A stretch of 64,000 nucleotides of DNA from Candidatus Omnitrophota bacterium. GTDB lineage: Bacteria > Omnitrophota > Gorgyraeia > Gygaellales > Profunditerraquicolaceae. How positions within the stretch are numbered: position 1 is the first letter of the stretch; every line of letters starts with the position of its first letter. The notes under the pieces were generated by a model. The model was not told the origin of the DNA. It saw only the letters and a program-made list of their open reading frames with translations, and did no database searches. This document shows, piece by piece, positions 1-64,000 of this stretch. Position numbers and translations under genes: made by a program. The stretch is from positions 22,043 through 86,042 of the forward strand of contig JAQUOV010000009.1 of assembly GCA_028716965.1 (NCBI GenBank), given 5' to 3'.

Positions 1-1447
1 CGCTCTGGCATATAACCTTGCCGCTATTATCAAATAATATCGCCCTGCCGGTAGACCCGATCTCGAATTTAGAGATTACTTCGGAGAACTTTAAAGTATT
101 GTAAATTGCCTTGCATACGCCGATTAACTCCAAATCCTTGTTATACACCGGAACCGATATGGTAATTGACCAATTCCTGCTTGATTGATCAAACTCCATA
201 TCCCCGATAAAAACATTTCCTTTGCCGGCGTTAAATGTTTTCTGCCACCACCCTTCATCCGCCTGGTAAAAATCACTTGTTTTTTCCGAAGCCACCACCA
301 GGCCGCCGTATCTATCGGTAAAGAATATCTCTACGATATTACCCGTATCAACGATTTTTTTAAGGCGCAGGCTAAGCTGCGTATTGATATATTTATTCAT
401 TTCCGGGCTGCCGGCAGGCAACTGCAGCCACTCCCTATCCTTCTTTGCAAAATATTCCGGCCTATCCTTAACGGGAATCGTAGAATATTTAAGGTTGGCG
501 TCCGCAATAACCGCCCCCCAGATACTTGGGCTTTCCACATAGCTTTCCAGCTTCTTAACCTCGGATTCAATCATCTCGCTGACGGAATCAGACATTAATT
601 GCACCATTGCCTGCTGATTGTTAAAAGTAATTTTCCGCAGCGTAAATACCCCCGATAAATACAGCATCAGCAAGCTGGATGCGAAAATGACCAAACCGAA
701 TAATACCGTAAAGAACAGTACTTTACGCCTGATGCCTCCGACCAGCCGCGCCTTTGCTTTCTCTTTGTAAAAAATACCGGTCATCCCAAAAGCCCCCATG
801 ACCAAAACAACAGCACAGAACATCCTGATAATCTGCACGGGATAGCCGAATATTCTGGTGAAATTAAGATAGTTTATCAGCGACGCCGGGAAAAAATCTG
901 CCTTAGGAACAACCAGTCCTGAAACAACAGCATATATTCCGCTGGCAAGTATAAAAACTGCCGCGCTTAATGAAACCACCTTTGGTAATTCTTTCCTGTA
1001 TAAAAGCATGCGGCTGGACATATCAATTACGATAAGTGTTAAACCCGGGAAGCAAATAAAATAACGCGCCATTATCCCTGCAGTCACTATTCCTTTACCC
1101 GTAGCGTAAGCCAAAGCCCACGGCAACAAACAAATAAAAGGCAAATATCTTAGCCACCTGTATTGCGGATGCCGCTGCGATATATTAAGTATCCCGAATA
1201 TAACTATAAAAGTAAAAGAAACGGGCAACAGGAATGCCCCTATTATGGTAAGCATTTTTGTATCAACCGGCCATTTGGAGAGAATAAACATATCGACCCA
1301 CTCGTTGATGCCATGCAGAACCCCGAATATGGCAAGCGCCCAAAAGTTCTTTAAAATACCGAAGAAATCCTCATTCTTGGGGATAGCGAATAAAATTACC
1401 CCCATAAAGATAAACGCAAAGCCATAAAAGAATAATACCGTTACCAT
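1..1447 (-). CDS. Partial (5' portion in window; C-terminus beyond window start) membrane sensor: N-terminal 7-TM receptor-type domain followed by periplasmic Cache-like domain
   Basis: Manual translation of the minus strand from the ATG at 1445-1447 (MVTVLFFYGFAFIFMGVILFAIPKNEDFFGILKNFWALAIFGVLHGINEW...) stays open to position 1. It has about 7 hydrophobic helices, then a soluble domain (...FFTDRYGGLVVASEKTSDFYQADEGWW...) resembling Cache-type sensor domains. It is not in the ORF track because it is truncated by the window edge. Confidence 0.55.
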   Translation of the reverse strand, partial: MVTVLFFYGFAFIFMGVILFAIPKNEDFFGILKNFWALAIFGVLHGINEWVDMFILSKWPVDTKMLTIIGAFLLPVSFTFIVIFGILNISQRHPQYRWLRYLPFICLLPWALAYATGKGIVTAGIMARYFICFPGLTLIVIDMSSRMLLYRKELPKVVSLSAAVFILASGIYAVVSGLVVPKADFFPASLINYLNFTRIFGYPVQIIRMFCAVVLVMGAFGMTGIFYKEKAKARLVGGIRRKVLFFTVLFGLVIFASSLLMLYLSGVFTLRKITFNNQQAMVQLMSDSVSEMIESEVKKLESYVESPSIWGAVIADANLKYSTIPVKDRPEYFAKKDREWLQLPAGSPEMNKYINTQLSLRLKKIVDTGNIVEIFFTDRYGGLVVASEKTSDFYQADEGWWQKTFNAGKGNVFIGDMEFDQSSRNWSITISVPVYNKDLELIGVCKAIYNTLKFSEVISKFEIGSTGRAILFDNSGKVICQS

Positions 1448-1472
1448 ACCTATCCCCTAACTATGCGATTAG

Positions 1473-3713
1473 TTAACCTTGCCCGACTTTCTTCTCCAGC
1501 TCTTTTATCTGCTTTTTAAGCTCTAATATGCGTTCTTCCCTGCCGATAGAAGCTTTGTAAAAAACCTCCAGCTCATGAAGGTCTTTCTTTAATTTTTGCT
1601 CTGCCTGCTTAAGCTCGGTGATATCGCGGAATGTCCAGATACGCCCAAAGTATTTACCATTTTTATCGATAACTGGCGAAGAATACCTGTCAAAAATCAT
1701 CCCGTTCTTAAATTCTATCTCATCGCGGCTCTTCTCATCTTTATGCTCATAAAGATAGTTTACCTTATCCAGGAACTGCTGCGGGTTCTTTATTTCGTTT
1801 ACCACATACTGCAGAAGTGTTTCATCTTTCTTGTCTTCGGCAATATCTTCCGGCACTCTCCATAGTTCAAGCAGCCGTTTATTAATCAAAATCTTCTGTC
1901 CTTTTTCATCAACGACAAGTAACCCGTCAAGAGAGGCTTCTTTTTGGGCTTCCAGTAACTCCGTTTTCCGTTCCAGGTCATCTTGTATTTTCCTGCTCTC
2001 GGTAATATCGCGGATAATTGCCTGGTAGAATCTTTTCTCACCGATCTTAAAGGCACGCAGGCTGACTTCAACCGGAAATTTTGTTCCGTCCTTACGTTGA
2101 TGCAAGGTATCATATACGGCTTTGCCTGTTGCCTGTACGAGATTAACCTGTTGGGTAAACCTATCTTTTGCCTCCGGCGCGCGTAATTTAGAGGCATGCA
2201 TACCGATTAATTCATTATAGCTATATCCATAAACATCCTGGGCGCGCTCATTGACCTCCAGAAGGATAAAATTCTCATCAAGAAGCATAATGAAGTCATT
2301 GGCATATTTGGTCAAATAACCCAAACGCTCCGCGTATTCCGATATTTTTTTCTTCGCCTGCTGGCGCTCTGTAACATCAAGCCCATAAAGGTTGGCGTAA
2401 CCGGAATCAACAATCGGCGTAACGTAGAAAGAATACATTTGTTCCCCGTGTTCAATATCGCATTGCTGCTCTAAACCGCCCTCTAATGCCTTAGAAACTA
2501 AATCCCGCAATACGGATGGGGCTAACTGCCCGATTTGCAGGTTCCAGTTTGTCAAACGCCTTAATCCGGATTGGTTAATATAAAGAAGCGTGCCGTCCCT
2601 GTTAATACGTAATACCGGATTAGGATCTTCGGCAGGAAACCTCGCCTGGCTTACAATTTCATCCTGATACTGCTTACGCTTGCTAATATTAGAATAAATG
2701 GATACTACGAGACCGGAAGGCAGCTTTAATACATAGTTTTCAGTCCAATGCTCTATACGGCTGTCCTTATAGAGAACACCCGGAAGGTATTCTGATTCGC
2801 CTGTACGCCAGACCCGGCGCAAGACATCCAAGAGGCCGATCTCTGACACCGCCGGGAATGCTTCCGTCACCCTTCTGCCGACAATATCTTCCCGTTTGAC
2901 CTGAGATATCTTTTCCCCCATCTTATTAAGGTTGACAAATACAAAATTTTCCCCTTCGTCAACCGCCTTAAAGATAGCCACTCCGTCTGCTATATTTTCA
3001 AATAAATGCTGGAAGCTTTCTTCGCTATGCTGCAAAGCTATTTTAGATACAGCAAGCCGTATTCTTTCCTGCTCACCTCTGCGTTGAAAGAGTAAAGATG
3101 TTCCCAAAAAGATAAAAATTAACAGGGTAACAAATACCGGCGGGAGAGATTTATAAATAACTGATGCCATCCAGTTACGTGCGTCAATATCCATGCCAAG
3201 CACAGCCAGAAGCCTGCCGTTTTCCGGATTAACAACCGGGACTAATGCGCTTATCCATTTACCCCAGCGGTCGGATACCGGACCTTCAACGGCCTCTACC
3301 TCCTTCGCAAAAACATTCAGCAGTAAGGGAGAAATCTCGGTATATATCTGGCCAGGAGGAGAATAATCCTTGGAATCCTGCGGTTCGGAGTCAACAAAAA
3401 AGAAAACTTCCCCGCTGGGCCGCTGCCCCATCAGATAAGTAAAACGGCATTGCGGGTTGGCAGAACGCGCTAAAGCTAATTGTTCTTTGAGGCGCTGGTA
3501 ATCCGGGGAATCTATATCAGCCTCGGAACCGCTTAAGTTCAAGATATGCCTTATGTTAACAGCCCTCTCCAGCATCCGCGCCTGGACAAGTAATTCTCTG
3601 CGCATACGCCTGTCTTCCAAACGGATGACCACGCCGGTAAACGCTATACTCACAGCCAGGATAATCAAAATCACGATAAATATTATTGTCTTGCTATAAA
3701 TCTTATTTTTCAT
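1473..3713 (-). CDS. Membrane-anchored multi-PAS sensor protein (TM, periplasmic domain, TM, 3-4 PAS domains, C-terminal coiled coil) with no recognisable output domain
   Basis: 746 aa. N-terminal TM helix, a periplasmic domain of about 170 aa, a second TM helix (LPPVFVTLLIFIFLGTSLLF). Repeated PAS-like blocks (…DGVAIFKAVD…, …DFIMLLDENFILLEVNERAQDVYGYSYNELIG…, …DGLLVVDEKGQKILINKRLLELW…, …FGRIWTFRDITELKQAEQ). It ends in a heptad-rich coiled coil and has no HisKA/HATPase, GGDEF, EAL or HD-GYP motif. Confidence 0.75.
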   Translation of the reverse strand: MKNKIYSKTIIFIVILIILAVSIAFTGVVIRLEDRRMRRELLVQARMLERAVNIRHILNLSGSEADIDSPDYQRLKEQLALARSANPQCRFTYLMGQRPSGEVFFFVDSEPQDSKDYSPPGQIYTEISPLLLNVFAKEVEAVEGPVSDRWGKWISALVPVVNPENGRLLAVLGMDIDARNWMASVIYKSLPPVFVTLLIFIFLGTSLLFQRRGEQERIRLAVSKIALQHSEESFQHLFENIADGVAIFKAVDEGENFVFVNLNKMGEKISQVKREDIVGRRVTEAFPAVSEIGLLDVLRRVWRTGESEYLPGVLYKDSRIEHWTENYVLKLPSGLVVSIYSNISKRKQYQDEIVSQARFPAEDPNPVLRINRDGTLLYINQSGLRRLTNWNLQIGQLAPSVLRDLVSKALEGGLEQQCDIEHGEQMYSFYVTPIVDSGYANLYGLDVTERQQAKKKISEYAERLGYLTKYANDFIMLLDENFILLEVNERAQDVYGYSYNELIGMHASKLRAPEAKDRFTQQVNLVQATGKAVYDTLHQRKDGTKFPVEVSLRAFKIGEKRFYQAIIRDITESRKIQDDLERKTELLEAQKEASLDGLLVVDEKGQKILINKRLLELWRVPEDIAEDKKDETLLQYVVNEIKNPQQFLDKVNYLYEHKDEKSRDEIEFKNGMIFDRYSSPVIDKNGKYFGRIWTFRDITELKQAEQKLKKDLHELEVFYKASIGREERILELKKQIKELEKKVGQG

Positions 3714-3721
3714 AATAAACC

Positions 3722-3771
3722 CTAAAAAAACTCAAGCCCGCTTGCGCTTCAGGCGCAAAAAGCTTGAGTTA
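3722..3771 (-). terminator. Intrinsic terminator-like hairpin plus U7 tract ending 10 nt upstream of the PAS sensor gene start (attenuator-like)
   Basis: Minus-strand RNA reads AACUCAAGC-UUUUUGCGCCUGAAGCGCAAGCGG-GCUUGAGUU followed by UUUUUUU. The outer stem is 9 bp with a nested 6-bp stem. It lies between the 4018 gene and the ATG at 3713. Confidence 0.6.
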
Positions 3772-4017
3772 AAGATTACATTATGCAAGGGCGTTACTCT
3801 TATCCAAATGAGCCATCTTCACCCCGTATTGAGTAACTATTATTAATTATTAATATATCATATAGGCTGCGCTTATCAAGACGTTTTATATATCTGCGCA
3901 GGCTCCTTGGAGTTATGAAATAATTATTTTACAAACGGAATGCTGGGGGCCCCAACTCCATGGTTAAAATACCCGCAGCTTCAGAAACCTGCAGAAAATC
4001 TCCTGGTAAGATTGCTT

Positions 4018-4440
4018 TCATTCTATTTCTCCCAACAAGCCGGAGATTTCGCTTTGTATGTAATCAGAGAGTTCTGCTTTATTTTCGGCGTATTCAATAA
4101 TCTTATCAAGATCTTTCCATTTTACCTCTTTGCCGCTTTTGACTAACGACAGGATAAGAGTCTTGGCGCAAACCTTATAATAACCCGCATAATACCCCTC
4201 CCCGTTATTCCCCAAGATTACAACCTGAAACTCCAATTTTCCCGAAGCCAGGGCACCCTTAAATTCAGTTTCTATCGCTTCCTTGCAGTTTCTCTCCAGA
4301 TCACGGCAACTCGGACTGCGGGATGTACCGCGAAAATAATACACTATAACTTTACCGCTTGGTTGATTATCTGCACAAAGAGGGGAAATAAAATCAAGGC
4401 TAACCCAAACAATAAAAAAAATCAAGAATATTCTTTTCAT
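4018..4440 (-). CDS. Secreted hypothetical protein (signal peptide, three Cys)
   Basis: N-terminal MKRIFLIFFIVWVSLDFISPLCA signal-peptide-like segment. It sits 5 nt downstream of the ArsP-like permease and is probably co-transcribed with it. Confidence 0.5.
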   Translation of the reverse strand: MKRIFLIFFIVWVSLDFISPLCADNQPSGKVIVYYFRGTSRSPSCRDLERNCKEAIETEFKGALASGKLEFQVVILGNNGEGYYAGYYKVCAKTLILSLVKSGKEVKWKDLDKIIEYAENKAELSDYIQSEISGLLGEIE

Positions 4441-4445
4441 TCTTT

Positions 4446-5405
4446 CTAAAGCAGGATCTTTTGCAAGAAATTAAACAAATAACCCGTAAAGATAATCGCT
4501 ACCGTAGTCACCATAAAGAATATAGCGATTAATTTTAGCTGCATCGCCCTTCTCAGCATAACTGCCTCAGGAAGGCTTAATGCTGCGACTGCCATCATAA
4601 AAGCTAACGCCGTACCAAGCGGGAATCCTTTCTGGAATAAAGCTACGGCTATAGGTACGATTGCGGCGCAGCTTCCGTACATTGGCACCCCGATAATTGT
4701 AGCAAGCGGCACACTAAAAAAACCTGTCTTGCTTATGAGGTTTCTAACAAGCTCCTGTGGTACAAAATTATGTATTAATGCGCCCAGGCCTACTCCTATT
4801 AAAACCCAAAACCAAAGTTTTTTAATAATCGTGCTTGCCTCTTTCACTCCAAACAATATACGACCCTTAAAACCTTTTGAGTCCTTTTCAAAGCAATCCT
4901 GGTTATTCTGGCTGATTAAATCTTTTACAAGATACCTTTCCAGCTTCATTTTTCCTAAAATAATTCCGGAAACAACTCCTATTATTATGCCGCTTAAAAC
5001 GTAAAAAAATGTGATTTTAAAACCAAAAAAACCGAGCATCAGCACAACAAGATACTCATTAATCAAAGGCGAGCTGATCAGAAACGAAAAGGTCACCCCC
5101 AAAGGTACCCCTGCTTCCAGAAAGCTTATAAATATGGGTATTGAGGAACAGGAACAAAACGGGGTTATTGCGCCGAATATTGAAGCCAGAAAATGCGGAA
5201 ATATTTTCTTTCCGGCAAGCCACTGCTTTATTTTATCTGCCGGTAAATATGACCTAAGAAACCCGATAGCAGAGATTAAAATAAATAAAAGCAATAAAAT
5301 CTTTACAGAATCATAAATAAAGAAGTTTACTGCCTGAGCCAATTTGGCCTGCGGGCTTAATTTAAATAAAGAATAGGTCAGCCAATCTACAATTAACTGC
5401 AGCAT
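4446..5405 (-). CDS. ArsP/DUF318 (COG0701) family permease
   Basis: 319 aa polytopic membrane protein with the characteristic TPFCSCSSIP cysteine motif of the PF03773 ArsP-type permeases. Confidence 0.8.
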   Translation of the reverse strand: MLQLIVDWLTYSLFKLSPQAKLAQAVNFFIYDSVKILLLLFILISAIGFLRSYLPADKIKQWLAGKKIFPHFLASIFGAITPFCSCSSIPIFISFLEAGVPLGVTFSFLISSPLINEYLVVLMLGFFGFKITFFYVLSGIIIGVVSGIILGKMKLERYLVKDLISQNNQDCFEKDSKGFKGRILFGVKEASTIIKKLWFWVLIGVGLGALIHNFVPQELVRNLISKTGFFSVPLATIIGVPMYGSCAAIVPIAVALFQKGFPLGTALAFMMAVAALSLPEAVMLRRAMQLKLIAIFFMVTTVAIIFTGYLFNFLQKILL

Positions 5406-5492
5406 GATTTCTTGCCTGCCTTCTTCTCATTACAACAACAAGATTTTGTTTTTGCTTTTTCTTGCATTTTCTTATCCAGCCTATCGATCATC
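5395..5492 (-). CDS. Possible 32-aa cysteine-rich small ORF (MIDRLDKKMQEKAKTKSCCCNEKKAGKKSCCS) overlapping the permease start
   Basis: ATG at about 5490-5492, between DUF134 #1 and the permease. Its stop overlaps the permease ATG in a different frame. It has six Cys in 32 aa. It is below the 60-aa cutoff of the ORF track, and the exact frame depends on a 1-nt ambiguity in my reading near 5400. Confidence 0.3.
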
Positions 5493-5529
5493 CTGGCAAA
5501 TAACCCCTTTTTTCTTCCCTCTTGATTAG

Positions 5530-5841
5530 TCAAGCCTTCCATCCAGACCTCCTTTTAATCTTGCAACAACCTCCTTCAATTTTAATCGCTTTTATGTTTA
5601 CCAGGCCATCCGCTACTTTCCTTCTTGCCAATGCTACGATACGCGAAAATGTCGGACGGGATATGCGCATAAGCCTGGCGGCATCTGCCTGCTTTAATCT
5701 CTCAAGATCAGCTAAACGCATAGCTTCAAACTCATCAAGGCTAAGATAAACATTCTGAAGCCTGCTAAGCGGTTTACAGCGCGGCTTAAAGCACCTCTCC
5801 GCCGGAACGCATTTCACCCACCTGGTCTTTTTAGGCCGCAA
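5530..5841 (-). CDS. DUF134 / UPF0251-family predicted DNA-binding protein (paralog 1)
   Basis: 103 aa, MRPKKTRWVKCVPAERCFKPRCKPL…LSLDEFEAMRLADLERLKQADAARLMRISRPTFSRIVALARRKVADGLVNIKAIKIEGG. This matches the DUF134 architecture: an N-terminal Cys-containing arm plus a sigma-70 region-4-like HTH. It uses a TTG start with an AAGGAG RBS. Confidence 0.8.
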   Translation of the reverse strand: MRPKKTRWVKCVPAERCFKPRCKPLSRLQNVYLSLDEFEAMRLADLERLKQADAARLMRISRPTFSRIVALARRKVADGLVNIKAIKIEGGCCKIKRRSGWKA

Positions 5842-5856
5842 ACCCTGCTCCTTTAG

Positions 5857-5906
5857 TTATGAACATATGTTCATAACAATTCTAACACAACCTTCTCCGT
5901 TGTCAA
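5857..5906 (-). promoter_or_regulatory. Sigma70-like promoter (TTGACA-16-TAGAAT) with a perfect 20-bp palindrome TTATGAACATATGTTCATAA immediately downstream of the -10 and upstream of the DUF134 #1 RBS
   Basis: Read on the minus strand: TTGACA (5901-5906), 16-nt spacer, TAGAAT (5879-5884), then the palindrome at 5857-5876, then AAGGAG-N9-TTG start. Confidence 0.5.
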
Positions 5907-5996
5907 TAAAAATTTCCCGGCCTGATAAAGGATGGGTTTTGCTGCAGGGAATTTAATACTGCGGCTTATCCGCTGCATAGAACTTAATACAAAGTT

Positions 5997-6758
5997 TCAA
6001 TCTTTACCGAAAAGCAGGTTAAATGGCAATACAGCAATCCCCCAGGCGCCTTTTGCCCCGGTCTTGGCCGTACCCCAGGCCGAATTGAATGTATCCCCTA
6101 TTTGAGAAACCACCGGTATAATCTTCAGGTTGATTAACTTGCCTATATCTGTATTCTCTATTGCCTTAGAAACAACCAGCCTGACTACCTCTTGTTCGTC
6201 TAAAAGGTTAACAAACGCCGCATTTTTTATGCCGATCGGATAGATATGTTCTTTTTTATTCAACCCGCTATAATCAACAAACCTGACCTGGCCAACGCTT
6301 AATACCAACACATCAAAATAATAAGGCGTCTTGTCCTGTATAGCGGCATTTTTATCCCTTAAGGGGTTGATCTCTTCTATATTTACCTTGCCTTCCTTGT
6401 TTTTTATTATATTCAACCGTTTAAGATTTAAACCCAAAATATAAATATTCGGTTTCTTACGGGTAACCATTTCTACAGGGTCAAATACAAAATGGATCGC
6501 TTCAATATAGGCAAGCTCTCTTTCTTCAAAATCACCGGGGTTATAAACAGTTACACCGCTTACTCCCACATGCGCCAGCAAAGGAGAAAATTCTATTTCT
6601 TCTATCGAAACATTAATACCCAGGCCCTGCTCTATTTGCCCCTCTACAATCTCCTTGATCTTTAAATGTTTTGTAATAATAAAACTGGCGATTAAGAAAA
6701 TAACCAAAAGAAGAAAGATTATGCCGAACGCATAAACTAACCTTTTTACAACCTTCAT
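5997..6758 (-). CDS. Hypothetical membrane-anchored protein (single N-terminal TM)
   Basis: 253 aa with an N-terminal hydrophobic helix (LVYAFGIIFLLLVIFLIASFII). No family recognised. It lies downstream of the ABC-2 efflux genes. Confidence 0.45.
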   Translation of the reverse strand: MKVVKRLVYAFGIIFLLLVIFLIASFIITKHLKIKEIVEGQIEQGLGINVSIEEIEFSPLLAHVGVSGVTVYNPGDFEERELAYIEAIHFVFDPVEMVTRKKPNIYILGLNLKRLNIIKNKEGKVNIEEINPLRDKNAAIQDKTPYYFDVLVLSVGQVRFVDYSGLNKKEHIYPIGIKNAAFVNLLDEQEVVRLVVSKAIENTDIGKLINLKIIPVVSQIGDTFNSAWGTAKTGAKGAWGIAVLPFNLLFGKD

Positions 6759-6809
6759 CTCTTACGCATCCAATCCTTCCGCCCTATAGCTTACCTCAAT
6801 ATGCGGGCA

Positions 6810-7145
6810 TCAAAAACTTGAGGCAATGTTATTATCCACGATGGAAACTGCCTTAAGGGTGCCGTCGGGAGCCTTATAATATTGCACATTCACCGTGTCA
6901 TTGGATTCCAGGTCGTCCAGCATTATATCGTCTATGCCGCGCTGTATCTTTGCGCCTTCCTCGACGTTAAACCTGGCTTCTTCAATGCCGTCGGATATTA
7001 CTAAAAGCGACCCGATAGAATCAACCTGGGTGACCACCCCTTCCCGGGAAAACATTTCATGGGTACTTTCTCCCTGCTCACAAAAGCTCAAGCCCGGGGC
7101 GATTAAAGAAACCGATAAAGCAGAAATACACAGCAATATTTTCAT
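6810..7145 (-). CDS. Small secreted hypothetical protein
   Basis: 111 aa with an N-terminal signal-peptide-like segment (MKILLCISALSVSLIAPGLSFC). Confidence 0.4.
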   Translation of the reverse strand: MKILLCISALSVSLIAPGLSFCEQGESTHEMFSREGVVTQVDSIGSLLVISDGIEEARFNVEEGAKIQRGIDDIMLDDLESNDTVNVQYYKAPDGTLKAVSIVDNNIASSF

Positions 7146-7197
7146 ACCCTCTCCCTCCTTTTAGTATCAACAGGTATATATCATAATGTTCATGGTG

Positions 7198-8325
7198 TTA
7201 AGCTATCTTCTTTCTGAACCTTAACGTACTCATGGTAATTACAAAGATACCAAAGACCAAAAGAATCAGGAAATTAGTCCATAAGATATCCATGCCTACG
7301 CCTTTTAAAAATATCCCCCTGATGATCACCAGATAATAACGCATAGGGTTAATCAAAGTAAAGTACTGGATAATTTGGGGCATATTAGCTATAGGATAAG
7401 CAAATCCCGACAGTAAAAATGTCGGCATATAAAACAAAAATACCGACATCATCGCCTCCTGTTGGGTTGAGGCTATCGTGGAGATAAACAGCCCTATGCC
7501 TAAAGCAGTAAATAAATACACACAGGTAGCAAGCACCAATAAAGCCAGGCTGCCCCTGAACGGGATATGGAACCATAAGATACCCAGCGTAGTGATCAAG
7601 GCGCATTGAATGAGCGCGATCACGCCGAACGGCAGGAGCTTGCCGAAGATAAGCTCAAGCGGACGCAGAGGGCTGACGATAAGCTGCTCCATGGTACCGA
7701 TCTCTTTTTCCCTTACTATTGCCATAGCCGTCAATAAAAGAGACATGATCGTTACTATTGAAGCAATTACTCCCGGTAAATAATAATTCCGCGAGATGAG
7801 GTTTTCATTAAACCAGGCGCGGTCCCTTAAATCCACGCTTGGGGCATCGGATTGTATGCCCAAAGAATCAGCATCTCCCCTGATCAACTCATCCTGGTAT
7901 TTATTCATAATCGTGTTTGCGTACCCGGAGATGATCATGGCGGTATTGGAATCCGAGCCGTCAAGGGCAAGCTGCACGCTTGCATCTTTTCCGGCTTTAA
8001 TATCGCGCCCAAACCCGCGGTCAATGCGCAAGACAGCGCTTACTATCCCTTTATCCAACATATGGTCTTCTTCAGTTCCAGTGGAAATATAATACTTCGG
8101 GATAAAATATTTAGAGTAGGTAAATCTATGTAGAAGCTGTCGGCTTTCTTTGGTGTTATCCTGGTCGTAGATCGCCGTAGGTATAAAATCAATATCTTTA
8201 TTGGCAGCATACCCAAAAATGACTATCTGTATAAGAGGCGAAATCAAAATTACTGTTTTCATCCGCGGGTCACGCAGGACCTGCTTAAACTCTTTAATCA
8301 GGATAGCCTTGATCCTCTCAAGCAT
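7198..8325 (-). CDS. ABC-2 type transporter permease (YbhR/YhhJ-like)
   Basis: 375 aa with 6 C-terminal TM helices and a large N-terminal periplasmic loop, typical of ABC-2 permeases. It follows a paralogous permease. Confidence 0.8.
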   Translation of the reverse strand: MLERIKAILIKEFKQVLRDPRMKTVILISPLIQIVIFGYAANKDIDFIPTAIYDQDNTKESRQLLHRFTYSKYFIPKYYISTGTEEDHMLDKGIVSAVLRIDRGFGRDIKAGKDASVQLALDGSDSNTAMIISGYANTIMNKYQDELIRGDADSLGIQSDAPSVDLRDRAWFNENLISRNYYLPGVIASIVTIMSLLLTAMAIVREKEIGTMEQLIVSPLRPLELIFGKLLPFGVIALIQCALITTLGILWFHIPFRGSLALLVLATCVYLFTALGIGLFISTIASTQQEAMMSVFLFYMPTFLLSGFAYPIANMPQIIQYFTLINPMRYYLVIIRGIFLKGVGMDILWTNFLILLVFGIFVITMSTLRFRKKIA

Positions 8326-8326
8326 T

Positions 8327-9460
8327 TCAAAACACCTTCTTTCTAAATTTCATTATCGCCAAACTAAACATAAAAAGCGCAAATAAAAATAAAAACAACG
8401 CGTCATCCCACATCACATCCATGCCGTTACCTTTTAAAAATAACCCGCGCAGGATAATAATATAATAACGCGCAGGGATGAGATAGGTTATCGCCTGGAC
8501 TGCCTGGGGCATATTAAATATAGGATAGATAAAACCGGATAAAAGCATCGTTGGTATAAAAGTAGTTAACATCGCAAGCTGGCTTGCCAATAATTGCGTC
8601 CTGGCTACCGTAGAGATTAATATTCCCTGCGAGAGGGCACCGGTCAAAAATAAGGCGCTTAAAAATACTAGCAGCAGGTAGCTGCCCTTAAAAGGCACGC
8701 CGAATAAGAACCTGGCCATAACTACTGCCACAAAAAGGTCAATGAAACCGATTACAAAATACGGCAGGAATTTGCCGATGATTAACTCCGGGGCTTTAAC
8801 AGGAGTTGAAATTAACTGCTCCATAGTCCCTCTTTCCCATTCCCTGGCTACACATATAGAGGTAAGCAAGGCGGCAATAATCATGATAATCATCGCGATT
8901 ACCCCCGGGACAATAAACCATCTGCTGTTTAACCCCATATTAAACCAGACCCTTGAACGCATCTCTACGCTCCTTGCAGGGCTGAAACCCCTGCCTCTAA
9001 GCGTATTTACCAAAAGCGTCAGATTATACCTGCCAACCACCGAACGCACATAGCCCATGGCAATAGTAGCGGTATTGGAATCGCTGCCGTCAACTAATAA
9101 CTGTAGTGGGGCAGTCTTACCGGATTCAATAAAGTGCGAAAAGTCTTTTGGGATTACCAGGGCCATCAACGCATCTCCGCTGTCAATCATGTGCTGGATA
9201 GTGCGGTAATTATCAGTATATTTAATGATCTTAAAATATTTGGAGTTCTTGAAATTAAGCAGGAAATCACGCGAGACCCTGGATGAAGCATCCTGGTTCC
9301 AGACAACGGTCTGCACCCTGTCAATATCAAGTGATAAACCATAGCCAAAAATCAGGAGTAATATAACCGGTATAACTATGGCCAGGCCCAGCGAACGCGG
9401 GTCGCGCCGGATCTGAATAAACTCCTTGTTGGATATTGCTAAGACCCTTTTGAAATTCAT
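8327..9460 (-). CDS. ABC-2 type transporter permease (YbhS-like)
   Basis: 377 aa paralog of the permease at 7198-8325. Its start overlaps the ATPase stop (ATGA). Confidence 0.8.
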   Translation of the reverse strand: MNFKRVLAISNKEFIQIRRDPRSLGLAIVIPVILLLIFGYGLSLDIDRVQTVVWNQDASSRVSRDFLLNFKNSKYFKIIKYTDNYRTIQHMIDSGDALMALVIPKDFSHFIESGKTAPLQLLVDGSDSNTATIAMGYVRSVVGRYNLTLLVNTLRGRGFSPARSVEMRSRVWFNMGLNSRWFIVPGVIAMIIMIIAALLTSICVAREWERGTMEQLISTPVKAPELIIGKFLPYFVIGFIDLFVAVVMARFLFGVPFKGSYLLLVFLSALFLTGALSQGILISTVARTQLLASQLAMLTTFIPTMLLSGFIYPIFNMPQAVQAITYLIPARYYIIILRGLFLKGNGMDVMWDDALFLFLFALFMFSLAIMKFRKKVF

Positions 9461-10422
9461 TTATCCTTATGTTCTGCGTCGTAATTCTCTATCAGCGAAA
9501 CAAACACATCCTCAAGGGAAGCCTTGATCTTATTGACGGAATAAGCGCTCGCCTTTTCCTGTTCAAAAAGCTTCTTTAATTCAAGCGTTCCTTTCTGCGC
9601 GTCATAAGTAACCGCGTGTATATTTACCCCAAAAAGCGCAGTATCCTTGATGGAATCAAGCCGGGATATTTTTTCAAGCCACCCCTGAGCCTGCGGTATA
9701 CTGATCTCAAGTATCTCATGTTTCATCACCTTGGTCTTCATCTCTTCAGGCGAGCCCATGGCGATCATTGTACCGTGATAGATCATTACCAGCCGGTTGC
9801 AGTTCTCTGCCTCATCCATATAATGAGTAGTCACAAAGATTGTGCGCCCTAAAGAAGCCATCTCCCTGATTACGCTCCAGAAATTGGCCCTGGTGATCGG
9901 GTCAACCCCGGAGGTCGGCTCGTCGAGAAAAATGATCTTCGGCTGATGGATTATCGCACACCCTAAAGCCAAACGCTGTTTCCATCCTCCGGACAAGGTG
10001 CTAGTCAGGCTGGTGCGGAAATCCTCTATGCCTGCTAACTGGATGGTTCCATCCTTACGCTTCTTTCTTTCCTTCTCAGGTATGTTATATATCCGGCTGT
10101 AAAAATCTATATTTTCCTCTACAGTAAGGTCATCATAAAGCGAGAACTTCTGGGACATGTAACCTATATGCTGTTTAATCTTGTATTGTTCCCTGATAAT
10201 ATCAAAACCCCCTACGCTGCCGCTGCCGGAAGTAGGCGTATATATGCCGCAGAGCATCCTGATGGTCGTGGATTTCCCCGCTCCGTTAGGCCCCAGAAAG
10301 CCGAAGATCTCCCCTTCTCGGACCTCAAAGTTGATATGGTTAACCGCTGTAAAATCGCCGAACTTCTTCTCCAGATCCTGAACTTTTACAGCAATGCCTT
10401 TATTCTCCATGTTCAGATTCAT
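9457..10422 (-). CDS. ABC transporter ATP-binding protein with C-terminal extension (YbhF-like second half)
   Basis: Walker A GPNGAGKST, signature LSGGWKQRL, Walker B IIFLDEPTSGVD, plus a C-terminal accessory domain of about 95 aa. Confidence 0.85.
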   Translation of the reverse strand: MNLNMENKGIAVKVQDLEKKFGDFTAVNHINFEVREGEIFGFLGPNGAGKSTTIRMLCGIYTPTSGSGSVGGFDIIREQYKIKQHIGYMSQKFSLYDDLTVEENIDFYSRIYNIPEKERKKRKDGTIQLAGIEDFRTSLTSTLSGGWKQRLALGCAIIHQPKIIFLDEPTSGVDPITRANFWSVIREMASLGRTIFVTTHYMDEAENCNRLVMIYHGTMIAMGSPEEMKTKVMKHEILEISIPQAQGWLEKISRLDSIKDTALFGVNIHAVTYDAQKGTLELKKLFEQEKASAYSVNKIKASLEDVFVSLIENYDAEHKDK

Positions 10423-11140
10423 AATTATTGACTATTTTGATAAAAGCCTGCTCCAGCGTATTGACGTTGATCTCTTTTTTAATATTATCCGGAGTATCAC
10501 AACGCAGCAGCTTGCCTTTATGTATGAGGCCGACTCTTCGGCAGCGCTCTGCTTCATCAAGATAAGAGGTTGAATAAAGGATGGTTACTTTTTCTTTTAA
10601 GAGGTCATAGAGGATTGACCAAAAATCCCTGCGCGAAACAGGATCAACTCCGTTAGTCGGTTCATCCAGGAATAAAACTTTCGGGGTATGGATGAGTGCG
10701 CAGGAAAGCCCGAGCTTCTGCTTCATGCCTCCGGATAGCTTACCCGCGAACCTCTGCTTAAAAGGCAAAAGCCCCGAAAAGCCAAGCAATTTCTCAATTA
10801 CATCCTGGCGCTTGTCTTTAGGGACGCAAAAAACATCAGCGTAAAAATTTATATTTTCAAGTACAGTAAGCTCTTCATATAGCCCGAAACGCTGGGACAT
10901 ATATGCGATATTCTCTTTTAACGCCTCGGATTCCTTTACGATATGCTTGCCGTAAACCCAACCCTCTCCGGAACTAGGCTCAAGTATGCCGGTCATAAGA
11001 CGCATGGTCGTGGTTTTTCCTGCGCCGTCGGGTCCGACTAAACCGAATATCTCGCCCTCTTCTATCTCAAGGTTAAGGTTGTCAACCGCAGTATTATCCC
11101 CAAATTTTCTAGTGAGTCCGGAGGCCTTTATGGTGGTCAT
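10400..11140 (-). CDS. ABC transporter ATP-binding protein (YbhF-like first half)
   Basis: Walker A GPDGAGKTT, signature LSGGMKQKL, Walker B VLFLDEPTNGVD. Confidence 0.85.
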   Translation of the reverse strand: MTTIKASGLTRKFGDNTAVDNLNLEIEEGEIFGLVGPDGAGKTTTMRLMTGILEPSSGEGWVYGKHIVKESEALKENIAYMSQRFGLYEELTVLENINFYADVFCVPKDKRQDVIEKLLGFSGLLPFKQRFAGKLSGGMKQKLGLSCALIHTPKVLFLDEPTNGVDPVSRRDFWSILYDLLKEKVTILYSTSYLDEAERCRRVGLIHKGKLLRCDTPDNIKKEINVNTLEQAFIKIVNNYESEHGE

Positions 11141-11141
11141 G

Positions 11142-11975
11142 TTATTCTATGATATAGGCGTCTGCGGGCATACCGGGTTTAAGCTCAAGACTGGAATTAT
11201 CAGCCCTGACCTTTATCCTGTAGACTAACTTGACCCTTTCTTCCGTAGTCTGTATGGTCTTAGGCGTAAACTCAGCTTCACTGGAAACAAAAGATACCCA
11301 TCCTTTATACCGCTTCCCCGGATAAGTATCGGTAACAACATAGGCCTCCTGATTAAGCTTTACGCGGCCAAGGTCGGCTTCATTGATATAGGCGGTGACC
11401 CATAAGTTATTCAGGTCAACAACCGTAAAAACAGGAGCGCCTATCTGGACCACCTCTCCCGACAATGCGCTTTTGACAAGCACAAAGCCGTTAAGCGGAG
11501 ACAGGAGTTCGGCAAAACCCAGTCTTGTCTTGGCCAGCTCAAATGAGGCTCTCAATGCTTCAATATTAGCCTTATCCGCCTCGGCAAGCGTCTTGGCAGC
11601 GTCTCTTTTTTGCATGGGTATTGCCCCGGCCTTGAAAAGGTTCTCCGCGCGTTCATAATCCAGCTTATCCAACGCATATTGATGCTCTGCAGCTTTCAAA
11701 GATCCTTCGGCATTATCGCGTATCTTAACCAGCTCATCAGTATTAAGCCTGGCCACCGGCTCGCCTTCCTTAACTACCTTGCCTTCATCAGTGAGCAGTT
11801 CGATGATCTGCCCCTGCACGCGGAAAGATAAACGCACATCATCGCCTTCTATATTCCCCGAGACTTTTATCTGGCCGTGATTGTGGTCGTGGGTTTTCCA
11901 GAAATATGCCGCGCCTATTCCGCATGCAATTAAGATGATAATAATGAACAGTACCAGTTTAACTTTTTTCTTCAT
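11142..11975 (-). CDS. HlyD-family membrane-fusion (periplasmic adaptor) protein, YbhG-like
   Basis: 277 aa with an N-terminal TM anchor, a coiled-coil region and a C-terminal beta-barrel/lipoyl-like region (…LKPGMPADAYI). Confidence 0.8.
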   Translation of the reverse strand: MKKKVKLVLFIIIILIACGIGAAYFWKTHDHNHGQIKVSGNIEGDDVRLSFRVQGQIIELLTDEGKVVKEGEPVARLNTDELVKIRDNAEGSLKAAEHQYALDKLDYERAENLFKAGAIPMQKRDAAKTLAEADKANIEALRASFELAKTRLGFAELLSPLNGFVLVKSALSGEVVQIGAPVFTVVDLNNLWVTAYINEADLGRVKLNQEAYVVTDTYPGKRYKGWVSFVSSEAEFTPKTIQTTEERVKLVYRIKVRADNSSLELKPGMPADAYIIE

Positions 11976-13557
11976 TTATTCCTCCCTGACTTGCCCCTGC
12001 GCCGGCTTCAACCGCTAAAAAACTTTTTCCCATAGTCCTGTCTAACTGCGCCTGGGCCATGAGATAATCATAAATAGCCTGCGAAAGATTGGTTTCAATT
12101 TGCCCTAATGACACCTGCGCGTCAAGCACATCAAGGTTTTTAGCCTCTCCGTTATCATAGCTGACCCTGGCTATCTCTAAAGCCTCCCTGGCTTGGCCGA
12201 CATTATCCTTTTGTGAATTAATTACCTGCTCTGCCTGATTTAAATCAAGGCATGCCTGGCGCACATCTACGGCGATCTGTTCAACCAGATTTTCCTTGCT
12301 CAGCACCGCTTGTGCGTAACGGACCTTGGCTGCATCCACCTTGGCTTTAGTGGAAAAACCGTCAAATACCGCAACTGAAAATGTAAGCCCTATATTCCAG
12401 TTATTATGGGATTTATTAATCATATTGCCCAGATTATTGGAACGGAAATCATATCCTGCGTTGGCATTGACCTGCGGGCGCCATCCGGACTTAGCCATTT
12501 CTATAGACCATTTATTGATATCAATGCCTAAAGTCCTTAAACTCATCTCCGGCTTATTAAGGTAAGCCTGTTTCAAAAAGTCATCCTCCTTGATCTCTAT
12601 TAATGTATAACTGAGATGCTTATCTGCTACCTCAATAGCCATCTGCTGCTTGTAAGAAAGAAGCTTCTTCAGTTCCGCCTTAATCAGTTCAACCGCATTC
12701 CTTGCCTTTACCAGTTCCGGCAGGGTCAATGAAACCTGCACGCTTGACTGCAGAAGGTCAAATCTTGATGACAACCCTTGCGCATACCTGTTTTTCACAT
12801 CCTCATAATGATCCTTGGCATTATCCGTAAGTTCCTGGGCTATCCTTTCTGTCTCATAAGCAAGCAGCAGGCCGTAATAAAGGCGTTTTGCCTCAAATTC
12901 AATATCCAGTTTCTTGGCACGTAAAGTCTCTTCAGATGTCTTAAGGCCAAGCCTTGCCTGTTTTAAATTAGCCGTGTTAAAACCGCCGTTATAAACTACC
13001 TGGCTTAAACCGGCGCCCAGGGAGTTGTCATTCTTATAACCGGTAAAAACCCCCGCGTCTTTCTTGCCGCCGGATAAAGTAGAAGCTACGGCTCCATTAC
13101 GCCTATAACCGGCATTCAGGTCAAGCTGCGGCAGAAATTCGCTCTTTGCTCCCAGGATATCTGAAGTTGCGACTGCCAGCTCCTGTTCCTGTATATGGAT
13201 ATCTATATTATTCTTAAAAGCGGCAAGTATTACATCGCGCAGCGACAACGGTTCCTCCTGGGCGCAAAGCATCCCCGCACAGGATAAAACCAATATCGCC
13301 AAAACACAAACCGACTTGGAAACTATGCTTTTTAATTCGTTATATATCGGGCTATTAGTGTTAATTCTGAAGAACCTGGCGTTGGCTTTGTATTCGCTTA
13401 GCAGCAGACCATCCTTATACAGGTCATTTAAAGCCCTCTGGAATACTCCGGGCTTTTTACCCAGCTTACGCCCTATCTCCTGGATATAGAACTGCCTGGC
13501 AGGATGACCATAGAAGAGCTTGAGCAGCTTGAGCTTATTTTTACTTAATAGCTTCAT
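11959..13557 (-). CDS. TolC-family outer-membrane efflux protein carrying an in-frame N-terminal winged-helix DNA-binding domain of about 85 aa (probable merged regulator plus outer-membrane protein)
   Basis: Residues 1-85 (MKLLSKNKLKLLKLFYGHPARQFYIQEIGRKLGKKPGVFQRALNDLYKDGLL…) look like a small wHTH regulator. Then comes a signal-peptide-like segment CVLAILVLSCAGMLCAQEEP and about 447 aa of TolC-like repeats. There is no stop codon between the two parts. A candidate internal TTG start lies at about 13302. Confidence 0.7.
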   Translation of the reverse strand: MKLLSKNKLKLLKLFYGHPARQFYIQEIGRKLGKKPGVFQRALNDLYKDGLLLSEYKANARFFRINTNSPIYNELKSIVSKSVCVLAILVLSCAGMLCAQEEPLSLRDVILAAFKNNIDIHIQEQELAVATSDILGAKSEFLPQLDLNAGYRRNGAVASTLSGGKKDAGVFTGYKNDNSLGAGLSQVVYNGGFNTANLKQARLGLKTSEETLRAKKLDIEFEAKRLYYGLLLAYETERIAQELTDNAKDHYEDVKNRYAQGLSSRFDLLQSSVQVSLTLPELVKARNAVELIKAELKKLLSYKQQMAIEVADKHLSYTLIEIKEDDFLKQAYLNKPEMSLRTLGIDINKWSIEMAKSGWRPQVNANAGYDFRSNNLGNMINKSHNNWNIGLTFSVAVFDGFSTKAKVDAAKVRYAQAVLSKENLVEQIAVDVRQACLDLNQAEQVINSQKDNVGQAREALEIARVSYDNGEAKNLDVLDAQVSLGQIETNLSQAIYDYLMAQAQLDRTMGKSFLAVEAGAGASQGGINEEKS

Positions 13558-13578
13558 GGCTATTTATATCCGTTATGC

Positions 13579-13631
13579 ATACAAACATATCTATTTGTAT
13601 ATGATAATATACTTTTTGCATATGTTGTCAA
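13579..13631 (-). promoter_or_regulatory. Sigma70-like promoter (TTGACA-16-TATTAT) plus inverted-repeat operator ATACAAA-N8-TTTGTAT for the efflux operon
   Basis: -35 at 13626-13631 and -10 at 13604-13609 on the minus strand. The inverted repeat lies at 13579-13600, between the -10 and the start codon. Confidence 0.45.
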
Positions 13632-13709
13632 GAAAAAAAATCCTTACCGCCGGATAATAAGATTTTGTATCGCTTTTATGCTTTTATTCCCTGAAACGCC
13701 CCAAATCAC

Positions 13710-14099
13710 CTATTTCTGCAAAACATTTTTTATCGCTTTGATTAACTTTTCAGAATCACAAGGCTTGGTTAGATAGATATCCGCTCCGATAACCCTGCCG
13801 ACAATACGGTCAACATCGGTATCTTTACCGGTCAGCATGATAACCGGAATCTTACTAAAGACGGGGTCCCTGCGGATCTCTTTACAGACCTCTTCGCCAT
13901 TTAACTTAGGAAGCATGATATCCAGGATTACCACGTCGGGATTGTCGCTTTTTATTTTTTTTAATGCCTCCTCCCCGTCAAAAGCGGCAATCACCTCATA
14001 ACCATTGGCCTCCAGCCTGAGTTTGAGAATTTTTAAGAAATCAACCTCATCATCAACAGTAAGGATTTTCTTTTTCTTGCCACCATTGTTATTAGTCAT
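13710..14099 (-). CDS. Single-domain response regulator (CheY-like receiver)
   Basis: 129 aa with the motifs ILTVDDE, phospho-acceptor D in VILDIMLP, and LTGK…KPCD. Confidence 0.85.
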   Translation of the reverse strand: MTNNNGGKKKKILTVDDEVDFLKILKLRLEANGYEVIAAFDGEEALKKIKSDNPDVVILDIMLPKLNGEEVCKEIRRDPVFSKIPVIMLTGKDTDVDRIVGRVIGADIYLTKPCDSEKLIKAIKNVLQK

Positions 14100-14162
14100 T
14101 TTCTTACCCTATGGTTTTCTCATACTGCCTGCGTATTCTCATCCTAAATTATGGAATTCCAG

Positions 14163-14531
14163 CTATCCTATAAACTTTCTTACCTTTTCCAGCAACTCTT
14201 TTGAATCAAAGGGCTTCATTATACAATCATCCGCGCCTATTTCTTTTATTTTTTCGGGCAGGCTAAGCCTGATTGCGCTGGCGGTAAATAAAATAACGGG
14301 GATATTCTTATATTTGTCATCGGATTTCAACTTCCTGCAAAGTTCATCCCCCTGCATCTTAGGCAGGAGCAGATCCAGTAATATTAAATCCGGGGTATCT
14401 TTTTGCAAGATGACTATTGCCTCCTCGGCATCGACTGCAGGTATGATCTCATAGCCTAAGTGCCTCAATCTGACCGTGGCAACCTCCATAATATCCGGTT
14501 CATCATCAACCACAAGGATCATTTTTGCCAT
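14163..14531 (-). CDS. Single-domain response regulator (CheY-like receiver)
   Basis: 122 aa with the motifs ILVVDDEPD, ILLDLLLP and FTAS…KPFD. Confidence 0.85.
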   Translation of the reverse strand: MAKMILVVDDEPDIMEVATVRLRHLGYEIIPAVDAEEAIVILQKDTPDLILLDLLLPKMQGDELCRKLKSDDKYKNIPVILFTASAIRLSLPEKIKEIGADDCIMKPFDSKELLEKVRKFIG

Positions 14532-14532
14532 A

Positions 14533-15918
14533 TCAGGCCCTCCGCTCTTTAATGGGCAATGAAAAATAAAAAGCCGTGCCTTTGCCGAATTCCGATTCTA
14601 CCCAGATCTTCCCCCTGTGCGCTTCTATTATTTTCTTACAGATGGACAGGCCAAGCCCTGTACCACCTACCTTTCTCTGTAATTGCGTAAATTCATGGAA
14701 CAGCTTTGCCATGTTCTCCTCTTTTATACCTATGCCCGTATCTTTAACCATGACTTGAACAAAATTATCCCCCTTAGCGGTACTAATAACAATACCTCCC
14801 TTTTCGGTAAATTTAAGCGCGTTATTTACCAGGTTGGTTAAAACCTGGATTATTTTATCCCTGTCAAAACTGGCCTGCGGGAGGTTCTCGCATAGCCTGA
14901 CCTCAAAAGCCAGCCCCTTCTTCTTAAACAAAAGCATCATGGAATCCTGTATCCCGCTAACTATCTTATTCATATCGCTGTCTTCTATATTGAATTCCAT
15001 CTTCCCGGATTCAAACTTCTGGAAATCTAAGACCGCGCTAATCAACCTGTCCAGCCTGTCCACATTATTCTTAACTATATTTAAGTACTTCTCTTGTTCC
15101 CCGTTAATGTCGCCCGTTATCTTATCCAAAACCACGGATACCCCTTCCTTGATACTGGCCAACGGTGTCCTTAATTCATGGGAAACAATACCGGTAAAAT
15201 CTGACTTTACCCTTACCGCTTCCGTAAGTGCTTCTTCTGCTTTTTTACGCTCGGTGATATCGCGGACGAGGATCAGGGATGCCTGACGGCCGTCCCATTC
15301 GGTCTGGCTGGAGCGGATTTCTCCGATACCCGCCTGGCCGTCCTGACGGATAATGCCGATCTCATTCATCTGTCCGGAAACAACCGCTATGCCAAAACTC
15401 TTGCCTATAAAATCATCCTTATTTACCCCAAAAATGCTCTCCGCGGAAGGATTGCAAAAACAGACTATGCCGTTATTATCCGTCACGATTATCCCATCAG
15501 CAGATTTTTCCACAATATTAAAAAAACTCTGCTTGCTTTTTTCAAGCGCGGCTTTGGCAACCTGCAGCTCTTCTTCCGCACGCTTCCTCTTTATAGACAA
15601 AAATACGGTAATTCCTGCGACACTTGCAAATATGACAATCCTTATCAAGGCCTGCTTGATTACTGACGGGTCTTTTGTAAAAGCAATGATCAGGGCAAAA
15701 TAAATAAACGCGAGGATAACGGAAAAAACAAAGCCTCTCTTTAGATAATACAGGCAGGCAATGATAATCGGGATGTAGAAAAGGTTTTGGAAGATAATGA
15801 ACCAGCCGGATGAAAGACAGTAAATGCTTACGGCAATGGTGGCCAATGTGGTTGCGGCAATTAAAACAAAAGGCGGCCAGCCTGAACGGATATTCTCAGA
15901 AGGCTTAGCGGTATTCAT
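14533..15918 (-). CDS. Sensor histidine kinase (4 TM, PAS, HisKA, HATPase_c)
   Basis: H-box SHELRTPL, N-box NLVNNALKF, G-boxes DTGIGI and GGTGLGLSI, plus an upstream PAS segment. Confidence 0.85.
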   Translation of the reverse strand: MNTAKPSENIRSGWPPFVLIAATTLATIAVSIYCLSSGWFIIFQNLFYIPIIIACLYYLKRGFVFSVILAFIYFALIIAFTKDPSVIKQALIRIVIFASVAGITVFLSIKRKRAEEELQVAKAALEKSKQSFFNIVEKSADGIIVTDNNGIVCFCNPSAESIFGVNKDDFIGKSFGIAVVSGQMNEIGIIRQDGQAGIGEIRSSQTEWDGRQASLILVRDITERKKAEEALTEAVRVKSDFTGIVSHELRTPLASIKEGVSVVLDKITGDINGEQEKYLNIVKNNVDRLDRLISAVLDFQKFESGKMEFNIEDSDMNKIVSGIQDSMMLLFKKKGLAFEVRLCENLPQASFDRDKIIQVLTNLVNNALKFTEKGGIVISTAKGDNFVQVMVKDTGIGIKEENMAKLFHEFTQLQRKVGGTGLGLSICKKIIEAHRGKIWVESEFGKGTAFYFSLPIKERRA

Positions 15919-15926
15919 TAAATAAG

Positions 15927-17141
15927 TTAATACAGGTGGACGACATCTTCCGCATGATGCAACGAAAGGAACAACAACATATACTCCCTTAAATGGCGCG
16001 TTATCAGAAAATTATTCTTTACATGCTCCCGGCCATTCTCTCCCAGTTTCCTGGCGTATGCCGGGCTGCTTAAGAGTTGTTTTATAGCAAAGCTGGCCCC
16101 TTCGATTGAATGACAAAGCAAACCCGAATATTTATGTTTTATCTGTAAGGGAATCCCTCCGACATTTGAAGCTACAACAGGTTTTGCTTTCCATAACGCC
16201 TCTGAAACAGTCAAGCCAAATCCTTCTTTGATAGACTTTTGCACAATTACATCTGAGGCCCTTTGCAACGCGTTGATCTCTATATCATTTTGAGGCAACA
16301 GCAAAATATGAATATCCGGGTCATTCTTGGCTTTTTCCTGAACCTCCTTTAATACTTTAAACCCTTCCGGGTCATCATCCGCGGCTCCTCCGGCCAAGAT
16401 CAGCTGACAATTAATATATTTTTTTACCTGCAGGTATGCTTCAATTACGCCTACCGGGTCTTTCAGGCGGTCAAAACGCGATATCTGCGTGATAATCGGC
16501 TTGTCTTTCTTGATATCGTATTTCTTTAATACCGCATCAATCTTCTCCTGCGGCAATTCTTTATTCTTGTCGCTTAAAGGGTCAATAGAAGGAGAGATCA
16601 GGAATTGCCTGATCGGCAACTTCCGGGAAAAGTCCGGGGCAGAGAATACCGCGGAGTCGTAATGCACTATGAAATCCATAAGAAAATCCCAAGCTTTTTT
16701 ACTGGGGTTAGATACGTCAATATGGCAGCGCCAAATCCATTTATTATCGGCTTTCTTTTTGATCAAGGCTATCGGCTGCGGGTCATGGACAAAAACTATA
16801 TCTCCGTATGTATTGACATTGGCGATATTTTCCTGGCTTGTCTGCATAAATATCTCAAAGTCTCTTTGGGTTATCTCCTCGGGCCTGCCGTGCAAGGCAT
16901 TATGGAACTTCTTGGTTACCCCAAAAAACTGCTCTCCTCCTTTTATAACATCCCATTTCGTGTCTACCCCTAATTCCCTTAACAAAGGCACCATGCGGCT
17001 TAATATCTCCGCCACCCCGCCGCCTACAGGAGTAGAATTTATATGCTGGATGACCTTGCCTTTTAACCGCTCGCCAAGCAACATTAGGTCGTCAATAACC
17101 GCCTGCCCTACCAAAGGTATATATTCTTCTATTTTTGCCAT
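15927..17141 (-). CDS. treT: Trehalose glycosyltransferring synthase TreT (GT4)
   Basis: 404 aa. Strong motif-level similarity to archaeal and bacterial TreT: HINSTPVGGGVAEIL, FFGVTKKFHNAL, VHDPQP…WRCHID, PPSIDPLS, ITQISRFDRLKDP, DDPEG, LQRASDVIVQKSIKEGFGLTVSEALWKAKPVV, NFLITRHLREY. Confidence 0.8.
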   Translation of the reverse strand: MAKIEEYIPLVGQAVIDDLMLLGERLKGKVIQHINSTPVGGGVAEILSRMVPLLRELGVDTKWDVIKGGEQFFGVTKKFHNALHGRPEEITQRDFEIFMQTSQENIANVNTYGDIVFVHDPQPIALIKKKADNKWIWRCHIDVSNPSKKAWDFLMDFIVHYDSAVFSAPDFSRKLPIRQFLISPSIDPLSDKNKELPQEKIDAVLKKYDIKKDKPIITQISRFDRLKDPVGVIEAYLQVKKYINCQLILAGGAADDDPEGFKVLKEVQEKAKNDPDIHILLLPQNDIEINALQRASDVIVQKSIKEGFGLTVSEALWKAKPVVASNVGGIPLQIKHKYSGLLCHSIEGASFAIKQLLSSPAYARKLGENGREHVKNNFLITRHLREYMLLFLSLHHAEDVVHLY

Positions 17142-17813
17142 TTAACCGGTTATCCTTTTTTCAACTGCCTGTATAATCTTATTCCTTAAATCCTCCAAGG
17201 TGCAGGTATAAGGGTCAAATCCGGATATCTTATCCGCTAATTCTTTATCTCCCAGAGAATTTTCTATCCAGTATGAAAAATCATTTGTCGGCTTTTCCAG
17301 CCTAAGGCGCGCTTCAAAGATATGGAAATAAATGGAATCTATGGTGATCTTCTTTAAAACCTCCGCAAATTCCGAGAGGTCATAAACAATATAATTTGTC
17401 GGCAGGATAAAACTTACGGACTTAATAAAATGGAATTCTTCCCCGCTTCTGGCAAACTTCAATTTGGCAAACGGGCTATCCCTTAAATGGTCTTCAATGG
17501 TTAAAGCGATTTTTTCCCGCAGGTCACGGATGGTGGAATATTGCATGGTATCAATACTAACCAGCTTCTCCCCCAGCTCATCCTCTCCGAGAATTTCCGT
17601 TACCCAATAGGCAAAATCATTAGGAGGTTCGGGAGATAGGTATTGATGCTGTTGCAGAAACCTATGAGTATGATGATAGATACATGAACCGGGGACCTCC
17701 TTGATAAATGTTAAGAGCTGGCCCAAAGTAGAGGCACGTAACCCGGTCAGCTCCGAAAGGTGCAGCCTGGTGCAAAACTTAAACGGGTCTTTTGCTCTTA
17801 TTAATTCCGGCAT
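17142..17813 (-). CDS. Conserved hypothetical protein with an internal tandem duplication, TreT-associated
   Basis: 223 aa with two repeats of about 75 aa (NDFAYWVTEILGEDELGEKLVSID…IRDLREKIALTIEDHL and NDFSYWIENSLGDKELADKISGFD…LEDLRNKIIQAVEKRI). It abuts treT with no gap. Confidence 0.5.
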   Translation of the reverse strand: MPELIRAKDPFKFCTRLHLSELTGLRASTLGQLLTFIKEVPGSCIYHHTHRFLQQHQYLSPEPPNDFAYWVTEILGEDELGEKLVSIDTMQYSTIRDLREKIALTIEDHLRDSPFAKLKFARSGEEFHFIKSVSFILPTNYIVYDLSEFAEVLKKITIDSIYFHIFEARLRLEKPTNDFSYWIENSLGDKELADKISGFDPYTCTLEDLRNKIIQAVEKRITG

Positions 17814-17820
17814 AATTTAC

Positions 17821-18612
17821 CTACTTTGAATCCGATATGAAACGCAAAAACCTGGTTACTTCCTTTGTATTTTCCAGATAGTAATCCGCTTCGGAATTAG
17901 CGGGTTTGCCCACAACAACCGTCAACCCCTTGTTTTTTAATGCTTTAAAAGCATCTTCATCGGTAACGTCATCGCCTATGTATACGGGTAGGATCCCGTT
18001 TTTATTCTGCACAAACTTCTGCCTTGCCAAAAGCCACAAAACAACCTTTCCCTTATCCCAGTTCAAGGCAGGCCTTATCTCAAATATCTTCTTCCCCGGC
18101 TTAACCTGGATCTTATTCTTTCCCAAACAGGAAATAACGCTTTCATGAAAAACGCTTTCAATAAAAGCAAGGTGCTCTTTATCAACAAGCCTGAAATGCA
18201 GGACCAGGGATAATTTTTTATCCTCTATAAGAACGCCTTTTATTCCCGAAAGCTTTTCTTTCAGCCTGGCCTTGATACTCTGCAATGTTTCTATATAGCC
18301 GGCAGGCACCGCTAATTCATATTTTAGCTTTGGCCCTTCAATTTGAAAACCGTGTACACCCGAATAAATAATATCATTTAGGCCGACTATCCTCTTCAGG
18401 TCGCCTAAAGACCTTCCGCTGATAATTGCTATCCTGCAGTTATCCTTCTGCGACAGGAGCCTGAGCAATTCTTTTGTTTCCTGGGGGATCTCCACCTTGT
18501 CCGGAGTATTGACAATCGGCGCCAATGTGCCGTCGCAATCAAGAAACAAAAACAGTGATTTGCCCCCGATAGTCTCTTTTATCTTCTTTAAATCATCAAA
18601 AATATAGCGCAT
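17821..18612 (-). CDS. otsB: Trehalose-6-phosphate phosphatase OtsB (HAD family)
   Basis: DCDGTL motif I, SGR motif, and the GDDVTDEDAF motif. Confidence 0.85.
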   Translation of the reverse strand: MRYIFDDLKKIKETIGGKSLFLFLDCDGTLAPIVNTPDKVEIPQETKELLRLLSQKDNCRIAIISGRSLGDLKRIVGLNDIIYSGVHGFQIEGPKLKYELAVPAGYIETLQSIKARLKEKLSGIKGVLIEDKKLSLVLHFRLVDKEHLAFIESVFHESVISCLGKNKIQVKPGKKIFEIRPALNWDKGKVVLWLLARQKFVQNKNGILPVYIGDDVTDEDAFKALKNKGLTVVVGKPANSEADYYLENTKEVTRFLRFISDSK

Positions 18613-18618
18613 CTTCTA

Positions 18619-19674
18619 TCAGGATGCTTTTTCCTGTTCGTAGTTTATCGCCCTTATCGGATAGGGGATATTTATGCCTTCCTGCAAATAGCGCTTATGC
18701 AGCCTCTTGATAAACTCATGCTTGATCAGGTACTGGTCAACAAATTCCTTAGCCCTTAATATTACCGTAAACTTAATGCTGGAATCTCCGAAAGCGTTAT
18801 AGCGGATAAACGGGTCAAAATAGGCCACCCCGCCGCTTACATCCGTCATCACGGATTTTGCCACTTCGCAGGTAATCTTTTCCACTTTTTCCAGGTCGCT
18901 CTTATAATGCACCCCCAGGTCAACTAAAACCGCCATCTCCTTATCCGGCAAATAATAGTTGGTAACAATGATCTTGCTTAATTTATCGTTCGGTATAAGG
19001 ATGAGGTTATTGGGCAACATCTTGATCTTGGTCGAACGCCAATTGATATCAACCACATAGCCTTCTTCGCCGGTTTCCAGTTTAACATAATCTCCTACCC
19101 TTATCTGCTTGGCCACAGTTATATGAAAACCGGCAAACAGGTTTGAGAGGGTATCCTGTAACGCCAAGGCCACTGCCAAGCCCCCCACGCCTAAAGTTGC
19201 CAATACCGGAGTTATGGATATACCTAAACTGTTAAGGATTACCAGCGTGCCGACACAGTAAACAAAGATCCTGGCAATATTCTGGGTAAGAGTGGTGACA
19301 GGCAGGGCAGAATCAATCCGGGAGGCGTAAACTCTTATTACCCCGGACAAAAGGTTTGCTAATGTTAATACTACGGAAATTAAGCCCAGGACAAAGATAC
19401 TCTTGCCCATAACATCCACGATATTGCCTGAAAGATTTGAAAACTGCAACGCAAAATACAAGGCCAGGACCAAACATAAAAACGTAAAAGGGGCCCTCAC
19501 TGCCTGCACAATGACATCATCCAGTTGCGTAGATGTTTTTTTGGCCCAATATGAAAACCGGCTAAAGATTATCTTCTTGACGATAAAGCCTATAGACAAA
19601 ACTACCAAGAAAATGATTAACGGCATGAGTATTTCGGCTAAACCCGCTAATTTTAAAAGTAAATCTTTATTCAT
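18619..19674 (-). CDS. MscS-family mechanosensitive channel
   Basis: 351 aa with 3-4 N-terminal TM helices, a conserved pore helix (…GVGGLAVALALQDTLSNLFAG…) and a C-terminal beta domain. Confidence 0.8.
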   Translation of the reverse strand: MNKDLLLKLAGLAEILMPLIIFLVVLSIGFIVKKIIFSRFSYWAKKTSTQLDDVIVQAVRAPFTFLCLVLALYFALQFSNLSGNIVDVMGKSIFVLGLISVVLTLANLLSGVIRVYASRIDSALPVTTLTQNIARIFVYCVGTLVILNSLGISITPVLATLGVGGLAVALALQDTLSNLFAGFHITVAKQIRVGDYVKLETGEEGYVVDINWRSTKIKMLPNNLILIPNDKLSKIIVTNYYLPDKEMAVLVDLGVHYKSDLEKVEKITCEVAKSVMTDVSGGVAYFDPFIRYNAFGDSSIKFTVILRAKEFVDQYLIKHEFIKRLHKRYLQEGINIPYPIRAINYEQEKAS

Positions 19675-19683
19675 TCATGCCTC

Positions 19684-21981
19684 CTAAGTTATATTCTTTA
19701 AAGCAACCAGCTCGTTAATGATATTAGCGGCCCAGCGGTAAATATTATTTTCAGCTATAACCTTTCGCATATTTTCCATACGCCTCTGCTTTTCTTCTTT
19801 CGGCATCTCGATCGCAAGTTTTATGCTGTCCGCAAACTCCTCGATAGAATAGGGGTTGACTAAGATGGCATCGGTAAGCTCACGGGAGGCGCCGGTAAAC
19901 TGGCTTAAGATCAGGGCCCCGGATAAATCATCCTTCTCTGCCACATATTCTTTAGCCACCAGGTTCATCCCATCATGCAGGGAACTGACAATACAAATAT
20001 CACCAAGCTTATAATAAGGATGGATGTCATCCTGGGAAAAATGTTTTTTAAGGTAGATTATCGGCTTCCAATTCCCGTCTATATGCTTCCAGTTAATCCT
20101 CTCCACCAGCTCGTCAATCTCCCCGCTTAAATCATGGTAACGTTTGATATGCGTACGGCTTGGAGCGGCCAACTGCATAAACACAAATTTCTTTTTATAT
20201 TCAGGATACTTCTCCAGAAACCTGTCTATAGCCAAGATCCTCTCGACTATTCCCTTAGTGTAATCAATCCTGTCTACGCCCACAGCAATAATCTCATCCT
20301 TGAGCTCAAACTCTTTCTTCAGCTTTTCCACCTGCCTTATCGGGTCAACCTTAAATGAACCATCATCAATATGGGCTTTAATGCTTATGGGGAAAGCCCT
20401 GATAAAAGTCTCTTTCCCTAAACGCACGACACTGAATTTCTCTGTGTCTACGCGTGATTCAAGCAGGCGGTTGGCAGTATCAAGAAAATTATTACAATGA
20501 TTTTGTACATGAAAACCGATCAAATCGCATCCCAGCATACCTTCCAGGATTTCATTTTGGTAGGGGCAGATCATAAAAGCCTCCGGAGTAGGCCAGGGGA
20601 TGTGCCAGAATAAGGCAATTTTTGCATCCGGGCGCTTATCTTTTATCATCTTCGGCAAGAGAGTAAAATGATAATCCTGCACAAATATAAAAGGGCTGCT
20701 TGCCGGCAGCTCCTCCAAAACACTATCGGCAAACTTCTGGTTTACTTCCTTATACATGCGCCAGTCAAACTCCCTGAAAACAGGGCGAGTATGCGTATTA
20801 TGGCATAAAGGCCACAGGCCTTCATTTGAGAAACCGTAATAATACCCCTGCTCCTCCTCTTTATTCAACCAAACCCTTTTCAGGATATAGCGGTTATCTT
20901 CCGGCGGCACGCCAAGCTTATCTTTAGAATTAACGAATTTCCTGTCGAAGTTGCCGCTGCCGCTAGCAACCCATGTGCCGCCGCAGGCGGAAAGTATGGG
21001 ATGGAGTGCAGTAACCACTCCGCTTGCCGGCCTTATGCATATAGGCTTGCTCGTGCTCTCATCAAAAATATGCATATACGGCTCCCTGTTGGAAACAACG
21101 AATAATGAATTATCTCCCAACTTTGCGTGGATGAGGTCTTTGAGCTTGGATTCTGTCCAAAGCTCCTCCTTCTGCAGGCGTACATGTGCTTCATCGGATA
21201 TGGTACGGCGGGCCACCCTTATGCTTAAAGCTACCTGCTCTACTTCACTAATAAGCTTTCCAAATTCCCCTTTTTCTTGAAAAGGCTGTAATTTATCAAT
21301 CTCCCCTCTCTGGAAATGCTTAAACCATTGGGTCAGGCGGCGCACGGGAACGATAAAAATCTGCCTCTGGATTAACAGGGCGATCAAGACGATCAACAAA
21401 ATAAGCGTTATGGAGGTTACGCTTATTTTCCTCCATAATTCAGTTAAGGTAGCAAACATGTAAGAGGTATCATAAATTACCTCCACCATCCCTAATACGT
21501 TTCCTTCATCATCCAGAACGGGCAAAATATAACTATATACGGAATATTCTTTAAATTTCTCCAAAGCTCCGCGGGGCTTCTTCAAAGACAGGATATCCTT
21601 AAGATAGGGCCTGTCTCTCTGTTTAAAGTCAGAAAAACGTTCGGTAATAGCTAATATCTGACCGTCCTTATCATAAATGACGCAGCCCTGCAGCCTTTCC
21701 CTTTTCTGGAAACTATCGACTAAACGGTTGGCTTGCTTTAAATCGTTATTAATAAGTATATATTTGGCGGATAATTCCAGGCTTTCATCCACAGACCTGG
21801 CTTTTCTTTTCAGATCATCCATCAGCTTGTCTTCGGTAAAACGGGCCTGCATAATACCCGAGATAGCGAATCCAAGCGCAACCAGGATTAATATCGGAAG
21901 GATAAAAAGAAGGATTCTTTTCATTAATTGATCTCCAAAAAACAGCCACCTGATTATTAAATCAGATGGCGGCCCAACCAT
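19684..21981 (-). CDS. otsA: Sensor-fused trehalose-6-phosphate synthase: TM, Cache-like periplasmic domain, TM, HAMP, OtsA (GT20)
   Basis: The C-terminal 480 aa or so carries GT20 OtsA motifs (LWPLCH, FWHIPWP, DLIGFH, VDRIDYTKG, SLHDGMNLVAKEY). The N-terminal 280 aa has two TM helices flanking a Cache-like segment (YSYILPVLDDEGNVLGMVEVIYD) and a HAMP-like helix. The likely true start is the Met at about 21924 (GGAG RBS, MKRILLFILPILIL). The first 19 codons of the track ORF are probably not translated. Confidence 0.85.
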   Translation of the reverse strand: MVGPPSDLIIRWLFFGDQLMKRILLFILPILILVALGFAISGIMQARFTEDKLMDDLKRKARSVDESLELSAKYILINNDLKQANRLVDSFQKRERLQGCVIYDKDGQILAITERFSDFKQRDRPYLKDILSLKKPRGALEKFKEYSVYSYILPVLDDEGNVLGMVEVIYDTSYMFATLTELWRKISVTSITLILLIVLIALLIQRQIFIVPVRRLTQWFKHFQRGEIDKLQPFQEKGEFGKLISEVEQVALSIRVARRTISDEAHVRLQKEELWTESKLKDLIHAKLGDNSLFVVSNREPYMHIFDESTSKPICIRPASGVVTALHPILSACGGTWVASGSGNFDRKFVNSKDKLGVPPEDNRYILKRVWLNKEEEQGYYYGFSNEGLWPLCHNTHTRPVFREFDWRMYKEVNQKFADSVLEELPASSPFIFVQDYHFTLLPKMIKDKRPDAKIALFWHIPWPTPEAFMICPYQNEILEGMLGCDLIGFHVQNHCNNFLDTANRLLESRVDTEKFSVVRLGKETFIRAFPISIKAHIDDGSFKVDPIRQVEKLKKEFELKDEIIAVGVDRIDYTKGIVERILAIDRFLEKYPEYKKKFVFMQLAAPSRTHIKRYHDLSGEIDELVERINWKHIDGNWKPIIYLKKHFSQDDIHPYYKLGDICIVSSLHDGMNLVAKEYVAEKDDLSGALILSQFTGASRELTDAILVNPYSIEEFADSIKLAIEMPKEEKQRRMENMRKVIAENNIYRWAANIINELVALKNIT

Positions 21982-22099
21982 CTTAAAAATTACCTCCGGA
22001 GACTATAGGCTATCTCCAGACCGCTTATTAATCTGTATTTATTATACTACTTTCAATTAATACCTCAAGAGGTATCTTGGATTATAGGTAATTACAGTA

Positions 22100-23137
22100 T
22101 CAAATCGATCCGGCCTTATTCATTTCAATACGTATCCGCGGCAGGCTCTCCGGAAAACGCTGCTGTAAAAACTCAAGCAATTTTTCCCTGACTTCGCAAC
22201 GCAGATCCCACATGGTAGGAGAATCCCCCGCGCTCATCAAGGCGCGCAGCTCAACTGTTTTATCAGTGGCGTTGGTAACCTGCAGCACATTTACCTTTTT
22301 ATCCCATTTCGGGCTGTTCTCCAGGATGCGCGTTAATTCATTACGCACTTCTTTGACTGGAACGCTATAGTCGGTATAAATAAAAACCGTCCCCAGTAAA
22401 TCCGCCGAAGTGCGCGTCCAATTCTGGAATGGCTTTTCAAGGAAATACGATATCGGCACCACCAGGCGCCGCAGGTCCCATATCCGCACTACCACAAAAG
22501 TCAAAGTGATCTCCTCAATCCACCCCCATTCATCCTCTATAATTACCACATCATCCAGACGGATTGGCTGGGCTATGGCTATCTGGATACCGGCGATAAA
22601 ATTACCCAGTGTCTTCTGGGCAGCAAAACCTATAACTATACCGACAACCCCCGCGGAAGCCAATATGCTCACGCCTATATGCTTGACCTGCGGGAAGCTT
22701 ATCAAGATAAAAGAAATAGTCAGCAAGACTATGACCACGACTAAGATATTTGATATCACGCGCATCTGCGTATGCATGCTGCGGGCACGTATATTGTCAG
22801 GCGTATTTATATTGTAACGCTTAAGAAGCGCATCGCGAAAGATGTAAACAACCTTAATGACAAGCCAACCAAACAACGCAATAAACAAAAGATGCATAAA
22901 GTTAGCGATAAATAAACGTGTCTTCGCCGGTATCTTCAATAGAGGCAAAACTGCTGAAACGCAGAAAGCGGGCATTAAAAAACGCAACGGGCTTTTAAGC
23001 AACGCCAGGTTAACTTCAAGCAATTTTGAAGACAGGCTACCTCTCCGCTTGATGAGAAATACGGCAATTAGATAAAATACCCAACCGAGAATAAAACCGG
23101 AGGCTATTAAAATACCAGAAAACATATAATCATCCAT
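22100..23137 (-). CDS. MscS-family mechanosensitive channel (second copy)
   Basis: 345 aa with a conserved MscS pore region (…VGIVIGFAAQKTLGNFIAGIQIAIAQPIRLDD…). Confidence 0.75.
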   Translation of the reverse strand: MDDYMFSGILIASGFILGWVFYLIAVFLIKRRGSLSSKLLEVNLALLKSPLRFLMPAFCVSAVLPLLKIPAKTRLFIANFMHLLFIALFGWLVIKVVYIFRDALLKRYNINTPDNIRARSMHTQMRVISNILVVVIVLLTISFILISFPQVKHIGVSILASAGVVGIVIGFAAQKTLGNFIAGIQIAIAQPIRLDDVVIIEDEWGWIEEITLTFVVVRIWDLRRLVVPISYFLEKPFQNWTRTSADLLGTVFIYTDYSVPVKEVRNELTRILENSPKWDKKVNVLQVTNATDKTVELRALMSAGDSPTMWDLRCEVREKLLEFLQQRFPESLPRIRIEMNKAGSI

Positions 23138-23154
23138 GATCTTAAATCCTTTCC

Positions 23155-24495
23155 TTATTTACCTATAGCGGTTATTTTACCAGGGGGCATCCGGCGGACG
23201 GAAAGGTTATTTTCCCGCCCGCTATATTTTACCAGCCGCCTTGATTTAGGTTTGGAAGAAGAGTGGGAAAAGAACCTAAAGTTGGTCCAGTATTCTACTC
23301 CCGGCTTAAAACGTGATAAACCTGCCACTTGCTGGGCCTTAAACAATAGTATGCTGACAAATAAAATAAAAACCGGCAGGATAAACAGCAGGCGCCTGAA
23401 CAGAAATCGCCCTTCCTGCTTCAACCCGATTATGCAGGGGAAAATACCAAAGAGCATTACCACGCCTATGCCTCCGACAAAATCAAGCGCGCTAAGGAAT
23501 ATATTCGGATAGATGAGGGCAATGACCAAAGGAGGCATGAAAGAAAGAGCCATGGTCAACCTCCTGTCCTTTAGCTTAATAAAATTTACTGTAATGTCAT
23601 CGATAAAATCCATCGTGGTATTGCCGAAAGATAAGTAGGAAGTGATAATAGCCATGAGGGCGAAAAAAAGCGAGAGAGGATAGAATAAGCGTATCTTTAT
23701 TGCCTGGGCCAAAGGCACGGTGGCCGGCAGATTATTAGAAAGCGCGTTTGTAATACCGTTATTGCCCGATAGCGGCAATACCCCGATGCCGACCTGTATC
23801 CATAATGAATTCATGATAAAACCGATAAGCGTACCGATAGATATGGCCAAGAATACCCTCTTAAAATTCCAATCCAAATGTTTGCAGACAGTCGGTATGA
23901 TATTGTGAAAATTCGCCGCCATTACGATAATCGGAAGCGCTGCCGGCAGCATTGCCCAATCAACGTGCTGGAAACGCTGGGGGACTACGTATCTTTCACC
24001 CATTAAGACGATAGCTATAAAAGAAAGCAGTAATAACCCCACAAATAAAGCATTACATTTAAGAAGCGCCCTGGGGTTAGCTATAGTGATCGCTGTCACA
24101 GGCAGGAAGAATAATAATATGACTAATTCCCTGGAAATATGTATATTCGTAAACCTGACGATAATAGCAGTGGCGCCGGTAATATATACTACCAGCGAAC
24201 CATAAAGGATGATCAGGTTAGCCAGAGTAGCTATCCATTGCCCGCAGGGACCGAAATACTGCCGATACATGCTCGGATAATGGAATACTTCCTGGTGCGT
24301 CCTTACCGCCTCTTTCCCCAGTATGAAAGCGGTCAAAAACATAGCGCAGCTTATTGCAAAAGTCCCAACCAGGGAAGGCAACAGCCCTGCGGGACCGGTC
24401 TTGATAGGAAGCCCTAAAATCCCTGCGCCTATAAGATTACCCGTTATAAAACAAGTAACCATTATTACGAGGGAAAAGGAAATTTTTTTATTCAT
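23155..24495 (-). CDS. Amino-acid permease of the HAAAP (Trp/Tyr/Ser permease) type
   Basis: 446 aa with 11 TM helices. The N-terminal GNLIGAGILGLP motif is typical of TnaB/Mtr/TyrP-type permeases. It has an unusual basic C-terminal tail. Confidence 0.65.
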   Translation of the reverse strand: MNKKISFSLVIMVTCFITGNLIGAGILGLPIKTGPAGLLPSLVGTFAISCAMFLTAFILGKEAVRTHQEVFHYPSMYRQYFGPCGQWIATLANLIILYGSLVVYITGATAIIVRFTNIHISRELVILLFFLPVTAITIANPRALLKCNALFVGLLLLSFIAIVLMGERYVVPQRFQHVDWAMLPAALPIIVMAANFHNIIPTVCKHLDWNFKRVFLAISIGTLIGFIMNSLWIQVGIGVLPLSGNNGITNALSNNLPATVPLAQAIKIRLFYPLSLFFALMAIITSYLSFGNTTMDFIDDITVNFIKLKDRRLTMALSFMPPLVIALIYPNIFLSALDFVGGIGVVMLFGIFPCIIGLKQEGRFLFRRLLFILPVFILFVSILLFKAQQVAGLSRFKPGVEYWTNFRFFSHSSSKPKSRRLVKYSGRENNLSVRRMPPGKITAIGK

Positions 24496-25195
24496 TTATA
24501 ACAGGGTCATGCCTGGCTGCCGAGAATATCCTGCTGATAGCGTCCTCCTTGGCATAGCAGATTAACTCATCGTCTACCTTAAGGACAACATCTCCATGCG
24601 GAGCGCCGATGAATACTGTTTTTTTGCCTTCTTTACGATAAATAGCTAAAATAAGCACCCCTTCCAGCTACATCTTTAAGTCTTTTATTGACTTCTCACT
24701 GCAGGGGTTATCCTTTTTTACGGTAATCTTTGCTATCGCGTAGCCCTCTCCTAAGCCAAACAACTGCTCGTAATCATAAATGCGCAAGGTCGTCCATTTT
24801 TCAAGTGCCTTGGTAATCACAACCTTCATCACATTGTAAATATATTTTGAGCGGGCAAGGATAAAAATACACAACAGCCCTGATAATAATACTTCTCCTC
24901 TTACAAGAACGCTCTTGCCTGTCAAGCCTACGAATGCCAATACGAGCGTTGCGATGGCAGTAGTCACTCCTGCGCTGCCCCAAAGAATAAGGATTTTTAT
25001 AATACGCCTGCGCACGGGATGCGTAACAATAGCCTCGGATTCAACGGTAGTAAAACCAGCCCCCGAGAACGCCGACTGAGCCTGGAAAGAAGCTATTTCG
25101 GAAGATAAACCGGTAAGCTCTAAAGCAATAGCGCCTATCCTGACTACGATAATTGAGAGTATAATAATTATTAGTAAACTAAATAAAGCGATCAT
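24488..25195 (-). pseudogene. Membrane protein with C-terminal RCK_C (TrkA-C) domain interrupted by an in-frame TAG (24668-24670)
   Basis: The track ORF 24668-25195 ends …YDYEQLFGLGEGYAIAKITVKKDNPCSEKSIKDLKM then TAG. The same frame continues LEGVLILAIYRKEGKKTVFIGAPHGDVVLKVDDELICYAKEDAISRIF…, completing a canonical RCK_C domain. The final stop overlaps the ATG of the downstream permease (ATGAATAA). Confidence 0.55.
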
Positions 25196-25292
25196 TTTCC
25201 CCGCTTTCTTCCGTTACTCAACCGCAAAATAGCCGAATGCCTGCTGAATCCTGCCCTTCTTATCCACAGGCTTTTGTTATGACACTGCTTGA

Positions 25293-26294
25293 TCAATTGA
25301 GTAATGCCTCCACAGAGGATAAGATTTGCAGGATCGATTTCTTCTTATTAGGAATATAGCAGCCCGCTATATCAAAATGCCCTCCGCCTTTGTATTCCTG
25401 CGCAACCTTGCCTATATTAATATCGCCTTTGGACCTTAAGCTTACTCTTAATGTCTTGCTATCCTTTTCCCTGAATAATACCGCGATCTCAATCCTCTTC
25501 ATGGAATTCATTTCGTTTGCTATCGGGTCAGCATCATAAACTTTTCCCCCGACCATGGCAATGTCCCTGCTCCTTAGCATTGACCAGATGATCCTTCCTT
25601 TTTTCAGGAATTTAGCCCTCAATAAAGAAATAGCCAATAGCATCATACTTTCTTTTGTCCTTGAACCATAAACCTTATCTACCAGTTGAGAAAAATTTAT
25701 CCCCTCTTTCAACAGTTGCGCGCATATTTTAAAGGTAACAGGCCTGATCTGCGTCAATTTGAATAAATTAGTTTCCACAATTACCGAAGTAAGAAGATTT
25801 TCGGCTATCTCCCGGTTTATTTTAATATTTAATTTTCTTAAAAGAAAGAACACCAATTCACCCACGGCAACTGCCTTGTAATCGACAATCTGCATATCGC
25901 CGAAAGGTACTCTGAATTCATGATGGTCTATCTCAAGTACGGATTTTGCTTTTTTGAATACCGGGATATTCTTACCCAAAAGACCGATAATACTGCAATC
26001 AACGGCTATTGCCAAATCCACTCTCTTCCTTGTTGTCCTGACTATACGCTCTGCGCCGGGCAGAGACCTGTAGCTTGGAGGTATTTCGTCCTGGCATAGC
26101 ATATATACCTTCTTGCCAAGGCCGCTCAAAGCCAGCCCCAGCGCCAGAAGCGAACCTATTGAATCGCCGTCCGGATAGACGTGGCCGGAGATAGCTATGC
26201 TATTTGCCTTCAGTATCTTCTGCCGGATATTTTTAAAACCCTTCATATGCTTTTTCGGCGTTTCGCCAGGCTGTTTATATCTTTTCAACCTCAA
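25293..26294 (-). CDS. DHH/DHHA1 phosphoesterase (NrnA/DhhP-like; candidate c-di-AMP and nanoRNA phosphodiesterase)
   Basis: DHH motifs (ISGHVYPDGDSIGS, DHH in EIDHHEF) and a DHHA1 GGGH motif. It overlaps the cdaA fusion gene by about 20 nt, and an internal Met may be the true start. Confidence 0.8.
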   Translation of the reverse strand: MRLKRYKQPGETPKKHMKGFKNIRQKILKANSIAISGHVYPDGDSIGSLLALGLALSGLGKKVYMLCQDEIPPSYRSLPGAERIVRTTRKRVDLAIAVDCSIIGLLGKNIPVFKKAKSVLEIDHHEFRVPFGDMQIVDYKAVAVGELVFFLLRKLNIKINREIAENLLTSVIVETNLFKLTQIRPVTFKICAQLLKEGINFSQLVDKVYGSRTKESMMLLAISLLRAKFLKKGRIIWSMLRSRDIAMVGGKVYDADPIANEMNSMKRIEIAVLFREKDSKTLRVSLRSKGDINIGKVAQEYKGGGHFDIAGCYIPNKKKSILQILSSVEALLN

Positions 26295-27729
26295 TAGTTA
26301 TTTTTACATCAGGAGGCTTATCTCCTGGAAAACGGACCTCCGCCGGGATAATGAGCTTGGGGGTTATAGTTGCTGTTTCTGTTATTGACCTTAATTCAAC
26401 AGGCTCTGTTGCAATGAAGATTCTTTTTAAATCTACCGTATCGGGGACCTTAACCAATACCTCCTGAGGTTCAACCTTTATCTCCTTAATATTGACTCCG
26501 GAAGGCGCGCGGCCATTCGTCTTTATCTGTACGGGGACACTGGCGGATATCATCTTATATAATTTGATCGGAATCTCCTTCGGCTCTATATTGACCAGAG
26601 AAAGCCCGGCGGGCTTGCGTACCATATCCTTATCCAGATAATATTTCCCTTCCCCTTCTTCAATCTTTGACATATCCATGGATAGCTTAAGCTCTTTAGG
26701 GTCAAGAAGGCTGAAAGCCCGTTCCGAACCGCTCAGGGTAATGGTTACATCCTTAGGTTTCGTCTCGCTGATTATCCTGTCCTGGGCAAGATTACGGTAT
26801 TCGACCGGGATGACAAAGTCGCGGCGGATCGTTTCCGTGCGGTGCCCAAATGCCAGCCATAGAGCAGAGACCAGAATGACAGCAATAATCTTTTCCGGGA
26901 AATGCCCTTTTAAAAAATTCATCGAGAGCACTTTATGTTTTGCAGGAAATTTCTCTCTATAGAACTTCTCTAAAATATTACGCACTTTTCCGATATCCTC
27001 TAATTGCGTTATCTTGCCATCTTCTGCTACCGAAATCGTACCCCGTTCCTCTGAAATAACAATACAGAGCGCGTCTGTGCGCTCGGCAAGGCCTAATGCG
27101 GCGGCATGACGCGTACCTAAATGCCCAACCTCTTCTATATTTGTAGAAAGAGGCAGGTGGCAGCCAAACATGGCAAGCCGCGTTCCCTCAATAATAACCG
27201 CTCCATCATGACTTGGGCTGTTGGGTTCAAAGATACTCTCGATCAGCATCTGGCTCAGCAGTGCATCTGAACGTATCCCCGTTACAAGATAACGGTCCAA
27301 TGGGTCCTGTCCCTGCACGACAATTAAAGCGCCGATTTTCTTACGCGAAAGGTTGGCCAGTCCGCTGGTTAACATAGCAATTCCATGGTCTTGTGAAGAA
27401 ACTGACGGGCTGCGTCGCGCTATTCCCCAAATAGCTATCCGCTCAAAAAAATGGCGGAAATCATCCTGGAAGATAACTACAATCATAATAAGAAAAATGG
27501 CAAAGAACGCCTGAAACACCATAGTAGTCAGATAGAGGCCGAAAAAACGCGCTAAAATATAAATAAAACCCAATATAATCATCCCCATCATGATAAAGCG
27601 CACTCGCGCTTTCTCAAGCCAGACCAGGATTATATAAACAAAGATGGATATAATGCTTATATCGATAAAATCGACAAATCTGAATGTCTGGAAGAATTCC
27701 GCAATCTTTTCAAGTATTTTAGCAACCAT
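26275..27729 (-). CDS. cdaA: Diadenylate cyclase CdaA fused to a YbbR/CdaR-like domain
   Basis: N-terminal 3 TM helices, then a DAC domain (DGAVII, GTRHAAALG). This is followed by a TM segment and a C-terminal region of about 220 aa with YbbR-like beta repeats. Confidence 0.8.
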   Translation of the reverse strand: MVAKILEKIAEFFQTFRFVDFIDISIISIFVYIILVWLEKARVRFIMMGMIILGFIYILARFFGLYLTTMVFQAFFAIFLIMIVVIFQDDFRHFFERIAIWGIARRSPSVSSQDHGIAMLTSGLANLSRKKIGALIVVQGQDPLDRYLVTGIRSDALLSQMLIESIFEPNSPSHDGAVIIEGTRLAMFGCHLPLSTNIEEVGHLGTRHAAALGLAERTDALCIVISEERGTISVAEDGKITQLEDIGKVRNILEKFYREKFPAKHKVLSMNFLKGHFPEKIIAVILVSALWLAFGHRTETIRRDFVIPVEYRNLAQDRIISETKPKDVTITLSGSERAFSLLDPKELKLSMDMSKIEEGEGKYYLDKDMVRKPAGLSLVNIEPKEIPIKLYKMISASVPVQIKTNGRAPSGVNIKEIKVEPQEVLVKVPDTVDLKRIFIATEPVELRSITETATITPKLIIPAEVRFPGDKPPDVKITIEVEKI

Positions 27730-27780
27730 GGCTTTTAATTAACCCATTCCTTTCCGTTTTAACTAAATTCTCTGGTTCGG

Positions 27781-28594
27781 GGTTTTATCATATCACATTA
27801 AAAACTATATCATTCTCAACTCCCGCTGCAAAAATGGAAACAACGCCTCCGCTTGCGCTTGCTTTAATGGCATTACTCAATAAATTTACCAGAATACGCA
27901 AAAGCAACGAATAATCGGTATAGAAATCTTTCGGCAGCAGCTGCAAGTGCTATTCCAGCGCAATCTTCTGATTATTCGCGTATACAGAGACCATTTCCAG
28001 TGACGAAGCGATTGCCGTATCTATATCCGTATTTTTTATCCCCAACGGCATTCTTTTGGATTCCAGGCAAGACAGATCAAGAATCGAATTAATAAGCACC
28101 TGCCCTCTTTGCGCCGCGATCTTGCAAATAGTTGCCATCTCTTTCTGCGTTTTGTCCAAAGAAGTAAAATCTTCCAGATTGTTAACGACTGATGAAATCG
28201 CGCTCATCGGGACGCGTAAGTCATGAATTATAAAATTTATAAAATCTTCACGCGTCTCCTGGGAACTGCGGATCTTGAATATGAATAACGCGAATATTGT
28301 AAAAACTATAAACCTGATACTGCCGTTCCAAATAAAAATATATGCGGAAGAATAAAAATGCCCCGAAAAGATATTTATAAAAGCCCAGGCGAAGATGCTT
28401 ATTAAAGACGCAAAAATCCCCAAAGATAAACTGCCATACCAGGCCATTATCCCTATCGGCAGGAGATAGAATATAAAAAATTGAAGCTCAATACCGGTTA
28501 TATAATCCAGAAACCCGATTATACATATCAATACTAAAGCCAGTATAAAATAATATTTATGAATTATTGCTTTCAAGGCACGGTCTATTTTCAT
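27781..28594 (-). pseudogene. Histidine-kinase remnant: DUF4118-like membrane domain plus HisKA, an in-frame TAG at 27950-27952, and the HATPase N-box only
   Basis: FLDYITGIELQFFIFYLLPIGIMAWYG (KdpD-type DUF4118) and H-box HDLRVPMSAI. After the TAG the frame continues HLQLLPKDFYTDYSLLLRILVNLLSNAIKASASGGVVSIFAAGVENDIVFNVI then TGA TAA. The G1 and G2 boxes are absent. Confidence 0.6.
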
Positions 28595-28659
28595 TTCATT
28601 TAGCCTGCTTCACGGAACCAGTCTCCTTCAGGCATGAAACGAGTAAAAACTTAAATTAT

Positions 28660-28688
28660 ATTATAGAGCTTAATGCAGCAATTGGCAA
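28660..28688 (-). promoter_or_regulatory. Near-consensus sigma70 promoter TTGCCA-17-TATAAT upstream of the histidine-kinase remnant
   Basis: Read on the minus strand: TTGCCA (28683-28688), 17-nt spacer, TATAAT (28660-28665). Confidence 0.5.
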
Positions 28689-28690
28689 GA

Positions 28691-28717
28691 AAATTCGGGT
28701 TTCCGAATGGCTTTTTT
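28691..28717 (-). terminator. Hairpin (AUUCGG/CCGAAU) with flanking U/A runs directly after the pyruvate kinase stop
   Basis: aaattcgggtttccgaatggcttttttt. T/A runs on both sides could allow termination in both directions. Confidence 0.45.
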
Positions 28718-29764
28718 TCAAAAAAGGATTTTATTTCCTGGAGGAACGTTTATATCTACGGCGTGGGCTTCGGTAAATTTAATGATCTGGTTCATCATAT
28801 TTACCGATTCAACCGGATGTTTCCCTATTGCGGTTTCTGCGGAAAGCATAAGGTAATCAGACCCATCAAGAAGGGCGTTGGCAACATCAGTAACCTCTGC
28901 GCGCGTGGGCCTTAAGTTTTCGGTCATACTCTCAAGCATTTGAGTGGCGGTGATCACGATTTTCTTCATCCGCTTGCATTTCTTAATAATCATCTTCTGG
29001 ATTACGGCTATTTCATAAATAGGCATGGAAACCCCCATATCGCCGCGCGCTACCATAATCCCGTCAGAAACTGCCATAATCTGGTCAATATTGCTTAAAC
29101 CTTCCCTGTTCTCGATCTTGGCAATTATCTTGCAAGCGGTGTGCCTGTCTTTAAGTTCATCCCTTAAAGCCAGGATGTCATTCTTGCTCCTTACAAATGA
29201 CTGCGCGATATAATCTGTTTTATTTTTCACGCTAAAATCTATATCCTTTTTATCCTTGTCGGTCAAACCGCCAAACTTAAGATTAATGCCGGGTATATTT
29301 ATACCCTTATAGCTCTTTAATACGCCAGGGACTACAACCTCCGCATGAAGGCGATGCCTGGACCCTGCCTTAACCGTAAGCGCGATATTCCCGTCGTCAA
29401 CATATATACAAGAACCACTCTTTATATCGCTTAAAGGCCCCTCATAATCAAAAGGTATTATGTTTTCTTCTCCGAAAGATGCCTCATTGCTTAAAAAGAT
29501 CCTTTGTCTTTTTCTTAAAAGAATTTCTTTCTCAAGCTTTCCTATCCTTATACGGTATCCCTCCAAATCACCTAGTATCGCCAAATGTCTTGAATATTTT
29601 TTGTTCAAGGCCCTTATGAGACGGATAACCTGCGCATGTCTGGCGCAAGTCCCATGAGAGAAATTAAGGCGCACTACATCCATACCCGCCAGCATCATTT
29701 TTCTTAAAACAGAATAACTGCCGCTGGCAGGCCCTATAGTACAGATTATCTTTGTCTTAACCAT
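28718..29764 (-). CDS. pyk: Pyruvate kinase, short form lacking the C-terminal regulatory domain
   Basis: Motifs [52 protein letters not shown] and [12 protein letters not shown]. It is only 348 aa, with no PK_C domain. Confidence 0.8.
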
Positions 29765-29834
29765 ATTATTTTATTTCCTGTTAATTCGGATAGCTGGATC
29801 TTAGAATAAAAATTGTCCATAAAAACACCTTTGA

Positions 29835-32111
29835 TTAAAGTTTTAGCTTGCGCAGCCTTAATGAATTAGCGATAACGGAAACCGAGCTGAAACTCATTGC
29901 CGCACCGGCAACCACGGGGCTTAACAGTAAACCAAAAAACGGATAGAGTATCCCGGCCGCAACAGGCAAGCCCAGCAGATTATAAATAAAAGCAAAAAAG
30001 AGGTTCTGCCTGATATTTTTCATGACATGCCGGCTCAAACGTAAAACTCTGACAATTCCGTTTAAATCGCCCTTAACCAGAGTTATTCCCGCGCTCTCGA
30101 TCGCCACGTCCGTTCCAGTGCCCATAGCAACACCTACTTCAGCTTCTGTTAAAGCAGGCGCGTCGTTAATACCATCTCCTGCCATCATCACAACAGCCCC
30201 GTCATTCTTGAAATTCTTAACTATCTGCCGTTTGTTTTCCGGTTTTAACTCCGCCTGAAAATCATCAAGGCCTAATTTCTCGGCAATCACCCCGGCTGTC
30301 AAACGATTATCCCCGGTTAACATAACAATTTTTAACCCCATTGCATGGAGAGCCTTAATCGCTCCGGGCGTTGTCTCCTTAATAGGGTCTGAAATCCCAA
30401 TGATCCCGGATACCCTGCCTTCAAACGCCAACCAGATGACAGTATTAGCTTTACCTTGCAGGTCAACTGCCTGTTCCTTCAAGCCTTCGGGGATATTTAT
30501 TTTTAACTCTTGAATAAACTTCTCTTTGCCTGCGGCAATAATTTTTCCGTCAATATTGCCTTTAACCCCTTCTCCGGTTACCGATGTAAAATCAGCAACG
30601 CGCTCAAGTTGCAGGTTATGTTCTTTTGCAAAATCAACAATGGCGCGGCCCAACGGATGTTCGCTGGATTGTTCAAGCGAAGCAGCCATGCTCAAAAACT
30701 GCCCCTTGTCCTGTCCCAAAGCTTCAATGGCGGCTGTTACCCGGGGTTTGCCTTCAGTCAAAGTCCCCGTCTTATCCGTCAGGATATGAGTAACCTTCTC
30801 GGCATTCTCGATCGCATCGGCATTCTTTATTAATACGCCTGCCCGTGCCCCCCTGCCGACGCCAACCATAACAGCCATAGGAGTAGCCAATCCAAGCGCG
30901 CAAGGACAAGCGATAATTAAGACGGCAATCGCATTTACAAAAGCATATGCCATTCTCGGAGCAGGACCCCAATTAAACCAAATAATAAAAGTAATAGCCG
31001 ATACCGTAATTACTGAAGGGACAAAATAACCGGATACCCGGTCGGCTATCTTCTGAATGGGCGCGCGGCTGCGTTGGGCTTCCGTAACCATATTCACAAT
31101 CTGCGACAATAAAGTTTCTGAGCCGACCTTCTCCGCGCGCATTAAAAATGTACCGGTTTGATTGACGGTTGAGCCGACAACCTTATCACCGGGTTTTTTT
31201 GCAACAGGTACGGCTTCTCCGGTAATCATGGATTCATCAACATAACTTTTCCCCTCTATCATAACGCCATCCAACGGGATCTTCTCCCCCGGGCGAACCC
31301 TTAAAAGATCACCTATGCGCAAAGAATCTATTAAAACATCTTCTTCTTTGCCATAACTTACACGATGGGCATTTTTTGCCGCCAGGCCTGCTAAAGCCCT
31401 GATCGCCTGCCCGGTACGGCTATGCGCCCTTGCCTCTAATAACTGTCCGAAAATAACCAGCATAGTAATGAAAACCGAGGATTCAAAATACAGGGGGATC
31501 TTTCCGGACATTTTTAATGACTCCGGAAAAACCTGCGGCAATAAGACTGCCAAAACGCTATAGCCATAAGCTGCCCCTACCCCCAGGGCAATCAAAGTAA
31601 ACATATTTAAGTTTTTATTTATTATAGACTGCCGGGCCCGGGCGAAGAGAAAACCACCTGACCAAAAAACTACCACTGTGGCTAAAATTAACTGGAGCCA
31701 GGAAGAAATTGAATACGGGATAAAATGGCTTGGATTTATTGCCGGGAACATCTCCCCGAAGCTAAACAAGATAACCGGAGATGCAAAAACCAACCCTATC
31801 CAGAACCTAATGGACAAGAAATGCAGGATTTTATCCCCTTCTTCTCCGGATTCCGGGCCAACCGGCTCAAGAGGCATGCCGCATTTTGGGCAATCTTTAG
31901 GCTTATTCTCCCTGACCTCCGGATGCATCGGGCAGGTATAAATAGTCTTACCTTCAAAGACCGTTGCCTTCTCAACCGAAGGCTGCTTCAGGAATTTTTG
32001 TCTGCAATTTTCACTGCAAAAATAATAGGTAAGGCCGCCCCGCGTAAGATTGATGGAGTTCGCTTTCTTAATTTCCATCCCGCAGATCGGATCTTTTACT
32101 TTCTCCGGCAT
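29835..32111 (-). CDS. copA: Cu(I)/Ag(I)-translocating P1B-type ATPase with N-terminal TRASH/YHS and heavy-metal-binding (CPMHPE…CPKCGM) domains
   Basis: Motifs CPC ([11 protein letters not shown]), [15 protein letters not shown] and TGE. The N-terminus has the two Cys-rich metal-binding modules. Confidence 0.85.
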
Positions 32112-32196
32112 AGCGAAAATCCCCTATAGTTTATCTGACGAATATATTGAATATATTATATAACAAAACAGGTGTTTTAACAGCAGTGGTTTAAAG

Positions 32197-33588
32197 TTAT
32201 TCTATAGGGATTACTGGTTGGCCTTGCGCGCCGGCAATAGGGAGTATGTGAGAAGAAAGCCATTTACGCTTAAAATAACGGTTGCTCATCAGGAGCGCCT
32301 GGAAGACAAGCGAAATATTCATTGCCCACCAAACACCTGAAGCACCCAATCCAAATGTAACTGCAAGCAGGAAACTTATAGGCAGGCGCACCAGCCAAAC
32401 GCTCAAAACCACAATCAACATCACCCCCCGGGTATCCCCTGCTCCGTTTAAGGCCCCTGCAAGGATAACCCCCCAGGCCATCACCGGCTCAGAGAGCAGG
32501 GCGATATGGATATAACGCACGCATTCTCTAATCACGATTTCATTCGGCGAAAGTAGAGAAGATATAAAATGAGCATTCGCCATTACCAGAACAGTCAAAA
32601 AGAAAACAATGATCACGCCGAATACAGCGGTAACTATGCCAATCAGGAAGGCATCCCTTTTCCTTTTCTTCCCCAGTAAATTCCCCACTACCACCGCCCC
32701 TGCCAGATTAAAGGCAAAAGCGGGAAGAAAAATTGCGGATTCTATTTTTAAGCCGTTGGTAAAAGCAGCCATAATCTCTATATTGTGCTGTGGCAGGGCG
32801 GCCAGGATCAAAAAAAGCACTATCGCTCCCAGCTGCCAAAGTATCTGCATCAGGCCTGCCGGCCAGCCTATGCGGACCATCGCCCTGACTAACAGTGGAG
32901 AAAACATGAATAACCCGGTAATCTTCCGGCGCATAAAGAATAAATTCATTATGCAGCCTATAAAAGAGCTGAATACGGTTGCTACGGCAATCCCCCGGAA
33001 TCCAAGCGGCGTATGAAAAGCAAGGTAAAAATTAAGCACAGCGTTTAACACGCAGACACTTGCCATAGTGACAAGCGAATTACGGATCATGCCGCTGGCG
33101 CGCAGGATACCGTTTGAACTGATCAGAAAATATGAAAAAACAAGGCCGGCGGAATATATACGCAGAAGCGATACGGCATATCCTTTAAGCACATCCGGCA
33201 CTGCCAATGCCTGGATAATACTACGTGAAAATAAGAGCCCTATTATCGTCAAAACGATCCCCGCTACCAGGGAAACAGCGATAGAAGAATCAACCGCGGC
33301 AGTATAATCTTCTTTTCTCTCTGAAGTATAGAGCCTTGAAACCAGTGAGACGGAACCGACAGTCAAGGCGAAAACGATTATGCTCAGGATAAAATAAATC
33401 TGGGAGGCCAGGCCGTATGAAGCCTGGATCTCCTTGCCGATCCTTCCGGCGACATAAACATCTGCTAAGCCGATTAAAAACAGGAAAAACATGATCAAGG
33501 TCATCGGCCAGCTCGTTGACCAGCTCTGGCGGAATAATGAACGCGTTCTTTCCTCCTTAATCTTTCTTACAATATCATCAATAAGCAT
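32197..33588 (-). CDS. MATE-family efflux transporter
   Basis: 463 aa with 12 TM helices and an internal-repeat organisation typical of MATE/NorM proteins. Confidence 0.75.
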   Translation of the reverse strand: MLIDDIVRKIKEERTRSLFRQSWSTSWPMTLIMFFLFLIGLADVYVAGRIGKEIQASYGLASQIYFILSIIVFALTVGSVSLVSRLYTSERKEDYTAAVDSSIAVSLVAGIVLTIIGLLFSRSIIQALAVPDVLKGYAVSLLRIYSAGLVFSYFLISSNGILRASGMIRNSLVTMASVCVLNAVLNFYLAFHTPLGFRGIAVATVFSSFIGCIMNLFFMRRKITGLFMFSPLLVRAMVRIGWPAGLMQILWQLGAIVLFLILAALPQHNIEIMAAFTNGLKIESAIFLPAFAFNLAGAVVVGNLLGKKRKRDAFLIGIVTAVFGVIIVFFLTVLVMANAHFISSLLSPNEIVIRECVRYIHIALLSEPVMAWGVILAGALNGAGDTRGVMLIVVLSVWLVRLPISFLLAVTFGLGASGVWWAMNISLVFQALLMSNRYFKRKWLSSHILPIAGAQGQPVIPIE

Positions 33589-33650
33589 TTTGGCTTTTAA
33601 ATGGAGCAGTATATTTTTACCAACTCAAAATAAAATATTTATAGGTGGGT

Positions 33651-33679
33651 ATTATAAGGCTGGATATAACGATTATCAA
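33651..33679 (-). promoter_or_regulatory. Sigma70-like promoter TTGATA-17-TATAAT upstream of the MATE gene
   Basis: On the minus strand, -35 at 33674-33679 and -10 at 33651-33656. Confidence 0.4.
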
Positions 33680-33711
33680 GTAAATTCGGGGTTTATCCTG
33701 GGCTAATGCCG

Positions 33712-34146
33712 CTAAGATATCTCTTTCAGCCAGGACTCGATTTTTTGATTGATCTGTTCCTTTACTACCCGCGTCTTCTCTAACTTCTCTTCCCATGTTC
33801 CCTGGAATCTTGCCGGGTCATCAAAACTCCAGTGTATCCTTCGGGTAGCAGATGTCCCCGGGAAAACAGGGCATTTCTGCGCCTGGGATTCATCGCAAAC
33901 CGTAATCACAAAATCATACCTTTTCCCCTCTCTGTAAAAATCAAACACGCTCTTGGTCTTGTTGGCTGATATGTCAATACCGATTTCGCGCATAACCTCA
34001 ACTGCTAACGGGTTCAATTCGCCCGGTTCAAGCCCTGCGCTTTCCACCTCAAAATTCTCTCCGCCGTCGCGTTTCAATAGAGCCTCGGCCATCTGCGACC
34101 TGGCCGAATTATGCACACAAACAAACAAAACCTTTTTTTTATCCAT
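33712..34146 (-). CDS. LMW-PTP-fold arsenate reductase (thioredoxin-coupled ArsC type) or low-molecular-weight phosphatase
   Basis: CX5R P-loop (CVHNSAR) plus the downstream Cys pair [10 protein letters not shown], reminiscent of Bacillus-type ArsC. It is the last gene of the pst-phoU operon. Confidence 0.65.
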
Positions 34147-34168
34147 AACGACGATCCCCCGATAAAGA

Positions 34169-34837
34169 CTATTGTAACTTTTCCGGATGATGCTTGACTA
34201 CCTCGGCGTTAACCATATAAATGACATCTTCGGCGATATTAGTGGCGTGGTCGCAGATACGCTCAAGGTGACGGGCGATCAGAAGAAGCGGCACTGCGCG
34301 CGCAGCCGAAGAAGGGTCTTTGCCCATATATTCTTCAATCAGCTCCTTCTGGACTAAATTGCGCAGTTTATCTGCCTGGTTGTCATGTAAAATTACGCTG
34401 CCGGCTAACTCCGCATCTTTATTCACAAAAGCGTCTAATGCGTCTTTTGTCATTTGCTGGGCAAGGTTGGTCAACTTCGGGATATCAATGAGCGGCTTAA
34501 GCAACGGTTTACCCGCCAGGTCATTTACGCGCTGGGCGATATCTACCGCCAGGTCCGCTATTCTTTCCAGGTCGGTTGAGATCTTCATGGACATGGTGAT
34601 AAAACGCAAGTCTATTGCCATCGGCTGCCTGAGGGCCAATAAATCAAGGCACCTTTCATCAATGGCATTTTCCATTTCGTCAATGGCCCGGTCCTCTTTG
34701 ATCACTTTGCCTGCCATCTCTATATTTAACTCCTTCAGCGATTCAACTGATTCAAAGATCGCCCCCTCCACCAAAGTGCCCATCTTAAGCAACTGCTTCT
34801 TTAAATCTTCCAACTCCTGGTCTAAATGTCTTTCCAT
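34169..34837 (-). CDS. phoU: Phosphate transport system regulator PhoU
   Basis: 222 aa, two PhoU repeats, adjacent to pstB. Confidence 0.85.
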
Positions 34838-34864
34838 ATCAAACCTTCTTTCTTTTTGTATTTT

Positions 34865-35626
34865 TTATCCGAACCTTCCGGTGATATAGGCCTCGGTCTT
34901 GGGATCATTAGGCTTGGTAAAAATATCCTGGGTTTTACCAAACTCAATAAGTTCCCCCATTAAGAAAAATGCCGTATAATCTGAAACCCTTGCCGCCTGC
35001 TGCATATTATGCGTAACGATTACAATGGTATATTCTTTTTTCAACTCCGTAATCAGTTCCTCTATTTTTGCGGTGGATATAGGGTCTAGACTGGCGCACG
35101 GCTCATCAAACAGGATGACTTCAGATTCCACTGCCAGGCTCCTGGCAATACACAATCTTTGCTGCTGCCCTCCGGACAGCCTTAAGGCGCTGTCATGCAG
35201 CCTGTCCTTTACCTCCGGCCACAACGCCGCTTTCTTTAATGACCATTCTACCTTTTCTTCAATAAATAATCTATCCTTAATTCCGTTTACTTTAAGGCCA
35301 TAGCTGATATTGTCAAAGATGCTCTTTGGAAAAGGGTTGGGTTTCTGAAAAACCATCCCTACCTGCCTTCTGATCTCAACGGCATCAACAGAAGGGCCAA
35401 AGATATCCATGCCGTCCATGTATATACCGCCGAGAAGGGAGGTATTAGGCACCAACTCATTCATGCGGTTTAATAACCTTATGAATGTAGATTTACCGCA
35501 CCCCGATGGCCCGATGATTGCCGTAACATGGTTCTTATAAATATTAAGATTTATGTCTTTTAACGCATGGGTCTTGCCGTAAAAAAAATTTACCTCGTCG
35601 GCATACATCTTTATGCTGTTATCCAT
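34865..35626 (-). CDS. pstB: Phosphate ABC transporter ATP-binding protein PstB
   Basis: [34 protein letters not shown]. Confidence 0.9.
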
Positions 35627-36467
35627 GATAACTCCTCTGTCTTTGACGGATGAATATAGCTATAGCTGAAATCAACAAAACCAAGAAAAGAAGGATCAGG
35701 CTGCATCCATAGGCAATTGCCTTTTGTTTAACCGGATGCGCTCCTTCAGTCATCAAGGCGTATATATGATAAGGCAGCGCCATAACCTCGCTGAAAATAC
35801 TATTGGGGTAGCCGCGCTTATAAAAAGCGGCGGCGGTAAAAAGTATCGGTGCGGTTTCGCCTGCCACCCTGCCGACGCTTAATATGACGCCCGTAAGTAT
35901 GCCCGGTAGCGCCGTAGGCAAAACTATCCTTTTGATCGTCTGCCATTTACTTGCCCCAAGGGAAAGCGATGCCTCGCGTATTGAGTGCGGCACAGCCACC
36001 AGGGCCTCCTGTGAAGCTGAAATAATCAAAGGAAGCGCAAGTATCCCGAGGGTAAGGCTTCCTGAAAGTATGGATACCCCAAAACCGAATAATTTTACGA
36101 ATACCGATAAACCAAACAGGCCGAAAACAACCGATGGCACTCCGGCAAGGTTATTAATGCTGATACGGATTATATTGACTACGAAACTTTTAGGCGAGTA
36201 TTCGCACAGGTATATGGCACAGGCAAGCCCCAACGGAACGGCAAAAAGCATTGAGCCTAAAGTCAAATAAAACGTTCCGACGATAACAGGAGCAACCCCT
36301 CCTTCGGTCATGGCGTTGCGTGGAGCCTGGGTGAGAAACTCCCAGGAGATCACCTGGATCCCCCTGGAGAAAATGAAATAAATGATTGTCCCCAGGAAGA
36401 AGAGGGTGGTCAGTATGCATAAGAACAACGATGAAAACCCTATATTTTGAAGGACCTTCCCTTTCAT
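35619..36467 (-). CDS. pstA: Phosphate ABC transporter permease PstA
   Basis: Six-TM permease with an EAA-type loop. Placement in the operon. Confidence 0.85.
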
Positions 36468-37339
36468 CCGCTTAACCCCAGTTTTATCCTGAACTTGCGT
36501 GATATAACCTCGGCGATGATGTTAAATACAAAGGTGATCAAAAACAGTATCAAGGCTATCGCAAAAAGCGCATGGTAATGGCTGCTGCCCATGGGGGCCT
36601 CTCCCATCTCTGCGGCAATGGCGGCGGTCATTGGGCGCACCGGCTCTAAAAAAGTATGCGGGATGACTGCCGAGCCGCCGGCAACCATAAGCACCGTCAT
36701 CGTCTCACCTATCGCCCGGCTCATTCCTAAAATCACCGCAGTAGATATTCCCGAACCTGCTGCCGGTATTATTACCTGCGTCAACGTCTGCCATCTGTTT
36801 GCTCCTACGGCAAAAGAAGCCTCCCTGAAGGAATGCGGCACATAACTTAGGGCATCCTCCGCTATACTGCAAACAGTAGGCGTAGCCATTAAACCCAGGA
36901 TAAAGCTTGCATTTAAAGCAGTCAGGCCGGTGGGAAGATGGAATATCTTCTGAATAAATGGCGTAAGCACCACCATACCGAAGAACCCATAAACAACCGA
37001 AGGGATGCTGGCTAAGAGCTCAATAAGTGGCTTCAGGAGCCTTCTCTGCCTGAAACTTGCCAGTTCATTCAGATAAAGCGCGCTGCCTACGCCCAAAGGA
37101 ACACAAACAATTACCGCCCCTAAAGTAACCCAGGCCGAAGCCAGGATCAAAGGCAGTATCCCAAATTCCGGAGGGCTATAAGTAGGATACCAGAACTTGC
37201 CTAATACAAAATCGCCGATACTTATTTTTGAGAATATAGGAAGGCTTTCCTTAAAAAGGACAAAGACTATACCGACCAGAAATACCAACGAAGAAAAAGC
37301 CAATATAGTAAATATCCACTTATATATTTTTTCTTTCAT
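36464..37339 (-). CDS. pstC: Phosphate ABC transporter permease PstC
   Basis: Six-TM permease. Placement in the operon. Confidence 0.85.
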   Translation of the reverse strand: MKEKIYKWIFTILAFSSLVFLVGIVFVLFKESLPIFSKISIGDFVLGKFWYPTYSPPEFGILPLILASAWVTLGAVIVCVPLGVGSALYLNELASFRQRRLLKPLIELLASIPSVVYGFFGMVVLTPFIQKIFHLPTGLTALNASFILGLMATPTVCSIAEDALSYVPHSFREASFAVGANRWQTLTQVIIPAAGSGISTAVILGMSRAIGETMTVLMVAGGSAVIPHTFLEPVRPMTAAIAAEMGEAPMGSSHYHALFAIALILFLITFVFNIIAEVISRKFRIKLGLSG

Positions 37340-37455
37340 ATTGCTCTGATAAATTATTTATATAGTAGCTAACCCCCTTCTCGTTATCGGCCAAAATTAT
37401 CTTTGATAATTTCATCCTACTCGAAGGGGTTTCGCTAAGTCAAAACTTAAGGTGC

Positions 37456-38271
37456 TCATTTTAACCCGACATACCCCTGTTCTTCAACTATTTTTTGCCC
37501 CTCTTTGCTCTTTACGAAATCAAGGTATTCCTTGGCCAGGCCCTTCGGCTTTCCGTTGGAATACATAAAAAGCGGGCGAGTCACAGGGTATTCTCCGGAA
37601 AGCACAGTTTCCCTGGAAGGCATGACCCCGTCTATAGAAAGAGGTTTGATCTCCTTCGTCACATAACCCAATCCGACATAACCGATAGCCGACGGTGTCT
37701 GGGAAATAACGGTAGAGACGGCCTGGTTGGATGCCTGCATGAGCGCATCTGATCTGACCTTTTCTTTATCCATAATCAGTTCGCCGAATGCTTCAAAGGT
37801 ACCGCTTGAGGTATCGCGGGAAACAACTACTATCTTTCCCGGATTGCCGCCTAGCTGCGACCAATCGGATACCTTGCCGGTAAACATATCCTTAACCTGC
37901 TCTTTGGATAACTTGGATATCGGGTTTGAATTATTTACTACTACCACTATGCCGTCCATAGCCACAATATGCGCAACCGGGTCCCTGCCGTTTGCGGCTG
38001 CTTTCTGTATCTCGGTATCTTTTATTGCGCGCGATGCATCAGCTATATCACAAGTACCGTCAATCATTGCGGCAATCCCCACGCTTGAGCCTCCGCCGCG
38101 CACCGTAATATCCGCACCCGGATTATTATCCATAAAAACCTCTGCTGTCTTCTGCGCGATAGGCAAGACAGTAGTGGAACCGGCCAAGACGACCTTTTCT
38201 GCAAAACAGGCTGGGGCTGAAACGCTTAGCCCGATTAGGCCTGCTGCCATCAATATTGCAAACTTTTTCAT
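37456..38271 (-). CDS. pstS: Phosphate-binding protein PstS
   Basis: Signal peptide, and the GSTT…GGSS…SRD… periplasmic phosphate-binding-protein motifs. Confidence 0.85.
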   Translation of the reverse strand: MKKFAILMAAGLIGLSVSAPACFAEKVVLAGSTTVLPIAQKTAEVFMDNNPGADITVRGGGSSVGIAAMIDGTCDIADASRAIKDTEIQKAAANGRDPVAHIVAMDGIVVVVNNSNPISKLSKEQVKDMFTGKVSDWSQLGGNPGKIVVVSRDTSSGTFEAFGELIMDKEKVRSDALMQASNQAVSTVISQTPSAIGYVGLGYVTKEIKPLSIDGVMPSRETVLSGEYPVTRPLFMYSNGKPKGLAKEYLDFVKSKEGQKIVEEQGYVGLK

Positions 38272-38302
38272 CTAACTACCTCCGTATTTTATTATCCTAT
38301 CC

Positions 38303-39610
38303 TTAAAACTTCATATTCCAGTCAAACTGGACTAAAGTCTCAGGGGCCTTCCTGGATGCGCTCATTATATTCCAAGAACGGTAAACATCAAGCCCTAAAA
38401 ACGTATTTTTACCTAAGCCAAAGTTAACACTGCACTCATGGCTTCTCATCCCGGTCTTACCGCCGTAACGGTCAGAATCGGGTAGGGCATCAAGCACTGC
38501 GTCTTTTTCAAGCATGGCATAGATATATTTAACCTGCCAATCTCCCCATTTTGAAATTTTATCATTACCGAATTGAAAACCCAGGGAAAAACCGGTGTTT
38601 TGATTGGGCGCGGCAACGTTATCAACATATTCGCCGAATATTTTCAACTTCTCTATGCCTAAACCCAGCGCCTTAAAAGGTTCCTTTATGCTTAATTCCA
38701 GGGCCGGGTTCATCATGTTGTAATTATAGGTATATGTGCTGCTGCCTGCGGTTGTATTTCCGGTGTTGGTAGCTGATGATTTTGAACCCGAGGTTGAACC
38801 CTTAAGGTTGCTGAAATTATACATGGCAAAAGCGCCTTTTAATGAAGTAGAATCGGTGAGCTTCTGGCTTGCTCCTACCTGGACGATATAAGCCATGCAA
38901 GGATCCGAGGTACTTGAGGTATCGTCAACAATAATCAACCCGCCTGTTTTGGCAAATAACGAGGTTGAAGAGTTTAAGCTCTTGCTGAACCCAAGCACTC
39001 CTCCTTCAGGAGTTATATCCGAATCCCAGATCAAATCGGTCGGTTCCCAGAATACATCATTAGGAAGCATTTTACCGCCTACCAGCTCTAACCAAGGCAA
39101 AGCGGAATACTTGGCATAAGCGTAATCCAGCCTGACTTCGATTTTGGATGAATATCCGGATCCGCCGGAGGTACTATTTTTGGTTTTTCCAAACGTAATA
39201 TTTCCGGAACGGGGATCGCCTTCACCGGTAGTTATACCGATTCCTGCCATAAGTTTTTCATTTATCTTAGCTTCCAGGCCAAGGCGCATACGTACACGCC
39301 CGATATTCTCATCTTTCTGGATATTTCCGTCTTGTTTGGTATGTTTATATTGATACCTCAATCTCAGGTCGCCCTTTAACTTGATATTTTGTATCCAGGC
39401 CGGCAGAGAGGCTGATTTACCTATAGCGATCTCTTTCTTCACCTGTTCCTGCGTTTCAATCTTCACCTGCTGCGCTTCAGCGCCGGTCAAGACTCCCTTC
39501 TCTACTAATTTTTGAAGTAAAATATCCACTTCTCCGGCGTGTGACGGCCAAACCCCCAGGCACATCATAAAAAAGCCCGTTAATACAAACAACGACAAAA
39601 ATCTCCTCAT
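38303..39610 (-). CDS. Outer-membrane porin (phosphate-selective OprO/P-like by context)
   Basis: Signal peptide and alternating beta-strand pattern. The C-terminal residue is Phe (…WNMKF). It lies immediately upstream of pstS. Confidence 0.6.
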   Translation of the reverse strand: MRRFLSLFVLTGFFMMCLGVWPSHAGEVDILLQKLVEKGVLTGAEAQQVKIETQEQVKKEIAIGKSASLPAWIQNIKLKGDLRLRYQYKHTKQDGNIQKDENIGRVRMRLGLEAKINEKLMAGIGITTGEGDPRSGNITFGKTKNSTSGGSGYSSKIEVRLDYAYAKYSALPWLELVGGKMLPNDVFWEPTDLIWDSDITPEGGVLGFSKSLNSSTSLFAKTGGLIIVDDTSSTSDPCMAYIVQVGASQKLTDSTSLKGAFAMYNFSNLKGSTSGSKSSATNTGNTTAGSSTYTYNYNMMNPALELSIKEPFKALGLGIEKLKIFGEYVDNVAAPNQNTGFSLGFQFGNDKISKWGDWQVKYIYAMLEKDAVLDALPDSDRYGGKTGMRSHECSVNFGLGKNTFLGLDVYRSWNIMSASRKAPETLVQFDWNMKF

Positions 39611-39627
39611 CTTCTTTTCCTCCTGTT

Positions 39628-39816
39628 CTAATTGTTACGATATAACCTATCTGCCTTACGTGCGTTTGCTCTTATTCTCTCACTTCCACCTCCTTCGCCT
39701 GGCTTGGTTCCAAATATCTGACTGTAGTATTTTATTATCCTTTCAGCCTCCTGCGAGGCCATCCTGTCTAAAAAATTTCTTACCGTGTAAATTATCTTGT
39801 TAAAAAACGCTTTCAT
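39628..39816 (-). CDS. Small ORF (62 aa), translationally coupled to the upstream small ORF
   Basis: Its ATG overlaps the stop of ORF 39813-40019 (ATGA). No family recognised. A weak Pho-box-like repeat lies near its 5' end. Confidence 0.25.
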   Translation of the reverse strand: MKAFFNKIIYTVRNFLDRMASQEAERIIKYYSQIFGTKPGEGGGSERIRANARKADRLYRNN

Positions 39817-40019
39817 CTCTCTACCCCCACAAGCCCGCAGTCCTTTTCTCCGCTATAGCTATATCCGTATGTAAAATTAATATAAGGACTAAACAGCGGG
39901 CAAAGTTCATAAAGAGCCAGGCAGTAGTTTTCTCTTTCAAAAACCGACGGCACCATTAAACCGTCTTCGTAACGGCGGCATGTAGCGTATTTACTCTTTG
40001 AGCTTAAGCAGGGACACAC
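39813..40019 (-). CDS. Small Cys-containing ORF (68 aa) immediately after the orphan receiver gene
   Basis: It starts 4 nt after the stop of the receiver gene. It has 6 Cys and no recognisable family. Confidence 0.25.
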   Translation of the reverse strand: MCPCLSSKSKYATCRRYEDGLMVPSVFERENYCLALYELCPLFSPYINFTYGYSYSGEKDCGLVGVER

Positions 40020-40022
40020 CTT

Positions 40023-40517
40023 TTAATTCCCCCCTTCCGACCAAGATCTGCCTATTGAGCTATGCAGCAAAACAGAGTATTTCTTATCCCGCATAACTGT
40101 CAGCTCTTTAATGATATTTATCAGCTTATTCACGGAAAAAGGCTTGGTAATGTAATAATCTGCCCCTACCATATTCCCATAGACCATATCTTGAGACTCT
40201 GCCCTGGCGGTTAAGATAACTACGAATGTATTAAAAGCTGCCGGGTTTTCCTTGACCGTTTTGCAGATACGGAAACCGTCGATACTTGGCAGCATAATAT
40301 CCAGGACCACCACATCAAAGACCTCCCTGGAAAGCCTTTCCTGCGCTTCAAAACCATCATAGACAGATTCAGTTATAAAGCCGTTCTTGGAAAGATTATA
40401 GGAAACGAGCCTGTTGATGTTTATGTCGTCTTCAACAACCATTATTCTTTTCTCTTTTTTTACTGCCTGCGCTTCCATCATAGGATAAACCTCAAGCAAA
40501 TTGCCGGTAGAAAGCAT
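40023..40517 (-). CDS. Orphan single-domain response regulator (receiver)
   Basis: IMVVEDD…VVLDIMLP…ILTAR…KPF receiver motifs. The probable true start is M13 at about 40481, which has a GAGG RBS. Confidence 0.75.
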   Translation of the reverse strand: MLSTGNLLEVYPMMEAQAVKKEKRIMVVEDDININRLVSYNLSKNGFITESVYDGFEAQERLSREVFDVVVLDIMLPSIDGFRICKTVKENPAAFNTFVVILTARAESQDMVYGNMVGADYYITKPFSVNKLINIIKELTVMRDKKYSVLLHSSIGRSWSEGGN

Positions 40518-40689
40518 CCATCGCCTCTCGTTCTTCGGCGATAATCCTTTTCAAGCAGGCGGCAATTTTTTTTAGTATGTTTTTTATGGCTTCTCTCATA
40601 TTTGCATTAAGTTTACAAAAATCGTGTAACAAAATCCTTAAAAGATTGTGAATTTCTTGTGAACTTAATTTAACCTTGCGATTACGCAT
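40492..40689 (-). CDS. Small helical ORF (65 aa) between the first phoB-like gene and the orphan receiver
   Basis: Its ATG overlaps the stop of the first phoB-like gene (GATGCGTAA). It is basic and helical. It also contains a Pho-box-like direct repeat, so it may be non-coding. Confidence 0.25.
   Translation of the reverse strand: MRNRKVKLSSQEIHNLLRILLHDFCKLNANMREAIKNILKKIAACLKRIIAEEREAMDAFYRQFA
40646..40664 (-). promoter_or_regulatory. Pho-box-like direct repeat TTCACAA-N4-TTCACAA (minus-strand reading)
   Basis: The plus strand reads TTGTGAAtttcTTGTGAA. 11-bp periodicity typical of OmpR/PhoB-family tandem binding. Matches the Bacillus PhoP TT(A/C/T)ACA-N5 consensus. Confidence 0.45.
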
Positions 40690-41398
40690 CGAATTTATAC
40701 CCCTCCCCTTTGACCGTCTTGATCAACCTTGGGTTTTCGGGGTCTCTCTCTATCTTTTCCCTGAGATGCCTTATATGAACATCAATGTTCCCGTATTCAA
40801 CGATATTATCCTCTCCCCAAACCATATCCAGGATCTTGCTGTGGTTTAAGACCCTCCCTGGGTTATTAATGAATAATTTAAGTATTCCCTTTTCCTTTTC
40901 CGTAAAGAATACCTCCTGGTTATTGCGCTTTGCCGCCATGCTCTCCCCATCTATCTCTAAAGAGCCGATCTTAATATTCTTCGTACTAAGGTTCCTATTC
41001 TCGGACCTGGATAAGACCCTTTTTACCCTTACTATCAACTCTCTTGGACTAAACGGCTTGGTAATGTAGTCATCGGCCCCAAGGTCAAAACCCTTGAGCT
41101 TTTCATCAAGCCCGGAAAGGGCGCTGAGCATAATAATCGGTATATTGCTTGTGTGAGGATTTTGCTTTAAGCGCCTGCATACTCCCCAGCCGTCAATCCT
41201 GGGAAGCATGATATCAAGGATAATTAAATCGGGGTTTTGCAGTTCACAGGCTTCCAGAGCTTCGATACCGCTGTTTGCGGAAAGCACATCGTATCCGGAT
41301 ATTGAGAGATTAAAGATAAGCAACTTTACAAGTTCTTTTTCATCATCTACAACTAAAATCTTTCTTTTTGTAACCATATACTCTCCTTTAATTATCAA
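40682..41398 (-). CDS. OmpR/PhoB-family response regulator (first copy, downstream of the kinase)
   Basis: Receiver domain (ILVVDDE…LIILDIMLP) plus winged-helix trans_reg_C (…VHIRHLREKIE…IKTVKGEGYKFD). Confidence 0.85.
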   Translation of the reverse strand: MIIKGEYMVTKRKILVVDDEKELVKLLIFNLSISGYDVLSANSGIEALEACELQNPDLIILDIMLPRIDGWGVCRRLKQNPHTSNIPIIMLSALSGLDEKLKGFDLGADDYITKPFSPRELIVRVKRVLSRSENRNLSTKNIKIGSLEIDGESMAAKRNNQEVFFTEKEKGILKLFINNPGRVLNHSKILDMVWGEDNIVEYGNIDVHIRHLREKIERDPENPRLIKTVKGEGYKFDA

Positions 41399-41438
41399 GG
41401 AAAGTATATAAACCTGAGGTTACAATATCATTAAGATA

Positions 41439-41456
41439 ATGTGAACTTTCTGTGAA
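41439..41456 (-). promoter_or_regulatory. Pho-box-like direct repeat TTCACAG-N4-TTCACAT upstream of the first phoB-like gene
   Basis: The plus strand reads TGTGAActttcTGTGAA. It is followed on the minus strand by TATTGT 11 nt downstream and an AGGAG RBS. Confidence 0.5.
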
Positions 41457-41501
41457 TTATTTAGATAGATTTTAAGGAAACGGGTGGCGCTGCATGTAAG
41501 G

Positions 41502-43277
41502 TTATACCAGCGGGATGGTAAAGCTGAAAGTAGAGCCAAGCCCCGGTTCTGATTTTACCCAGAGCCTGCCTCCGTGGGCGGAGACGATATGCTTGACGAT
41601 GGATAAACCAAGGCCTGTTCCGCCGAGTTCGCGGGAGCGGGCCTTGTCTACGCGGTAGAAGCGTTCAAATATCCTCGGAAGGTCTTTTTCGGAAATACCT
41701 ATGCCGGTATCGACGACATCAACCTGCACATAATTATCAACTAGGCTGGCAATAATGGAAACCGAGCCATTTTCAGGTGTATATTTTATGGCATTGTCCA
41801 AAAGATTTATCATTACCTGGGAAAAACGTGCTTCATCAGCCCTTATTCTGGGGATATTTGATGGGATATCAAGCCTAAACGTAATTGACTTTGCTTTAGC
41901 CTGATTCTCTAGAACGGTTACTGCCCGTTTTATTACCGAAACAGTATCAAGCGGCATAAACAACATCTTCATTTTCCCGGATTCTATCCTTGACAGGTCC
42001 AGAAGGTCATTGATTAAACTGGCCAGGCGATCGGAATCCTGATAAATAATGCTTATGAATTCTTTTAAATTTTCCTTGTCTTCAAGCGCGCCCTCGAGAA
42101 TTGTCTCCGCGTAACCCTTTATGCTTGATATCGGCGTACGCAGTTCATGAGAGACATTTGCTACGAAATCCTGCCTTATCTGCTCAAGGCGCCTTAATTC
42201 GGTAATATCATGAAAGACTAATATTGCCCCTTCAAGCCTGTTATTGCGCATAATCGGCACGCCGTTTACCCTTAAAATCCTCTCTTCGGGGATATTGACG
42301 GATATCTCTTCGGTGGCAAGATGCTGTTTACCTTTAAGGATCTTATCAACCATCTCCGCTACGGCGGCATTCCTGATGATTTCAAGCGGTTTTTTACCTT
42401 CCGGGTTTGAGTCCAAAAGAAATATCTTGCGCAAAGACGGGTTCATCAGGGTAATCCTCTCCTTATCGTCGGTAACAATCACCCCTTCAAACATGCTTGA
42501 GAGGACGAGGTCAAGTTTGGCGCGCTCGGCATCTATCCTGTCTATCTTGTCCTTTATCTGTTCTGACATTGAATTTAAAGACTGCGCAAGCTGGCCGATT
42601 TCATCTCTTGAGCGCATACGCGCCCTCTTTGAAAAATCTCCTTTTGCCATTGCTTCGGCAACAGCCGACATCTCGGTAAGAGGCTGGGATATAAAGACCG
42701 ATGCCAGGAAAGTCAAGCCCAGGCTCAATAAAAGGATACAGATAATGCTTATCGCCACAACATTGCGCATTTTCGCTTCAAGCAGCTCAATGTCGTGCAG
42801 CGGCACGGAAAACCTTAAAACTCCTGATCCCTGGCCGTAGGCAAACGGAATAGCCATATAAAGCATGTATTTTTTAATCGTATAGCTATAACGCTTGCTC
42901 AATCCTAAACCTGCCGCAAAAGCATCTTTGACCTCCGGGCGGCCTGCGTGATTTTCAACCTTAAACAGATGCTCTTTTGTTAATTCACCGTCACCCAGTA
43001 CCTTTCCGTCGGAAGCAATAATCGTTACGCGCAGGCCAAGAGCCTTATCCATACTTAGAGCCAACTCCTGAAAATCAGCAGGGGTTACTTTATCTTTCAG
43101 ATTTGTCTCTAGAAGGTCTTTACCGAGCGCAAGCTGGTGCTTAATATTGTTTTCCAGGTTATTTTCAATATAGGATTTAAGGTGGGAATCCAGATAAAAA
43201 TATCCGGTTGAGACAGCAAGTATAACAACAAGACAAAAAACAAAGGTAAGCTTCCAATGGAGTTTAATCTTCATCAT
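41502..43277 (-). CDS. PhoR-like sensor histidine kinase (TM, periplasmic domain, TM, HAMP, PAS, HisKA, HATPase)
   Basis: H-box SHELRTPI, N-box NLLDNAIKYT, G-boxes DTGIGI and GGTGLGLSIV. It overlaps the upstream regulator gene. Confidence 0.85.
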   Translation of the reverse strand: MMKIKLHWKLTFVFCLVVILAVSTGYFYLDSHLKSYIENNLENNIKHQLALGKDLLETNLKDKVTPADFQELALSMDKALGLRVTIIASDGKVLGDGELTKEHLFKVENHAGRPEVKDAFAAGLGLSKRYSYTIKKYMLYMAIPFAYGQGSGVLRFSVPLHDIELLEAKMRNVVAISIICILLLSLGLTFLASVFISQPLTEMSAVAEAMAKGDFSKRARMRSRDEIGQLAQSLNSMSEQIKDKIDRIDAERAKLDLVLSSMFEGVIVTDDKERITLMNPSLRKIFLLDSNPEGKKPLEIIRNAAVAEMVDKILKGKQHLATEEISVNIPEERILRVNGVPIMRNNRLEGAILVFHDITELRRLEQIRQDFVANVSHELRTPISSIKGYAETILEGALEDKENLKEFISIIYQDSDRLASLINDLLDLSRIESGKMKMLFMPLDTVSVIKRAVTVLENQAKAKSITFRLDIPSNIPRIRADEARFSQVMINLLDNAIKYTPENGSVSIIASLVDNYVQVDVVDTGIGISEKDLPRIFERFYRVDKARSRELGGTGLGLSIVKHIVSAHGGRLWVKSEPGLGSTFSFTIPLV

Positions 43278-43968
43278 CTTCTTTAAATCTATAGCCTAAA
43301 CCCCTGACCGTCTCTATTTGGCTCCCTGCCTTGCCGAGCTTCTCTCTGAGACGTTTTATATGGGTATCAACGGTACGCGTAAATACATCGGCATGCCTGT
43401 CCCAGACATCGGAAAGCAGCTGGTCCCGCGACTGGATGCGGCTTTTTCTTTCAATAAGAGTTACCAACAGTTTGAATTCTATGGGGGTAAGGTAAACCTC
43501 TTTGTTGTTCACCGTAACCCGGTGCCGGGGAATATTGATAACTAGGCTGCCTCTTGCGATAGTCTCTTTCGGATCCTCCTGGGCCTTGCCTCTTTTTAAG
43601 ACCGCTTTTATACGCAGGATCAATTCCCTGGGGCTGAAAGGTTTTACCACATAGTCATCTGCGCCGATCTCCAGGCCTACGATCCTGTCCACCTCTTCGC
43701 CCTTGGCAGTAAGCATTATAACGGGAATGCTATTTAGTTTTGGATTTTGCTTGATCAGGCGGCATACTTCAAAGCCATCCATCTTTGGAAGCATAATATC
43801 CAGGATGATTAAGTCTACGCCCTGCTTGCCTAAAACATTCAACGCCTCTTCGCCGTCATCCGCAACCGTACAATCATAACCGGCTTTCTCTACGTTGTAT
43901 TTTACAAGCTTGGATATGTGCTTGTCATCTTCAATTATAAGTATATGCTCCCTTTGCATAAACAGCAC
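43264..43968 (-). CDS. OmpR/PhoB-family response regulator (second copy, upstream of the kinase)
   Basis: Receiver domain (ILIIEDD…LIILDIMLP) plus a winged-helix C-terminal domain. Confidence 0.85.
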   Translation of the reverse strand: MLFMQREHILIIEDDKHISKLVKYNVEKAGYDCTVADDGEEALNVLGKQGVDLIILDIMLPKMDGFEVCRLIKQNPKLNSIPVIMLTAKGEEVDRIVGLEIGADDYVVKPFSPRELILRIKAVLKRGKAQEDPKETIARGSLVINIPRHRVTVNNKEVYLTPIEFKLLVTLIERKSRIQSRDQLLSDVWDRHADVFTRTVDTHIKRLREKLGKAGSQIETVRGLGYRFKEDDED

Positions 43969-43982
43969 CTCTTTATGTTCTC

Positions 43983-44010
43983 ATTTTAGCACCTCCCGTA
44001 ATAATCTCAA
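43983..44010 (-). promoter_or_regulatory. Sigma70-like promoter TTGAGA-16-TAAAAT upstream of the phoB-like/phoR-like pair
   Basis: Read on the minus strand. It is followed by an AGAGGTG RBS. Confidence 0.35.
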
Positions 44011-44023
44011 GTAATATAAAACT

Positions 44024-44114
44024 AGGCTGATAATCAGAACGTAGCGCATATCAGCCTGAAAAATATCATTAATCTAAATAATAGGGCAGGCTACTTTAAA
44101 CAAATAGCCTGCCC
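44024..44114 (-). terminator. Two tandem hairpins downstream of glnK (GGGCAGGCUA…UAGCCUGCCC with 9-bp stem and U-rich tail; AGGCUGAUA…UAUCAGCCU with 9-bp stem)
   Basis: Perfect inverted repeats at 44084-44114 and 44024-44057. The first is followed on the minus strand by a U-rich stretch. Confidence 0.5.
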
Positions 44115-44137
44115 TAAGATTGGACGGTAAGAATTTT

Positions 44138-44491
<354 letters not shown>

Positions 44492-44548
44492 TTAACTCTC
44501 CCCCGGCACCCTTATAAAGGCACCCGGGAGAGTTAAAAGAAAATATTG

Positions 44549-45907
44549 TTAATTGCTGTGTGAATAGAAATTCGGATACGCCGGTGTACCATGCTCCGGG
44601 ATATCCAATCCTTTCAACTCCTCTTCCGGAGTAACCCGTATACCGAAATATTTATCCATGGCCTTAAACACCACTAACCCCAGCAGTAAGGCCCAACTGA
44701 CGCAGACTACGGCGCCGATAACCTGCGCGATCAACTGCCCGGCTCCGCCGCCATATAATAAACCTCTGACCAACGGTCCTTCGGTAGTGCCCAGGCCATA
44801 TGTGCCATCTGCAAAGAGCCCTACGCTGATTAACCCCCAGACACCGTTTATCCCGTGGACGCTCACCGCCCCGACCGGATCATCTACTCCTCTTGCTTCC
44901 CAGAAATAAACACTCAACACAACCAGGGCTCCTGCAACCGCGCCGATTACAACCGCTGCCCATGCTTCAATCCAGGCACAAGGAGCAGTAACGGCAACAA
45001 GGCCTGCAAGGCAGCCGTTTAACATCATGCCTACATCCCATTTCTTGGTCTTCTTGAATACCAAAAGGATCGCTACCGCAGCGCCGGCAGCAGCAGCCAG
45101 ATTGGTATTTACGGCGATAACGGCGATCCTTAACTGGTGCGCCGAAAAAGTAGAACCCGGATTAAAACCAAACCAGCCAAACCACAAGATGAATGTACCT
45201 AACGCGGCTAAAGTAATGCTGTGTCCGGGTATGGCTTTTGGCTTACCGTCTTTACCGAACTTGCCGAACCTTGGCCCTAACACAATAGCGCCGGCCAAAC
45301 CTACAAAACCGCCGATAGTATGCACTACTCCCGAGCCTGCAAAATCAATATGCCCTAATCCGAAAGGTATCTTTGATAACCAGCCTCCACCCCATACCCA
45401 ATGCCCGTATATAGGGTAGATTATAGCAGTGACAGCCAGGCTGTAGAGAAAATAAGCTTTAAATTTAAGGCGTTCAGCAATGGCTCCGGAAACAATGGTA
45501 GCGGCTGTGCCGGCAAATACCAGCTGCCAGAAGAAAACCAGGTACCTGCCTACATCATAATTTGAACCGTGCAAAAACCATCCCGTAGTCCCGATAAGCC
45601 CATGGTAATCGTCCCCCATCATGAAAGCAAAACCAAAAGCCATAAAGATCAAAGAAGCAACCGTAAAATCAATAGTATTCTTTGCCATAAGGTTAGTGGC
45701 ATTCTTGGCCCTGCAAAAACCCGCCTCCACCATAGCAAAACCTGCCTGCATGAAAAACACTAAGAACCCGCATACCAGGACCCATACATAATCAACCGGG
45801 GCTTGCAGGTTTTCTGCAAGCGTGGCGGCTCCGCCGGGGTCCTGAGCAAAACAAACGGAAGCCAGCCCCAGTAATGCCGCAACGAATAAACCGATAACTC
45901 TAAACAT
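44549..45907 (-). CDS. amtB: Ammonium transporter Amt
   Basis: 452 aa with 11 TM helices and Amt signature regions. It lies immediately upstream of glnK. Confidence 0.9.
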   Translation of the reverse strand: MFRVIGLFVAALLGLASVCFAQDPGGAATLAENLQAPVDYVWVLVCGFLVFFMQAGFAMVEAGFCRAKNATNLMAKNTIDFTVASLIFMAFGFAFMMGDDYHGLIGTTGWFLHGSNYDVGRYLVFFWQLVFAGTAATIVSGAIAERLKFKAYFLYSLAVTAIIYPIYGHWVWGGGWLSKIPFGLGHIDFAGSGVVHTIGGFVGLAGAIVLGPRFGKFGKDGKPKAIPGHSITLAALGTFILWFGWFGFNPGSTFSAHQLRIAVIAVNTNLAAAAGAAVAILLVFKKTKKWDVGMMLNGCLAGLVAVTAPCAWIEAWAAVVIGAVAGALVVLSVYFWEARGVDDPVGAVSVHGINGVWGLISVGLFADGTYGLGTTEGPLVRGLLYGGGAGQLIAQVIGAVVCVSWALLLGLVVFKAMDKYFGIRVTPEEELKGLDIPEHGTPAYPNFYSHSN

Positions 45908-45925
45908 AGGAATAACCCCCTTTCA

Positions 45926-46768
45926 TTAGAATGCGTAGCTTAAGTACATGCCGCTATAGAACCTGTTCTTCTGATTACCATTATTCTTATCGCTTAAATT
46001 ACCCCAGGGCACGGAATAACTTATGTTAGGTTTACAGGAAAGCCCCTTGAGCAAAGGGATAGTAACCCCTGCAGTAATCCCCGCATCCCCGCCTTTGCCT
46101 CTATAGTAAAGCTTGTTATTGTAACCGGCGTGCCCGGATAAATCCAGGCTCATTGAAATATCCTTGACCGTAAACGGTTTGCTGTATGAAAGGTTCAGAA
46201 CAGTATAGCTACCCTCTCCTCCGCCGTCATCTTTTTTGCCATAATCGTAATAATAGTATACCGAAGGGCAAAGGAAGACTTTAGATAAAGTAAATCCGGC
46301 GTAAAACTCGCGGCTAAAACCTTTAGGTGCCCCATCCGAAGGAACTGCATCGGGGAATTCATAATAGGTATGCCCCAATGAAAGATCAACCGATGGGAAG
46401 CTATAAGTATAATCAATAATATAATCTGTTTCACTTGATCTTAACGCGTCCTTATTCTCTAAATCGTGGCTGACCCATATGCCGGCCTTGATCCTGCCGA
46501 ATTTTGATTCGGGGGTGCTCACATAAAACCCCGGCTGGATAACCGGATCGCCGTCAAGCATGATCCCGCGCCACATGTAAATTGAGCTGAAATTCAAATC
46601 TCCGGAAACCTCAAAATTAAGCTTTGACAAGATCCCCTCATCCTCAGAATAGGCAGCCTGACAAAAGATTACCGAAAACATCATGCATAACATCAAAAAC
46701 CCAGAAAACATTCTCTTTGCCATCCTTGACTCCTTTCTTATAAAGCCATCGCGGCTTATCGCCTGCAT
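45926..46768 (-). CDS. Outer-membrane beta-barrel protein (putative porin), co-transcribed with amtB-glnK
   Basis: Signal peptide, Gly/Tyr-rich amphipathic strands, C-terminal …YLSYAF. It lies 18 nt upstream of amtB. Confidence 0.5.
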   Translation of the reverse strand: MQAISRDGFIRKESRMAKRMFSGFLMLCMMFSVIFCQAAYSEDEGILSKLNFEVSGDLNFSSIYMWRGIMLDGDPVIQPGFYVSTPESKFGRIKAGIWVSHDLENKDALRSSETDYIIDYTYSFPSVDLSLGHTYYEFPDAVPSDGAPKGFSREFYAGFTLSKVFLCPSVYYYYDYGKKDDGGGEGSYTVLNLSYSKPFTVKDISMSLDLSGHAGYNNKLYYRGKGGDAGITAGVTIPLLKGLSCKPNISYSVPWGNLSDKNNGNQKNRFYSGMYLSYAF

Positions 46769-46846
46769 TTATCTGCCAATAAAAAAAACGTCAATCAAAC
46801 CGCCATCGGTTCAAGAGACGTCCGTGTCTAATTACTATTATAATTG

Positions 46847-46875
46847 ATCAAAAAAATGGCGCTCCTTTAAGGAAC
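46847..46875 (-). terminator. Intrinsic terminator downstream of the methyltransferase gene (GGCGUUCC-UUAAA-GGAGCGCC plus U7)
   Basis: 8-bp stem including one G-U pair, then AUUUUUUUG on the minus strand. Confidence 0.6.
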
Positions 46876-47059
46876 GCCTGTGTCTTTTACGCTTCTATGC
46901 GTTGTTACATATATACAAGTAAAGTTCTTGCCTTTTTGGTAACCTAAAAATCAATAAAGTTGCGGCGTTTCTACCGTATCCTCCTCATAAGCCTGGCTAC
47001 CGTCACATGGGAGACGCCTATCTTCTTACCTAAAACCTGCAACTCTACGGCAACAGGGC

Positions 47060-47689
47060 TTACTTCTCTTTTTTTGCCACGAGGACAGTTTGGCAGCTGC
47101 CATAATAACTCTTTACGCTGAAGCCGAGTTTCTTAAGCAACCTTCCTGCCGAGCTTAACGGCATTTTAGAAGCATGATGTTTATGCCCCTCTAAACCATG
47201 CACTCTCTGCATTACACGCTGGCCTTTTCTGTTCAAATCTGCAATTACCAGTTTTTCCTTAGTTACCCTGGCCATCTCCTTGATGCATTTAACCGGATTC
47301 TTGGCATGATGGATAAAATTTACCGAAATCACGTTATTAAAATACCGGTCAGCATAGCCTAATTTTTCGGCGTCCATTATCTTAAATGAGGCGAATTTAT
47401 CCAGCTTCACTGCCTTGAGGTTGGCTCTGGCGGTATTTTGAGCCTGCTTGTCCAGGTCAATCGAAACAAACCTGAATCCCCTCTTTGCCAAAGCTAATGC
47501 CATATGCCCCCTGCCGGTGCCGATCTCAAGCGTCCTCGCCTTGCCAAGCCCGGCTTTAGCAAGAATAAAATCCCTGGCTTTAGGGACATCATAGCCGTAT
47601 TGCTTAAAAAGCTTTATTTTCTCCTGATCCTGCCTTAAAAGGCTGTTCATTTGATCTTCCATCTCCTCAAAATCGACATCATCGGGCAC
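47060..47689 (-). CDS. Class I SAM-dependent methyltransferase
   Basis: Motif I LEIGTGRGHMALALA, plus post-I (D-loop) and motif II-like segments. Confidence 0.7.
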   Translation of the reverse strand: MPDDVDFEEMEDQMNSLLRQDQEKIKLFKQYGYDVPKARDFILAKAGLGKARTLEIGTGRGHMALALAKRGFRFVSIDLDKQAQNTARANLKAVKLDKFASFKIMDAEKLGYADRYFNNVISVNFIHHAKNPVKCIKEMARVTKEKLVIADLNRKGQRVMQRVHGLEGHKHHASKMPLSSAGRLLKKLGFSVKSYYGSCQTVLVAKKEK

Positions 47690-47838
47690 CAGTTCGTAAA
47701 CGCCGACTGGAAAAGATTGATCCCCACGAATGCCGTAAAAAACAACCAGCGCAGGTCAACATAATGCGCAAGCAGCAGGCTAACAATAATAAAGAACCCC
47801 GATATACCCCGTAATATTCTTTCCATATCAATCTCCTC

Positions 47839-49119
47839 CTAAAAACTGTACCTAAGCCGCACAAACGCATTCTTATTTTTTTTCATCATCCCGAAATCGG
47901 TAATCATATCTTCACCCCATGGGATATTGACTCCAAAGGTCAGTTTCCACTGGTCGGTAATATCATATGCGCATGAAGCGCGCAGATAACCATCCTTATC
48001 GGAAGGCGACCAGAAATTAAACAGCCCCAGCATCACAGTCTGGTTCTTAAACAGTTTTGTGACCCGTTGAGTCAAAAGGTGGCGATATTCATCCCAGCAA
48101 TAATCCCCGGTAACCAATGCTGACCGATAATCTGAATAATTAAGCTTCTGCTCATAAAGATACTGCAAGCCGATCTTCAGATCATTACCCATATCCTTTT
48201 CATAGCCAACCAGCAACTTTAACAGGGAGTTTTCAATAAGCCGGTTATCTCCGTTGGGGTCCTGGCGCGAACGGTAATACCCCATCTCTACATTGCCTAT
48301 ACCTGAAGCAAATGGCCCGCGCAGACTGGCACCGTAAGCGTCCAAGCGCTCGTAAAAAAGCTGTAAGTTGGCTTCGTCCAAATAGCTGCGCGGCGACGGG
48401 TCAAACCCGCGGTAATAATATAAGGCGCCTTCCGTGCTGTCAAAATTCCGGTATAGCCGTAATGCGTACTGCATGTTTTTTGCCTTAAATGCCGGCTTGA
48501 CCGCGTTACGCCGGCTATCTCTGCCCACAATACCGCCCTGAAAACTGTCAAAGAAAGAAAGCCGGTCTCCGTCCGGCATGGTATTCGGGGTAAAATCGGG
48601 GATAAGCACGAAATCAATATTCACCATTTTAGGATAAAGCGATACACGCAAGGCATCGGAAGGCTCTTTCAAATACTCATCATCCCTGCCGATATAGAAA
48701 GAGACGTAATCCTTAGGGAAAAAATCATTGATAAAAATATAATCGCCCGTACCCCAGGTCAAAATCTGCCGGCCGGCCTTAATATCCATGATATTGGTTG
48801 GGCTAAAAGCAAGGTTAAGCTCGCGCAGATCAAAAGAGCCGGTGGTATCAAAATACTCATCCAGGAGAAAATCCCCTTTATAGGTAAGCACCCCGTTCCA
48901 TTGGGATATAATGTTTGCGCCGGGGATGGGGTAGCGGGTCTTAAGCTGCAGGCGCTGCTCAAGCATATTATAATCCCTGTGCTTGGTCAGCGTATCATGG
49001 CTGATCCTGTATCCGTATGCCTGCTCAGCGAAACCGTGCCATTCAGGCAGCTCTATAGCCTGCGCAGAAGAAACGAAGATAAATAGTATCGATAAACCTA
49101 TAAAAAATATACGTTTCAA
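47839..49119 (-). CDS. Outer-membrane beta-barrel protein (DUF1302-like) associated with the MMPL exporter
   Basis: Signal peptide, beta-strand periodicity, C-terminal …RLRYSF. Confidence 0.5.
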   Translation of the reverse strand: MKRIFFIGLSILFIFVSSAQAIELPEWHGFAEQAYGYRISHDTLTKHRDYNMLEQRLQLKTRYPIPGANIISQWNGVLTYKGDFLLDEYFDTTGSFDLRELNLAFSPTNIMDIKAGRQILTWGTGDYIFINDFFPKDYVSFYIGRDDEYLKEPSDALRVSLYPKMVNIDFVLIPDFTPNTMPDGDRLSFFDSFQGGIVGRDSRRNAVKPAFKAKNMQYALRLYRNFDSTEGALYYYRGFDPSPRSYLDEANLQLFYERLDAYGASLRGPFASGIGNVEMGYYRSRQDPNGDNRLIENSLLKLLVGYEKDMGNDLKIGLQYLYEQKLNYSDYRSALVTGDYCWDEYRHLLTQRVTKLFKNQTVMLGLFNFWSPSDKDGYLRASCAYDITDQWKLTFGVNIPWGEDMITDFGMMKKNKNAFVRLRYSF

Positions 49120-49123
49120 ATCT

Positions 49124-49963
49124 TTACTCTTTCAGCCATTGCTGCGGCGGGTTACGCAGGAAACGTTCGGTGAATATACTATCATTTAAGCCTATATTGT
49201 AAGATATATCGCTAAACTCCGTAACGGTATCGGAGTTTGAGTTTAAATCCATGGCCTTCATCCTGGTAACAGTAGGATAATTCTGGATATCCTTTACTTC
49301 AAGGGCTTCAATAGTACGGTAAGGCTTGCCTGTTTTATCAAAATACTCTGCCCTCATCGGGACAAAGTTATTCCTGTCAATCTTGACCGTATAATACGAA
49401 AACTCAACTAATGCCGCGTCCTTAGGCGTATTCTTTACGGTGTAGTAAGCTGGGTCGCTGGCAATCAACTCATGCTCATCCAGGTCTATGGACCTGCCGG
49501 ATATATCCTCGTACAAAAATGTAGTGCCGACAAAACTTGAGCGTTTATCAGAAGCGGCGATACGGCGCACCAGGTCCATAGCCGGTAGATATAGCCAACG
49601 GTCATCATCCTTACCCACATGCTTCCAGACTATATAACTCATTCCTTTAACGTCATTTGGCTTATGGAAATACACGTAATATTTCTGGTCTCCCCCTGCT
49701 TTAAGGTTAAGTTTTAAGATCGTCAACTGGCGCTCTCGCTTGCGGCCCTGCGCGTCAGTTACTACCATCTTTGCCTTGGCCCTTCCCTCCTTACCCTGGT
49801 AATAAGAAGCATTGTTTGCCTTGCTGACGATCTCATCAACGCTTAGCTCCTGGGCCCAGGAGTAAGCGGCAAAAAATAGCACTGCTAAAAAAACTAATAA
49901 TTTTCTCATCTTCCCTCCTTTAATTTCAGGTACCATCTTTACATGTTTTCTGCCGCGAAACAA
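49124..49963 (-). CDS. LolA-like outer-membrane lipoprotein-sorting family protein (MMPL-associated)
   Basis: Secreted protein of about 280 aa. This fold family typically sits next to MMPL/HpnN-type RND exporters. It overlaps the MMPL gene by 38 nt. Confidence 0.5.
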   Translation of the reverse strand: MFRGRKHVKMVPEIKGGKMRKLLVFLAVLFFAAYSWAQELSVDEIVSKANNASYYQGKEGRAKAKMVVTDAQGRKRERQLTILKLNLKAGGDQKYYVYFHKPNDVKGMSYIVWKHVGKDDDRWLYLPAMDLVRRIAASDKRSSFVGTTFLYEDISGRSIDLDEHELIASDPAYYTVKNTPKDAALVEFSYYTVKIDRNNFVPMRAEYFDKTGKPYRTIEALEVKDIQNYPTVTRMKAMDLNSNSDTVTEFSDISYNIGLNDSIFTERFLRNPPQQWLKE

Positions 49964-52436
49964 GCCAGCAGGTCCCGGACAAAACCGCTATAACTGCCAC
50001 GCAGATTATCGTCGTTAGATTAAGGCGGGCCAATTTATATCCTAAAAGTATATATGCCACCGTAGAAGCAATAATAATTGACATCAATATACATTTCCCG
50101 CATGAACAAACAGCTTTGACCTTTGTTTCTTCAAATACCAGCCAGGGGAAACCCGTAATAAGGGCAGGCAGTATCATAAGGGTAGCGATGCTGGCCACCA
50201 GCATAATCGCAAACATAAAGAAACCCACCGTATTATACGGAACAAGCGGCGAGGCAAAAAGCGGCAGGAAGCCAATAGAGATCACCAGCGCGTTTTTAAT
50301 CAGCGCCCTTGCCGGCGAACCAAACATCTCCTGGGCAGTTTTAGGCCAGCTTTTATTTTCCGCATAGAACATGCGCGAGCGCTCGATAAAATGGACGGCA
50401 AAATCAACCGCAAGGCCCAATGTCAAGGCTGATAATACTGCAACCGGCATATCATATTCCTTGCCCGTAAAACCAAGCAGGCTGTAAATAAACAAAATTG
50501 TAACCGTAAGCGGCAGCATAGACAGAAGCCCGGTAACCGGGGACTTAAAAAGTACGGTCATCATGAATAGGACGATGATGAAACTGCCGAGAAAATTTAT
50601 CAACATGCCGCCTACCATCTTATTCTGCCATACCATATTGATATACGTCAAGCCGGCCCAGTTATACGATAAGGCAAACGGCGCGGGGTTCATCTTGAAA
50701 AACTTATCAACCTGCCTTACTACCTCCGACATCTGCTGATTATCTCCCGAAGGCAGCTGCAGCCAGATATTTGCCCTGGAATAATCCGGATTAACGAAAT
50801 GCCATAGGTCATCGGGTTTATGCGAGTTCTCAAAGGATATCAGCGTCTGCGCCACTGCCTGAGGCGTAGGAGGTATTACCTTATTCTTTTTAGTTCCCCC
50901 CAGAAGCTCATAATAAACCTTTCTGGTGACATCCGCTAAAGAAGTGGACTTGCCCACGCTGCCCTTTTCAAACAAATACCCCTGCAGGCCCTGGATGTAG
51001 CGCAGCATCTGCGGCTCCAGGAAGACCTGCGCGTCTTTATCTTTGGCCTCAAGCACCAGATAAACGCTATAGGTGCCGCCGAAATGTTTATTGAGCACTT
51101 TATCGGCAACCCTGATCGGATGTTTCCGGTTAAACCACCTGGTAGGGTTATCATTGATATGTATGCGGGTAATGCCGTAAATAGAAAGGGCGATCAGCGC
51201 AACAGAAGCGAATAAGACCTGTTTCCAGCGTAAAACCGTAAATCTTCCCCAGGCAGCCAGCGAGCGGCTTAGACGCCCCTTACCTATATCATCTTCATGC
51301 ACCCCGAAACTACCCATCTTCTTCTCATCAAGAAGCGCGATATAAGCAGGTATCATCAATACTGTAAGCACCCAGGCCAGGGCAACGCCGAATGCCACTG
51401 CGATGCCGAATACCTGCACAGGAGGTATCGGCGCAAAAGAAAGCGAGAAAAAACCGGCAACCGTGGTCAAAGAGGTAAATAGGTTCGGACGGTAGAGCTC
51501 ATTAAGTACATAAGAGATGGTTTTATTCTTGTCCTTGAATGTGCGGTATTTCTCAAAGAATTCATTCAAAATATGGATGGAATCAAGCACGGATATGGGC
51601 AGGAGGAATATAGGTATCATGGAGCTCATAATATGTATGGGAAAACCCAACCACACCAAAAGGCCCATGGTGATAATAACCACAATTATTGCCATGACCA
51701 ACGGCATGATTACCAGCGCCACGTGCTTGAAGAACCACCACATGAGCAGAAATATTACCAAAACTGCCAAAGGAGCCGAAATACCCATTTGCCAGAACAT
51801 CTCAACCCCAAAGGCATCCTCGGCTAAAGGCAGGCCGGTAAGATAATACTGCTCGTCTCCGGAATACTCTTTGAGAACTTTCTGGATTGATCTTGCCACA
51901 CGGTAACTAAGTTTTTTCGCTTTAATCGGGACATAAATACACAGTGCCTTGCCGTCGCCAGAGATAAGCGTGTCGTAAAACAACGGGTTTTCTAAAGCGC
52001 GTGTTTTAATGCGTAAAGCATCAGCTGAAGTATACGGGGGCTCCCCCATCAACCAACGGAAACTAATTGCCCCCGGCCCAGCCTGTTCTATATCATCTTT
52101 ATTTGCCAGGCTCATCAATTCATACCCAATAACACCGTCTATTTTCTTTACCTGGCCGGCAATCTTATATATCTTCTCCAGGGTCTCCGGGTTAAATACG
52201 CCGTTAGGGTCTTTTTCATTAACCACCCCTAATACAACATAATCATAAATAGTAAACTCTTTCTTGACCTCATGATTGAAGACACGGACAAACTCTTTTT
52301 CAGGGAGCATATTTTCGGGATCAGTATCCACTTTTACCCGGGTAAATGCCGCCAGCGATGCCAATACTAATAGCAGAATAATAGAAAATATAAGCTTTGG
52401 TCTCTTTAGGGCAAATGCCACAAGTTTATCGATCAT
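49926..52436 (-). CDS. RND-superfamily exporter of the MMPL/HpnN type (two 6-TM sterol-sensing-like halves with periplasmic domains)
   Basis: 836 aa with a 12-TM duplicated topology and two large periplasmic loops. Confidence 0.8.
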   Translation of the reverse strand: MIDKLVAFALKRPKLIFSIILLLVLASLAAFTRVKVDTDPENMLPEKEFVRVFNHEVKKEFTIYDYVVLGVVNEKDPNGVFNPETLEKIYKIAGQVKKIDGVIGYELMSLANKDDIEQAGPGAISFRWLMGEPPYTSADALRIKTRALENPLFYDTLISGDGKALCIYVPIKAKKLSYRVARSIQKVLKEYSGDEQYYLTGLPLAEDAFGVEMFWQMGISAPLAVLVIFLLMWWFFKHVALVIMPLVMAIIVVIITMGLLVWLGFPIHIMSSMIPIFLLPISVLDSIHILNEFFEKYRTFKDKNKTISYVLNELYRPNLFTSLTTVAGFFSLSFAPIPPVQVFGIAVAFGVALAWVLTVLMIPAYIALLDEKKMGSFGVHEDDIGKGRLSRSLAAWGRFTVLRWKQVLFASVALIALSIYGITRIHINDNPTRWFNRKHPIRVADKVLNKHFGGTYSVYLVLEAKDKDAQVFLEPQMLRYIQGLQGYLFEKGSVGKSTSLADVTRKVYYELLGGTKKNKVIPPTPQAVAQTLISFENSHKPDDLWHFVNPDYSRANIWLQLPSGDNQQMSEVVRQVDKFFKMNPAPFALSYNWAGLTYINMVWQNKMVGGMLINFLGSFIIVLFMMTVLFKSPVTGLLSMLPLTVTILFIYSLLGFTGKEYDMPVAVLSALTLGLAVDFAVHFIERSRMFYAENKSWPKTAQEMFGSPARALIKNALVISIGFLPLFASPLVPYNTVGFFMFAIMLVASIATLMILPALITGFPWLVFEETKVKAVCSCGKCILMSIIIASTVAYILLGYKLARLNLTTIICVAVIAVLSGTCWLVSRQKTCKDGT

Positions 52437-52480
52437 TCTTTGTCTCCTTCAAAAAAATCTGCTTTTTTATAAATCATTCG

Positions 52481-52816
52481 TTATTTTTTATGTTTTATTT
52501 TTGCAACCGTATATGTCCCGCCGCCTATCCGGATGGCCTTGCCGCAAAAAAGCGCCTCGGCTACTTTTTTGCGGGCGGATTCAATGATATTGCCGAAGGT
52601 CTGGCGGGAAATACCCATCTTCTTTGCCGCATCCGCCTGGTACATCCCCTGGCGGTCGGCAAAACACATTGCCTCGCACTCATCAATAGTCAAAACCAGC
52701 TCTTCCAGCAAAGCCAGAGGTATCCCCTTAGGCTTAAAATATCTTACCTTAGGTTCCCCCCTGACACAACGGCATTTTCTCGGCCGGCCGCGATCCCTTT
52801 TCATATTTTTTAGCAT
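52481..52816 (-). CDS. DUF134 / UPF0251-family predicted DNA-binding protein (paralog 2)
   Basis: 111 aa, …MKRDRGRPRKCRCVRGEPKVRYFKPKGIPL…TIDECEAMCFADRQGMYQADAAKKMGISRQTFGNIIESARKKVAEALFCGKAIRIGGG. Collinear with paralog 1. Confidence 0.8.
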   Translation of the reverse strand: MLKNMKRDRGRPRKCRCVRGEPKVRYFKPKGIPLALLEELVLTIDECEAMCFADRQGMYQADAAKKMGISRQTFGNIIESARKKVAEALFCGKAIRIGGGTYTVAKIKHKK

Positions 52817-52851
52817 ATGCTAATAATATAACAGAGAGATCTATTTGTCAA
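52810..52851 (-). promoter_or_regulatory. Sigma70-like promoter TTGACA-17-TATTAT with palindrome TTAGCATATGCTAA overlapping the -10, transcription start and start codon of DUF134 #2
   Basis: On the minus strand, -35 at 52846-52851, -10 at 52823-52828 and the palindrome at 52810-52823. The predicted transcript would be leaderless or nearly so. Confidence 0.5.
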
Positions 52852-52909
52852 TAGATTATTGCGTATTTATTTTATGAGTCAACAGAAGAACGATCTTTCC
52901 AGGCAGATA

Positions 52910-52972
52910 AAACGGCTATGACCGCTGTTTAGGTCATAGCCGTTAGGTTAACCCCGTAAGCCACGGGGTAAT
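52910..52972 (-). terminator. Two perfect hairpins downstream of hflC (12-bp stem AACGGCUAUGAC/GUCAUAGCCGUU; 7-bp stem ACCCCGU/ACGGGGU)
   Basis: Perfect inverted repeats with a weak U-tract. Probable hflKC terminators or an RNA-stability element. Confidence 0.4.
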
Positions 52973-52982
52973 TAGGCAAGAT

Positions 52983-53942
52983 TTATTTCACAGCATCCAG
53001 TGATTTAATATATTTGTAATAATCGCTGTCCGTTGTCAGGATCACCGTGGATTTGGCGTCAATGGTATGCTTATAAGTCTCAAGGGTCTTCATAAAGGAA
53101 TAAAAATCGGGGTTCTGGCTGTATGCGGCAGCGTATATGTTGATCGCCTCGGCATCCGCCTTACCGGTAATAATCTGCGCCTGCCGGTAAGCCTCCGAAG
53201 TAATCGCCTTTAATTCTTTGGCTACCTGCCCTTCTATTTCGGCAGATTTGCCCTGCCCCTCGGAACGGTATTTCTCCGCGGCGCGCTTTCTTTCGGCGAT
53301 CATACGGTCATAGACTTTATTACGCACGTCCTCCACGTAATTTATGCGTTTGATGCGCACATCAATGATCTCAATGCCGTATTGGGGGGCAAGCACCTTT
53401 GCCTTCTCTAAAATGACCCCCTCCAGCATTTTCCTGCCTACTTCAATGTGTTCCAGCGCCTCATCCGTAACGATCATATCCTCGCCATCTACCCTGGACT
53501 CCAGGATACGGTTAGAATCCCTCACCGCTTCTACCAGGAGATGACTGGTGATAACGTCACGGGTGGCGGAATTGATGATATCATCGAGCCTGCCCTGGGC
53601 GCTCATTTCGTTGCCTACCGACTGCAGGAATTTCAAGGCGTCAACGATCTTCCAGCGGGCGGTAGCATCCACCCAGATATATTTTTTGTCTTTAGTAGGT
53701 ATCTGGTTGGGGTCGCCGTCCCAATCCAGGAGCCTTTTGTCAAAATAATGCGCCTGTTGAATTAACGGCTGTTTGAAATGCAGGCCCGCCGAGGTAATCG
53801 GATCGCCCACCGGCCTTCCGAATTGCGTAATCACCGCCTGCTGCCCTTCACTGATTATATATACAGCGCCGAAGGCAAAAGAAGCGCCTACAACAATGAA
53901 TAGTACGGCAAAAATAGTGATCGTCAAACGTAACGCTTTCAT
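52983..53942 (-). CDS. hflC: HflC (SPFH/band-7 protease modulator)
   Basis: N-terminal TM, SPFH domain, and a C-terminal …NPDFYSFMKTLETY…DSDYYKYIK signature shared with HflC. Confidence 0.85.
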   Translation of the reverse strand: MKALRLTITIFAVLFIVVGASFAFGAVYIISEGQQAVITQFGRPVGDPITSAGLHFKQPLIQQAHYFDKRLLDWDGDPNQIPTKDKKYIWVDATARWKIVDALKFLQSVGNEMSAQGRLDDIINSATRDVITSHLLVEAVRDSNRILESRVDGEDMIVTDEALEHIEVGRKMLEGVILEKAKVLAPQYGIEIIDVRIKRINYVEDVRNKVYDRMIAERKRAAEKYRSEGQGKSAEIEGQVAKELKAITSEAYRQAQIITGKADAEAINIYAAAYSQNPDFYSFMKTLETYKHTIDAKSTVILTTDSDYYKYIKSLDAVK

Positions 53943-53944
53943 TA

Positions 53945-54940
53945 TTACTGCCCTCCTTTTCTGCCAATATCCAAAAGAGGTAAAATCGATTTCTGCTGCG
54001 GATCGATTATGTATTTCTCTTTTGCATTGGGGAGCACCTGCATGAGGGTCTCCAGGTAAAGCCTCTTCTTGGTTATATCCGGCGCCTTACTATATTCTTT
54101 TAACGTGGCAAGGAACCTTTCGGATTCTCCTTTTGCGCGGTTTATTTTATCCGTAGCATACCCCTCCGCCTCGCGGATAGTCTTTTCCGCCTCTCCCCTG
54201 GCCCTGGGCACAACCTTATTGTAAGCCTCCCAGGCCTGGTTGATCATCTTTTCTTTTTCCTGCTTGGCCTCATTTACCTCATTAAACGCCGGTTTTACTT
54301 TTTCGGGAGGGTTGACATCTAAAAGCTTGACCGTAACTATCTGTACCCCCACTTCATACATATCAAGTATGCGCTGTATCTCCTGCTGCGCCAGGTCATC
54401 TATCTCTTCTCTTTTGGTAGTAAGGACCTCATCTACGGAATAATCCCCGACAAAACGCCGCATAACTACTTCGGAGATATCGTGGATATTGTCTTCCGGC
54501 CGGCGCGTAGCAAAAAGCAATTTTACCGGGTCTTTTATCTTAAACTGCACTATCCAGCGCACGTCAAGGATATTCAGGTCTCCGGTAAGCATCAGGGATT
54601 CATCCTGATAATTAACCGAAGAGTATTTTGTCCTTACCCCCGGCTCTATGGTTTTAAACCCGTATTCCTCCTTAAAAACCTTTTCCACCTTAATCGGCGT
54701 CACTTTGTCTATTCCAAATGGTATTTTTGCATGCAGGCCGGGAGAGCTTAAACCGATGAACTTTCCGAACCTCTGGATCACGCCCACCTCATCCGGGCCG
54801 ATGGAATAGATTAAATCCCGCAAACCGAACAGGATAAACAAAACAATCACCGCAACGGGGATCCACTTAGAGTAACCCGCAAATTTCTTCCTGCCCACAT
54901 CAATTATATCTTCGGGGCTTGGGACATTTTGCCATTCCAT
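53945..54940 (-). CDS. hflK: HflK (SPFH/band-7 protease modulator)
   Basis: N-terminal TM, SPFH domain, coiled-coil C-terminus. It lies immediately upstream of hflC. Confidence 0.85.
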   Translation of the reverse strand: MEWQNVPSPEDIIDVGRKKFAGYSKWIPVAVIVLFILFGLRDLIYSIGPDEVGVIQRFGKFIGLSSPGLHAKIPFGIDKVTPIKVEKVFKEEYGFKTIEPGVRTKYSSVNYQDESLMLTGDLNILDVRWIVQFKIKDPVKLLFATRRPEDNIHDISEVVMRRFVGDYSVDEVLTTKREEIDDLAQQEIQRILDMYEVGVQIVTVKLLDVNPPEKVKPAFNEVNEAKQEKEKMINQAWEAYNKVVPRARGEAEKTIREAEGYATDKINRAKGESERFLATLKEYSKAPDITKKRLYLETLMQVLPNAKEKYIIDPQQKSILPLLDIGRKGGQ

Positions 54941-54969
54941 AAGGGCTCCTTTCCTCTTAAGAAACTAAT

Positions 54970-55002
54970 AAAAAACCGCCTTCTACCTTCGTAGATGGCG
55001 GC
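54970..55002 (-). terminator. Intrinsic terminator (GCCGCCAUCUAC…GUAGAAGGCGG plus U6) located 30 nt upstream of the hflK start and downstream of the 14-codon upstream ORF
   Basis: The stem has one mismatch and is followed by UUUUUU. It also serves as the terminator for the GT4 gene. Confidence 0.5.
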
Positions 55003-55020
55003 CCGACCATCAGATTGCCT

Positions 55021-55065
55021 TCAGAAATACAAATTATCTCTGAACCCAAAATATTTTATTTTCAT
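55021..55065 (-). CDS. Candidate 14-aa leader peptide MKIKYFGFRDNLYF with an AAGAGGAG RBS
   Basis: ATG at 55063-55065 preceded by AAGAGGAG. 5 of 14 residues are Phe or Tyr. It sits between a sigma70-like promoter and the terminator. Confidence 0.3.
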   Translation of the reverse strand: MKIKYFGFRDNLYF

Positions 55066-55079
55066 CTCCTCTTAAGCTT

Positions 55080-55107
55080 ATAGTAATAAATTTTATATTA
55101 TTGTCAA
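55080..55107 (-). promoter_or_regulatory. Sigma70-like promoter TTGACA-16-TACTAT driving the upstream ORF and hflKC leader
   Basis: On the minus strand, -35 at 55102-55107 and -10 at 55080-55085. Confidence 0.4.
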
Positions 55108-55147
55108 GGATAATCGAGAATTTATTCCGCCGCCGGTTAAGCCGCTT

Positions 55148-56254
55148 CTAATCGCAGAGGAGCCTGCGCAGGTCTTTCTTAAGCATATTGCGGCTGAGGA
55201 ATTTATTGGCGACTGCCTTTGCCTTCCTGCTCAACTCCGCCCTCAACGAAGGGCATTTAATCAACCTTTCATACTTGGCGGGAAAATCCCCTTCTTTGGC
55301 GTTAAAGAACATCGCGGAATTCTTAAATTTTTCAAATACGGGCAGGAAGTTAAGCAGGAGAGCGTTATTGCAGAGCGCGCTCTCATGGGTGCTCAAAGAG
55401 AAGGATTCGCTTAACGAGCTGTTGATATAAATATTGCTTAAATAATAATACTGGAACAACTCATTTTTATCCACATATTTCATATAGAAAAACTGCCGGG
55501 GAAATTTCCTGCATATACGCAATAACTTCAGGTAAAGGTCTTTTTCCAGAGACTTACCTATAAATACAACCTTTAGATGCCGGTATTTTGCAAGGATCCG
55601 CGGCACCTCCTTGAGCAGGATATGCGCGCCTTTTATCCTTTCCAGGCGGCCGACATAAAGGGACACCACGTCGCCCCGGATGATCCCAAGCCTTTTCTTT
55701 ATCTCGCCGATCCTGCGCTTATCCGCAGGGTAACTTTCAATCGTATTCTCGATTACCGATACTTTATCGATAAACAAAGGGAAATACCTGCTGAAATTGT
55801 CATATTCGTATAGAGAAGGGCAGACTATCTTATCGGCTAAACCGATCATTTTTTCCTGCCTTAATAAAAAGTGGTTCAGGGTACGGAATCCTGAATCCTT
55901 TTCCCTCCTCAATATGCTGTGGAAGTGATATATTATCTTTGGCCGACGGCCTTTGCGGGATTTGATCTTTTTCAGCTCGCAGGTCCAGTTTACAAAATGG
56001 TGGATTATAAACTCAAATTTACTCCAATCGTGTTCGTTTAAGAATGCCCCCAGGCTCCGGTAAACCTTCAACGAATCATCCGGTAAAAACAGCTCGACAG
56101 GGTGTTTCCTGCTGAACTCCGGGCTGATTAAGACGTACACTTCATACCCTAAACCAAGCAAGGACTTCCGGCTGCGCTCGACGATCTGCCCCACGCCGCC
56201 GCAATACGCCTTTCCGATTGGGTATTCAAATGAAATAAGCAATATTTTCTTCAT
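55148..56254 (-). CDS. GT4-family (retaining) glycosyltransferase
   Basis: 368 aa with a C-terminal EX7E motif (ESFSLSTHE) and a GT-B fold pattern. Confidence 0.7.
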   Translation of the reverse strand: MKKILLISFEYPIGKAYCGGVGQIVERSRKSLLGLGYEVYVLISPEFSRKHPVELFLPDDSLKVYRSLGAFLNEHDWSKFEFIIHHFVNWTCELKKIKSRKGRRPKIIYHFHSILRREKDSGFRTLNHFLLRQEKMIGLADKIVCPSLYEYDNFSRYFPLFIDKVSVIENTIESYPADKRRIGEIKKRLGIIRGDVVSLYVGRLERIKGAHILLKEVPRILAKYRHLKVVFIGKSLEKDLYLKLLRICRKFPRQFFYMKYVDKNELFQYYYLSNIYINSSLSESFSLSTHESALCNNALLLNFLPVFEKFKNSAMFFNAKEGDFPAKYERLIKCPSLRAELSRKAKAVANKFLSRNMLKKDLRRLLCD

Positions 56255-56379
56255 AAGAAATATATCCTTTAAGAATTAAGAACCTGCTTGCTGCAAATTT
56301 GAGTGCTTTTCTTTGGGAAACAAGAGGAAAAAGCTAAGTGCAGAATAAAGCTGGCTAACTTAAAACTAAACTTGTTTTT

Positions 56380-56407
56380 ATTCTAACACATATTCTTTTA
56401 ATTGCAA
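56380..56407 (-). promoter_or_regulatory. Sigma70-like promoter TTGCAA-16-TAGAAT upstream of the GT4 gene, with a 5' UTR of about 120 nt
   Basis: On the minus strand, -35 at 56402-56407 and -10 at 56380-56385. Confidence 0.35.
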
Positions 56408-56560
56408 ATCTTTTAAAGCGCTGCCCCTTAATAGTCCATATATTTTGATTGTCTTTTTTGATCCGGTAAAAACCAAGATACCTTTTGCCAAAATGCAGCT
56501 GGAACCAGGCGCTTCAACTGCTGAAAAGAAAGATGGGCTATGGATATAGAAAAAATGGCC

Positions 56561-57154
56561 TTATTTTTCTGCGGCAGGCAGGGGCGCAGTATTCTCTACC
56601 GCCTCTTTTTGCGCCTGTTCCCGGGCTGTTTGATCAGACTGCTTTGGCTCAGGCTTGCCTTGCTCCGGCTGTCCGCTATCCGGCGTTAATTCCTTTTGCT
56701 GGGCCTGTGGTTTCTGCTCTACCTGCGCCTGTATCGGCACCTTGTCAGCGGAAAGAAGGCCTGAAAGGAAATTCTTGCCCCAGCCGATCAGCTTGTTATC
56801 TTCAAAAACAAGCGGGGTCAATTCGTCATCCGTGATTAAACAATTATTGTTTAAGCCGGTAGCGTAATAGATTACTTCCAGCACCCTTCCATAAGGCTCA
56901 ATTATCTCCGTGCTATAGGGGTTATTTATCGTAACCCGCACAGGCTTCCTTGAAGATACCTGGTCGCAAGTATAAACACTGACCCCCGAACGCATAAGGG
57001 CCAATGCCTTCGCTTTGCTCATCCCTCTTGAAAGATGCGCCAGGCTCATCCTGTTATTGGCAGTAAACCTGGAAGCCGTCATCGTCGCGCACCCGCTCAA
57101 CAATGCTACCATAAGCAGCAAAAACCCTGACCTTCTCATTGCCTCTCCTTTCAT
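56561..57154 (-). CDS. Lipoprotein (LSGC lipobox) with a low-complexity Q/P/E-rich C-terminus
   Basis: MRRSGFLLLMVALLSGC lipobox, then a disordered tail. Confidence 0.5.
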   Translation of the reverse strand: MKGEAMRRSGFLLLMVALLSGCATMTASRFTANNRMSLAHLSRGMSKAKALALMRSGVSVYTCDQVSSRKPVRVTINNPYSTEIIEPYGRVLEVIYYATGLNNNCLITDDELTPLVFEDNKLIGWGKNFLSGLLSADKVPIQAQVEQKPQAQQKELTPDSGQPEQGKPEPKQSDQTAREQAQKEAVENTAPLPAAEK

Positions 57155-57211
57155 AGGTACTTCCCCTGTATCTGTAAACCCATTTGAAAATTATGATAAA
57201 GCCGGATTATT

Positions 57212-57859
57212 TTACGGCTGATCGGTCTCCTTCTTGGGCTGATTTGCTAACAGCGATAGGTTTTCGGCTATCTGGCTGCTCAAGGAAGCAACCGCTTTGC
57301 TTAACGCATCCGCTAAACCGGAATAATTATGCGGCTCAACCGGCTGGATCAAGTCCGACCTTTTTGTAAAAAGCATACTCCTGGACTCTGTATCGATGAT
57401 CGACCATTGCGCCACAAGCAAAAGGTCCTTCTTCAGGTTGCTTTCTAATTGCAAGATACTGACGATCACCTGATAATCAAGCGGGATAGCAAAATTACAA
57501 GGGAACATCTCAAATGTCCCTTCCGGCAGCATCAGATTAAGGTCTTCAATAATCAAGCGCGCTATCCCCGCATCAAGAGGCTCACCCCAACGGTCGAACT
57601 GTGCGATATCCAGCATCCCCTTGTCATCTTGAGTAACGATCTGCGGCCGGTCCTGGTATTGGGGGATACTCACCGGGCCGATTATGGTTATCTTGCCGGC
57701 AGGAATGCTGAATTTCTGCGCAGCCTGTATATCTTCCAGATGCTTAAACATGTAAAAACGCGGGTTAGGGCTGTTGCCGGCTGAGATACATCCGCTTAAA
57801 ACGAAAATAAGTAATCCACAGGCGGCTACACCGCGATAAAAAAATATGCATCTTCTCAT
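57212..57859 (-). CDS. ABC-type transport auxiliary lipoprotein (MCE-associated, DUF330-like)
   Basis: LSGC lipobox, about 215 aa, immediately downstream of the MCE-domain gene. Confidence 0.6.
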   Translation of the reverse strand: MRRCIFFYRGVAACGLLIFVLSGCISAGNSPNPRFYMFKHLEDIQAAQKFSIPAGKITIIGPVSIPQYQDRPQIVTQDDKGMLDIAQFDRWGEPLDAGIARLIIEDLNLMLPEGTFEMFPCNFAIPLDYQVIVSILQLESNLKKDLLLVAQWSIIDTESRSMLFTKRSDLIQPVEPHNYSGLADALSKAVASLSSQIAENLSLLANQPKKETDQP

Positions 57860-57861
57860 TT

Positions 57862-58563
57862 TTATTCTCCTTTGGATATTGTTTTCCCTTTTAACAATGC
57901 TTCCGGATGTATCTCAAGGTACTCCATTAACAGCCGGGTTGAACGGGCAGCCTGGGATACCTCCCTCAGGGTTTTCTCCAACTCAATAACCCCTTCTGAA
58001 TTAACCAGCCTGTTAATACCGCTGACCGCCTGCTGCAGCTCATCCGCTATTTTCCTGATAGGGATCTCATTCATTGCCTCAAAAATATCCGGCGATATCG
58101 GCAGCGTGGGTAATTCGGGATAATCTTTAATAATATCGTATGATTTGGCCGGTTTATCCGTATAAAAATCAAACCCGATCATCAACTGCCCGGTAATAAA
58201 GTTCTGTATCTCAAGTTTTGCCCGTAACCCTTCTTCCACTAACTGCTTGTAATCGGGATAACCGAACTTATCGGGCATCCCCTTGACCCGCGATAACTCC
58301 ACATCGATAATTACAGGTATCAGTACGTTCTTGACTTCTTTATTATAGAGCAGCCCGATCTTAGTGACATTTCCGATCTTGACTCCGCGGAAGATCACCG
58401 GCGCCCCTTCAGAAAGGCCTTTTATCGAGCCGTCAAAAAATAAAACGTACTTATCCGATTGTTTAAGGAACATCCCGGACCCAAAAACTATTACCGCTAT
58501 AATCAATAACACAACTGCTCCCACCACAAACGCACCGATCAGTGTTTTATTGGCTTTTCTCAT
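57862..58563 (-). CDS. mlaD: MCE-domain protein (MlaD-like)
   Basis: N-terminal TM anchor plus an MCE domain (…FDGSIKGLSEGAPVIFRGVKIGNV…). Confidence 0.8.
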   Translation of the reverse strand: MRKANKTLIGAFVVGAVVLLIIAVIVFGSGMFLKQSDKYVLFFDGSIKGLSEGAPVIFRGVKIGNVTKIGLLYNKEVKNVLIPVIIDVELSRVKGMPDKFGYPDYKQLVEEGLRAKLEIQNFITGQLMIGFDFYTDKPAKSYDIIKDYPELPTLPISPDIFEAMNEIPIRKIADELQQAVSGINRLVNSEGVIELEKTLREVSQAARSTRLLMEYLEIHPEALLKGKTISKGE

Positions 58564-59321
58564 CGTCCGGCTCCTTGTTTTTCTCCCCGCGTCAGGAAAC
58601 TTATCACGCGCGGGTCTTTAGAATTGGCTAACAAATCTTTGGGTGCTCCCTGTGCGATAACTGTCTTGGTATCGGCATCAAGAAGTATTGCGTTATCACC
58701 CACGGCAAAGATACTGGCAAGTTCATGCGTGACTACCACAATTGTCGCGCCTAAATTATCCCTCAAATCCAGGATCAAATCATCCAGCATCTTGGCGCTT
58801 AAAGGGTCCAGCCCTGCCGAAGGTTCGTCAAAAAAAATGAACTCCGGATCCAAAGCGATTGCCCGCGCCAGGCCTGCCCTTTTCTTCATCCCCCCGCTTA
58901 ATTCCGCGGGGTAAAAATCAGCGTAACCGCCCAACCCTACCAGCCCAAGCTTGAACGCAGCCATATCCTGTATCTGTGAAGCCGATAGATTTGAATACAA
59001 TTGCAACGGGAGCGCGACATTCTCGCGCAAGGTAAGCGAGCTCCAGAGCGCGCCCCCCTGATAAAGCACTCCGAAACGGCACATAATATCCTGCCGGGAC
59101 CGCTCATCTTCATCCCAAAAACTTAAACCGTTATATAAAACCTTCCCTTTATGCGGCGGATTAAGGCCGATCATAGCCTTAAGCAAGGTACTTTTACCGC
59201 ATCCGCTGCCGCCCATAACAATAAAAATCTCGCCTTTTTTTACGCTAAAATTGATTCCATTCATTACGACAAAATCATCATAAGCCAAATCAAGGTCTTT
59301 TACTTCAATCACAGCATCCAC
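58560..59321 (-). CDS. mlaF: ABC transporter ATP-binding protein (MlaF-like)
   Basis: GGSGCGKSTL, LSGGMKKRAGLARA, IFFDEPSAGLDP. Confidence 0.85.
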   Translation of the reverse strand: MDAVIEVKDLDLAYDDFVVMNGINFSVKKGEIFIVMGGSGCGKSTLLKAMIGLNPPHKGKVLYNGLSFWDEDERSRQDIMCRFGVLYQGGALWSSLTLRENVALPLQLYSNLSASQIQDMAAFKLGLVGLGGYADFYPAELSGGMKKRAGLARAIALDPEFIFFDEPSAGLDPLSAKMLDDLILDLRDNLGATIVVVTHELASIFAVGDNAILLDADTKTVIAQGAPKDLLANSKDPRVISFLTRGEKQGAGR

Positions 59322-59324
59322 TGA

Positions 59325-60545
59325 TTAAACTCCTATTATCTGGCAAACAAAAGTAATGATTGCCGTAGCGATCACTATTGAAGTTATTGCCGTAACCACT
59401 GCCGAAGTAGTAGCCTCTCCGACTCCTGCGGAGCTCCTTTCGCACCTCATCCCGCGGTAGCATCCGGAAACCGCAATAATTATTCCGAAAACAAAACCAT
59501 GGATCAAGCCTAACCAAAGATTGCTCACCTTTACCGCCGTCACAGTATGGTTAAAATATTCTATCGGATTAAGCCCCAGGACACCGATACTTATGGCAAA
59601 GCCGCCGATTATGCCCATCAGGTCCGCATAAATAGTCAGAAGCGGCATCATTATTACCAACGCCAATACGCGCGGCAAGACCAGAAACTCTGCCGGAGAA
59701 ACCCCCAGCGTCTTCAACGCGTCAATCTCTTCATTAGACTGCATGATCCCCAGTTCAGCGGCAAAACTGGCGCCGGTACGGCCGGACATTAAAACCCCGG
59801 TCATTACCGCCCCCATTACCCTGACCATGGCAATGCCTACGATGTCCGCGATATAGATCTGTGCCCCGAACATTTTTAACTGGATCGCCCCGATAAAAGC
59901 CAGAATCATCCCCACCAACACGGTAATCAGCGAAACCAGGCCTAAGGCATCCACCCCGCACCTTTGCAGGATAACGAAAAAGTCATCCTTCCGGAAAAAA
60001 GCTCTCCCGCAAACAAAACGTTTAAAAGCAAGTACAATATCTCCCAGGAAATTCAACACGGAAAACGCAGCATCTTTAACCCCGATGACCCTGCTGCCTA
60101 TACTTTCAAGTAAAGGCTCCTCTGATACCTTCCTGGATATTATCTTTTCAGACTGCGCGGGGATTAATGGAAGCAGTTTTTCTACCTTCTCCGGCAGGCC
60201 TTGAGCGTCAAGCAGGATATTCTTTTCTTTGCAAACCCTGCTTAATTTAAACAGGAAGGAGATAAACGCGCTGTCCCATTTAAAATCCCGGGATACAACA
60301 AAACTAAGCTCTGCAATATCTTTATGGGAATCAAGTTGAGTAAGGACTTCGCTTACCAAAGGAAGCCCTGCCGAAAGTTGCCAATCCCCGCTTATCTTAA
60401 GCTGAAGGGCCTTTGGCTTTGAATAATCAAAGATAAGTTTTTCTGAAGGCGTTTTATCCATCAAAGTTATTTTACTCCTAAATGCCTTATAAATAAAGGT
60501 AAAATTATTTTGTAAATAAAAAAGGCTACGGATATACCTATCCAT
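59325..60545 (-). CDS. mlaE: MlaE-family ABC permease with N-terminal STAS (MlaB-like) domain
   Basis: C-terminal MlaE/YrbE permease with 5-6 TM helices. The N-terminal 130 aa or so resemble a STAS / anti-sigma-antagonist fold. A terminator-like hairpin overlaps the annotated ATG, so an internal Met at about 60459-60461 may be the true start. Confidence 0.7.
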   Translation of the reverse strand: MDRYIRSLFYLQNNFTFIYKAFRSKITLMDKTPSEKLIFDYSKPKALQLKISGDWQLSAGLPLVSEVLTQLDSHKDIAELSFVVSRDFKWDSAFISFLFKLSRVCKEKNILLDAQGLPEKVEKLLPLIPAQSEKIISRKVSEEPLLESIGSRVIGVKDAAFSVLNFLGDIVLAFKRFVCGRAFFRKDDFFVILQRCGVDALGLVSLITVLVGMILAFIGAIQLKMFGAQIYIADIVGIAMVRVMGAVMTGVLMSGRTGASFAAELGIMQSNEEIDALKTLGVSPAEFLVLPRVLALVIMMPLLTIYADLMGIIGGFAISIGVLGLNPIEYFNHTVTAVKVSNLWLGLIHGFVFGIIIAVSGCYRGMRCERSSAGVGEATTSAVVTAITSIVIATAIITFVCQIIGV

Positions 60546-60552
60546 AGCCTTT
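60519..60552 (-). terminator. Hairpin (AGGCUAUGGAUA…UAUCCGUAGCCU) plus U6 downstream of the CpxP-like gene, overlapping the annotated mlaE start
   Basis: Imperfect 12-bp inverted repeat followed by UUUUUUAUUUAC on the minus strand. Confidence 0.45.
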
Positions 60553-60604
60553 AAGCTCCTAAATTATTTAAACGGTTACCTTTTAAAATTACCCTTGATG
60601 CTTA

Positions 60605-61126
60605 TTATCCCTGGCACTGCCGCTTCGCATGCAATCTTTTGCCTGATTGCAGCCTGTATTTGCCCATTGGCCCGCACTTTTTCTCCGGATTCACAAATCC
60701 GCATCCTTCCTTGGCATCCTTTAGCAACGCTTTAAACTTCTCCTGCTGTTCAGGGTTAAGGATACTCATAATCTGCTTATCACCTTTCTCCTTAATCTCG
60801 GTAATGGTGCTACGCAGGTTCTTTCCTACCTCGGTAATCTCCTGGCGCGACTTCTCTAAGATCTGTATAACCTTTGCTTTCTGCTCTGCGTTGAGGCCCA
60901 ATTTAATTGCCAGGGTCTCTACCGGGCCGCAAGCTCCCTTTCTTTCTCCATACCCTTTCTGCCCATACCCCATACCCATATAACGTTCAGCCCTTTCCCT
61001 GAAATTCTGCCTCCCCTGACCATGCCACGGCAGATTTTGCCTTTTAGTTATACCGGCCCCCACCAATACACCTGCCAAAACACACAACGCCGCAAATACT
61101 GCCAGATACACCGCGTTCTTATTCAT
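60605..61126 (-). CDS. Periplasmic CpxP/Spy-family (LTXXQ-type) stress protein
   Basis: Signal peptide, helical protein with LNAEQKAKV and LNPEQQEKF repeats, and a Cys-containing C-terminus. Confidence 0.55.
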   Translation of the reverse strand: MNKNAVYLAVFAALCVLAGVLVGAGITKRQNLPWHGQGRQNFRERAERYMGMGYGQKGYGERKGACGPVETLAIKLGLNAEQKAKVIQILEKSRQEITEVGKNLRSTITEIKEKGDKQIMSILNPEQQEKFKALLKDAKEGCGFVNPEKKCGPMGKYRLQSGKRLHAKRQCQG

Positions 61127-61141
61127 AATCCACCTTCCTTT

Positions 61142-61585
61142 CTAACTTTGTTCCCCCAATATCAATGCTAAAGCTGTTTCCGTGGTCGTTTGCGTACCGC
61201 TTAATAAATGCTCCTCAAGCGAATACTTGCTTACCGGCTGGTTGGAGGTTATAAGCAGGAAGGCAATGGATAACGCAATTGCAGCTACAGGAACAGGGAT
61301 AAGCCTGTGTGCCAGGTTACCCATGCCGGTCAGCCAGGAAAAACTTCCTTGAGTATGCTTTTCTCCGGCAATCTCTTCCCGCAAGCGGCAAACCAGGTAA
61401 TCCTGCGGCAAAGACTTCCGCTGCTTTCTTATAATAATCCCCTTGACCTGAGAAAGTGCCGATAACTCTTGCTTGCAGAGAAGGCAATTATCCAGATGTG
61501 ACTCAACCAGCTCCGTATCGGCCTTATCAGCCTCTTTATCAAGATAGCGTGACAATAATCTTTTTACCTTCGCGCATTTTATCAT
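61142..61585 (-). CDS. Zinc-finger (HX3CX2C) anti-sigma factor with a C-terminal TM segment
   Basis: HLDNCLLC motif, followed by a TM helix. Its start overlaps the stop of the ECF sigma gene. Confidence 0.55.
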   Translation of the reverse strand: MIKCAKVKRLLSRYLDKEADKADTELVESHLDNCLLCKQELSALSQVKGIIIRKQRKSLPQDYLVCRLREEIAGEKHTQGSFSWLTGMGNLAHRLIPVPVAAIALSIAFLLITSNQPVSKYSLEEHLLSGTQTTTETALALILGEQS

Positions 61586-62175
61586 ATAGCTCCACCTTCA
61601 GACTTCAGCAGCTGTGTTTTAAGAAGCTGCCGCGCACGGTAAATCTTTGATTCCACCGTACCGATACTGCAACGCAAGACTTTGGATATGTCAATATAGC
61701 TTAACCCTTCAATATCCTTAAGTACCACGGCGGCCCTGAACTTAAGCGGAATACTTCCTAAGGCTTTCCGGATTATCTCCGCTTTTTCTTTTGTCAGCAC
61801 CGCCTCCCGGGGACCTTCTAATAAAGCAACGCTATTCTTAATGGCACCTTCATCGCTGGTATAATTCCTTCTTTTGCGCAGGAAATCATAAGTCGTATTC
61901 ATCACAATACGATAAAGCCAGGTGGAGAATTGGCTGCGCTGCCTGAACGAGCTTAAATGATGGTAAACCTTCAAAAATACCTCCTGCGCAATATCTTCGC
62001 TTTCCCTGTCTCTTCCGATCAGTGAATAAACAATATTCAGGACCCTATCCTGGTACTTTCTCACCAAAGCCTCAAACCCCTCTTCCTCACCGGCAAGAAA
62101 CCGCTCTATGCAGAGAATATCTTCATTCATTTGTTTTCCATAGATTAGACGTAATAACCCGGAATTTATTCCCAA
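61582..62175 (-). CDS. ECF (RpoE-like) sigma-70 family factor
   Basis: Region 2 (…IAQEVFLKVYHHL…STWLYRIVMNT) and region 4 (…SYIDISKVLRCSIGTVESKIYRARQLL). Confidence 0.8.
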   Translation of the reverse strand: MGINSGLLRLIYGKQMNEDILCIERFLAGEEEGFEALVRKYQDRVLNIVYSLIGRDRESEDIAQEVFLKVYHHLSSFRQRSQFSTWLYRIVMNTTYDFLRKRRNYTSDEGAIKNSVALLEGPREAVLTKEKAEIIRKALGSIPLKFRAAVVLKDIEGLSYIDISKVLRCSIGTVESKIYRARQLLKTQLLKSEGGAI

Positions 62176-62242
62176 GAACTTGAAGGCTTGTTAGATTTGC
62201 ACAAGATATTAAAGGCTATCAAGATGCGGCCGTTAACGATAG

Positions 62243-63295
62243 CTAAAGATTAGGAATATGGCAAGTGGGGCGCAGGCCGTGTTTCTTAAAATAATCCTGA
62301 TGATATTCTTCAGCAGGATAGAATTCCCCTGCCCGGGCTATCTCAGTGACAATTTTACTCTTGAATCTCTTTGACCTCTCTAATTTTTCCTTTGATGCCA
62401 AAGCCAGTTTCTCCTGTTCGGGACTATGGAAGAATATGGCTGAGCGGTATTGCGAGCCTGCATCAGGCCCCTGCCTATCAGGTGTGGTAGGGTCATGTAT
62501 GCTCCAGAAAATATCAAGCAGTTGAGAATATGATATCTTCGCCGGATCATACGTAATTTCAACTGATTCGGCATGCCCAGTTTTGCCGGAACAGACATCT
62601 TCATAGGTAGGATTCTTGAAATTACCACCAGTGTATCCAGCGCAAGTAGAAATAACTCCTTTGCCGATAAACTCACGGAAAGCTGCCTCTACGCCCCAAA
62701 AACACCCTGCGGCAAAAGTGGCCTTCTCCATGGCAATTTCTTCCAAAGGAGCAAGCTTAAGAGCTACGGTGTTTATACAATAACGTTTTCCGGTTGGTGC
62801 AGGGCCATCATCAAAAACATGGCCCAAATGCGCATCACATCGGGCGCAAAGAACCTCGCTGCGCTGCATGCCAAAACTCCTGTCCGTTTGAATACGGATA
62901 TTCAACTCTGAAACCGGCTCCCAGAAACTTGGCCAACCCGTACCCGATTCAAACTTAGTATTATACCTGAAGAGGTCTGTACCGCATCCGACACACTGGT
63001 ATATGCCGCTTTTGCCTTTAGGCGGAATAGGACAGGTTTCTTTAAAAGGCACTTCAGTACCCTTGGAACGCATGACGCGGTACTGCCCGGGGGTAAGGAT
63101 TTCCTTCCATTGCGCATCGCTCTTAACAACCTTCTCTACCTCTTCAACTTTCCCTGTTGAGGCATTAAAGATTTTTATCTTCTCCGGCTTAGGCGCATCC
63201 TGCATACCCACCCCCATCAATAACGGAAGCACTAATAATACAGCTAACACCCTCAGATAACGCATATACTTTATTTTAGAATAATTATCCCGCAA
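62243..63295 (-). CDS. msrAB: Secreted bifunctional methionine sulfoxide reductase MsrB-MsrA
   Basis: N-terminal signal peptide. MsrB motifs (CVGCGTDLF…GWPSF…[16 protein letters not shown]) followed by MsrA ([10 protein letters not shown]). Confidence 0.85.
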
Positions 63296-63363
63296 TTACC
63301 ATTAAAAACTTTCCTGGCAGCAGAAACTTTATTATCACTCCTTTCCCGGCCCAAAATAGTAAC

Positions 63364-63396
63364 AATAAATAAAAGGCCGGACGGTTAAGTCCAGCC
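63364..63396 (-). terminator. Intrinsic terminator downstream of the 63426-63842 gene (GGCUGGAC-UUAACC-GUCCGGCC plus U-rich tail)
   Basis: 8-bp stem with one G-U pair, then UUUUAUUUAUU. Confidence 0.45.
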
Positions 63397-63425
63397 CCAT
63401 ACTACTCGTGATTACCGGGTTATTT

Positions 63426-63842
63426 TCATTCAGTTTGAACGGGATATTCTTTTATAATACTATCGATGATATTGCTATCTGGCTGATATGAAAATACAGC
63501 GATCAGCTTATCTTTACACGCTTTTCTATACTTATCTGCAACACTACCAAGGTCTATTTCATTGATTTTTTTATACAAAGCCTCAGTGTCCTTATTGGCA
63601 TAAACAATCCCTTCAACTGTTAAGCCTTCGAATTTTGCCTTTCCCGACATATCGGTAGAAAGTTGCCATACTTTACCGGTTTTTGTATCTAACAAAGCTA
63701 TAAAAGATTGCTGCCCTGGAGAGGAATAAATCTGGTACCTGCCTATTTCCTGCTCAGGAGCGTTATCCTTTCCGAAACAGGCGGCCTTAAAGCTCAAACA
63801 AATGATAAAAGCGCTCAAGGCTATAAAATAAATTTTCCGCAT
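63426..63842 (-). CDS. Secreted hypothetical protein
   Basis: 138 aa with a signal peptide (MRKIYFIALSAFIICLSFKAAC), preceded by a GGGAGG RBS. Confidence 0.4.
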   Translation of the reverse strand: MRKIYFIALSAFIICLSFKAACFGKDNAPEQEIGRYQIYSSPGQQSFIALLDTKTGKVWQLSTDMSGKAKFEGLTVEGIVYANKDTEALYKKINEIDLGSVADKYRKACKDKLIAVFSYQPDSNIIDSIIKEYPVQTE

Positions 63843-63860
63843 CTTGGGCCTCCCTTTACC

Positions 63861-64000
63861 TTATTGGCGCAGGCTGTTCACCTCTCTATCAAATAATTCC
63901 GTTATTTTTTGTTTTAAAATACTCCATTCCTGCTCGCTTAAAGTTTCACGGGCCAATTTCTTGTTTTCGAAAACTTCCGTATCGCCGTTGGCATAGCGTA
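63861..64000 (-). CDS. Partial CDS (3' end; N-terminus beyond the window end), hypothetical
   Basis: An open frame …RYANGDTEVFENKKLARETLSEQEWSILKQKITELFDREVNSLRQ ends at TAA 63861-63863, 16 nt upstream of the RBS of the next gene. Confidence 0.3.
   Translation of the reverse strand, partial: RYANGDTEVFENKKLARETLSEQEWSILKQKITELFDREVNSLRQ

Follow-up and report, generated by a model that had tools for sequence, protein, structure and literature searches.

A conserved promoter, leader and terminator in front of a PAS sensor operon of Omnitrophota, with a possible role for translation of a mini-ORF

A gene that begins directly behind a strong terminator raises two questions: how is it transcribed, and to which operon does the terminator belong? 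Such an arrangement is present in a 64,000-nt stretch of DNA from a Candidatus Omnitrophota bacterium (the window, to which all positions refer): on the minus strand, a hairpin followed by seven T ends 10 nt before the ATG of a gene for a sensor protein with PAS domains. Omnitrophota are very small, largely uncultivated, partly predatory or parasitic bacteria and, to our knowledge, almost nothing is known about their gene regulation.

The sensor protein has matches to Pfam families PAS_9, PAS_4, PAS_8 and PAS_7; it consists of an N-terminal membrane/periplasmic region and several PAS domains, carries no output domain, and is identical to a Candidatus Omnitrophica MAG protein at NCBI (P0001). 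Its start codon at 3713 can be taken as fixed, since there is an in-frame TGA at 3734-3732 and the N-termini of orthologs (MKNK...) align with it. The gene that follows codes for a membrane histidine kinase (Table 1). In orthologous loci where annotation exists (L047, L049, L050 and L053) the PAS gene is followed by a kinase with the domain order dCache_1-HAMP-HisKA-HATPase_c and by a Response_reg gene; response regulators of the orthologous operons match Response_reg only, i.e. they are receiver-only proteins. On the upstream side a gene for a 140-aa protein ends at 4018 on the minus strand, which leaves a spacer of 304 nt to the PAS ATG.

Table 1. Positions of features at the PAS operon and in the spacer upstream of it (window coordinates)
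Feature	Position	Strand	Remarks
GC-rich hairpin GTTGGGGCCCCCAGC	3942-3956	minus	3' region of upstream operon; outside leader
Conserved block AATTATTTCATAACTCCAAGG	3905-3925	minus	upstream of promoter
Sigma70-type promoter, extended -10 (predicted)	3879-3852	minus	-35 TTGATA 3879-3874; 16-nt spacer; TG 3860-3859; TATATT 3857-3852
Predicted leader transcript	3848-3724	minus	about 120-125 nt; start near 3848-3844, inferred from promoter position
Shine-Dalgarno-like G-run GGGGTG	3825-3820	minus	5 nt before mini-ORF ATG
Mini-ORF	3816-3781	minus	11 codons + stop, MAHLDKSNALA; ATG invariant in 9/9 leaders
CGCCCT, anti-SD-like partner of the G-run	3793-3788	minus	long-form leaders only
Intrinsic-terminator hairpin	3770-3729	minus	40-42 nt; outer stem ACTCAAGC/GCTTGAGT, inner stem TTGCGC/GCGCAA
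U7 tract of terminator	3730-3724	minus	read directly
AGGG ribosome-binding site of PAS gene	3723-3720	minus	6 nt before ATG 3713; read directly
PAS sensor gene, 746 aa	3713-1473	minus	first gene of controlled operon; from ORF list
Membrane dCache-type histidine kinase gene, start	1447-1	minus	frame-2 translation; runs off left end of window

The hairpin was read directly from the minus-strand letters as AACTCAAGC-TTT-TTGCGC-CTGAA-GCGCAA-GCGG-GCTTGAGTT, and ViennaRNA folded it into a near-continuous 17-bp stem with one bulge (-22.1 kcal/mol). In a scan of the whole 64-kb window for hairpins followed by T-runs it was the fifth strongest of 149 candidates and had the best and longest U-tract among them. 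Candidates at or below -18 kcal/mol numbered 11 in the real sequence versus 0-9 (mean 3.9) in 10 dinucleotide shuffles. A packaged terminator scan did not list this hairpin; its nested stem exceeds the loop/stem model of the tool, which explains the omission. The promoter scan found no promoter-like site in 3852-3713; transcription of the PAS gene must therefore pass the terminator. Thus, three claims of an earlier note made from the letters of the window were borne out: that a strong terminator with nested hairpin and U7 lies 10 nt before the PAS ATG, that there is no promoter in between, and that PAS transcription has to cross the terminator, the last being strengthened by conservation of the arrangement in eight other orthologous loci (see below).

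The same note had regarded the spacer as a 300-nt leader. We found within the 304 nt a sigma70-type promoter with score 10/12 plus the extended -10 TG, the second-best site within 12 kb. It is kept in all nine leaders that we could compare, with -35 TTGATA or TTGCTA, -10 TATATT, TAAAAT or TACATT, a spacer of 16-17 nt and an invariant TG. Judged from the position of this promoter, the real leader is ∼120-125 nt long, not 300 nt. The palindromes GGGGCCCCC (3953-3945) and CTGCGCAG (3901-3894), thought earlier to offer alternative folds of the leader, are missing in orthologs and cannot have this role because they are sited upstream of the promoter, outside the transcript. The former is part of the GTTGGGGCCCCCAGC hairpin, which the terminator scan described as terminator-like with a weak T tail, 62 nt past the stop at 4018; the hairpin is absent from the orthologous loci, whose upstream genes differ, and most plausibly belongs to the upstream operon (DUF134 regulator, ArsP-type permease and 140-aa protein). 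Closer to the promoter, the block AATTATTTCATAACTCCAAGG aligns with AATTGTTTTATAACCTCAAGG in L001, L002, L037, L047, L051 and L052, and its equivalent makes the right arm of a long palindrome in L002, L051, L052 and L053; going by this conservation, it could be a regulator-binding or UP-like element.

Relatives of the locus were gathered by a protein scan of a genome collection, one DNA-pattern scan of metagenomes and look-ups of closest homologs. We obtained eight further distinct loci: L001, L002, L037 (= L040 = L053), L047, L049, L050, L051 and L052. Their PAS proteins are 63-68% identical to that of the window, and promoter, leader and terminator could be aligned in all eight, each time in front of an Omnitrophota PAS / dCache-kinase / response-regulator operon. 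The upstream neighbour, where readable, varies: the 140-aa gene in the window, a CstA-family gene in L047, an SBF-like gene in L052 and PhoU in L049 and L050. As the upstream gene differs while promoter, leader and terminator still align, the element belongs to the PAS operon. The leaders match that of the window at 72-84% of aligned positions, whereas four-fold degenerate sites in the gene next to them are 46-57% identical; this excess indicates that the leader is under purifying selection. The metagenome pattern scan gave 12 matches, only three of them at true loci (L037, L040 and L042), with two sharing one sequence and one being the L002 contig; the other nine were chance matches in G+C-rich coding DNA.

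A covariance model built from the nine leaders found a single copy in the window (101 bits); neither this model nor motif searches revealed a second copy of the leader in the window or in unrelated loci. Weak matches of the model appeared at the orthologous position in L048 (26 bits, E∼0.01) and L003 (17.6 bits, E∼0.9). In L048 a hairpin with a near-identical inner stem (CTTGTGC...GCGCAAG) and a U-rich tail is situated just before the ribosome-binding site, 12 nt past the stop of another PAS gene; in L003 there is an unrelated nested hairpin with U6, 17 nt before the ATG, and an ORF stop is located 1 nt before the hairpin. The Velamenicoccus loci L005 and L006, as well as further homologs, are without the element; there the gene comes directly after a response-regulator gene.

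In the terminator part of the alignment of nine sequences, pairing is kept in 93% of cells, as compared with 24-54% for slid partners. The T-run right after the hairpin has 4-7 T, with extra T following where the run is short, and the RNAalifold consensus retains the terminator. Base changes are mostly one-sided (G-C to G-U) and covariation is weak and non-significant; the nine sequences fall into only three clades, which makes covariation negligible.

The leaders come in two forms: a long one (window, L049 and L050) and a short one with a 32-34-nt deletion (the other six). The deletion removes one strand of a helix between the G-run and CGCCCU and keeps everything else. PAS proteins of L049 and L050 are 69-72% identical to those of the short-form loci; with the lower values for the window given above, protein distances make the window the outgroup, and by parsimony the long form is ancestral.

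What, then, does the short leader contain besides the terminator? In all nine leaders a mini-ORF of 11-13 codons begins with an ATG at one and the same column of the alignment, and 5 nt ahead of this ATG lies a G-run that reads GGGG, GGAG or AGGG. Substitutions in the G-run preserve its Shine-Dalgarno (SD) character in every case; such a run is able to pair with the canonical anti-Shine-Dalgarno sequence of the 16S rRNA 3' end. The ribosome-binding sites of the PAS genes themselves are, in orthologs, GAGG or GAGGG located 7-10 nt before the ATG. The earlier note missed both the internal promoter and this conserved SD/ATG mini-ORF. A 13-nt conserved motif, GGGGTGAAGATGG, was also seen in the A/U-rich and weakly structured 5' part of the leader.

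The peptide, on the other hand, is not conserved; beyond SD and ATG the ORF diverges freely between clades. The 11-codon peptide of the window stands beside M(V/I/A)(S/C)FYTQAFCV in short forms, and the 13-codon peptides are MIKANIRRCPYLA (L049) and MIKANKRKCPYLV (L050). Across the nine leaders there is no codon run common to the peptides and no conserved stalling peptide. A GCCCTT block within the mini-ORF is conserved, but its reading frame in L049/L050 is not that of the window, which shows that conservation of the CGCCCT region is at the RNA level. A functional micropeptide was rejected on these grounds, the peptide being unconserved and the conserved nucleotides being in different frames. 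Given an unconserved peptide, any importance of the mini-ORF would lie in its being translated.

From the stop codon of the mini-ORF to the terminator stem there are 11 nt in the window and 7 nt in L049 and L050; the mini-ORF of the six short forms spans the entire 5' arm of the terminator and ends at a TGA inside the loop. The way from the mini-ORF ATG to the U-tract is 60-92 nt. The recurrence of an ORF stop at or in the hairpin (11 nt, 7 nt and loop, as well as 12 nt in L048 and 1 nt in L003) points to an interplay between ribosome and terminator, as far as positions in the sequence can tell. The 11-nt gap in the window is at the edge of ribosome reach (10-15 nt per PMC4824070).

In the fold of the window leader the region of the mini-ORF ATG is largely unpaired. 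A 6-bp helix between the G-run (GGGGUG or AGGGUA) and CGCCCU or UGYCCU ∼27 nt downstream, within the ORF, can form in all three long forms. Their comparison shows a single compensatory exchange, from G-C to A-U, besides two changes on one side only; as this amounts to essentially one independent comparison, the support for the predicted helix is only suggestive.

The earlier note had suggested control by attenuation or by a riboswitch. The attenuator layout is upheld by the passage of transcription through the terminator and by conservation at nine loci; the riboswitch part found no support in Rfam matches or in any aptamer-like fold. A search of the leaders of the window, L049 and L001 against Rfam 15, a check that the note had proposed, gave at E≤10 only chance matches far below gathering scores, so that no class matches the leader even at this permissive threshold, and a scan of the whole window at the gathering threshold returned nothing for the leader.

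Mutually exclusive terminator and antiterminator folds, also put forward in the earlier note, were sought by structure prediction, and the window turned out to be without an antiterminator. About 75 nt precede the terminator in the leader. With the 3' arm blocked, the 5' arm of the window terminator had no upstream partner (-16.5 versus -15.1 kcal/mol for nascent RNA; full fold -37.4). In the short forms a small hairpin (GUGAAGAU/GUUUUUAC) is extendable, with the G-run pairing with ACUC, and CAAAA with UUUUG of the 5' arm; in these six leaders the alternative fold has -9 to -13 kcal/mol versus -16 to -20 for the terminator, and it is absent from the ancestral long form. RNAalifold on the nine leaders yielded only the terminator and a weak 5-bp hairpin; no covarying fold of several helices emerged. 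Upstream of the terminator the 6-bp helix is the sole conserved one, present in three sequences and deleted in six.

Several other pairings were considered and dropped. Pairing of GCCCUUGC with the 3' arm of the terminator (GCAAG..GGC) was rejected, the differences in L049/L050 being anti-compensatory; a 7-bp helix GUUACUC/GAGUAAC, present in the minimum-energy fold of the window, is not conserved and its columns in L049/L050 are non-complementary. Sequestration of the PAS ribosome-binding site and ATG in the read-through RNA was rejected as well, as unpaired probabilities have no pattern across orthologs. As regards single folds, that of 3700-4030 in the window extends the terminator stem onto the PAS ribosome-binding site/ATG region, and a longer window fold pairs GCCCU with the PAS AGGGU.

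We saw no gene for an ANTAR- or PRD-type antiterminator at the locus, the response regulators of the operon being Response_reg only, and the predicted folds have no tandem short hairpins overlapping the 5' arm; thus features expected for protein-dependent antitermination were not found here. With no antiterminator in the window, no aptamer fold and no Rfam match, neither a riboswitch nor a trp-type attenuator is supported, and on present evidence the leader should not be called a riboswitch. Elsewhere in the window Rfam has two nhaA-I riboswitch matches above the gathering score, each followed within ∼20 nt by a strong terminator-like hairpin. From these matches with adjoining hairpins the organism appears to use terminator-based control in 5' leaders.

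The explanation that we favour, tentatively and at somewhat less than an even chance, is that the element acts as a promoter-proximal checkpoint of premature termination for the PAS / dCache kinase / response regulator operon, likely tied to translation of the mini-ORF. The extended -10 promoter would start a leader of ∼120 nt with a ribosome-binding site and an 11-codon mini-ORF; most transcripts would stop at the terminator, and the operon would be made only by read-through. The likeliest input would be translation of the mini-ORF: a ribosome that has come to the stop codon, which is 7-11 nt away from the stem or, in short forms, in the loop, would keep the base of the hairpin open and so permit read-through. 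A helix of GGGGUG and CGCCCU would, in long-form leaders, hold down the frequency of mini-ORF translation. For read-through to be coupled to the ribosome, a pause of RNA polymerase would be required in addition. The start of transcription, actual termination, translation of the mini-ORF and its link to read-through are all things that we infer from sequence features.

Experiments in E. coli bear on such a coupling. With a stop codon placed 5 bp ahead of a terminator, termination fell from ∼90% to <10%, and the authors put the free RNA required from the ribosomal A site to the hairpin at an estimated 10-15 nt (PMC4824070). On the other hand, a terminator 30 bp past a start codon kept most of its efficiency, since the first ribosome can reach the polymerase within ∼100 nt only if there is a pause like that at pyrBI (PMC4824070). 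Here lies the main weakness of the ribosome-coupling model: with an ATG only 60-92 nt from the U-tract, a ribosome would need a pause to catch up, and we were unable to demonstrate a signal for one. The lack of an antiterminator in the window, of a regulatory codon run and of a conserved peptide also speaks against ribosome-mediated attenuation, as do the negligible covariation and, in the window, a stop codon at the limit of what a ribosome can cover.

Other readings of the element have to be weighed against this one. That the hairpin is just the terminator of the upstream operon would agree with its location, on the same strand as the DUF134 / permease / 140-aa protein genes and downstream of them; this reading was rejected on comparative evidence and we give it hardly any credence, for the hairpin is 285 nt past the operon's stop, beyond another hairpin and the conserved promoter, and in orthologs it stays with the PAS gene while the upstream gene differs. 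Alternatively, the hairpin might serve mainly as an mRNA element, a stabilizing 5' stem or a modulator of PAS translation, and not as a working terminator. The preservation of a hairpin before the ribosome-binding site in L048 and L003, despite a different upstream context, fits with that idea; still, a T-rich tract always comes after the stem, as would be expected for termination, and predicted sequestration of the PAS ribosome-binding site and ATG is inconsistent across orthologs, making it very unlikely in our view. More room, though still not much, may be given to a conditional attenuator under a trans factor (an RNA-binding protein, a small RNA, or a ligand in the case of a new riboswitch) acting on the G-rich motif or the hairpin. 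The motif and the unpaired parts of the hairpin (CAAG-NNGG-CTTG) are conserved beyond the needs of pairing, and the six short forms do have the alternative fold into the 5' arm at -9 to -13 kcal/mol. Yet the long form, that of the window included, has no upstream pairing to this arm; the deletion of 32-34 nt is tolerated; pairing of GCCCUU with the 3' arm has anti-compensatory changes in L050; and against a trans factor also stand the three Rfam-negative representatives (E≤10), the missing covarying multi-helix fold, and an operon with Response_reg regulators and no ANTAR/PRD-type antiterminator gene seen. Taken together, we consider control by a trans factor improbable.

The short transcript itself could also be the product, a small RNA of ∼95-125 nt or an mRNA for a tiny peptide, the PAS operon being expressed at a low constitutive level via leakage. 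A conserved near-consensus promoter combined with a strong terminator would be wasteful if low operon expression was the sole aim; an A/U-rich, weakly structured 5' part, the GGGGTGAAGATGG motif, the terminator hairpin and the U-tail make up a typical anatomy of small RNAs; and the element has its own promoter and terminator together with a conserved accessible region, as a small RNA should. Premature termination within 5' UTRs can also give rise to RNAs that serve in trans as sponges (PMC7815308), and on a leader of this length the polymerase would probably stay ahead of the ribosome (PMC4824070). However, in nine genomes the element is fixed directly before the same operon, which leaves a second promoter no space; the window has one copy only; the conserved motif resembles an SD sequence with a start codon, not an anti-SD seed; and in L048 the hairpin and U-tract persist directly after another gene, without promoter or motif. 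The small-RNA reading thus seems to us a serious possibility, albeit an unlikely one. One may go further and think of an undescribed family of riboregulators, confined to one Omnitrophota lineage, that would sense a ligand or protein via the invariant GGGGUGAAGAUGG, or of a dual-function element in which the terminated, abundant RNA would be a small RNA or sponge that acts in trans inside the two-component circuit of the operon, and read-through would set the level of the sensor proteins; we regard this as a speculation with a rather small chance of being right.

Returning to the translation-coupled checkpoint, the closest known system is of the E. coli pyrBI type. Both have a short leader ORF that reaches or enters an intrinsic terminator before the first structural gene, and the ribosome itself, rather than an antiterminator helix, would block closure of the hairpin. 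pyrBI relies on UTP-sensitive pausing of the polymerase, which lets the ribosome catch up; in the Omnitrophota leader, by contrast, neither a pause signal nor a link to nucleotides is evident, the leader ORF is much shorter (11-13 codons), and the regulated genes code for signal-transduction proteins. The order of promoter, SD, short uORF, terminator and gene is the same as in the trp/his/leu attenuators and in the antibiotic-responsive uORF attenuators found by Term-seq. In these classical and uORF attenuators a terminator fold and an antiterminator fold exclude each other, and the leader has stalling peptides or diagnostic codons (PMC5314783); unlike trp/his/leu, the leader of the window has no antiterminator, codon run or conserved peptide. 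E. coli small RNAs from 5' UTRs (PMC7815308) resemble the element in being short, in sharing a promoter with the downstream operon and in ending at a terminator in the 5' UTR, here a predicted one. With transcriptional riboswitches, such as nhaA-I in the window, the element has in common an intrinsic terminator just upstream of the regulated gene; it differs from them in that the window leader has no aptamer, Rfam match, conserved multi-stem architecture or terminator/antiterminator alternative.

On the evidence of sequence comparison, the feature is best described as a real, conserved and unclassified one, apparently a lineage-restricted family of leaders or attenuators of a known general kind. 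The architecture is familiar, and the element is small enough for a heterologous reporter. Should the favoured explanation be true, attenuation would operate here via the act of translation and not via an amino-acid or antibiotic signal, given that the peptide is not conserved. In this lineage of Omnitrophota a signal-transduction operon sits behind a strong predicted terminator that is fed by a strong predicted promoter; if read-through is conditional, the element would add an extra regulatory layer upstream of a two-component system.

The plus strand has negative GC skew in all 2-kb bins of the window, and the minus strand carries most of the strong terminator-like hairpins; both observations fit transcription of this region almost entirely from the minus strand. 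Also on that strand are two matches to the nhaA-I RNA, a Na+ riboswitch class (see table), each followed within ∼20 nt by a strong hairpin with a T-run (candidates 54976 and 21944 in the terminator scan of the window).

Upstream of the PAS leader, the near-consensus promoter just 5′ of the DUF134 gene suggests that the genes for DUF134, an ArsP-type permease and a 140-aa secreted protein form a single operon ending at the GGGGCCCCC hairpin.

In several orthologous PAS-operon loci a palindrome is located at about −50 to −100, 5′ of the leader promoter, while the window, L001 and L047 share only its promoter-proximal arm. One possibility is that a regulator uses this palindrome as its operator; alternatively, it may be the terminator of the upstream gene.

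Features of the window and of orthologous PAS-operon loci
Feature	Location	Strand	Details
nhaA-I RNA match (RF03057)	window 54993-55047	-	50.5 bits; gathering score 37
nhaA-I RNA match (RF03057)	window 21964-22023	-	37.7 bits; gathering score 37
Promoter TTGACA, 16-nt spacer, TAGAAT with TG	window 5906-5879	-	near-consensus, 11/12
Palindrome GGTTAYAAAACAATTAC-N14-GTAATTGTTTTATAACC	L002 ~3775-3830; L051 1-50; L052 ~1435-1490; L053 ~55-95		16-18-bp arms
Palindrome, right arm only	window 3925-3905	-	

In the more distant locus L004, where the sensor-gene ortholog is 48% identical, a 74-codon ORF (3734-3958) takes up the space ahead of the sensor gene. This ORF has its own promoter (TTGACT-N17-TAGAAT), contains a hairpin followed by T6 and overlaps the sensor start as ATGA.

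The PAS protein itself (window 1473-3713, minus strand) varies in length by clade, from 746 aa in the window to 626 aa in L049 and L050, the other long-form leader loci, and 496 aa in the clade with short leaders. All of these versions lack an output domain, and a separate dCache histidine kinase gene always comes after the PAS gene.

Follow-up and report, generated by a model that had tools for sequence, protein, structure and literature searches.

The window, by which is meant the whole 64,000 nt stretch of DNA that was analysed, carries on its minus strand a gene for a DUF134 protein (paralog 1), followed by genes for a small Cys-rich protein, an ArsP_1-family permease and an ArsF-family protein; a second DUF134 gene (paralog 2) is also present in the window (Table 1). 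The source organism is uncultured.

Table 1. Features of the two DUF134 loci in the window
Feature	Position	Strand	Basis or remarks
-35 hexamer TTGACA	5901..5906	minus	Sequence reading and promoter scan
Extended -10, TG-t-TAGAAT	5879..5887 (hexamer 5884-5879)	minus	16 nt after the -35; spacer ends TGT
Putative operator TTATGAACATATGTTCATAA = TTATGAACA-TA-TGTTCATAA	5857..5876		Two 9-bp inverted half-sites, variable 2-bp centre
Ribosome-binding site AAGGAG	5848..5853	minus	6 nt (cagggt) to TTG; purine-rich in orthologues
DUF134 regulator (paralog 1), 103 aa	5530..5841	minus	PF02001, 79.5 bits against a cutoff of 27, residues 2-94
Cys-rich small protein, 49 aa, KKGFFARMIDKLDKKMQEKAK...SCCC-x7-9-SCCS	5393..5542	minus	tblastn in orthologues
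ArsP_1-family permease, 319 aa	4446..5405	minus	PF03773, 223.8 bits
ArsF-family protein, 140 aa, N-terminal signal-like segment	4018..4440	minus	NF040494, 76.1 bits against a cutoff of 60
DUF134 paralog 2	52481..52816	minus	phmmer E 2.2e-22 to paralog 1
Operator-like palindrome TTAGCATATGCTAA	52810..52823		Paralog 2 promoter; unique in the window, 0.11 expected

The small Cys-rich ORF overlaps each of its neighbouring genes by 13 nt. Its product had no match in Pfam or NCBIfam; tblastn located matches in 17–18 ortholog loci, in each case flanked by the DUF134 gene and the gene for an ArsP_A-type permease, and alignment of these sequences revealed that the CC(C) and CC clusters were conserved. 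ArsP_1 is a broad permease family, and the permease encoded in the window did not reach the cutoff of any named NCBIfam subfamily. An ArsP_1-type permease followed the DUF134 gene in 74 of the 80 ortholog loci, and homologues of the ArsF-family gene, which closes the operon in the window, were found in 52 of the 80. A previous reading made from the sequence only had described the module as a Cys-rich ORF, an ArsP/DUF318 permease and a secreted protein; the genes are as described, but the module is an ars operon and the secreted protein belongs to the ArsF family.

Genes of ars families scoring above curated cutoffs were present downstream, on the same strand, in all 80 ortholog loci. These encoded an ArsP-type permease, ArsM (NF008823, 352 bits against a cutoff of 263), ArsE (TIGR00412, 105 against 62), ArsF (NF040494, 118 against 60), ArsG (NF040495, 285 against 200), ACR3 (TIGR00832, 465 against 283) and ArsC, with an ArsR-like gene occurring within 4 kb in only one of the 80 loci. 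The operon in the window is truncated: nucleotide synteny with the closest relatives ends at approximately 4061-4100, arsG and acr3 are missing, and ACR3, ArsM, ArsG and ArsC are all absent from it. An arsC gene located elsewhere in the window (33712-34146) was considered as a regulon member and rejected, as it lies behind pstCAB-phoU and has no motif. With the ArsP_1 permease and ArsF, the cluster in the window nevertheless qualifies as an ars operon in the sense of recognised arsenic genes on one strand under one promoter. Judged by gene content, the DUF134 gene heads an arsenic-resistance operon; neither induction by arsenicals nor resistance to them has been shown.

Upstream of the DUF134 gene, the minus strand contains the hexamers TTGACA and TAGAAT separated by 16 nt, within the 16–18 nt that define a sigma-70-type promoter. 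A promoter scan gave this site 11 of 12 matches, with TG before the -10 box, and ranked it first between positions 3600 and 6100. The -10 box is followed in order by 'tg', the putative operator TTATGAACATATGTTCATAA (5876-5857), 'ct', AAGGAG and, after the ribosome-binding site, the TTG start codon at 5841. The sequence-only reading had given TTGACA, the 16 nt spacer, TAGAAT, AAGGAG and TTG exactly, but had counted 9 nt between the ribosome-binding site and the start codon, which is a miscount for 6 nt. Its perfect 20 bp palindrome between the -10 box and the ribosome-binding site is present and is in fact perfect over 22 bp (5856-5877); no other perfect palindrome in the window is as long. When the window was simulated with a first-order Markov model, arms of at least 11 nt arose in six of 200 runs, and the palindrome by itself is therefore only mildly unusual. 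No second copy of the operator 20-mer was found in the window at up to three mismatches (0.00 expected). With only 2 nt separating it from the -10 box, the operator is expected to span the predicted transcription start (approximately 5871-5874). The possibility that the palindrome is the terminator of the upstream AsmA-like gene was considered and set aside: the sequence is rich in AT, lacks a run of T and did not appear among the calls of a terminator scan.

The promoters of 81 orthologues from different Omnitrophota species (protein identity 73–84 % by best tblastn segment) were compared. The 16 outer positions of the palindrome were 94–100 % conserved across all 81 promoters, whilst the flanks contained approximately 0–0.3 bits; all 16 positions matched in 70 promoters, 15 in nine and 14 in the remaining two. 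The -35 hexamer positions were kept at 79–90 %, and the -10 region had the consensus TGnTAAAcT (T 83 %, G 88 %, T 91 %, A 89 %, final T 90 %). The elements conserved in the 81 promoters were thus the -35, the extended -10 and TTATGAACA-nn-TGTTCATAA, the spacer, the centre of the palindrome and the 5' UTR being unconserved. The site lay constantly 2 nt past the -10 box and 11–22 nt ahead of the start codon, and it therefore constitutes an inverted repeat over the -10/+1 region of the regulator's own promoter that is conserved in orthologues. The autorepressor layout proposed from the sequence, a sigma-70 promoter with a palindrome, was borne out in that the operator lies over the predicted transcription start and is conserved. 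Absence of the palindrome upstream of orthologues had been set beforehand as grounds for refutation, a test that it passed with 70 of 81 sites perfect in the outer 16 positions. The designation 'CATATG-centred' fared less well: the site in the window has this centre, but it is the half-site TTATGAACA that is selected in the clade, and the central TA varies. The central four bases were not ATAT in 33 of the 81 promoters, and the CATATG centre was rejected as the key feature of the paralog 1 clade since its two central bases are variable.

Because the outer positions are conserved in 81 of 81 promoters and the flanks are not, this evidence goes beyond chance, and the palindrome is almost certainly a selected protein-binding site. 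Secondary operator sites with up to three mismatches were found neither in the window nor in 566 kb around the orthologues (no complete genome was scanned), and a regulon wider than the operon could not be demonstrated.

A palindrome within a 5' UTR might instead act as an RNA hairpin controlling stability or translation. If transcribed in full, the palindrome does fold into a 9 bp hairpin (-10.2 kcal/mol, z -5.8), and the outermost symmetric pair changes together, being G-C in 25 sequences and A-U in eight. A start 6–8 nt past the -10 box would, however, drop most of the left arm, and what remains folds like shuffled sequences (z -1.08). Symmetric changes are equally expected of a site bound by a dimer, and the core pairs, being invariant, supply no real covariation, so that this test is uninformative. 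Furthermore, in the DUF134 clade with the recognition helix SRQTFGRI, the homologous palindrome TTATGAGCATATGCTTATAA is located between the -35 and the -10, a position that is not transcribed. An Rfam search gave no relevant match. We regard the hairpin as very unlikely, and the site is treated below as a DNA operator.

Paralog 1 is 100 % identical to a protein from an Omnitrophica metagenome-assembled genome and is a member of DUF134/UPF0251 (PF02001), its score exceeding the gathering threshold. To our knowledge, this family has been annotated as 'predicted DNA-binding protein' for more than two decades without a target, a ligand or a structure. A literature search for DUF134, UPF0251, PF02001 and COG1342 found no functional study, and no binding, footprint, transcription start or induction data were found for any DUF134 protein. 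A sequence search of the PDB likewise retrieved no solved DUF134 homologue, just a weak match to DeoR (E 0.44).

In the AlphaFold model, residues 25–90 form a confident core, whose recognition helix is S61-R-P-T-F-S-R-I68. The best PDB matches of this core were to the DNA-binding domain of Bacillus subtilis DeoR on its operator (7BHY and 8R7Y), with 36–38 % identity over approximately 41 residues and an rmsd of 0.6 Å; sequence comparison by itself gave no significant likeness (phmmer E 0.44), and the Foldseek E value was 0.05. The DeoR helix ISRPTVSRLL makes base-specific contacts in the TTGAACA of ATTGAACAAAATTTCAAT via R34 and R39 (PMC11229326). These two residues align with R62 and R67 of the DUF134 protein, in which the helix is nearly identical (ISRPTFSRIV), and the two operators, ATTGAA-CAAAAT-TTCAAT for DeoR and tATGAA-CATATG-TTCATa at the DUF134 locus, are nearly identical and share the 5-6-5 geometry. 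Within the proteins, the likeness to DeoR is confined to the DNA-binding domain. DeoR is a 313 aa protein with a sugar-phosphate effector domain that responds to deoxyribose-5-phosphate, and as a tetramer it occupies a 39 bp bipartite operator upstream of the -35, whereas the DUF134 protein, at 103 aa, has Cys-bearing arms and no effector domain, and its locus has a single 20 bp site over +1. The protein does not qualify as a member of the SorC/DeoR family (approximately 310 aa, with an N-terminal HTH and a C-terminal effector domain) on grounds of length and the missing effector domain, and the NCBIfam DeoR model matched only residues 39–85, with 19 bits against a cutoff of 420.

The description of DUF134 as a sigma-region-4-like helix–turn–helix (HTH) protein holds only in part, in that the SorC-type DNA-binding domain of B. 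subtilis DeoR is closest and sigma region 4 comes next. Region 4 of ECF sigma factors (Escherichia coli sigma-E, 2H27) is of the same HTH fold class, with Foldseek giving an rmsd of 0.8–1.0 Å over approximately 50 residues and Pfam Sigma70_r4_2 matching DUF134 weakly (E 8e-4). The DUF134 protein has no region 2 and hence cannot serve as a sigma factor; whereas sigma region 4 binds the -35 element as a monomer, the DUF134 protein would be expected to occupy a symmetric palindrome in dimeric form.

The association between motif and protein was investigated further in a metagenome sample of 120 stretches containing an exact TTATGAAC-N4-GTTCATAA. A DUF134 gene started within approximately 60 nt downstream in 54–56 of the 120 stretches, and in more on manual inspection. 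The recognition helix SRPTxxR[ILV] was present in 54 of 54 motif-linked DUF134 proteins, including some that were 31–55 % identical and were followed by NifX-like or DUF5320 genes, not ars genes. About half of the 120 matches were not adjacent to DUF134 genes, and a few had an ATAT centre; most of the matches without DUF134 look like chance since their centres are random. The motif tracks DUF134 genes rather than ars genes.

The proposal that CATATG-centred palindromes be sought upstream of other DUF134 genes proved fruitful, with two further clades, both having SRQT helices, carrying their own versions. Paralog 2, which has the helix ISRQTFGNI, lacks the five cysteines described below and heads an MMPL/RND transporter operon, has the palindrome TTAGCATATGCTAA spanning its -10/+1 region and including the annotated ATG at 52816; TTrGCATATGCyAA was kept at the same position in six distinct promoters of paralog 2 orthologues (the SRQTFGNI clade). 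Together with the SRQTFGRI clade, this makes three clades in which the operator sequence differs as the DUF134 recognition helix differs. At 50 % identity, the family as a whole falls into at least 3,313 clusters, which are distributed over anaerobic bacteria and archaea. Other clades adjoin NifX-like, Mrp/NBP35-like, ferredoxin and thioredoxin genes and have other Cys motifs or Zn ribbons.

These distributions bear on which protein occupies the site. The core of the palindrome, GAACATATGTTC, is identical to the core of the Gram-positive Cheo box, GAAC-N4-GTTC, and its 12 bp match the core of the B. subtilis SOS box (LexA/DinR consensus CGAACRNRYGTTYC). If the palindrome were a LexA box, DNA damage would control the ars operon, which would then not be autoregulated, and one metagenome match (L185) did lie upstream of a lexA-dinB-like pair. 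The flanks, however, are invariably T/A plus a further TTA (TTATGAAC...GTTCATAA) and not C/G, giving the invariant TTAT / ATAA. The distribution is also tied to DUF134: 73 of the 76 GAAC-N4-GTTC sites in 686 kb of Omnitrophota DNA were DUF134 operators, with three others, and the core occurred only once in the 64 kb window. Moreover, the motif follows DUF134 across unrelated gene contexts and phyla and changes with the recognition helix. No LexA homologue was detected in the 686 kb, which did not include a complete genome; this weakens a role for LexA but cannot exclude it. Taken together, we consider a LexA box extremely improbable.

The operator could also be genuine and yet be bound by another trans-acting regulator of the ArsR, TetR or DeoR/SorC type, with DUF134 as a passenger first gene. 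There are no binding data to contradict this, the half-site is very similar to the one read by SorC-type DeoR proteins, and one metagenome site (L104) had a TetR gene on one side and an RND adaptor gene on the other, on a contig without a DUF134 gene. Against this, the DUF134 gene was the sole constant companion of the site, whether the context was ars, NifX-like, DUF5320 or rhodanese, the operator co-varied with the DUF134 recognition helix in three clades, and ArsR-like genes were almost entirely lacking nearby. A different regulator is thus given only a small chance, and binding by the adjacent DUF134 protein is considered very probable even without binding data.

Five cysteines are invariant in the paralog 1 clade and were present in 80–81 of the 81 orthologues. 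Three of these are in the N-terminal arm (C11-x5-C17-x4-C22) and the other two form a vicinal pair in the C-terminal tail (C92-C93). The arms carrying them were modelled with low confidence (pLDDT below 55), and hence no metal(loid) site is visible. Among genes with at least 800 bp of downstream sequence, ars genes followed in 15 of 15 cases when all five cysteines were present and in one of 16 when they were absent, that one being a frameshifted copy. A DUF134 variant without C22 and the CC pair had rhodanese and TauE genes downstream.

The cysteines might equally form a structural Zn site, an Fe-S cluster or a thiol redox switch, in which case DUF134 would still be an autorepressor and the operon would respond to redox, sulfide or metal status. 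Five cysteines are more than the three needed for As(III), and the NifX-like, Mrp/NBP35-like, ferredoxin and thioredoxin neighbours of other clades point in the same direction. The exact five-Cys signature is nevertheless confined to the clade heading ars operons (the 15 of 15 against one of 16 above, plus 80 of 80 orthologues), and the variant lacking C22 and the CC pair heads a non-ars operon. Some ArsR proteins also use a vicinal Cys pair in a flexible tail to bind As(III), and the C92-C93 pair resembles this arrangement. Such a non-arsenic role is judged unlikely, though it is less easily set aside than the other alternatives considered here.

Our preferred reading is that DUF134 is a dimeric HTH autorepressor of the ars operon, probably released by arsenic acting on its cysteines, and we place its probability at roughly 0.7. 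Observed are the promoter, the palindrome and its strict conservation, the ars content, the motif–DUF134 and cysteine–ars links and the match between helix and operator in three clades; binding, repression, dimerisation and the inducer are inferred. The two recognition helices SRPTFSRI of the dimer would read the inverted half-sites aTGAACA / TGTTCAt, which are spaced as pentamer, 6 bp and pentamer, approximately one helical turn apart. Since the site immediately follows the -10 and covers the predicted transcription start, a dimer bound there would be expected to block RNA polymerase at its own promoter; repression of the promoter is inferred and, to us, probable. This promoter would drive the regulator, the small Cys-rich protein, the ArsP-type permease and ArsF, to which relatives add ArsM, ArsE, ArsG, ACR3 and ArsC. 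The clade-specific cysteines in the N-terminal arm and C-terminal tail are the probable sensor, and binding of As(III) or a trivalent organoarsenical may release DUF134 and so derepress the operon. Arsenic sensing through the cysteines is likewise an inference, towards which we lean only slightly. Because the conserved palindrome overlies the promoter and the gene heads an ars operon, the protein is probably a new kind of arsenic-responsive self-repressor.

In this arrangement the DUF134 regulator would fill the place of ArsR in classical ars operons, which it appears to replace at these loci. As with ArsR, its gene is the first of an ars operon and is predicted to share a transcript with the resistance genes, the putative operator is an inverted repeat overlapping the core promoter, the protein has the size of a small homodimer, and cysteines in flexible regions, including a vicinal pair, are candidate As(III) ligands. 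The folds, in contrast, are unrelated. DUF134 (PF02001) has a three-helix sigma-region-4/DeoR-like HTH that is predicted to be wingless, and matches to the ArsR/SmtB models PF01022 (HTH_5) and PF12840 (HTH_20) were lacking at E 0.01 or better; it does not belong to the ArsR family, even if it may function in a similar way. The operator sequence also differs, and DUF134 is without biochemical data.

A broader reading, which we put forward tentatively and rate at slightly less than an even chance, is that DUF134 represents a large family of minimal DeoR-like HTH autorepressors with one operator architecture (a pentamer, a CATATG-type 6 bp centre and a pentamer, over the core promoter), a code relating helix to half-site, and ligand sensing by variable Cys-rich arms. 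The code would reside at helix positions 63 and 67, with SRPT..R reading TGAAC, SRQT..R reading GAGC and SRQT..N reading TTrGC. The Omnitrophota clade would then be an independently invented arsenic sensor replacing ArsR phylum-wide and working with the 50 aa CCC...CC protein, which was previously unnoticed and could be an arsenic chaperone.

Omnitrophota is a phylum with almost no cultured members, and ArsR is not encoded next to the ars operons studied here. The present analysis suggests a physiological role for one DUF134 clade, the control of arsenic-resistance operons throughout the Omnitrophota, and supplies a precise putative DNA target, TTATGAACA-nn-TGTTCATAA, for a DUF134 protein, valid far beyond the source genome though without binding data. 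Five invariant cysteines that track the ars context make the sensor hypothesis concrete, and the DeoR DNA-binding domain on DNA offers a structural template from which the readout of bases by individual residues can be predicted. If confirmed, the DUF134 regulator would bring a new scaffold to the set of known metalloid sensor proteins and would provide a very small (approximately 100 aa) arsenic-responsive repressor–operator pair for biosensors. Confirmation would also open the way to regulon prediction for the thousands of DUF134 genes found beside NifX-like, Fe-S and thiol-redox genes.

The minus strand upstream of the first DUF134 gene (paralog 1) carried, exactly in the order given by the sequence-only reading, TTGACA, a 16 nt spacer, TAGAAT, a palindrome, AAGGAG and a TTG start. 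The 103-codon ORF was identified as a DUF134 protein (PF02001, 79.5 bits). The 9 nt reported between AAGGAG and TTG was a miscount, the actual spacing being 6 nt, and the palindrome was indeed perfect but spanned 22 bp (5856–5877) and not 20. No longer perfect palindrome was present in the window, and no other copy of the 20-mer was found there at up to three mismatches. Since its arm length was reached in six of 200 simulated windows (Markov-1), the sequence alone was merely suggestive.

Promoter, palindrome and gene features of the two DUF134 paralogs in the window
Feature	Position	Strand	Basis
Paralog 1, −35 hexamer TTGACA	5906–5901	−	sequence read
Paralog 1, −35/−10 spacer, 16 nt, final bases TGT	between 5901 and 5884	−	sequence read
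Paralog 1, −10 hexamer TAGAAT, then tg	5884–5879	−	sequence read
Paralog 1, palindrome TTATGAACATATGTTCATAA, then ct	5876–5857	−	sequence read
Paralog 1, RBS AAGGAG	5853–5848	−	sequence read
Paralog 1, TTG start of 103-codon ORF	5841	−	ORF read
Paralog 2, DUF134 gene	52481–52816	−	
Paralog 2, −35 TTGACA, followed by 17 nt	52851–52846	−	
Paralog 2, −10 TATTAT	52828–52823	−	
Paralog 2, palindrome TTAGCATATGCTAA	52823–52810	−	

The paralog 1 protein was 100 % identical to a Candidatus Omnitrophica MAG protein and had hundreds of relatives at 75–87 % identity. Eighty orthologous loci (protein identity 71–85 %) from different GTDB species, nearly all Omnitrophota and including Ca. Velamenicoccus archaeovorus LiM, were compared, and the upstream arrangement was common to all 80. 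When these promoters and the window's own were anchored on the palindrome (81 promoters), the −35 TTGACA positions were 79–90 % conserved, the −35/−10 spacer carried 0–0.3 bits, and the −10 region (consensus TGnTAAAcT) was followed by 2 nt and the palindrome. The proposed sigma-70 promoter, which matched the consensus at 11 of 12 positions with a TG extension in a consensus promoter scan, was conserved in the orthologues. The leader 3′ of the palindrome was 11–22 nt long and unconserved, with a purine-rich RBS.

The operator consensus was TTATGAACA-nn-TGTTCATAA, with 16 outer positions conserved at 94–100 %, the A and T just inside them at 93–94 % and the two central bases at 74–84 %. The sequence-only reading had staked its operator on conservation upstream of orthologues, and the 16 outer positions were perfect in 70 of the 81 promoters, with one mismatch in nine and two in two. 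The CATATG centre that it described was not the conserved feature; the central tetranucleotide was ATAT in 48 of 81 promoters, others having ATTT, AGGT, AAAT, ATAC, CGTT and more, so selection acts on the half-sites and not on the centre. No second operator site was found within 4 kb in any of the orthologous loci. The operator core equals the Gram-positive SOS box and could be taken for a LexA box, but the flanks are invariant and differ from those of that box, this operator accounted for 73 of the 76 matches to GAAC-N4-GTTC in 686 kb of Omnitrophota DNA, and no LexA homologue was found in the same DNA. Against binding by some other regulator stands the fact that no neighbouring gene except DUF134 is invariant.

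Public metagenomes were scanned for TTATGAAC-N4-GTTCATAA and at least 120 stretches matched. Among the 120 matches listed, a DUF134 gene began no more than about 60 nt from the site in at least 54 (tblastn) to at least 56 (HMM), and several further cases lay at contig ends or 100–300 nt away. The adjacent proteins in these matches shared between 31 and 83 % identity with the window's protein, and the recognition helix SRPT-x-x-R-[ILV] was common to 54 of 54. Genes 3′ of the distant members were not ars genes; among the matches listed they were NifX-like (Nitro_FeMo-Co; 20 of 49 downstream genes), DUF5320, Mrp/ParA-type ATPases, ferredoxins and thioredoxins. Hence the motif tracks the regulator, not the cargo.

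The operator TTATGAACATATGTTCATAA was also seen 5′ of DUF5320-like genes (stretches L145 and L146) and NifX-like genes (L127 and L175), and in another lineage (L132, 10440–10489) it lay adjacent to the palindrome TTATGGGCATATGCCCATTA, 5′ of a DUF5320–DUF134 pair. The window's 20-mer recurred without mismatch at L104 2308–2327, in the same place behind a TTGACA/TATATT promoter, and preceded an RND membrane-fusion protein gene with a TetR-family gene upstream; no DUF134 gene was present on this 4.7 kb contig, and the site is either a trans-regulated target or bound by a different protein. Perfect palindromes of 28–30 bp, e.g. TCAGTTTATGAACATATGTTCATAAACTGA, contained the 20-mer at L089 1281–1308, L091 1951–1980 and L114 7211–7240, on contigs with SMC-like genes and without a DUF134 gene, and a related 20-mer occurred four times with a period of 100 bp at L115 2344–2663; both remain unexplained.

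No DUF134 structure was found by sequence search of the PDB. An AlphaFold model of the window's protein, built from a 72-sequence alignment, was confident for residues 25–90 (strand 30–33; helices 35–46, 51–57 and 62–81; strand 85–88) and poor for 1–24 and 91–103. Its top PDB matches were the operator-bound DNA-binding domain of Bacillus subtilis DeoR (7BHY, 8R7Y), followed by ECF sigma region 4 on −35 DNA. The DeoR helix ISRPTVSRLL reads ATTGAACAAAATTTCAAT, with base-specific contacts in TTGAACA involving R34 and R39 (PMC11229326). The DUF134 operator, tATGAA-CATATG-TTCATa, has an equal 5-6-5 layout and a nearly identical half-site, and DUF134 R62 and R67 align with DeoR R34 and R39.

The family comprised at least 3313 representatives at 50 % identity (E ≤ 1e-3; 1105 at E ≤ 1e-10), and the helix types of the nearest 150 were SRPT..R (64), SRQT..R (25), SRAT..R (16) and SRQT..N (11). 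A search for CATATG-centred palindromes upstream of other DUF134 genes revealed two further clades with their own versions. Paralog 2 and its orthologues (helix ISRQTFGNI) possess a conserved palindrome, TTrGCATATGCyAA, across −10/+1 of their own promoter. A Thermodesulfobacteriota-type clade (helix VSRQTFGRI, C-terminal MJ0401 domain, PF27353) has TTATGAGCATATGCTTATAA between −35 and −10. The palindromes of the three clades share one register around CAT|ATG; P63Q accompanies replacement of A by G at base four counting from the centre, and R67N accompanies loss of the outer TGA. As far as sequence comparison goes, these two clades are a natural specificity experiment. The annotated ATG of paralog 2 (52816) lies inside the palindrome and follows the −10 box at a distance of exactly 7 nt, which suggests a leaderless mRNA with its start codon inside the operator; this layout was kept in six distinct orthologous promoters. 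The paralog 2 operon (52481–52852, minus strand) reads DUF134-(C_GCAxxG_C_C)-MMPL/RND-TP_0789-like. An RNA hairpin at the paralog 1 palindrome would be strong (−10.2 kcal/mol) only if the entire palindrome were transcribed; with a start 6–8 nt past the −10 box the fold was no better than shuffles, the core lacked covariation, Rfam gave no matches, and in the VSRQTFGRI clade the palindrome precedes the −10 box.

Downstream of DUF134, genes in the orthologous loci exceeded curated NCBIfam cutoffs for ArsM (arsenite methyltransferase), ArsE (MTH895/ArsE thioredoxin-like protein), ArsF, ArsG (permease), ACR3 (arsenite efflux transporter) and thioredoxin-type ArsC; the functions of ArsP, ArsEFG, ACR3 and ArsC are summarized in PMC9144182. 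At least one of these six was encoded 3′ on the same strand in 80 of 80 loci, most frequently in the order ArsP-ArsM-ArsE-ArsF-ArsG-ACR3, the order in V. archaeovorus being DUF134-ACR3-ArsC. An ArsR-like gene was found within 4 kb in only one of the 80, and the DUF134 gene therefore occupies the normal place of arsR. The gene described earlier as encoding a secreted protein is present and belongs to the ArsF family (76.1 bits, cutoff 60). The window's operon ends after arsF, without arsG and acr3, and nucleotide synteny with its closest relatives (arsF-arsG-acr3) is lost near 4061–4100.

Past arsF (3714–4100, minus strand) only a 30-codon ORF overlapping its stop was seen, then a separate promoter-like site (3879–3852) and a 746 aa multi-PAS protein in which no output domain was detected. 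The genes on either side of a 49 aa ORF (5393–5542, minus strand) both overlap it, and about 18 loci conserve it as KKGFFARMIDKLDKKMQEKAK...SCCC-x7-9-SCCS; its product has an amphipathic helix and two vicinal-Cys clusters, matched no family and could serve the ArsP-type permease as a small chaperone that binds arsenic. The window's thioredoxin-type arsC, whose 144 aa product is 69 % identical to V. archaeovorus ArsC, lies outside the ars operon, closing a pstC-pstA-pstB-phoU operon (33712–37339 region, minus strand), which ties arsenate reduction to phosphate-uptake control; no DUF134 operator was found at this locus.

Cysteines C11, C17, C22, C92 and C93 were found in 80–81 of 81 orthologues, and paralog 2 lacks all five. 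Among operator-adjacent DUF134 genes in the metagenome matches listed with at least 800 bp downstream, ars genes came next in all 15 that had the five cysteines and in one of 16 without them, that one being a frameshifted copy. A 63 %-identity relative (L106, 1360–2860) without C22 and the C-terminal CC pair retained the operator and the SRPTFSRI helix and heads a rhodanese-TauE/SafE operon, not ars genes. The five cysteines fall in low-confidence arms of the AlphaFold model. In ArsR proteins, As(III)-S3 sites have evolved several times in flexible regions, sometimes with vicinal cysteines. Sensing of As(III) or an organoarsenical is thus the most economical reading, in the absence of binding data; a Zn, Fe-S or redox role remains possible. 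Two sister clusters (P0241 and P0243) with a GGCC tail and part of the N-terminal cysteines have different recognition helices (IHRSTVSRI and VHASTVCRM) and may represent arsenic-type sensors that act at another operator.

The original observation is confirmed, and its interpretation as a DUF134 autorepressor–operator arrangement is supported in sharper form, binding and repression being inferred. Full-text literature searches found no functional work on DUF134/UPF0251/PF02001/COG1342. Autorepression of a resistance operon is an ordinary class of mechanism; as far as the literature searched shows, what is new is the protein scaffold, the defined (predicted) operator, the correspondence of helix to half-site, and an apparent phylum-wide substitution of DUF134 for ArsR.

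Follow-up and report, generated by a model that had tools for sequence, protein, structure and literature searches.

A trehalose gene cluster with an MscS channel and a two-component set behind a predicted sodium/lithium-class riboswitch in Candidatus Omnitrophota

What unites genes for trehalose synthesis, a mechanosensitive channel and a two-component set that lie together on the minus strand of a Candidatus Omnitrophota MAG, and what controls them? All ten minus-strand open reading frames between positions 13710 and 24495 of the window (the whole stretch of DNA analysed, 64,000 nucleotides) are present at the coordinates first given for them, and their domains agree with Pfam and NCBIfam. 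The features of the locus, from upstream to downstream, are the following.

24493–25195, minus strand: TrkA_C (RCK_C) membrane protein with an in-frame TAG inside (translation and sequence)
23155–24495, minus strand: Trp/Tyr-permease-family transporter (Trp_Tyr_perm, 163 bits)
22100–23137, minus strand: MscS-2 channel (MS_channel_2nd, Pfam)
22041–22068, minus strand: promoter-like site TTGAGG-16 nt-TATAAT (consensus scan, 10/12 matches)
21964–22023, minus strand: predicted nhaA-I class (Li+-I/Na+-II) riboswitch aptamer, stems P1 and P2 (Rfam RF03057)
21936–21970, minus strand: predicted intrinsic terminator hairpin and U-run (terminator scan)
19684–21924, minus strand: receptor-type trehalose-6-phosphate synthase OtsA (Glyco_transf_20, 421 bits)
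18619–19674, minus strand: MscS-1 channel, between otsA and otsB (all three MscS Pfam domains)
17821–18612, minus strand: trehalose-6-phosphate phosphatase OtsB (TIGR00685, 166 bits; cut-off 68)
17142–17813, minus strand: OrfY/DUF5752 protein with two internal repeats (PF19027, 230 bits)
15927–17141, minus strand: TreT-family GT4 trehalose synthase, using NDP-glucose and glucose (TreT_GT1, 187 bits)
14533–15918, minus strand: membrane-embedded PAS histidine kinase (PAS, HisKA and HATPase_c, Pfam)
14163–14531, minus strand: single-domain response regulator 1 (receiver 1; Response_reg, 90 bits)
13710–14099, minus strand: single-domain response regulator 2 (receiver 2), past a 63 nt gap (Response_reg, 100 bits)

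From otsA to receiver 1 the genes are separated by 9, 6, 7, 0, 8 and 1 nt, followed by 63 nt before receiver 2; the eight-gene run described in the first-pass annotation was thereby reproduced in its coordinates, gaps (0–9 nt and 63 nt) and domain labels. The shared orientation carries little weight, since the minus strand holds most genes of the window. On the 3' side of receiver 2, a U-run and, at 13631–13604, a strong match to a promoter consensus (TTGACA-16-TATTAT) appear to mark the end of the operon. Judged from sequence, the eight genes very probably form one transcription unit in the source genome, and internal promoters could be present within the kinase genes or in the 63 nt gap.

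The true start of otsA is almost certainly ATG 21924 (MKRILLF...), which is preceded by a GGAG Shine–Dalgarno sequence and agrees with an identical database protein of 746 amino acids. A start at ATG 21981 was rejected, as that codon falls within an RNA hairpin. With the start at 21924, the spacer between mscS2 and otsA is 175 nt long and contains the promoter-like site, the riboswitch and the terminator. Since the promoter-like site and riboswitch intervene before otsA, mscS2 and the permease gene, previously taken as the flank of the operon, do lie upstream but constitute a separate unit, which they appear to share with the RCK_C gene. The latter is interrupted by an in-frame TAG (24668–24670) and ends with a stop codon that overlaps the start of the permease gene; with the TAG read through, the TrkA_C match extends across it (E 1e-7), and the L001 homologue is an uninterrupted protein of 225 amino acids with TrkA_C present. 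The permease scores 148 bits against TIGR00837, under the cut-off of 350 (NCBIfam). In other species, orthologues of MscS-2 (65–68% identity) abut otsA, sometimes with the riboswitch in front of them (L040 and L050).

The riboswitch was absent from the first reading of the locus. The RF03057 element, with its overlapping terminator, is located directly upstream of otsA and scores 37.7 bits in the window, just over the Rfam gathering score of 37 (E 6.5e-4 on the whole window, 3e-6 locally); the same element in relatives scores 41–56 bits. In an alignment of 46 sequences, all 8 pairs of P1 covary and 92% of cells are paired, and none of 500 shuffles attained the score of the real alignment. The terminator consists of 11 pairs followed by TGTTTTTTGG, and the segment that serves as its 5' arm (GCCAUC) doubles as the 3' arm of P2 in the aptamer. 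Because P2 and the terminator have this strand in common, the terminator is the likely expression platform. In the minimum-free-energy fold of the ligand-free leader, P1 and the terminator form and P2 does not. The layout of hairpin and U-run is found in all 45 related leaders examined, with different stem sequences. Of the 55 assessable GTDB species, 30 have the riboswitch directly before the gene that heads the cluster, be it otsA or an mscS abutting it; in 6 more it is 0.3–2.5 kb upstream of the cluster, and in 19 none is detectable before the cluster.

The nhaA-I class has been shown by experiment to be a cation-activated ON switch, associated with otsA in 16 and with mscS in 3 of its 944 members (PMC9646797). 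A cation riboswitch before otsA is independent evidence for salt-responsive expression. Elsewhere in these genomes, further copies govern genes for a CLC channel, a Na+/Ca2+ exchanger, Band 7 and cell-wall proteins, which is a broad ionic and osmotic gene set. The riboswitch is the predicted conserved regulator of the cluster.

The nucleotide at 'position 54' is U in the source leader and in 45 of 46 relatives; C at this site is reported to mark Na+-II variants, whereas Li+-I RNAs have U, as does a mutant of broadened specificity (PMC9646797). The locus might thus be a lithium-response or general cation-toxicity operon, in which the riboswitch senses Li+ and trehalose counters Li+ toxicity instead of serving osmotic balance. 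Besides the U at the specificity position, this would agree with the mostly Li+-selective behaviour of nhaA-I RNAs, and the possibility was raised for otsA by the authors who described them (PMC9646797). However, the terminator-type class members tested respond to Na+ (PMC9646797), the other riboswitch copies control the gene set just listed, Na+/H+ exchanger and DUF1646 genes sit inside the same cluster, and Li+ is scarce in groundwater and lakes. We consider this explanation unlikely.

A comparison of about 100 related loci reveals which genes belong together. The conserved genes are only those for receptor-type OtsA, OtsB, DUF5752 and TreT. Every related locus of sufficient length for a judgement shows this linkage, which is thus more than chance. 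The treT gene is directly downstream of the DUF5752 gene in 79 of 79 species, and otsB precedes the DUF5752 gene in 76 of 78; metagenome loci agree. Comparative genomics had been suggested as a check on gene order, which is indeed kept, for the four core genes only. The description of a coherent osmoadaptation operon thus holds for a trehalose and turgor module that very probably forms one unit here, but the eight genes are not kept together in relatives. These relatives stem mostly from groundwater and lakes, settings in which salt stress is no evident chief pressure, and this counts against our preferred explanation below.

OtsA has a receptor-type architecture: a first TM segment, a single Cache-like domain, a second TM segment and HAMP-like helices precede the GT20 OtsA domain. 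The isolated N-terminus matches sCache_3_2 at 29.7 bits (cut-off 28.4), with a weak HAMP match (E 0.09). The AF2 model (pLDDT 80.6) reproduces this topology, with low confidence in the linker region (pLDDT 45–58), and solved OtsA structures match from residue 269 on only, none spanning the N-terminus. Sensor-fused OtsA is present in 51 of 57 species, and the metagenome loci agree; Elusimicrobia have the same four core genes, but a plain OtsA. The same TM-Cache-TM-HAMP-like input is used by membrane receptor enzymes such as sensor kinases, HAMP adenylate cyclases and diguanylate cyclases, whereas the output here is a GT20 glycosyltransferase. To our knowledge, no Cache/HAMP-type receptor with such an output has been described.

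The OtsB translation contains the HAD motifs DCDGT and GDDVTDE. TreT matches solved TreTs over its full length, best those of T. uzoniensis (6ZJ4, E 3e-124) and P. horikoshii (E 5e-102), and scores 373 bits against NF041139, under its equivalog cut-off of 775 (NCBIfam). Given this match and OtsA catalytic motifs that are invariant among 111 homologues, the enzymes look intact. Genes for both trehalose routes, OtsA/OtsB and TreT, are present as first proposed, but the label 'reversible' for TreT does not hold up, its closest solved homologue being of the Thermoproteus type; the T. tenax TreT pathway has been described as unidirectional (PMC3634074).

The gene between otsB and treT, at first annotated as a repeat protein, does show an internal duplication in the alignment, but belongs to a known family with a solved structure, OrfY of Thermoproteus tenax (PDB 4CSO; profile E 7e-54, TM 0.82 to the AF2 model). 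A TreT gene follows in almost all contexts checked. Some DUF5752–TreT pairs lie beside GlgE, TreS-like amylase, glycogen-synthase-like and maltokinase-like genes (L115, L120 and L123), as might be expected if OtsAB and OrfY–TreT served trehalose/alpha-glucan cycling as a carbon-reserve module, with the channel and kinase as chance neighbours. Against this stand the cation riboswitch in control of the cluster, the recurrent adjacency and fusion of MscS, the ion-transport genes inserted into the cluster, and MscS-like genes even in glucan-type contexts (L120 and L124), which together make a carbon-reserve role very unlikely.

The joining of a channel to the trehalose genes, part of the original reading, is borne out. 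Of 49 species, 27 have an MscS gene adjoining the cluster, at one or the other of two positions. The MscS-1 position, in the otsA–otsB interval, is kept in 10 of 66 species and 14 metagenome loci, with remnants in 2 more species; in others, a CBS protein and Na+/H+ exchanger, or a DUF1646 fragment, are inserted in this interval. Other lineages carry DUF5752 in fusion with MscS, OtsB or a maltokinase-like (Mak-like) domain, fusions not found in the literature searched. MscS–DUF5752 fusions account for 15 of the best 150 DUF5752 family representatives, and in 3 of 3 fusion contigs examined TreT comes directly after the fusion. One of the loci (L122) has the order sensor-OtsA, OtsB, MscS–DUF5752 fusion, TreT, and its sensor-OtsA shows 45% identity along the entire protein.

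What, then, does OrfY do? The depositors of 4CSO named the molecule 'ORFY PROTEIN, TRANSCRIPTION FACTOR', a role other than the one we propose, and a point against our preferred explanation. The gene is always directly upstream of treT, like many local regulators. That OrfY is a DNA-binding transcription factor for treT, instead of partnering TreT or MscS at the protein level, nevertheless seems improbable: the sole PDB fold match is 4CSO itself, with no known DNA-binding fold; there is no HTH-type Pfam match; in the MscS fusions, the domain is attached C-terminally to this membrane channel, in place of its alpha/beta domain; and a DNA-binding domain would hardly be expected in MscS, OtsB and maltokinase-like proteins. 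The start and stop codons of orfY and treT meet here (0 nt) and overlap by 4 nt in other species, which fits stoichiometric partners.

The two-component set is not part of the conserved core. Its domains are as first annotated, a PAS kinase and two output-less, single-domain receivers. The kinase has a visible H box (SHELRTPL), and the acidic pair, phospho-acceptor Asp, Thr and Lys of receiver 1 and the DD, D, T and K residues of receiver 2 are all visible in translation. On these grounds, the locus could be a self-contained turgor module run mainly by its own phosphorelay, with the PAS kinase sensing osmotic or membrane stress and the receivers signalling to the trehalose enzymes or channel: every phosphotransfer residue is present, the gaps (treT–kinase 8 nt, kinase–receiver 1 nt) suggest co-transcription in the source genome, and a membrane-embedded kinase N-terminus without a periplasmic domain fits membrane sensing. 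In L003 and L004, moreover, a separate riboswitch copy precedes a different two-component set just upstream of the trehalose cluster, so salt-induced two-component sets recur. Yet L031, a close relative, is the only other locus with a kinase–receiver–receiver set after treT, treT leads straight into an efflux operon in L007, and in 43 assessable species the 2.5 kb downstream of treT contain neither kinase nor receiver. Two-component genes near the cluster elsewhere are only 27–47% identical and differently placed, and the conserved regulator appears to be the riboswitch. The notion of a dedicated phosphorelay is thus without comparative backing, and we think control mainly by these genes rather unlikely; the set may be a recent, lineage-specific addition placed under the same cation control.

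Our preferred reading is that the locus is probably a cation-induced trehalose operon with a built-in, co-expressed release valve. Transcription would probably start at the promoter-like site (22068–22041) and run into the riboswitch (22023–21964). Without ligand, the leader would form P1 and the intrinsic terminator, and transcription would halt. When cytoplasmic Na+ (or possibly Li+) rises, P2 would form and capture the GCCAUC strand needed by the terminator, allowing polymerase to read through into otsA, mscS, otsB, orfY, treT, the kinase gene and both receiver genes. An external or membrane signal, via the predicted Cache-like domain and HAMP-like linker, probably also tunes OtsA post-translationally. 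TreT, always paired with OrfY/DUF5752, would convert NDP-glucose and glucose to trehalose. OrfY is most likely a protein-level partner or regulator of TreT and, given the MscS fusions of other lineages, may be couplable to the channel. When external osmolarity falls, the co-expressed MscS would release solutes, a model like that for the T. tenax msc-gt-tpsp operon.

The arrangement had been put forward as undescribed, which is true in part, as it has precedents in that operon and in the otsA/nhaA-I association (PMC9646797). In the T. tenax model, trehalose is made under stress and released via the channel on down-shock (Zaparty et al. 2013, PMC3634074). Both loci combine trehalose-6-phosphate synthase, phosphatase and an MscS-like channel, an arrangement that the authors of the T. 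tenax study called unique to Thermoproteales (PMC3634074). In T. tenax, however, TPS and TPP are fused, a PimA-like GT4 complexes with and activates the synthase, and riboswitch, synthase sensor domain, TreT, OrfY and two-component genes are absent (PMC3634074); the Omnitrophota locus is bacterial, with unfused genes combined with OrfY–TreT. The T. tenax OrfY of 4CSO is a clear homologue of the DUF5752 protein, and the nearest TreT structure, 6ZJ4, is from Thermoproteus. In T. tenax, orfY and treT presumably adjoin each other; here the pair is embedded in an otsA–otsB cluster with channel and riboswitch. The leader shares with nhaA-I RNAs (White et al. 2022, PMC9646797; RF03057) a two-stem aptamer, the conserved GGGCCGCC loop and 3' arm, the AGG junction, likewise conserved, a predicted ON logic, a terminator-type platform as in Na+-II variants, and otsA and mscS among associated genes. 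Published terminator-type variants occur in Deltaproteobacteria only, upstream of unknown genes and with C at the specificity position (PMC9646797), whereas the Omnitrophota leaders precede a defined trehalose operon and have U. The OtsA/OtsB pathway of E. coli is likewise induced by salt stress (cited in PMC3634074), but E. coli otsBA encodes soluble enzymes under RpoS control, without sensor domain, channel, TreT, OrfY or riboswitch. The locus would therefore represent a known theme in a new build: trehalose enzymes, a pressure-release channel and a two-component set behind a sodium/lithium-class riboswitch.

The locus lies in a metagenome-assembled genome of Candidatus Omnitrophota. ORF listing and profile searches bore out the genes, coordinates and minus-strand orientation of the first-pass annotation:

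23155-24495, minus strand: Trp/Tyr-permease-family transporter
22100-23137, minus strand: MscS-2
19684-21981 (as ORF), minus strand: OtsA (GT20) with an N-terminal extension of about 270 residues
18619-19674, minus strand: MscS-1
17821-18612, minus strand: OtsB
17142-17813, minus strand: DUF5752 protein, internally duplicated
15927-17141, minus strand: TreT-family GT4
14533-15918, minus strand: membrane/PAS histidine kinase
14163-14531, minus strand: receiver 1, single-domain
13710-14099, minus strand: receiver 2, single-domain

The intergenic gaps claimed there (9, 6, 7, 0, 8, 1 and 63 nt) were also recovered. The real start of otsA is almost certainly the ATG at 21924, which is preceded by GGAG and is where an identical database protein of 746 amino acids starts.

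Conservation of gene order was assessed in two sets of related loci (labelled with L numbers): 30 metagenome-contig loci anchored on OtsA, and GTDB loci anchored on DUF5752, one genome per species, with an 18-sequence alignment as the query. Neighbouring genes were annotated with the window's own proteins. The window OtsA itself has no exact entry in the contig collection. The GTDB set comprises the best 80 loci, all from Omnitrophota, of the at least 589 species that encode a DUF5752 relative. Among these best 80 of at least 589, treT lies immediately 3′ of the DUF5752 gene in 79 of 79 species and otsB immediately 5′ of it in 76 of 78, and OtsA is of the long sensor type in 51 of 57 species, the other 6 having the catalytic domain alone. 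An Elusimicrobia genome has the same four core genes, with a plain OtsA; outside Omnitrophota, DUF5752 is on record at least in Elusimicrobia, Brocadiales and Nitrospirota.

The channel is more variable. Again among the best 80 of at least 589, an MscS gene is adjacent to the cluster in 27 of 49 species and adjoins otsA upstream in 22 of 49 (17 MscS-1-like, 5 MscS-2-like); MscS between otsA and otsB, the layout of the window, occurs in 10 of 66, with decayed remnants in 2 more. Rarer still is the two-component set: among the metagenome loci, kinase, receiver and receiver follow treT only in the close relative L031, and in the GTDB set (best 80 of at least 589) none of 43 species has one in the 2.5 kb that follow treT. 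Downstream of the window's cluster are a U-run and a strong promoter-like site, then an OEP/HlyD/ABC efflux operon; in L007, treT leads straight into this same efflux operon. The eight genes thus break down into a conserved core of four, a channel gene that is often present and an addition made locally and recently. The earlier proposal that all eight form one self-contained module governed by a dedicated phosphorelay is not supported, nor is a unit kept in the same set and order in relatives, since conservation is limited to the core.

The kinase H box and ATPase motifs are present, as are the acidic pocket, phospho-acceptor Asp, Thr and Lys of the receivers (Pfam and translations). By domains and residues, the three proteins are a predicted two-component system, with putative pairing. 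Two-component genes near the cluster elsewhere were considered as evidence of linkage and rejected: they occur in about 8 of the 80 best loci, share little identity and differ in placement, and on a rough estimate this is no more than chance. A 214-amino-acid protein encoded at 27950-28594 (minus strand) combines a membrane N-terminus with HisKA but lacks an ATPase domain; it might take part in phosphotransfer with the stand-alone receivers. treT appears as two ORFs in L003/L004 (13738-14950), L119 (9451-10671) and L112 (5260-6478), and this split in several assemblies may reflect a frameshift, a pseudogene or faulty assembly.

The GT20 domain of OtsA is full-length (PF00982, 421 bits, covering positions 3-471 of the 473 in the profile) and carries the motifs with the catalytic His, Arg/Lys and Asp/Glu. 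FWHIPWP, RIDYTKG and DGMNLVAKE, identified as the catalytic motifs by reference to E. coli OtsA, are invariant in 111 homologues. The TIGR02400 score (429 bits) is under the equivalog cut-off of 565. Scanned alone, the N-terminus scores above the sCache_3_2 threshold; the HAMP match is weak (E 0.09), hence 'HAMP-like'. The predicted model starts with TM1 and a long helix, followed by a PAS-like sheet of five strands, TM2, a pair of long helices and the GT-B fold, with low confidence in the linker; none of the solved OtsA structures spans the N-terminal region. A receptor-type OtsA would extend the outputs driven by Cache/HAMP modules to a glycosyltransferase.

OtsB belongs to its family by score (TIGR00685, 166 bits versus a cut-off of 68) and by the HAD motifs DCDGT and GDDVTDE. 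TreT combines the TreT-specific N-terminal domain (PF21269, 187 bits) with a GT4 C-terminal domain and is similar along its full length to characterised TreTs; over residues 3-394, its best structure match is Thermoproteus TreT (6ZJ4, E 3e-124), ahead of the Pyrococcus enzyme (2X6Q, E 5e-102). With 373 bits against a cut-off of 775 for the Thermococcales equivalog NF041139, it does not class as an orthologue of the Thermococcales type, which leaves no basis for inferring reversibility; for T. tenax, the TreT pathway has been described as running in one direction only (PMC3634074), and the label 'reversible TreT' used previously is not justified. MscS-1 has all three Pfam domains (TM3 pore helix, β domain and C-terminal α/β domain) and MscS-2 the β domain alone, and both score under the NCBIfam equivalog cut-offs; both are predicted MscS-family channels.

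The DUF5752 protein, previously described only as a repeat protein, is a member of the OrfY family. It scores 230 bits with PF19027 (cut-off 23), and a profile search matched it to T. tenax OrfY (PDB 4CSO, E 7e-54). The predicted model (pLDDT 89) superposes on 4CSO chain A with a TM-score of 0.82 and an r.m.s.d. of 2.7 Å; no other PDB fold matched the model. orfY is presumably linked to treT in T. tenax also. A search of the literature on DUF5752/OrfY found no described function.

A full-library search gave 810 DUF5752 family representatives. Among the best 150 of these, 15 are MscS–DUF5752 fusions, in which DUF5752 substitutes for the C-terminal α/β domain of the channel; OtsB–DUF5752 and maltokinase-like–DUF5752 fusions were found as well. 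A common fusion of about 460 amino acids was considered as OtsB–DUF5752 and rejected, these proteins being MscS–DUF5752. In contexts outside the Omnitrophota scans, a TreT gene lies directly 3′ of DUF5752 in 6 of 7; at the exception, L123, no TreT is annotated directly downstream. The clearest case is L122, with the order sensor-OtsA (45% identical over its full length to that of the window), OtsB, MscS–DUF5752 fusion and TreT: it is the window's operon with channel and OrfY in one protein. In two glucan-type loci (L120 and L124), DUF5752 is joined to a large N-terminal domain, which in L120 is maltokinase-like; TreT comes next, then a GT2 gene or unknown genes and an MscS or MscS-like protein; a second, stand-alone DUF5752 comes after in L120.

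The fusions, and the near-constant proximity of TreT, argue for a protein-level role of OrfY alongside TreT and the channel. In the 4CSO entry, its depositors labelled OrfY a transcription factor, a role that its fusion to a membrane channel speaks against and that we consider unlikely. The OrfY fold has been solved since 2014, and the fusions to MscS, OtsB and maltokinase-like domains, together with the downstream TreT, now give a concrete hypothesis of function.

The 175-nt spacer between mscS-2 and otsA contains, in order, a promoter-like site, a match to the nhaA-I riboswitch class (Rfam RF03057) and a hairpin with a U-run:

22068-22041, minus strand: promoter-like site
22023-21964, minus strand: nhaA-I (RF03057) match, Rfam 37.7 bits versus a gathering score of 37, marginal
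21970-21936, minus strand: terminator hairpin, 11 pairs plus U-run

The segment GCCAUC doubles as the 5′ arm of the terminator hairpin and the 3′ arm of aptamer stem P2. When folded by itself, the leader adopts stem P1 and the terminator, so that the default state would be OFF. Because the window score is marginal, the element was tested comparatively. Homologous leaders score 41-56 bits with RF03057, and the conserved core lies about 50 nt 5′ of otsA, or of the mscS abutting it, in most relatives. A terminator hairpin with U-run is present in 45 of 45 related leaders, with differing stem sequences. In an alignment of 46 sequences, all 8 of the 8 P1 pairs change on both sides and 92% of cells are paired; none of 500 shuffles matched the observed score, and slid controls were 40-61% paired. 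GGGCCGCC and the AGG junction are invariant or almost so in the aligned leaders. Membership of the nhaA-I class is thus supported by the gathering score, two stems with covariation and conserved junction and loop nucleotides.

For occurrence counts, a model built from the leader alignment was searched over 55 assessable species. Among the best 80 loci of at least 589, the riboswitch lies directly before the cluster head in 30 of these 55 species (29 by script and L053 by hand); another 6 have it 0.3-2.5 kb upstream and 19 lack it. The search of more distant loci (L115-L124) gave no match. In species with an MscS abutting otsA and a detected riboswitch, the riboswitch is 5′ of the channel gene, so the controlled unit takes in the channel. 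The window's own riboswitch unit includes MscS-1, with MscS-2 and the permease lying outside it. tRNA genes occur just 5′ of the riboswitch–mscS–otsA cluster in L045 (two, 5265-5499), L107 (two, 146-432) and L112 (one, 1-85).

In the nhaA-I class, Li+ binding activates expression, and rare terminator-type variants respond to Na+ (White et al., PMC9646797). In the same study, 16 of 944 members are associated with otsA and 3 with mscS, and the question whether the otsA-linked members sense Na+ is left open. The leaders described here share with the Na+-responsive variants (Na+-II) an intrinsic terminator as expression platform, overlapping the aptamer, but lack the C with which the P2 5′ arm ends in those variants ('position 54', D. 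propionicus construct). This specificity position (pair 64-71), mapped via the construct sequence in the supplement of PMC9646797, carries U in the window, as it does in 45 of the 46 aligned leaders. The terminator is thus Na+-like, whereas the specificity residue is U rather than C; on physiological grounds we favour Na+ as the predicted ligand. Together with about 45 homologous leaders, the window locus offers a defined and conserved setting, one whose physiological output is clear, in which to examine Na+ versus Li+ sensing.

The window has a second riboswitch unit:

54993-55047, minus strand: nhaA-I copy with its own terminator, 50.5 bits, stronger than the leader copy
53945-54940 and 52983-53942, minus strand: two tandem Band 7/SPFH genes behind this riboswitch

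Elsewhere in these genomes, other copies stand in front of a CLC channel, a Na+/Ca2+ exchanger, Band 7 proteins, peptidoglycan-binding and OmpA–LysM proteins, and short hydrophobic ORFs followed by a CitMHS transporter. A copy lies immediately 3′ of treT in 10 of 65 species (best 80 of at least 589). In several species, a CBS-pair protein and a Na+/H+ exchanger lie between otsA and otsB, and in one a DUF1646 fragment. The riboswitch copies and ion-gene inserts point to ion and osmotic stress as the likely context.

Such inserts were seen between otsA and otsB in L063, L071, L073 and L104, after mscS1 in L016, L043 and L091, and at 5860-6360 in L107; the otsA/otsB junction is the MscS-1 site in the window. 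In L081 and L083, such a riboswitch–Band 7 unit is directly 5′ of the mscS–otsA cluster. Behind the copy after treT, a short ORF encodes a hydrophobic peptide (MDKGMR.I.I.MG.CIL.G.LCV.FA...) in L089 (about 11340), L099 (about 12000), L045 (about 12070), L035 and L052, with a CitMHS-type transporter several hundred bases 3′ of it; in L095 (5400-5500) this peptide ORF lies between riboswitch and otsA. In L003, a copy (4487-4554) directly precedes genes for a TarH/4HB sensor kinase, an NtrC-type regulator and a single-domain receiver (4533-8016), just 5′ of the same genome's riboswitch–otsA cluster.

The unit 5′ of the leader riboswitch comprises a TrkA_C (RCK_C) membrane protein, the permease and MscS-2. 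The TrkA_C gene (24493-25195, minus strand), whose stop codon overlaps the permease start, has an in-frame amber TAG at 24668-24670, and its domain is recognised only on reading through it; the L001 homologue is intact (225 amino acids). The TAG could mark a pseudogene, a sequencing error or readthrough. At 25293-27729 (minus strand), 3-6 kb 5′ of otsA, are a DHH/DHHA1 phosphoesterase and the c-di-AMP cyclase CdaA–YbbR. In L079 and L114, CdaA immediately precedes otsA, and it is close by in L044 and L059, which may signify a link of c-di-AMP signalling to trehalose or merely shared synteny.

The osmoadaptation reading proposed at the outset holds, and the riboswitch strengthens it. Its closest precedents are the msc-gt-tpsp operon of T. 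tenax and the published, unexplored otsA/nhaA-I association (PMC9646797). The former resembles the window locus in logic but uses different parts: a fused TPS–TPP is activated by a co-encoded PimA-like GT4, an arrangement called unique to Thermoproteales (PMC3634074), whereas in the window OtsA and OtsB are separate and the cluster's only GT4 is TreT-family. We considered this TreT as a counterpart of the activating GT and rejected the idea, as it is TreT-family along its full length. As far as checked, what is new is the view of this operon across Omnitrophota, an OtsA of receptor type, the pairing of DUF5752 with TreT in almost every context checked and the MscS–OrfY fusions.

A joint reading, which we put forward tentatively and rate as possible rather than probable, is that OrfY would be a cytoplasmic domain physically coupling MscS to TreT, as a separate subunit in the window and fused in place of the channel C-terminal domain in other lineages, such that synthesis and release would be co-regulated at the membrane, with OtsA a true receptor enzyme set by its extracytoplasmic Cache domain. 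For the Omnitrophota, the data outline a salt/ion-stress regulon amenable to probing in metatranscriptomes. If the joint reading is true, three layers of control would act on one compatible solute: RNA, through a cation riboswitch; a receptor enzyme; and a channel–enzyme complex.
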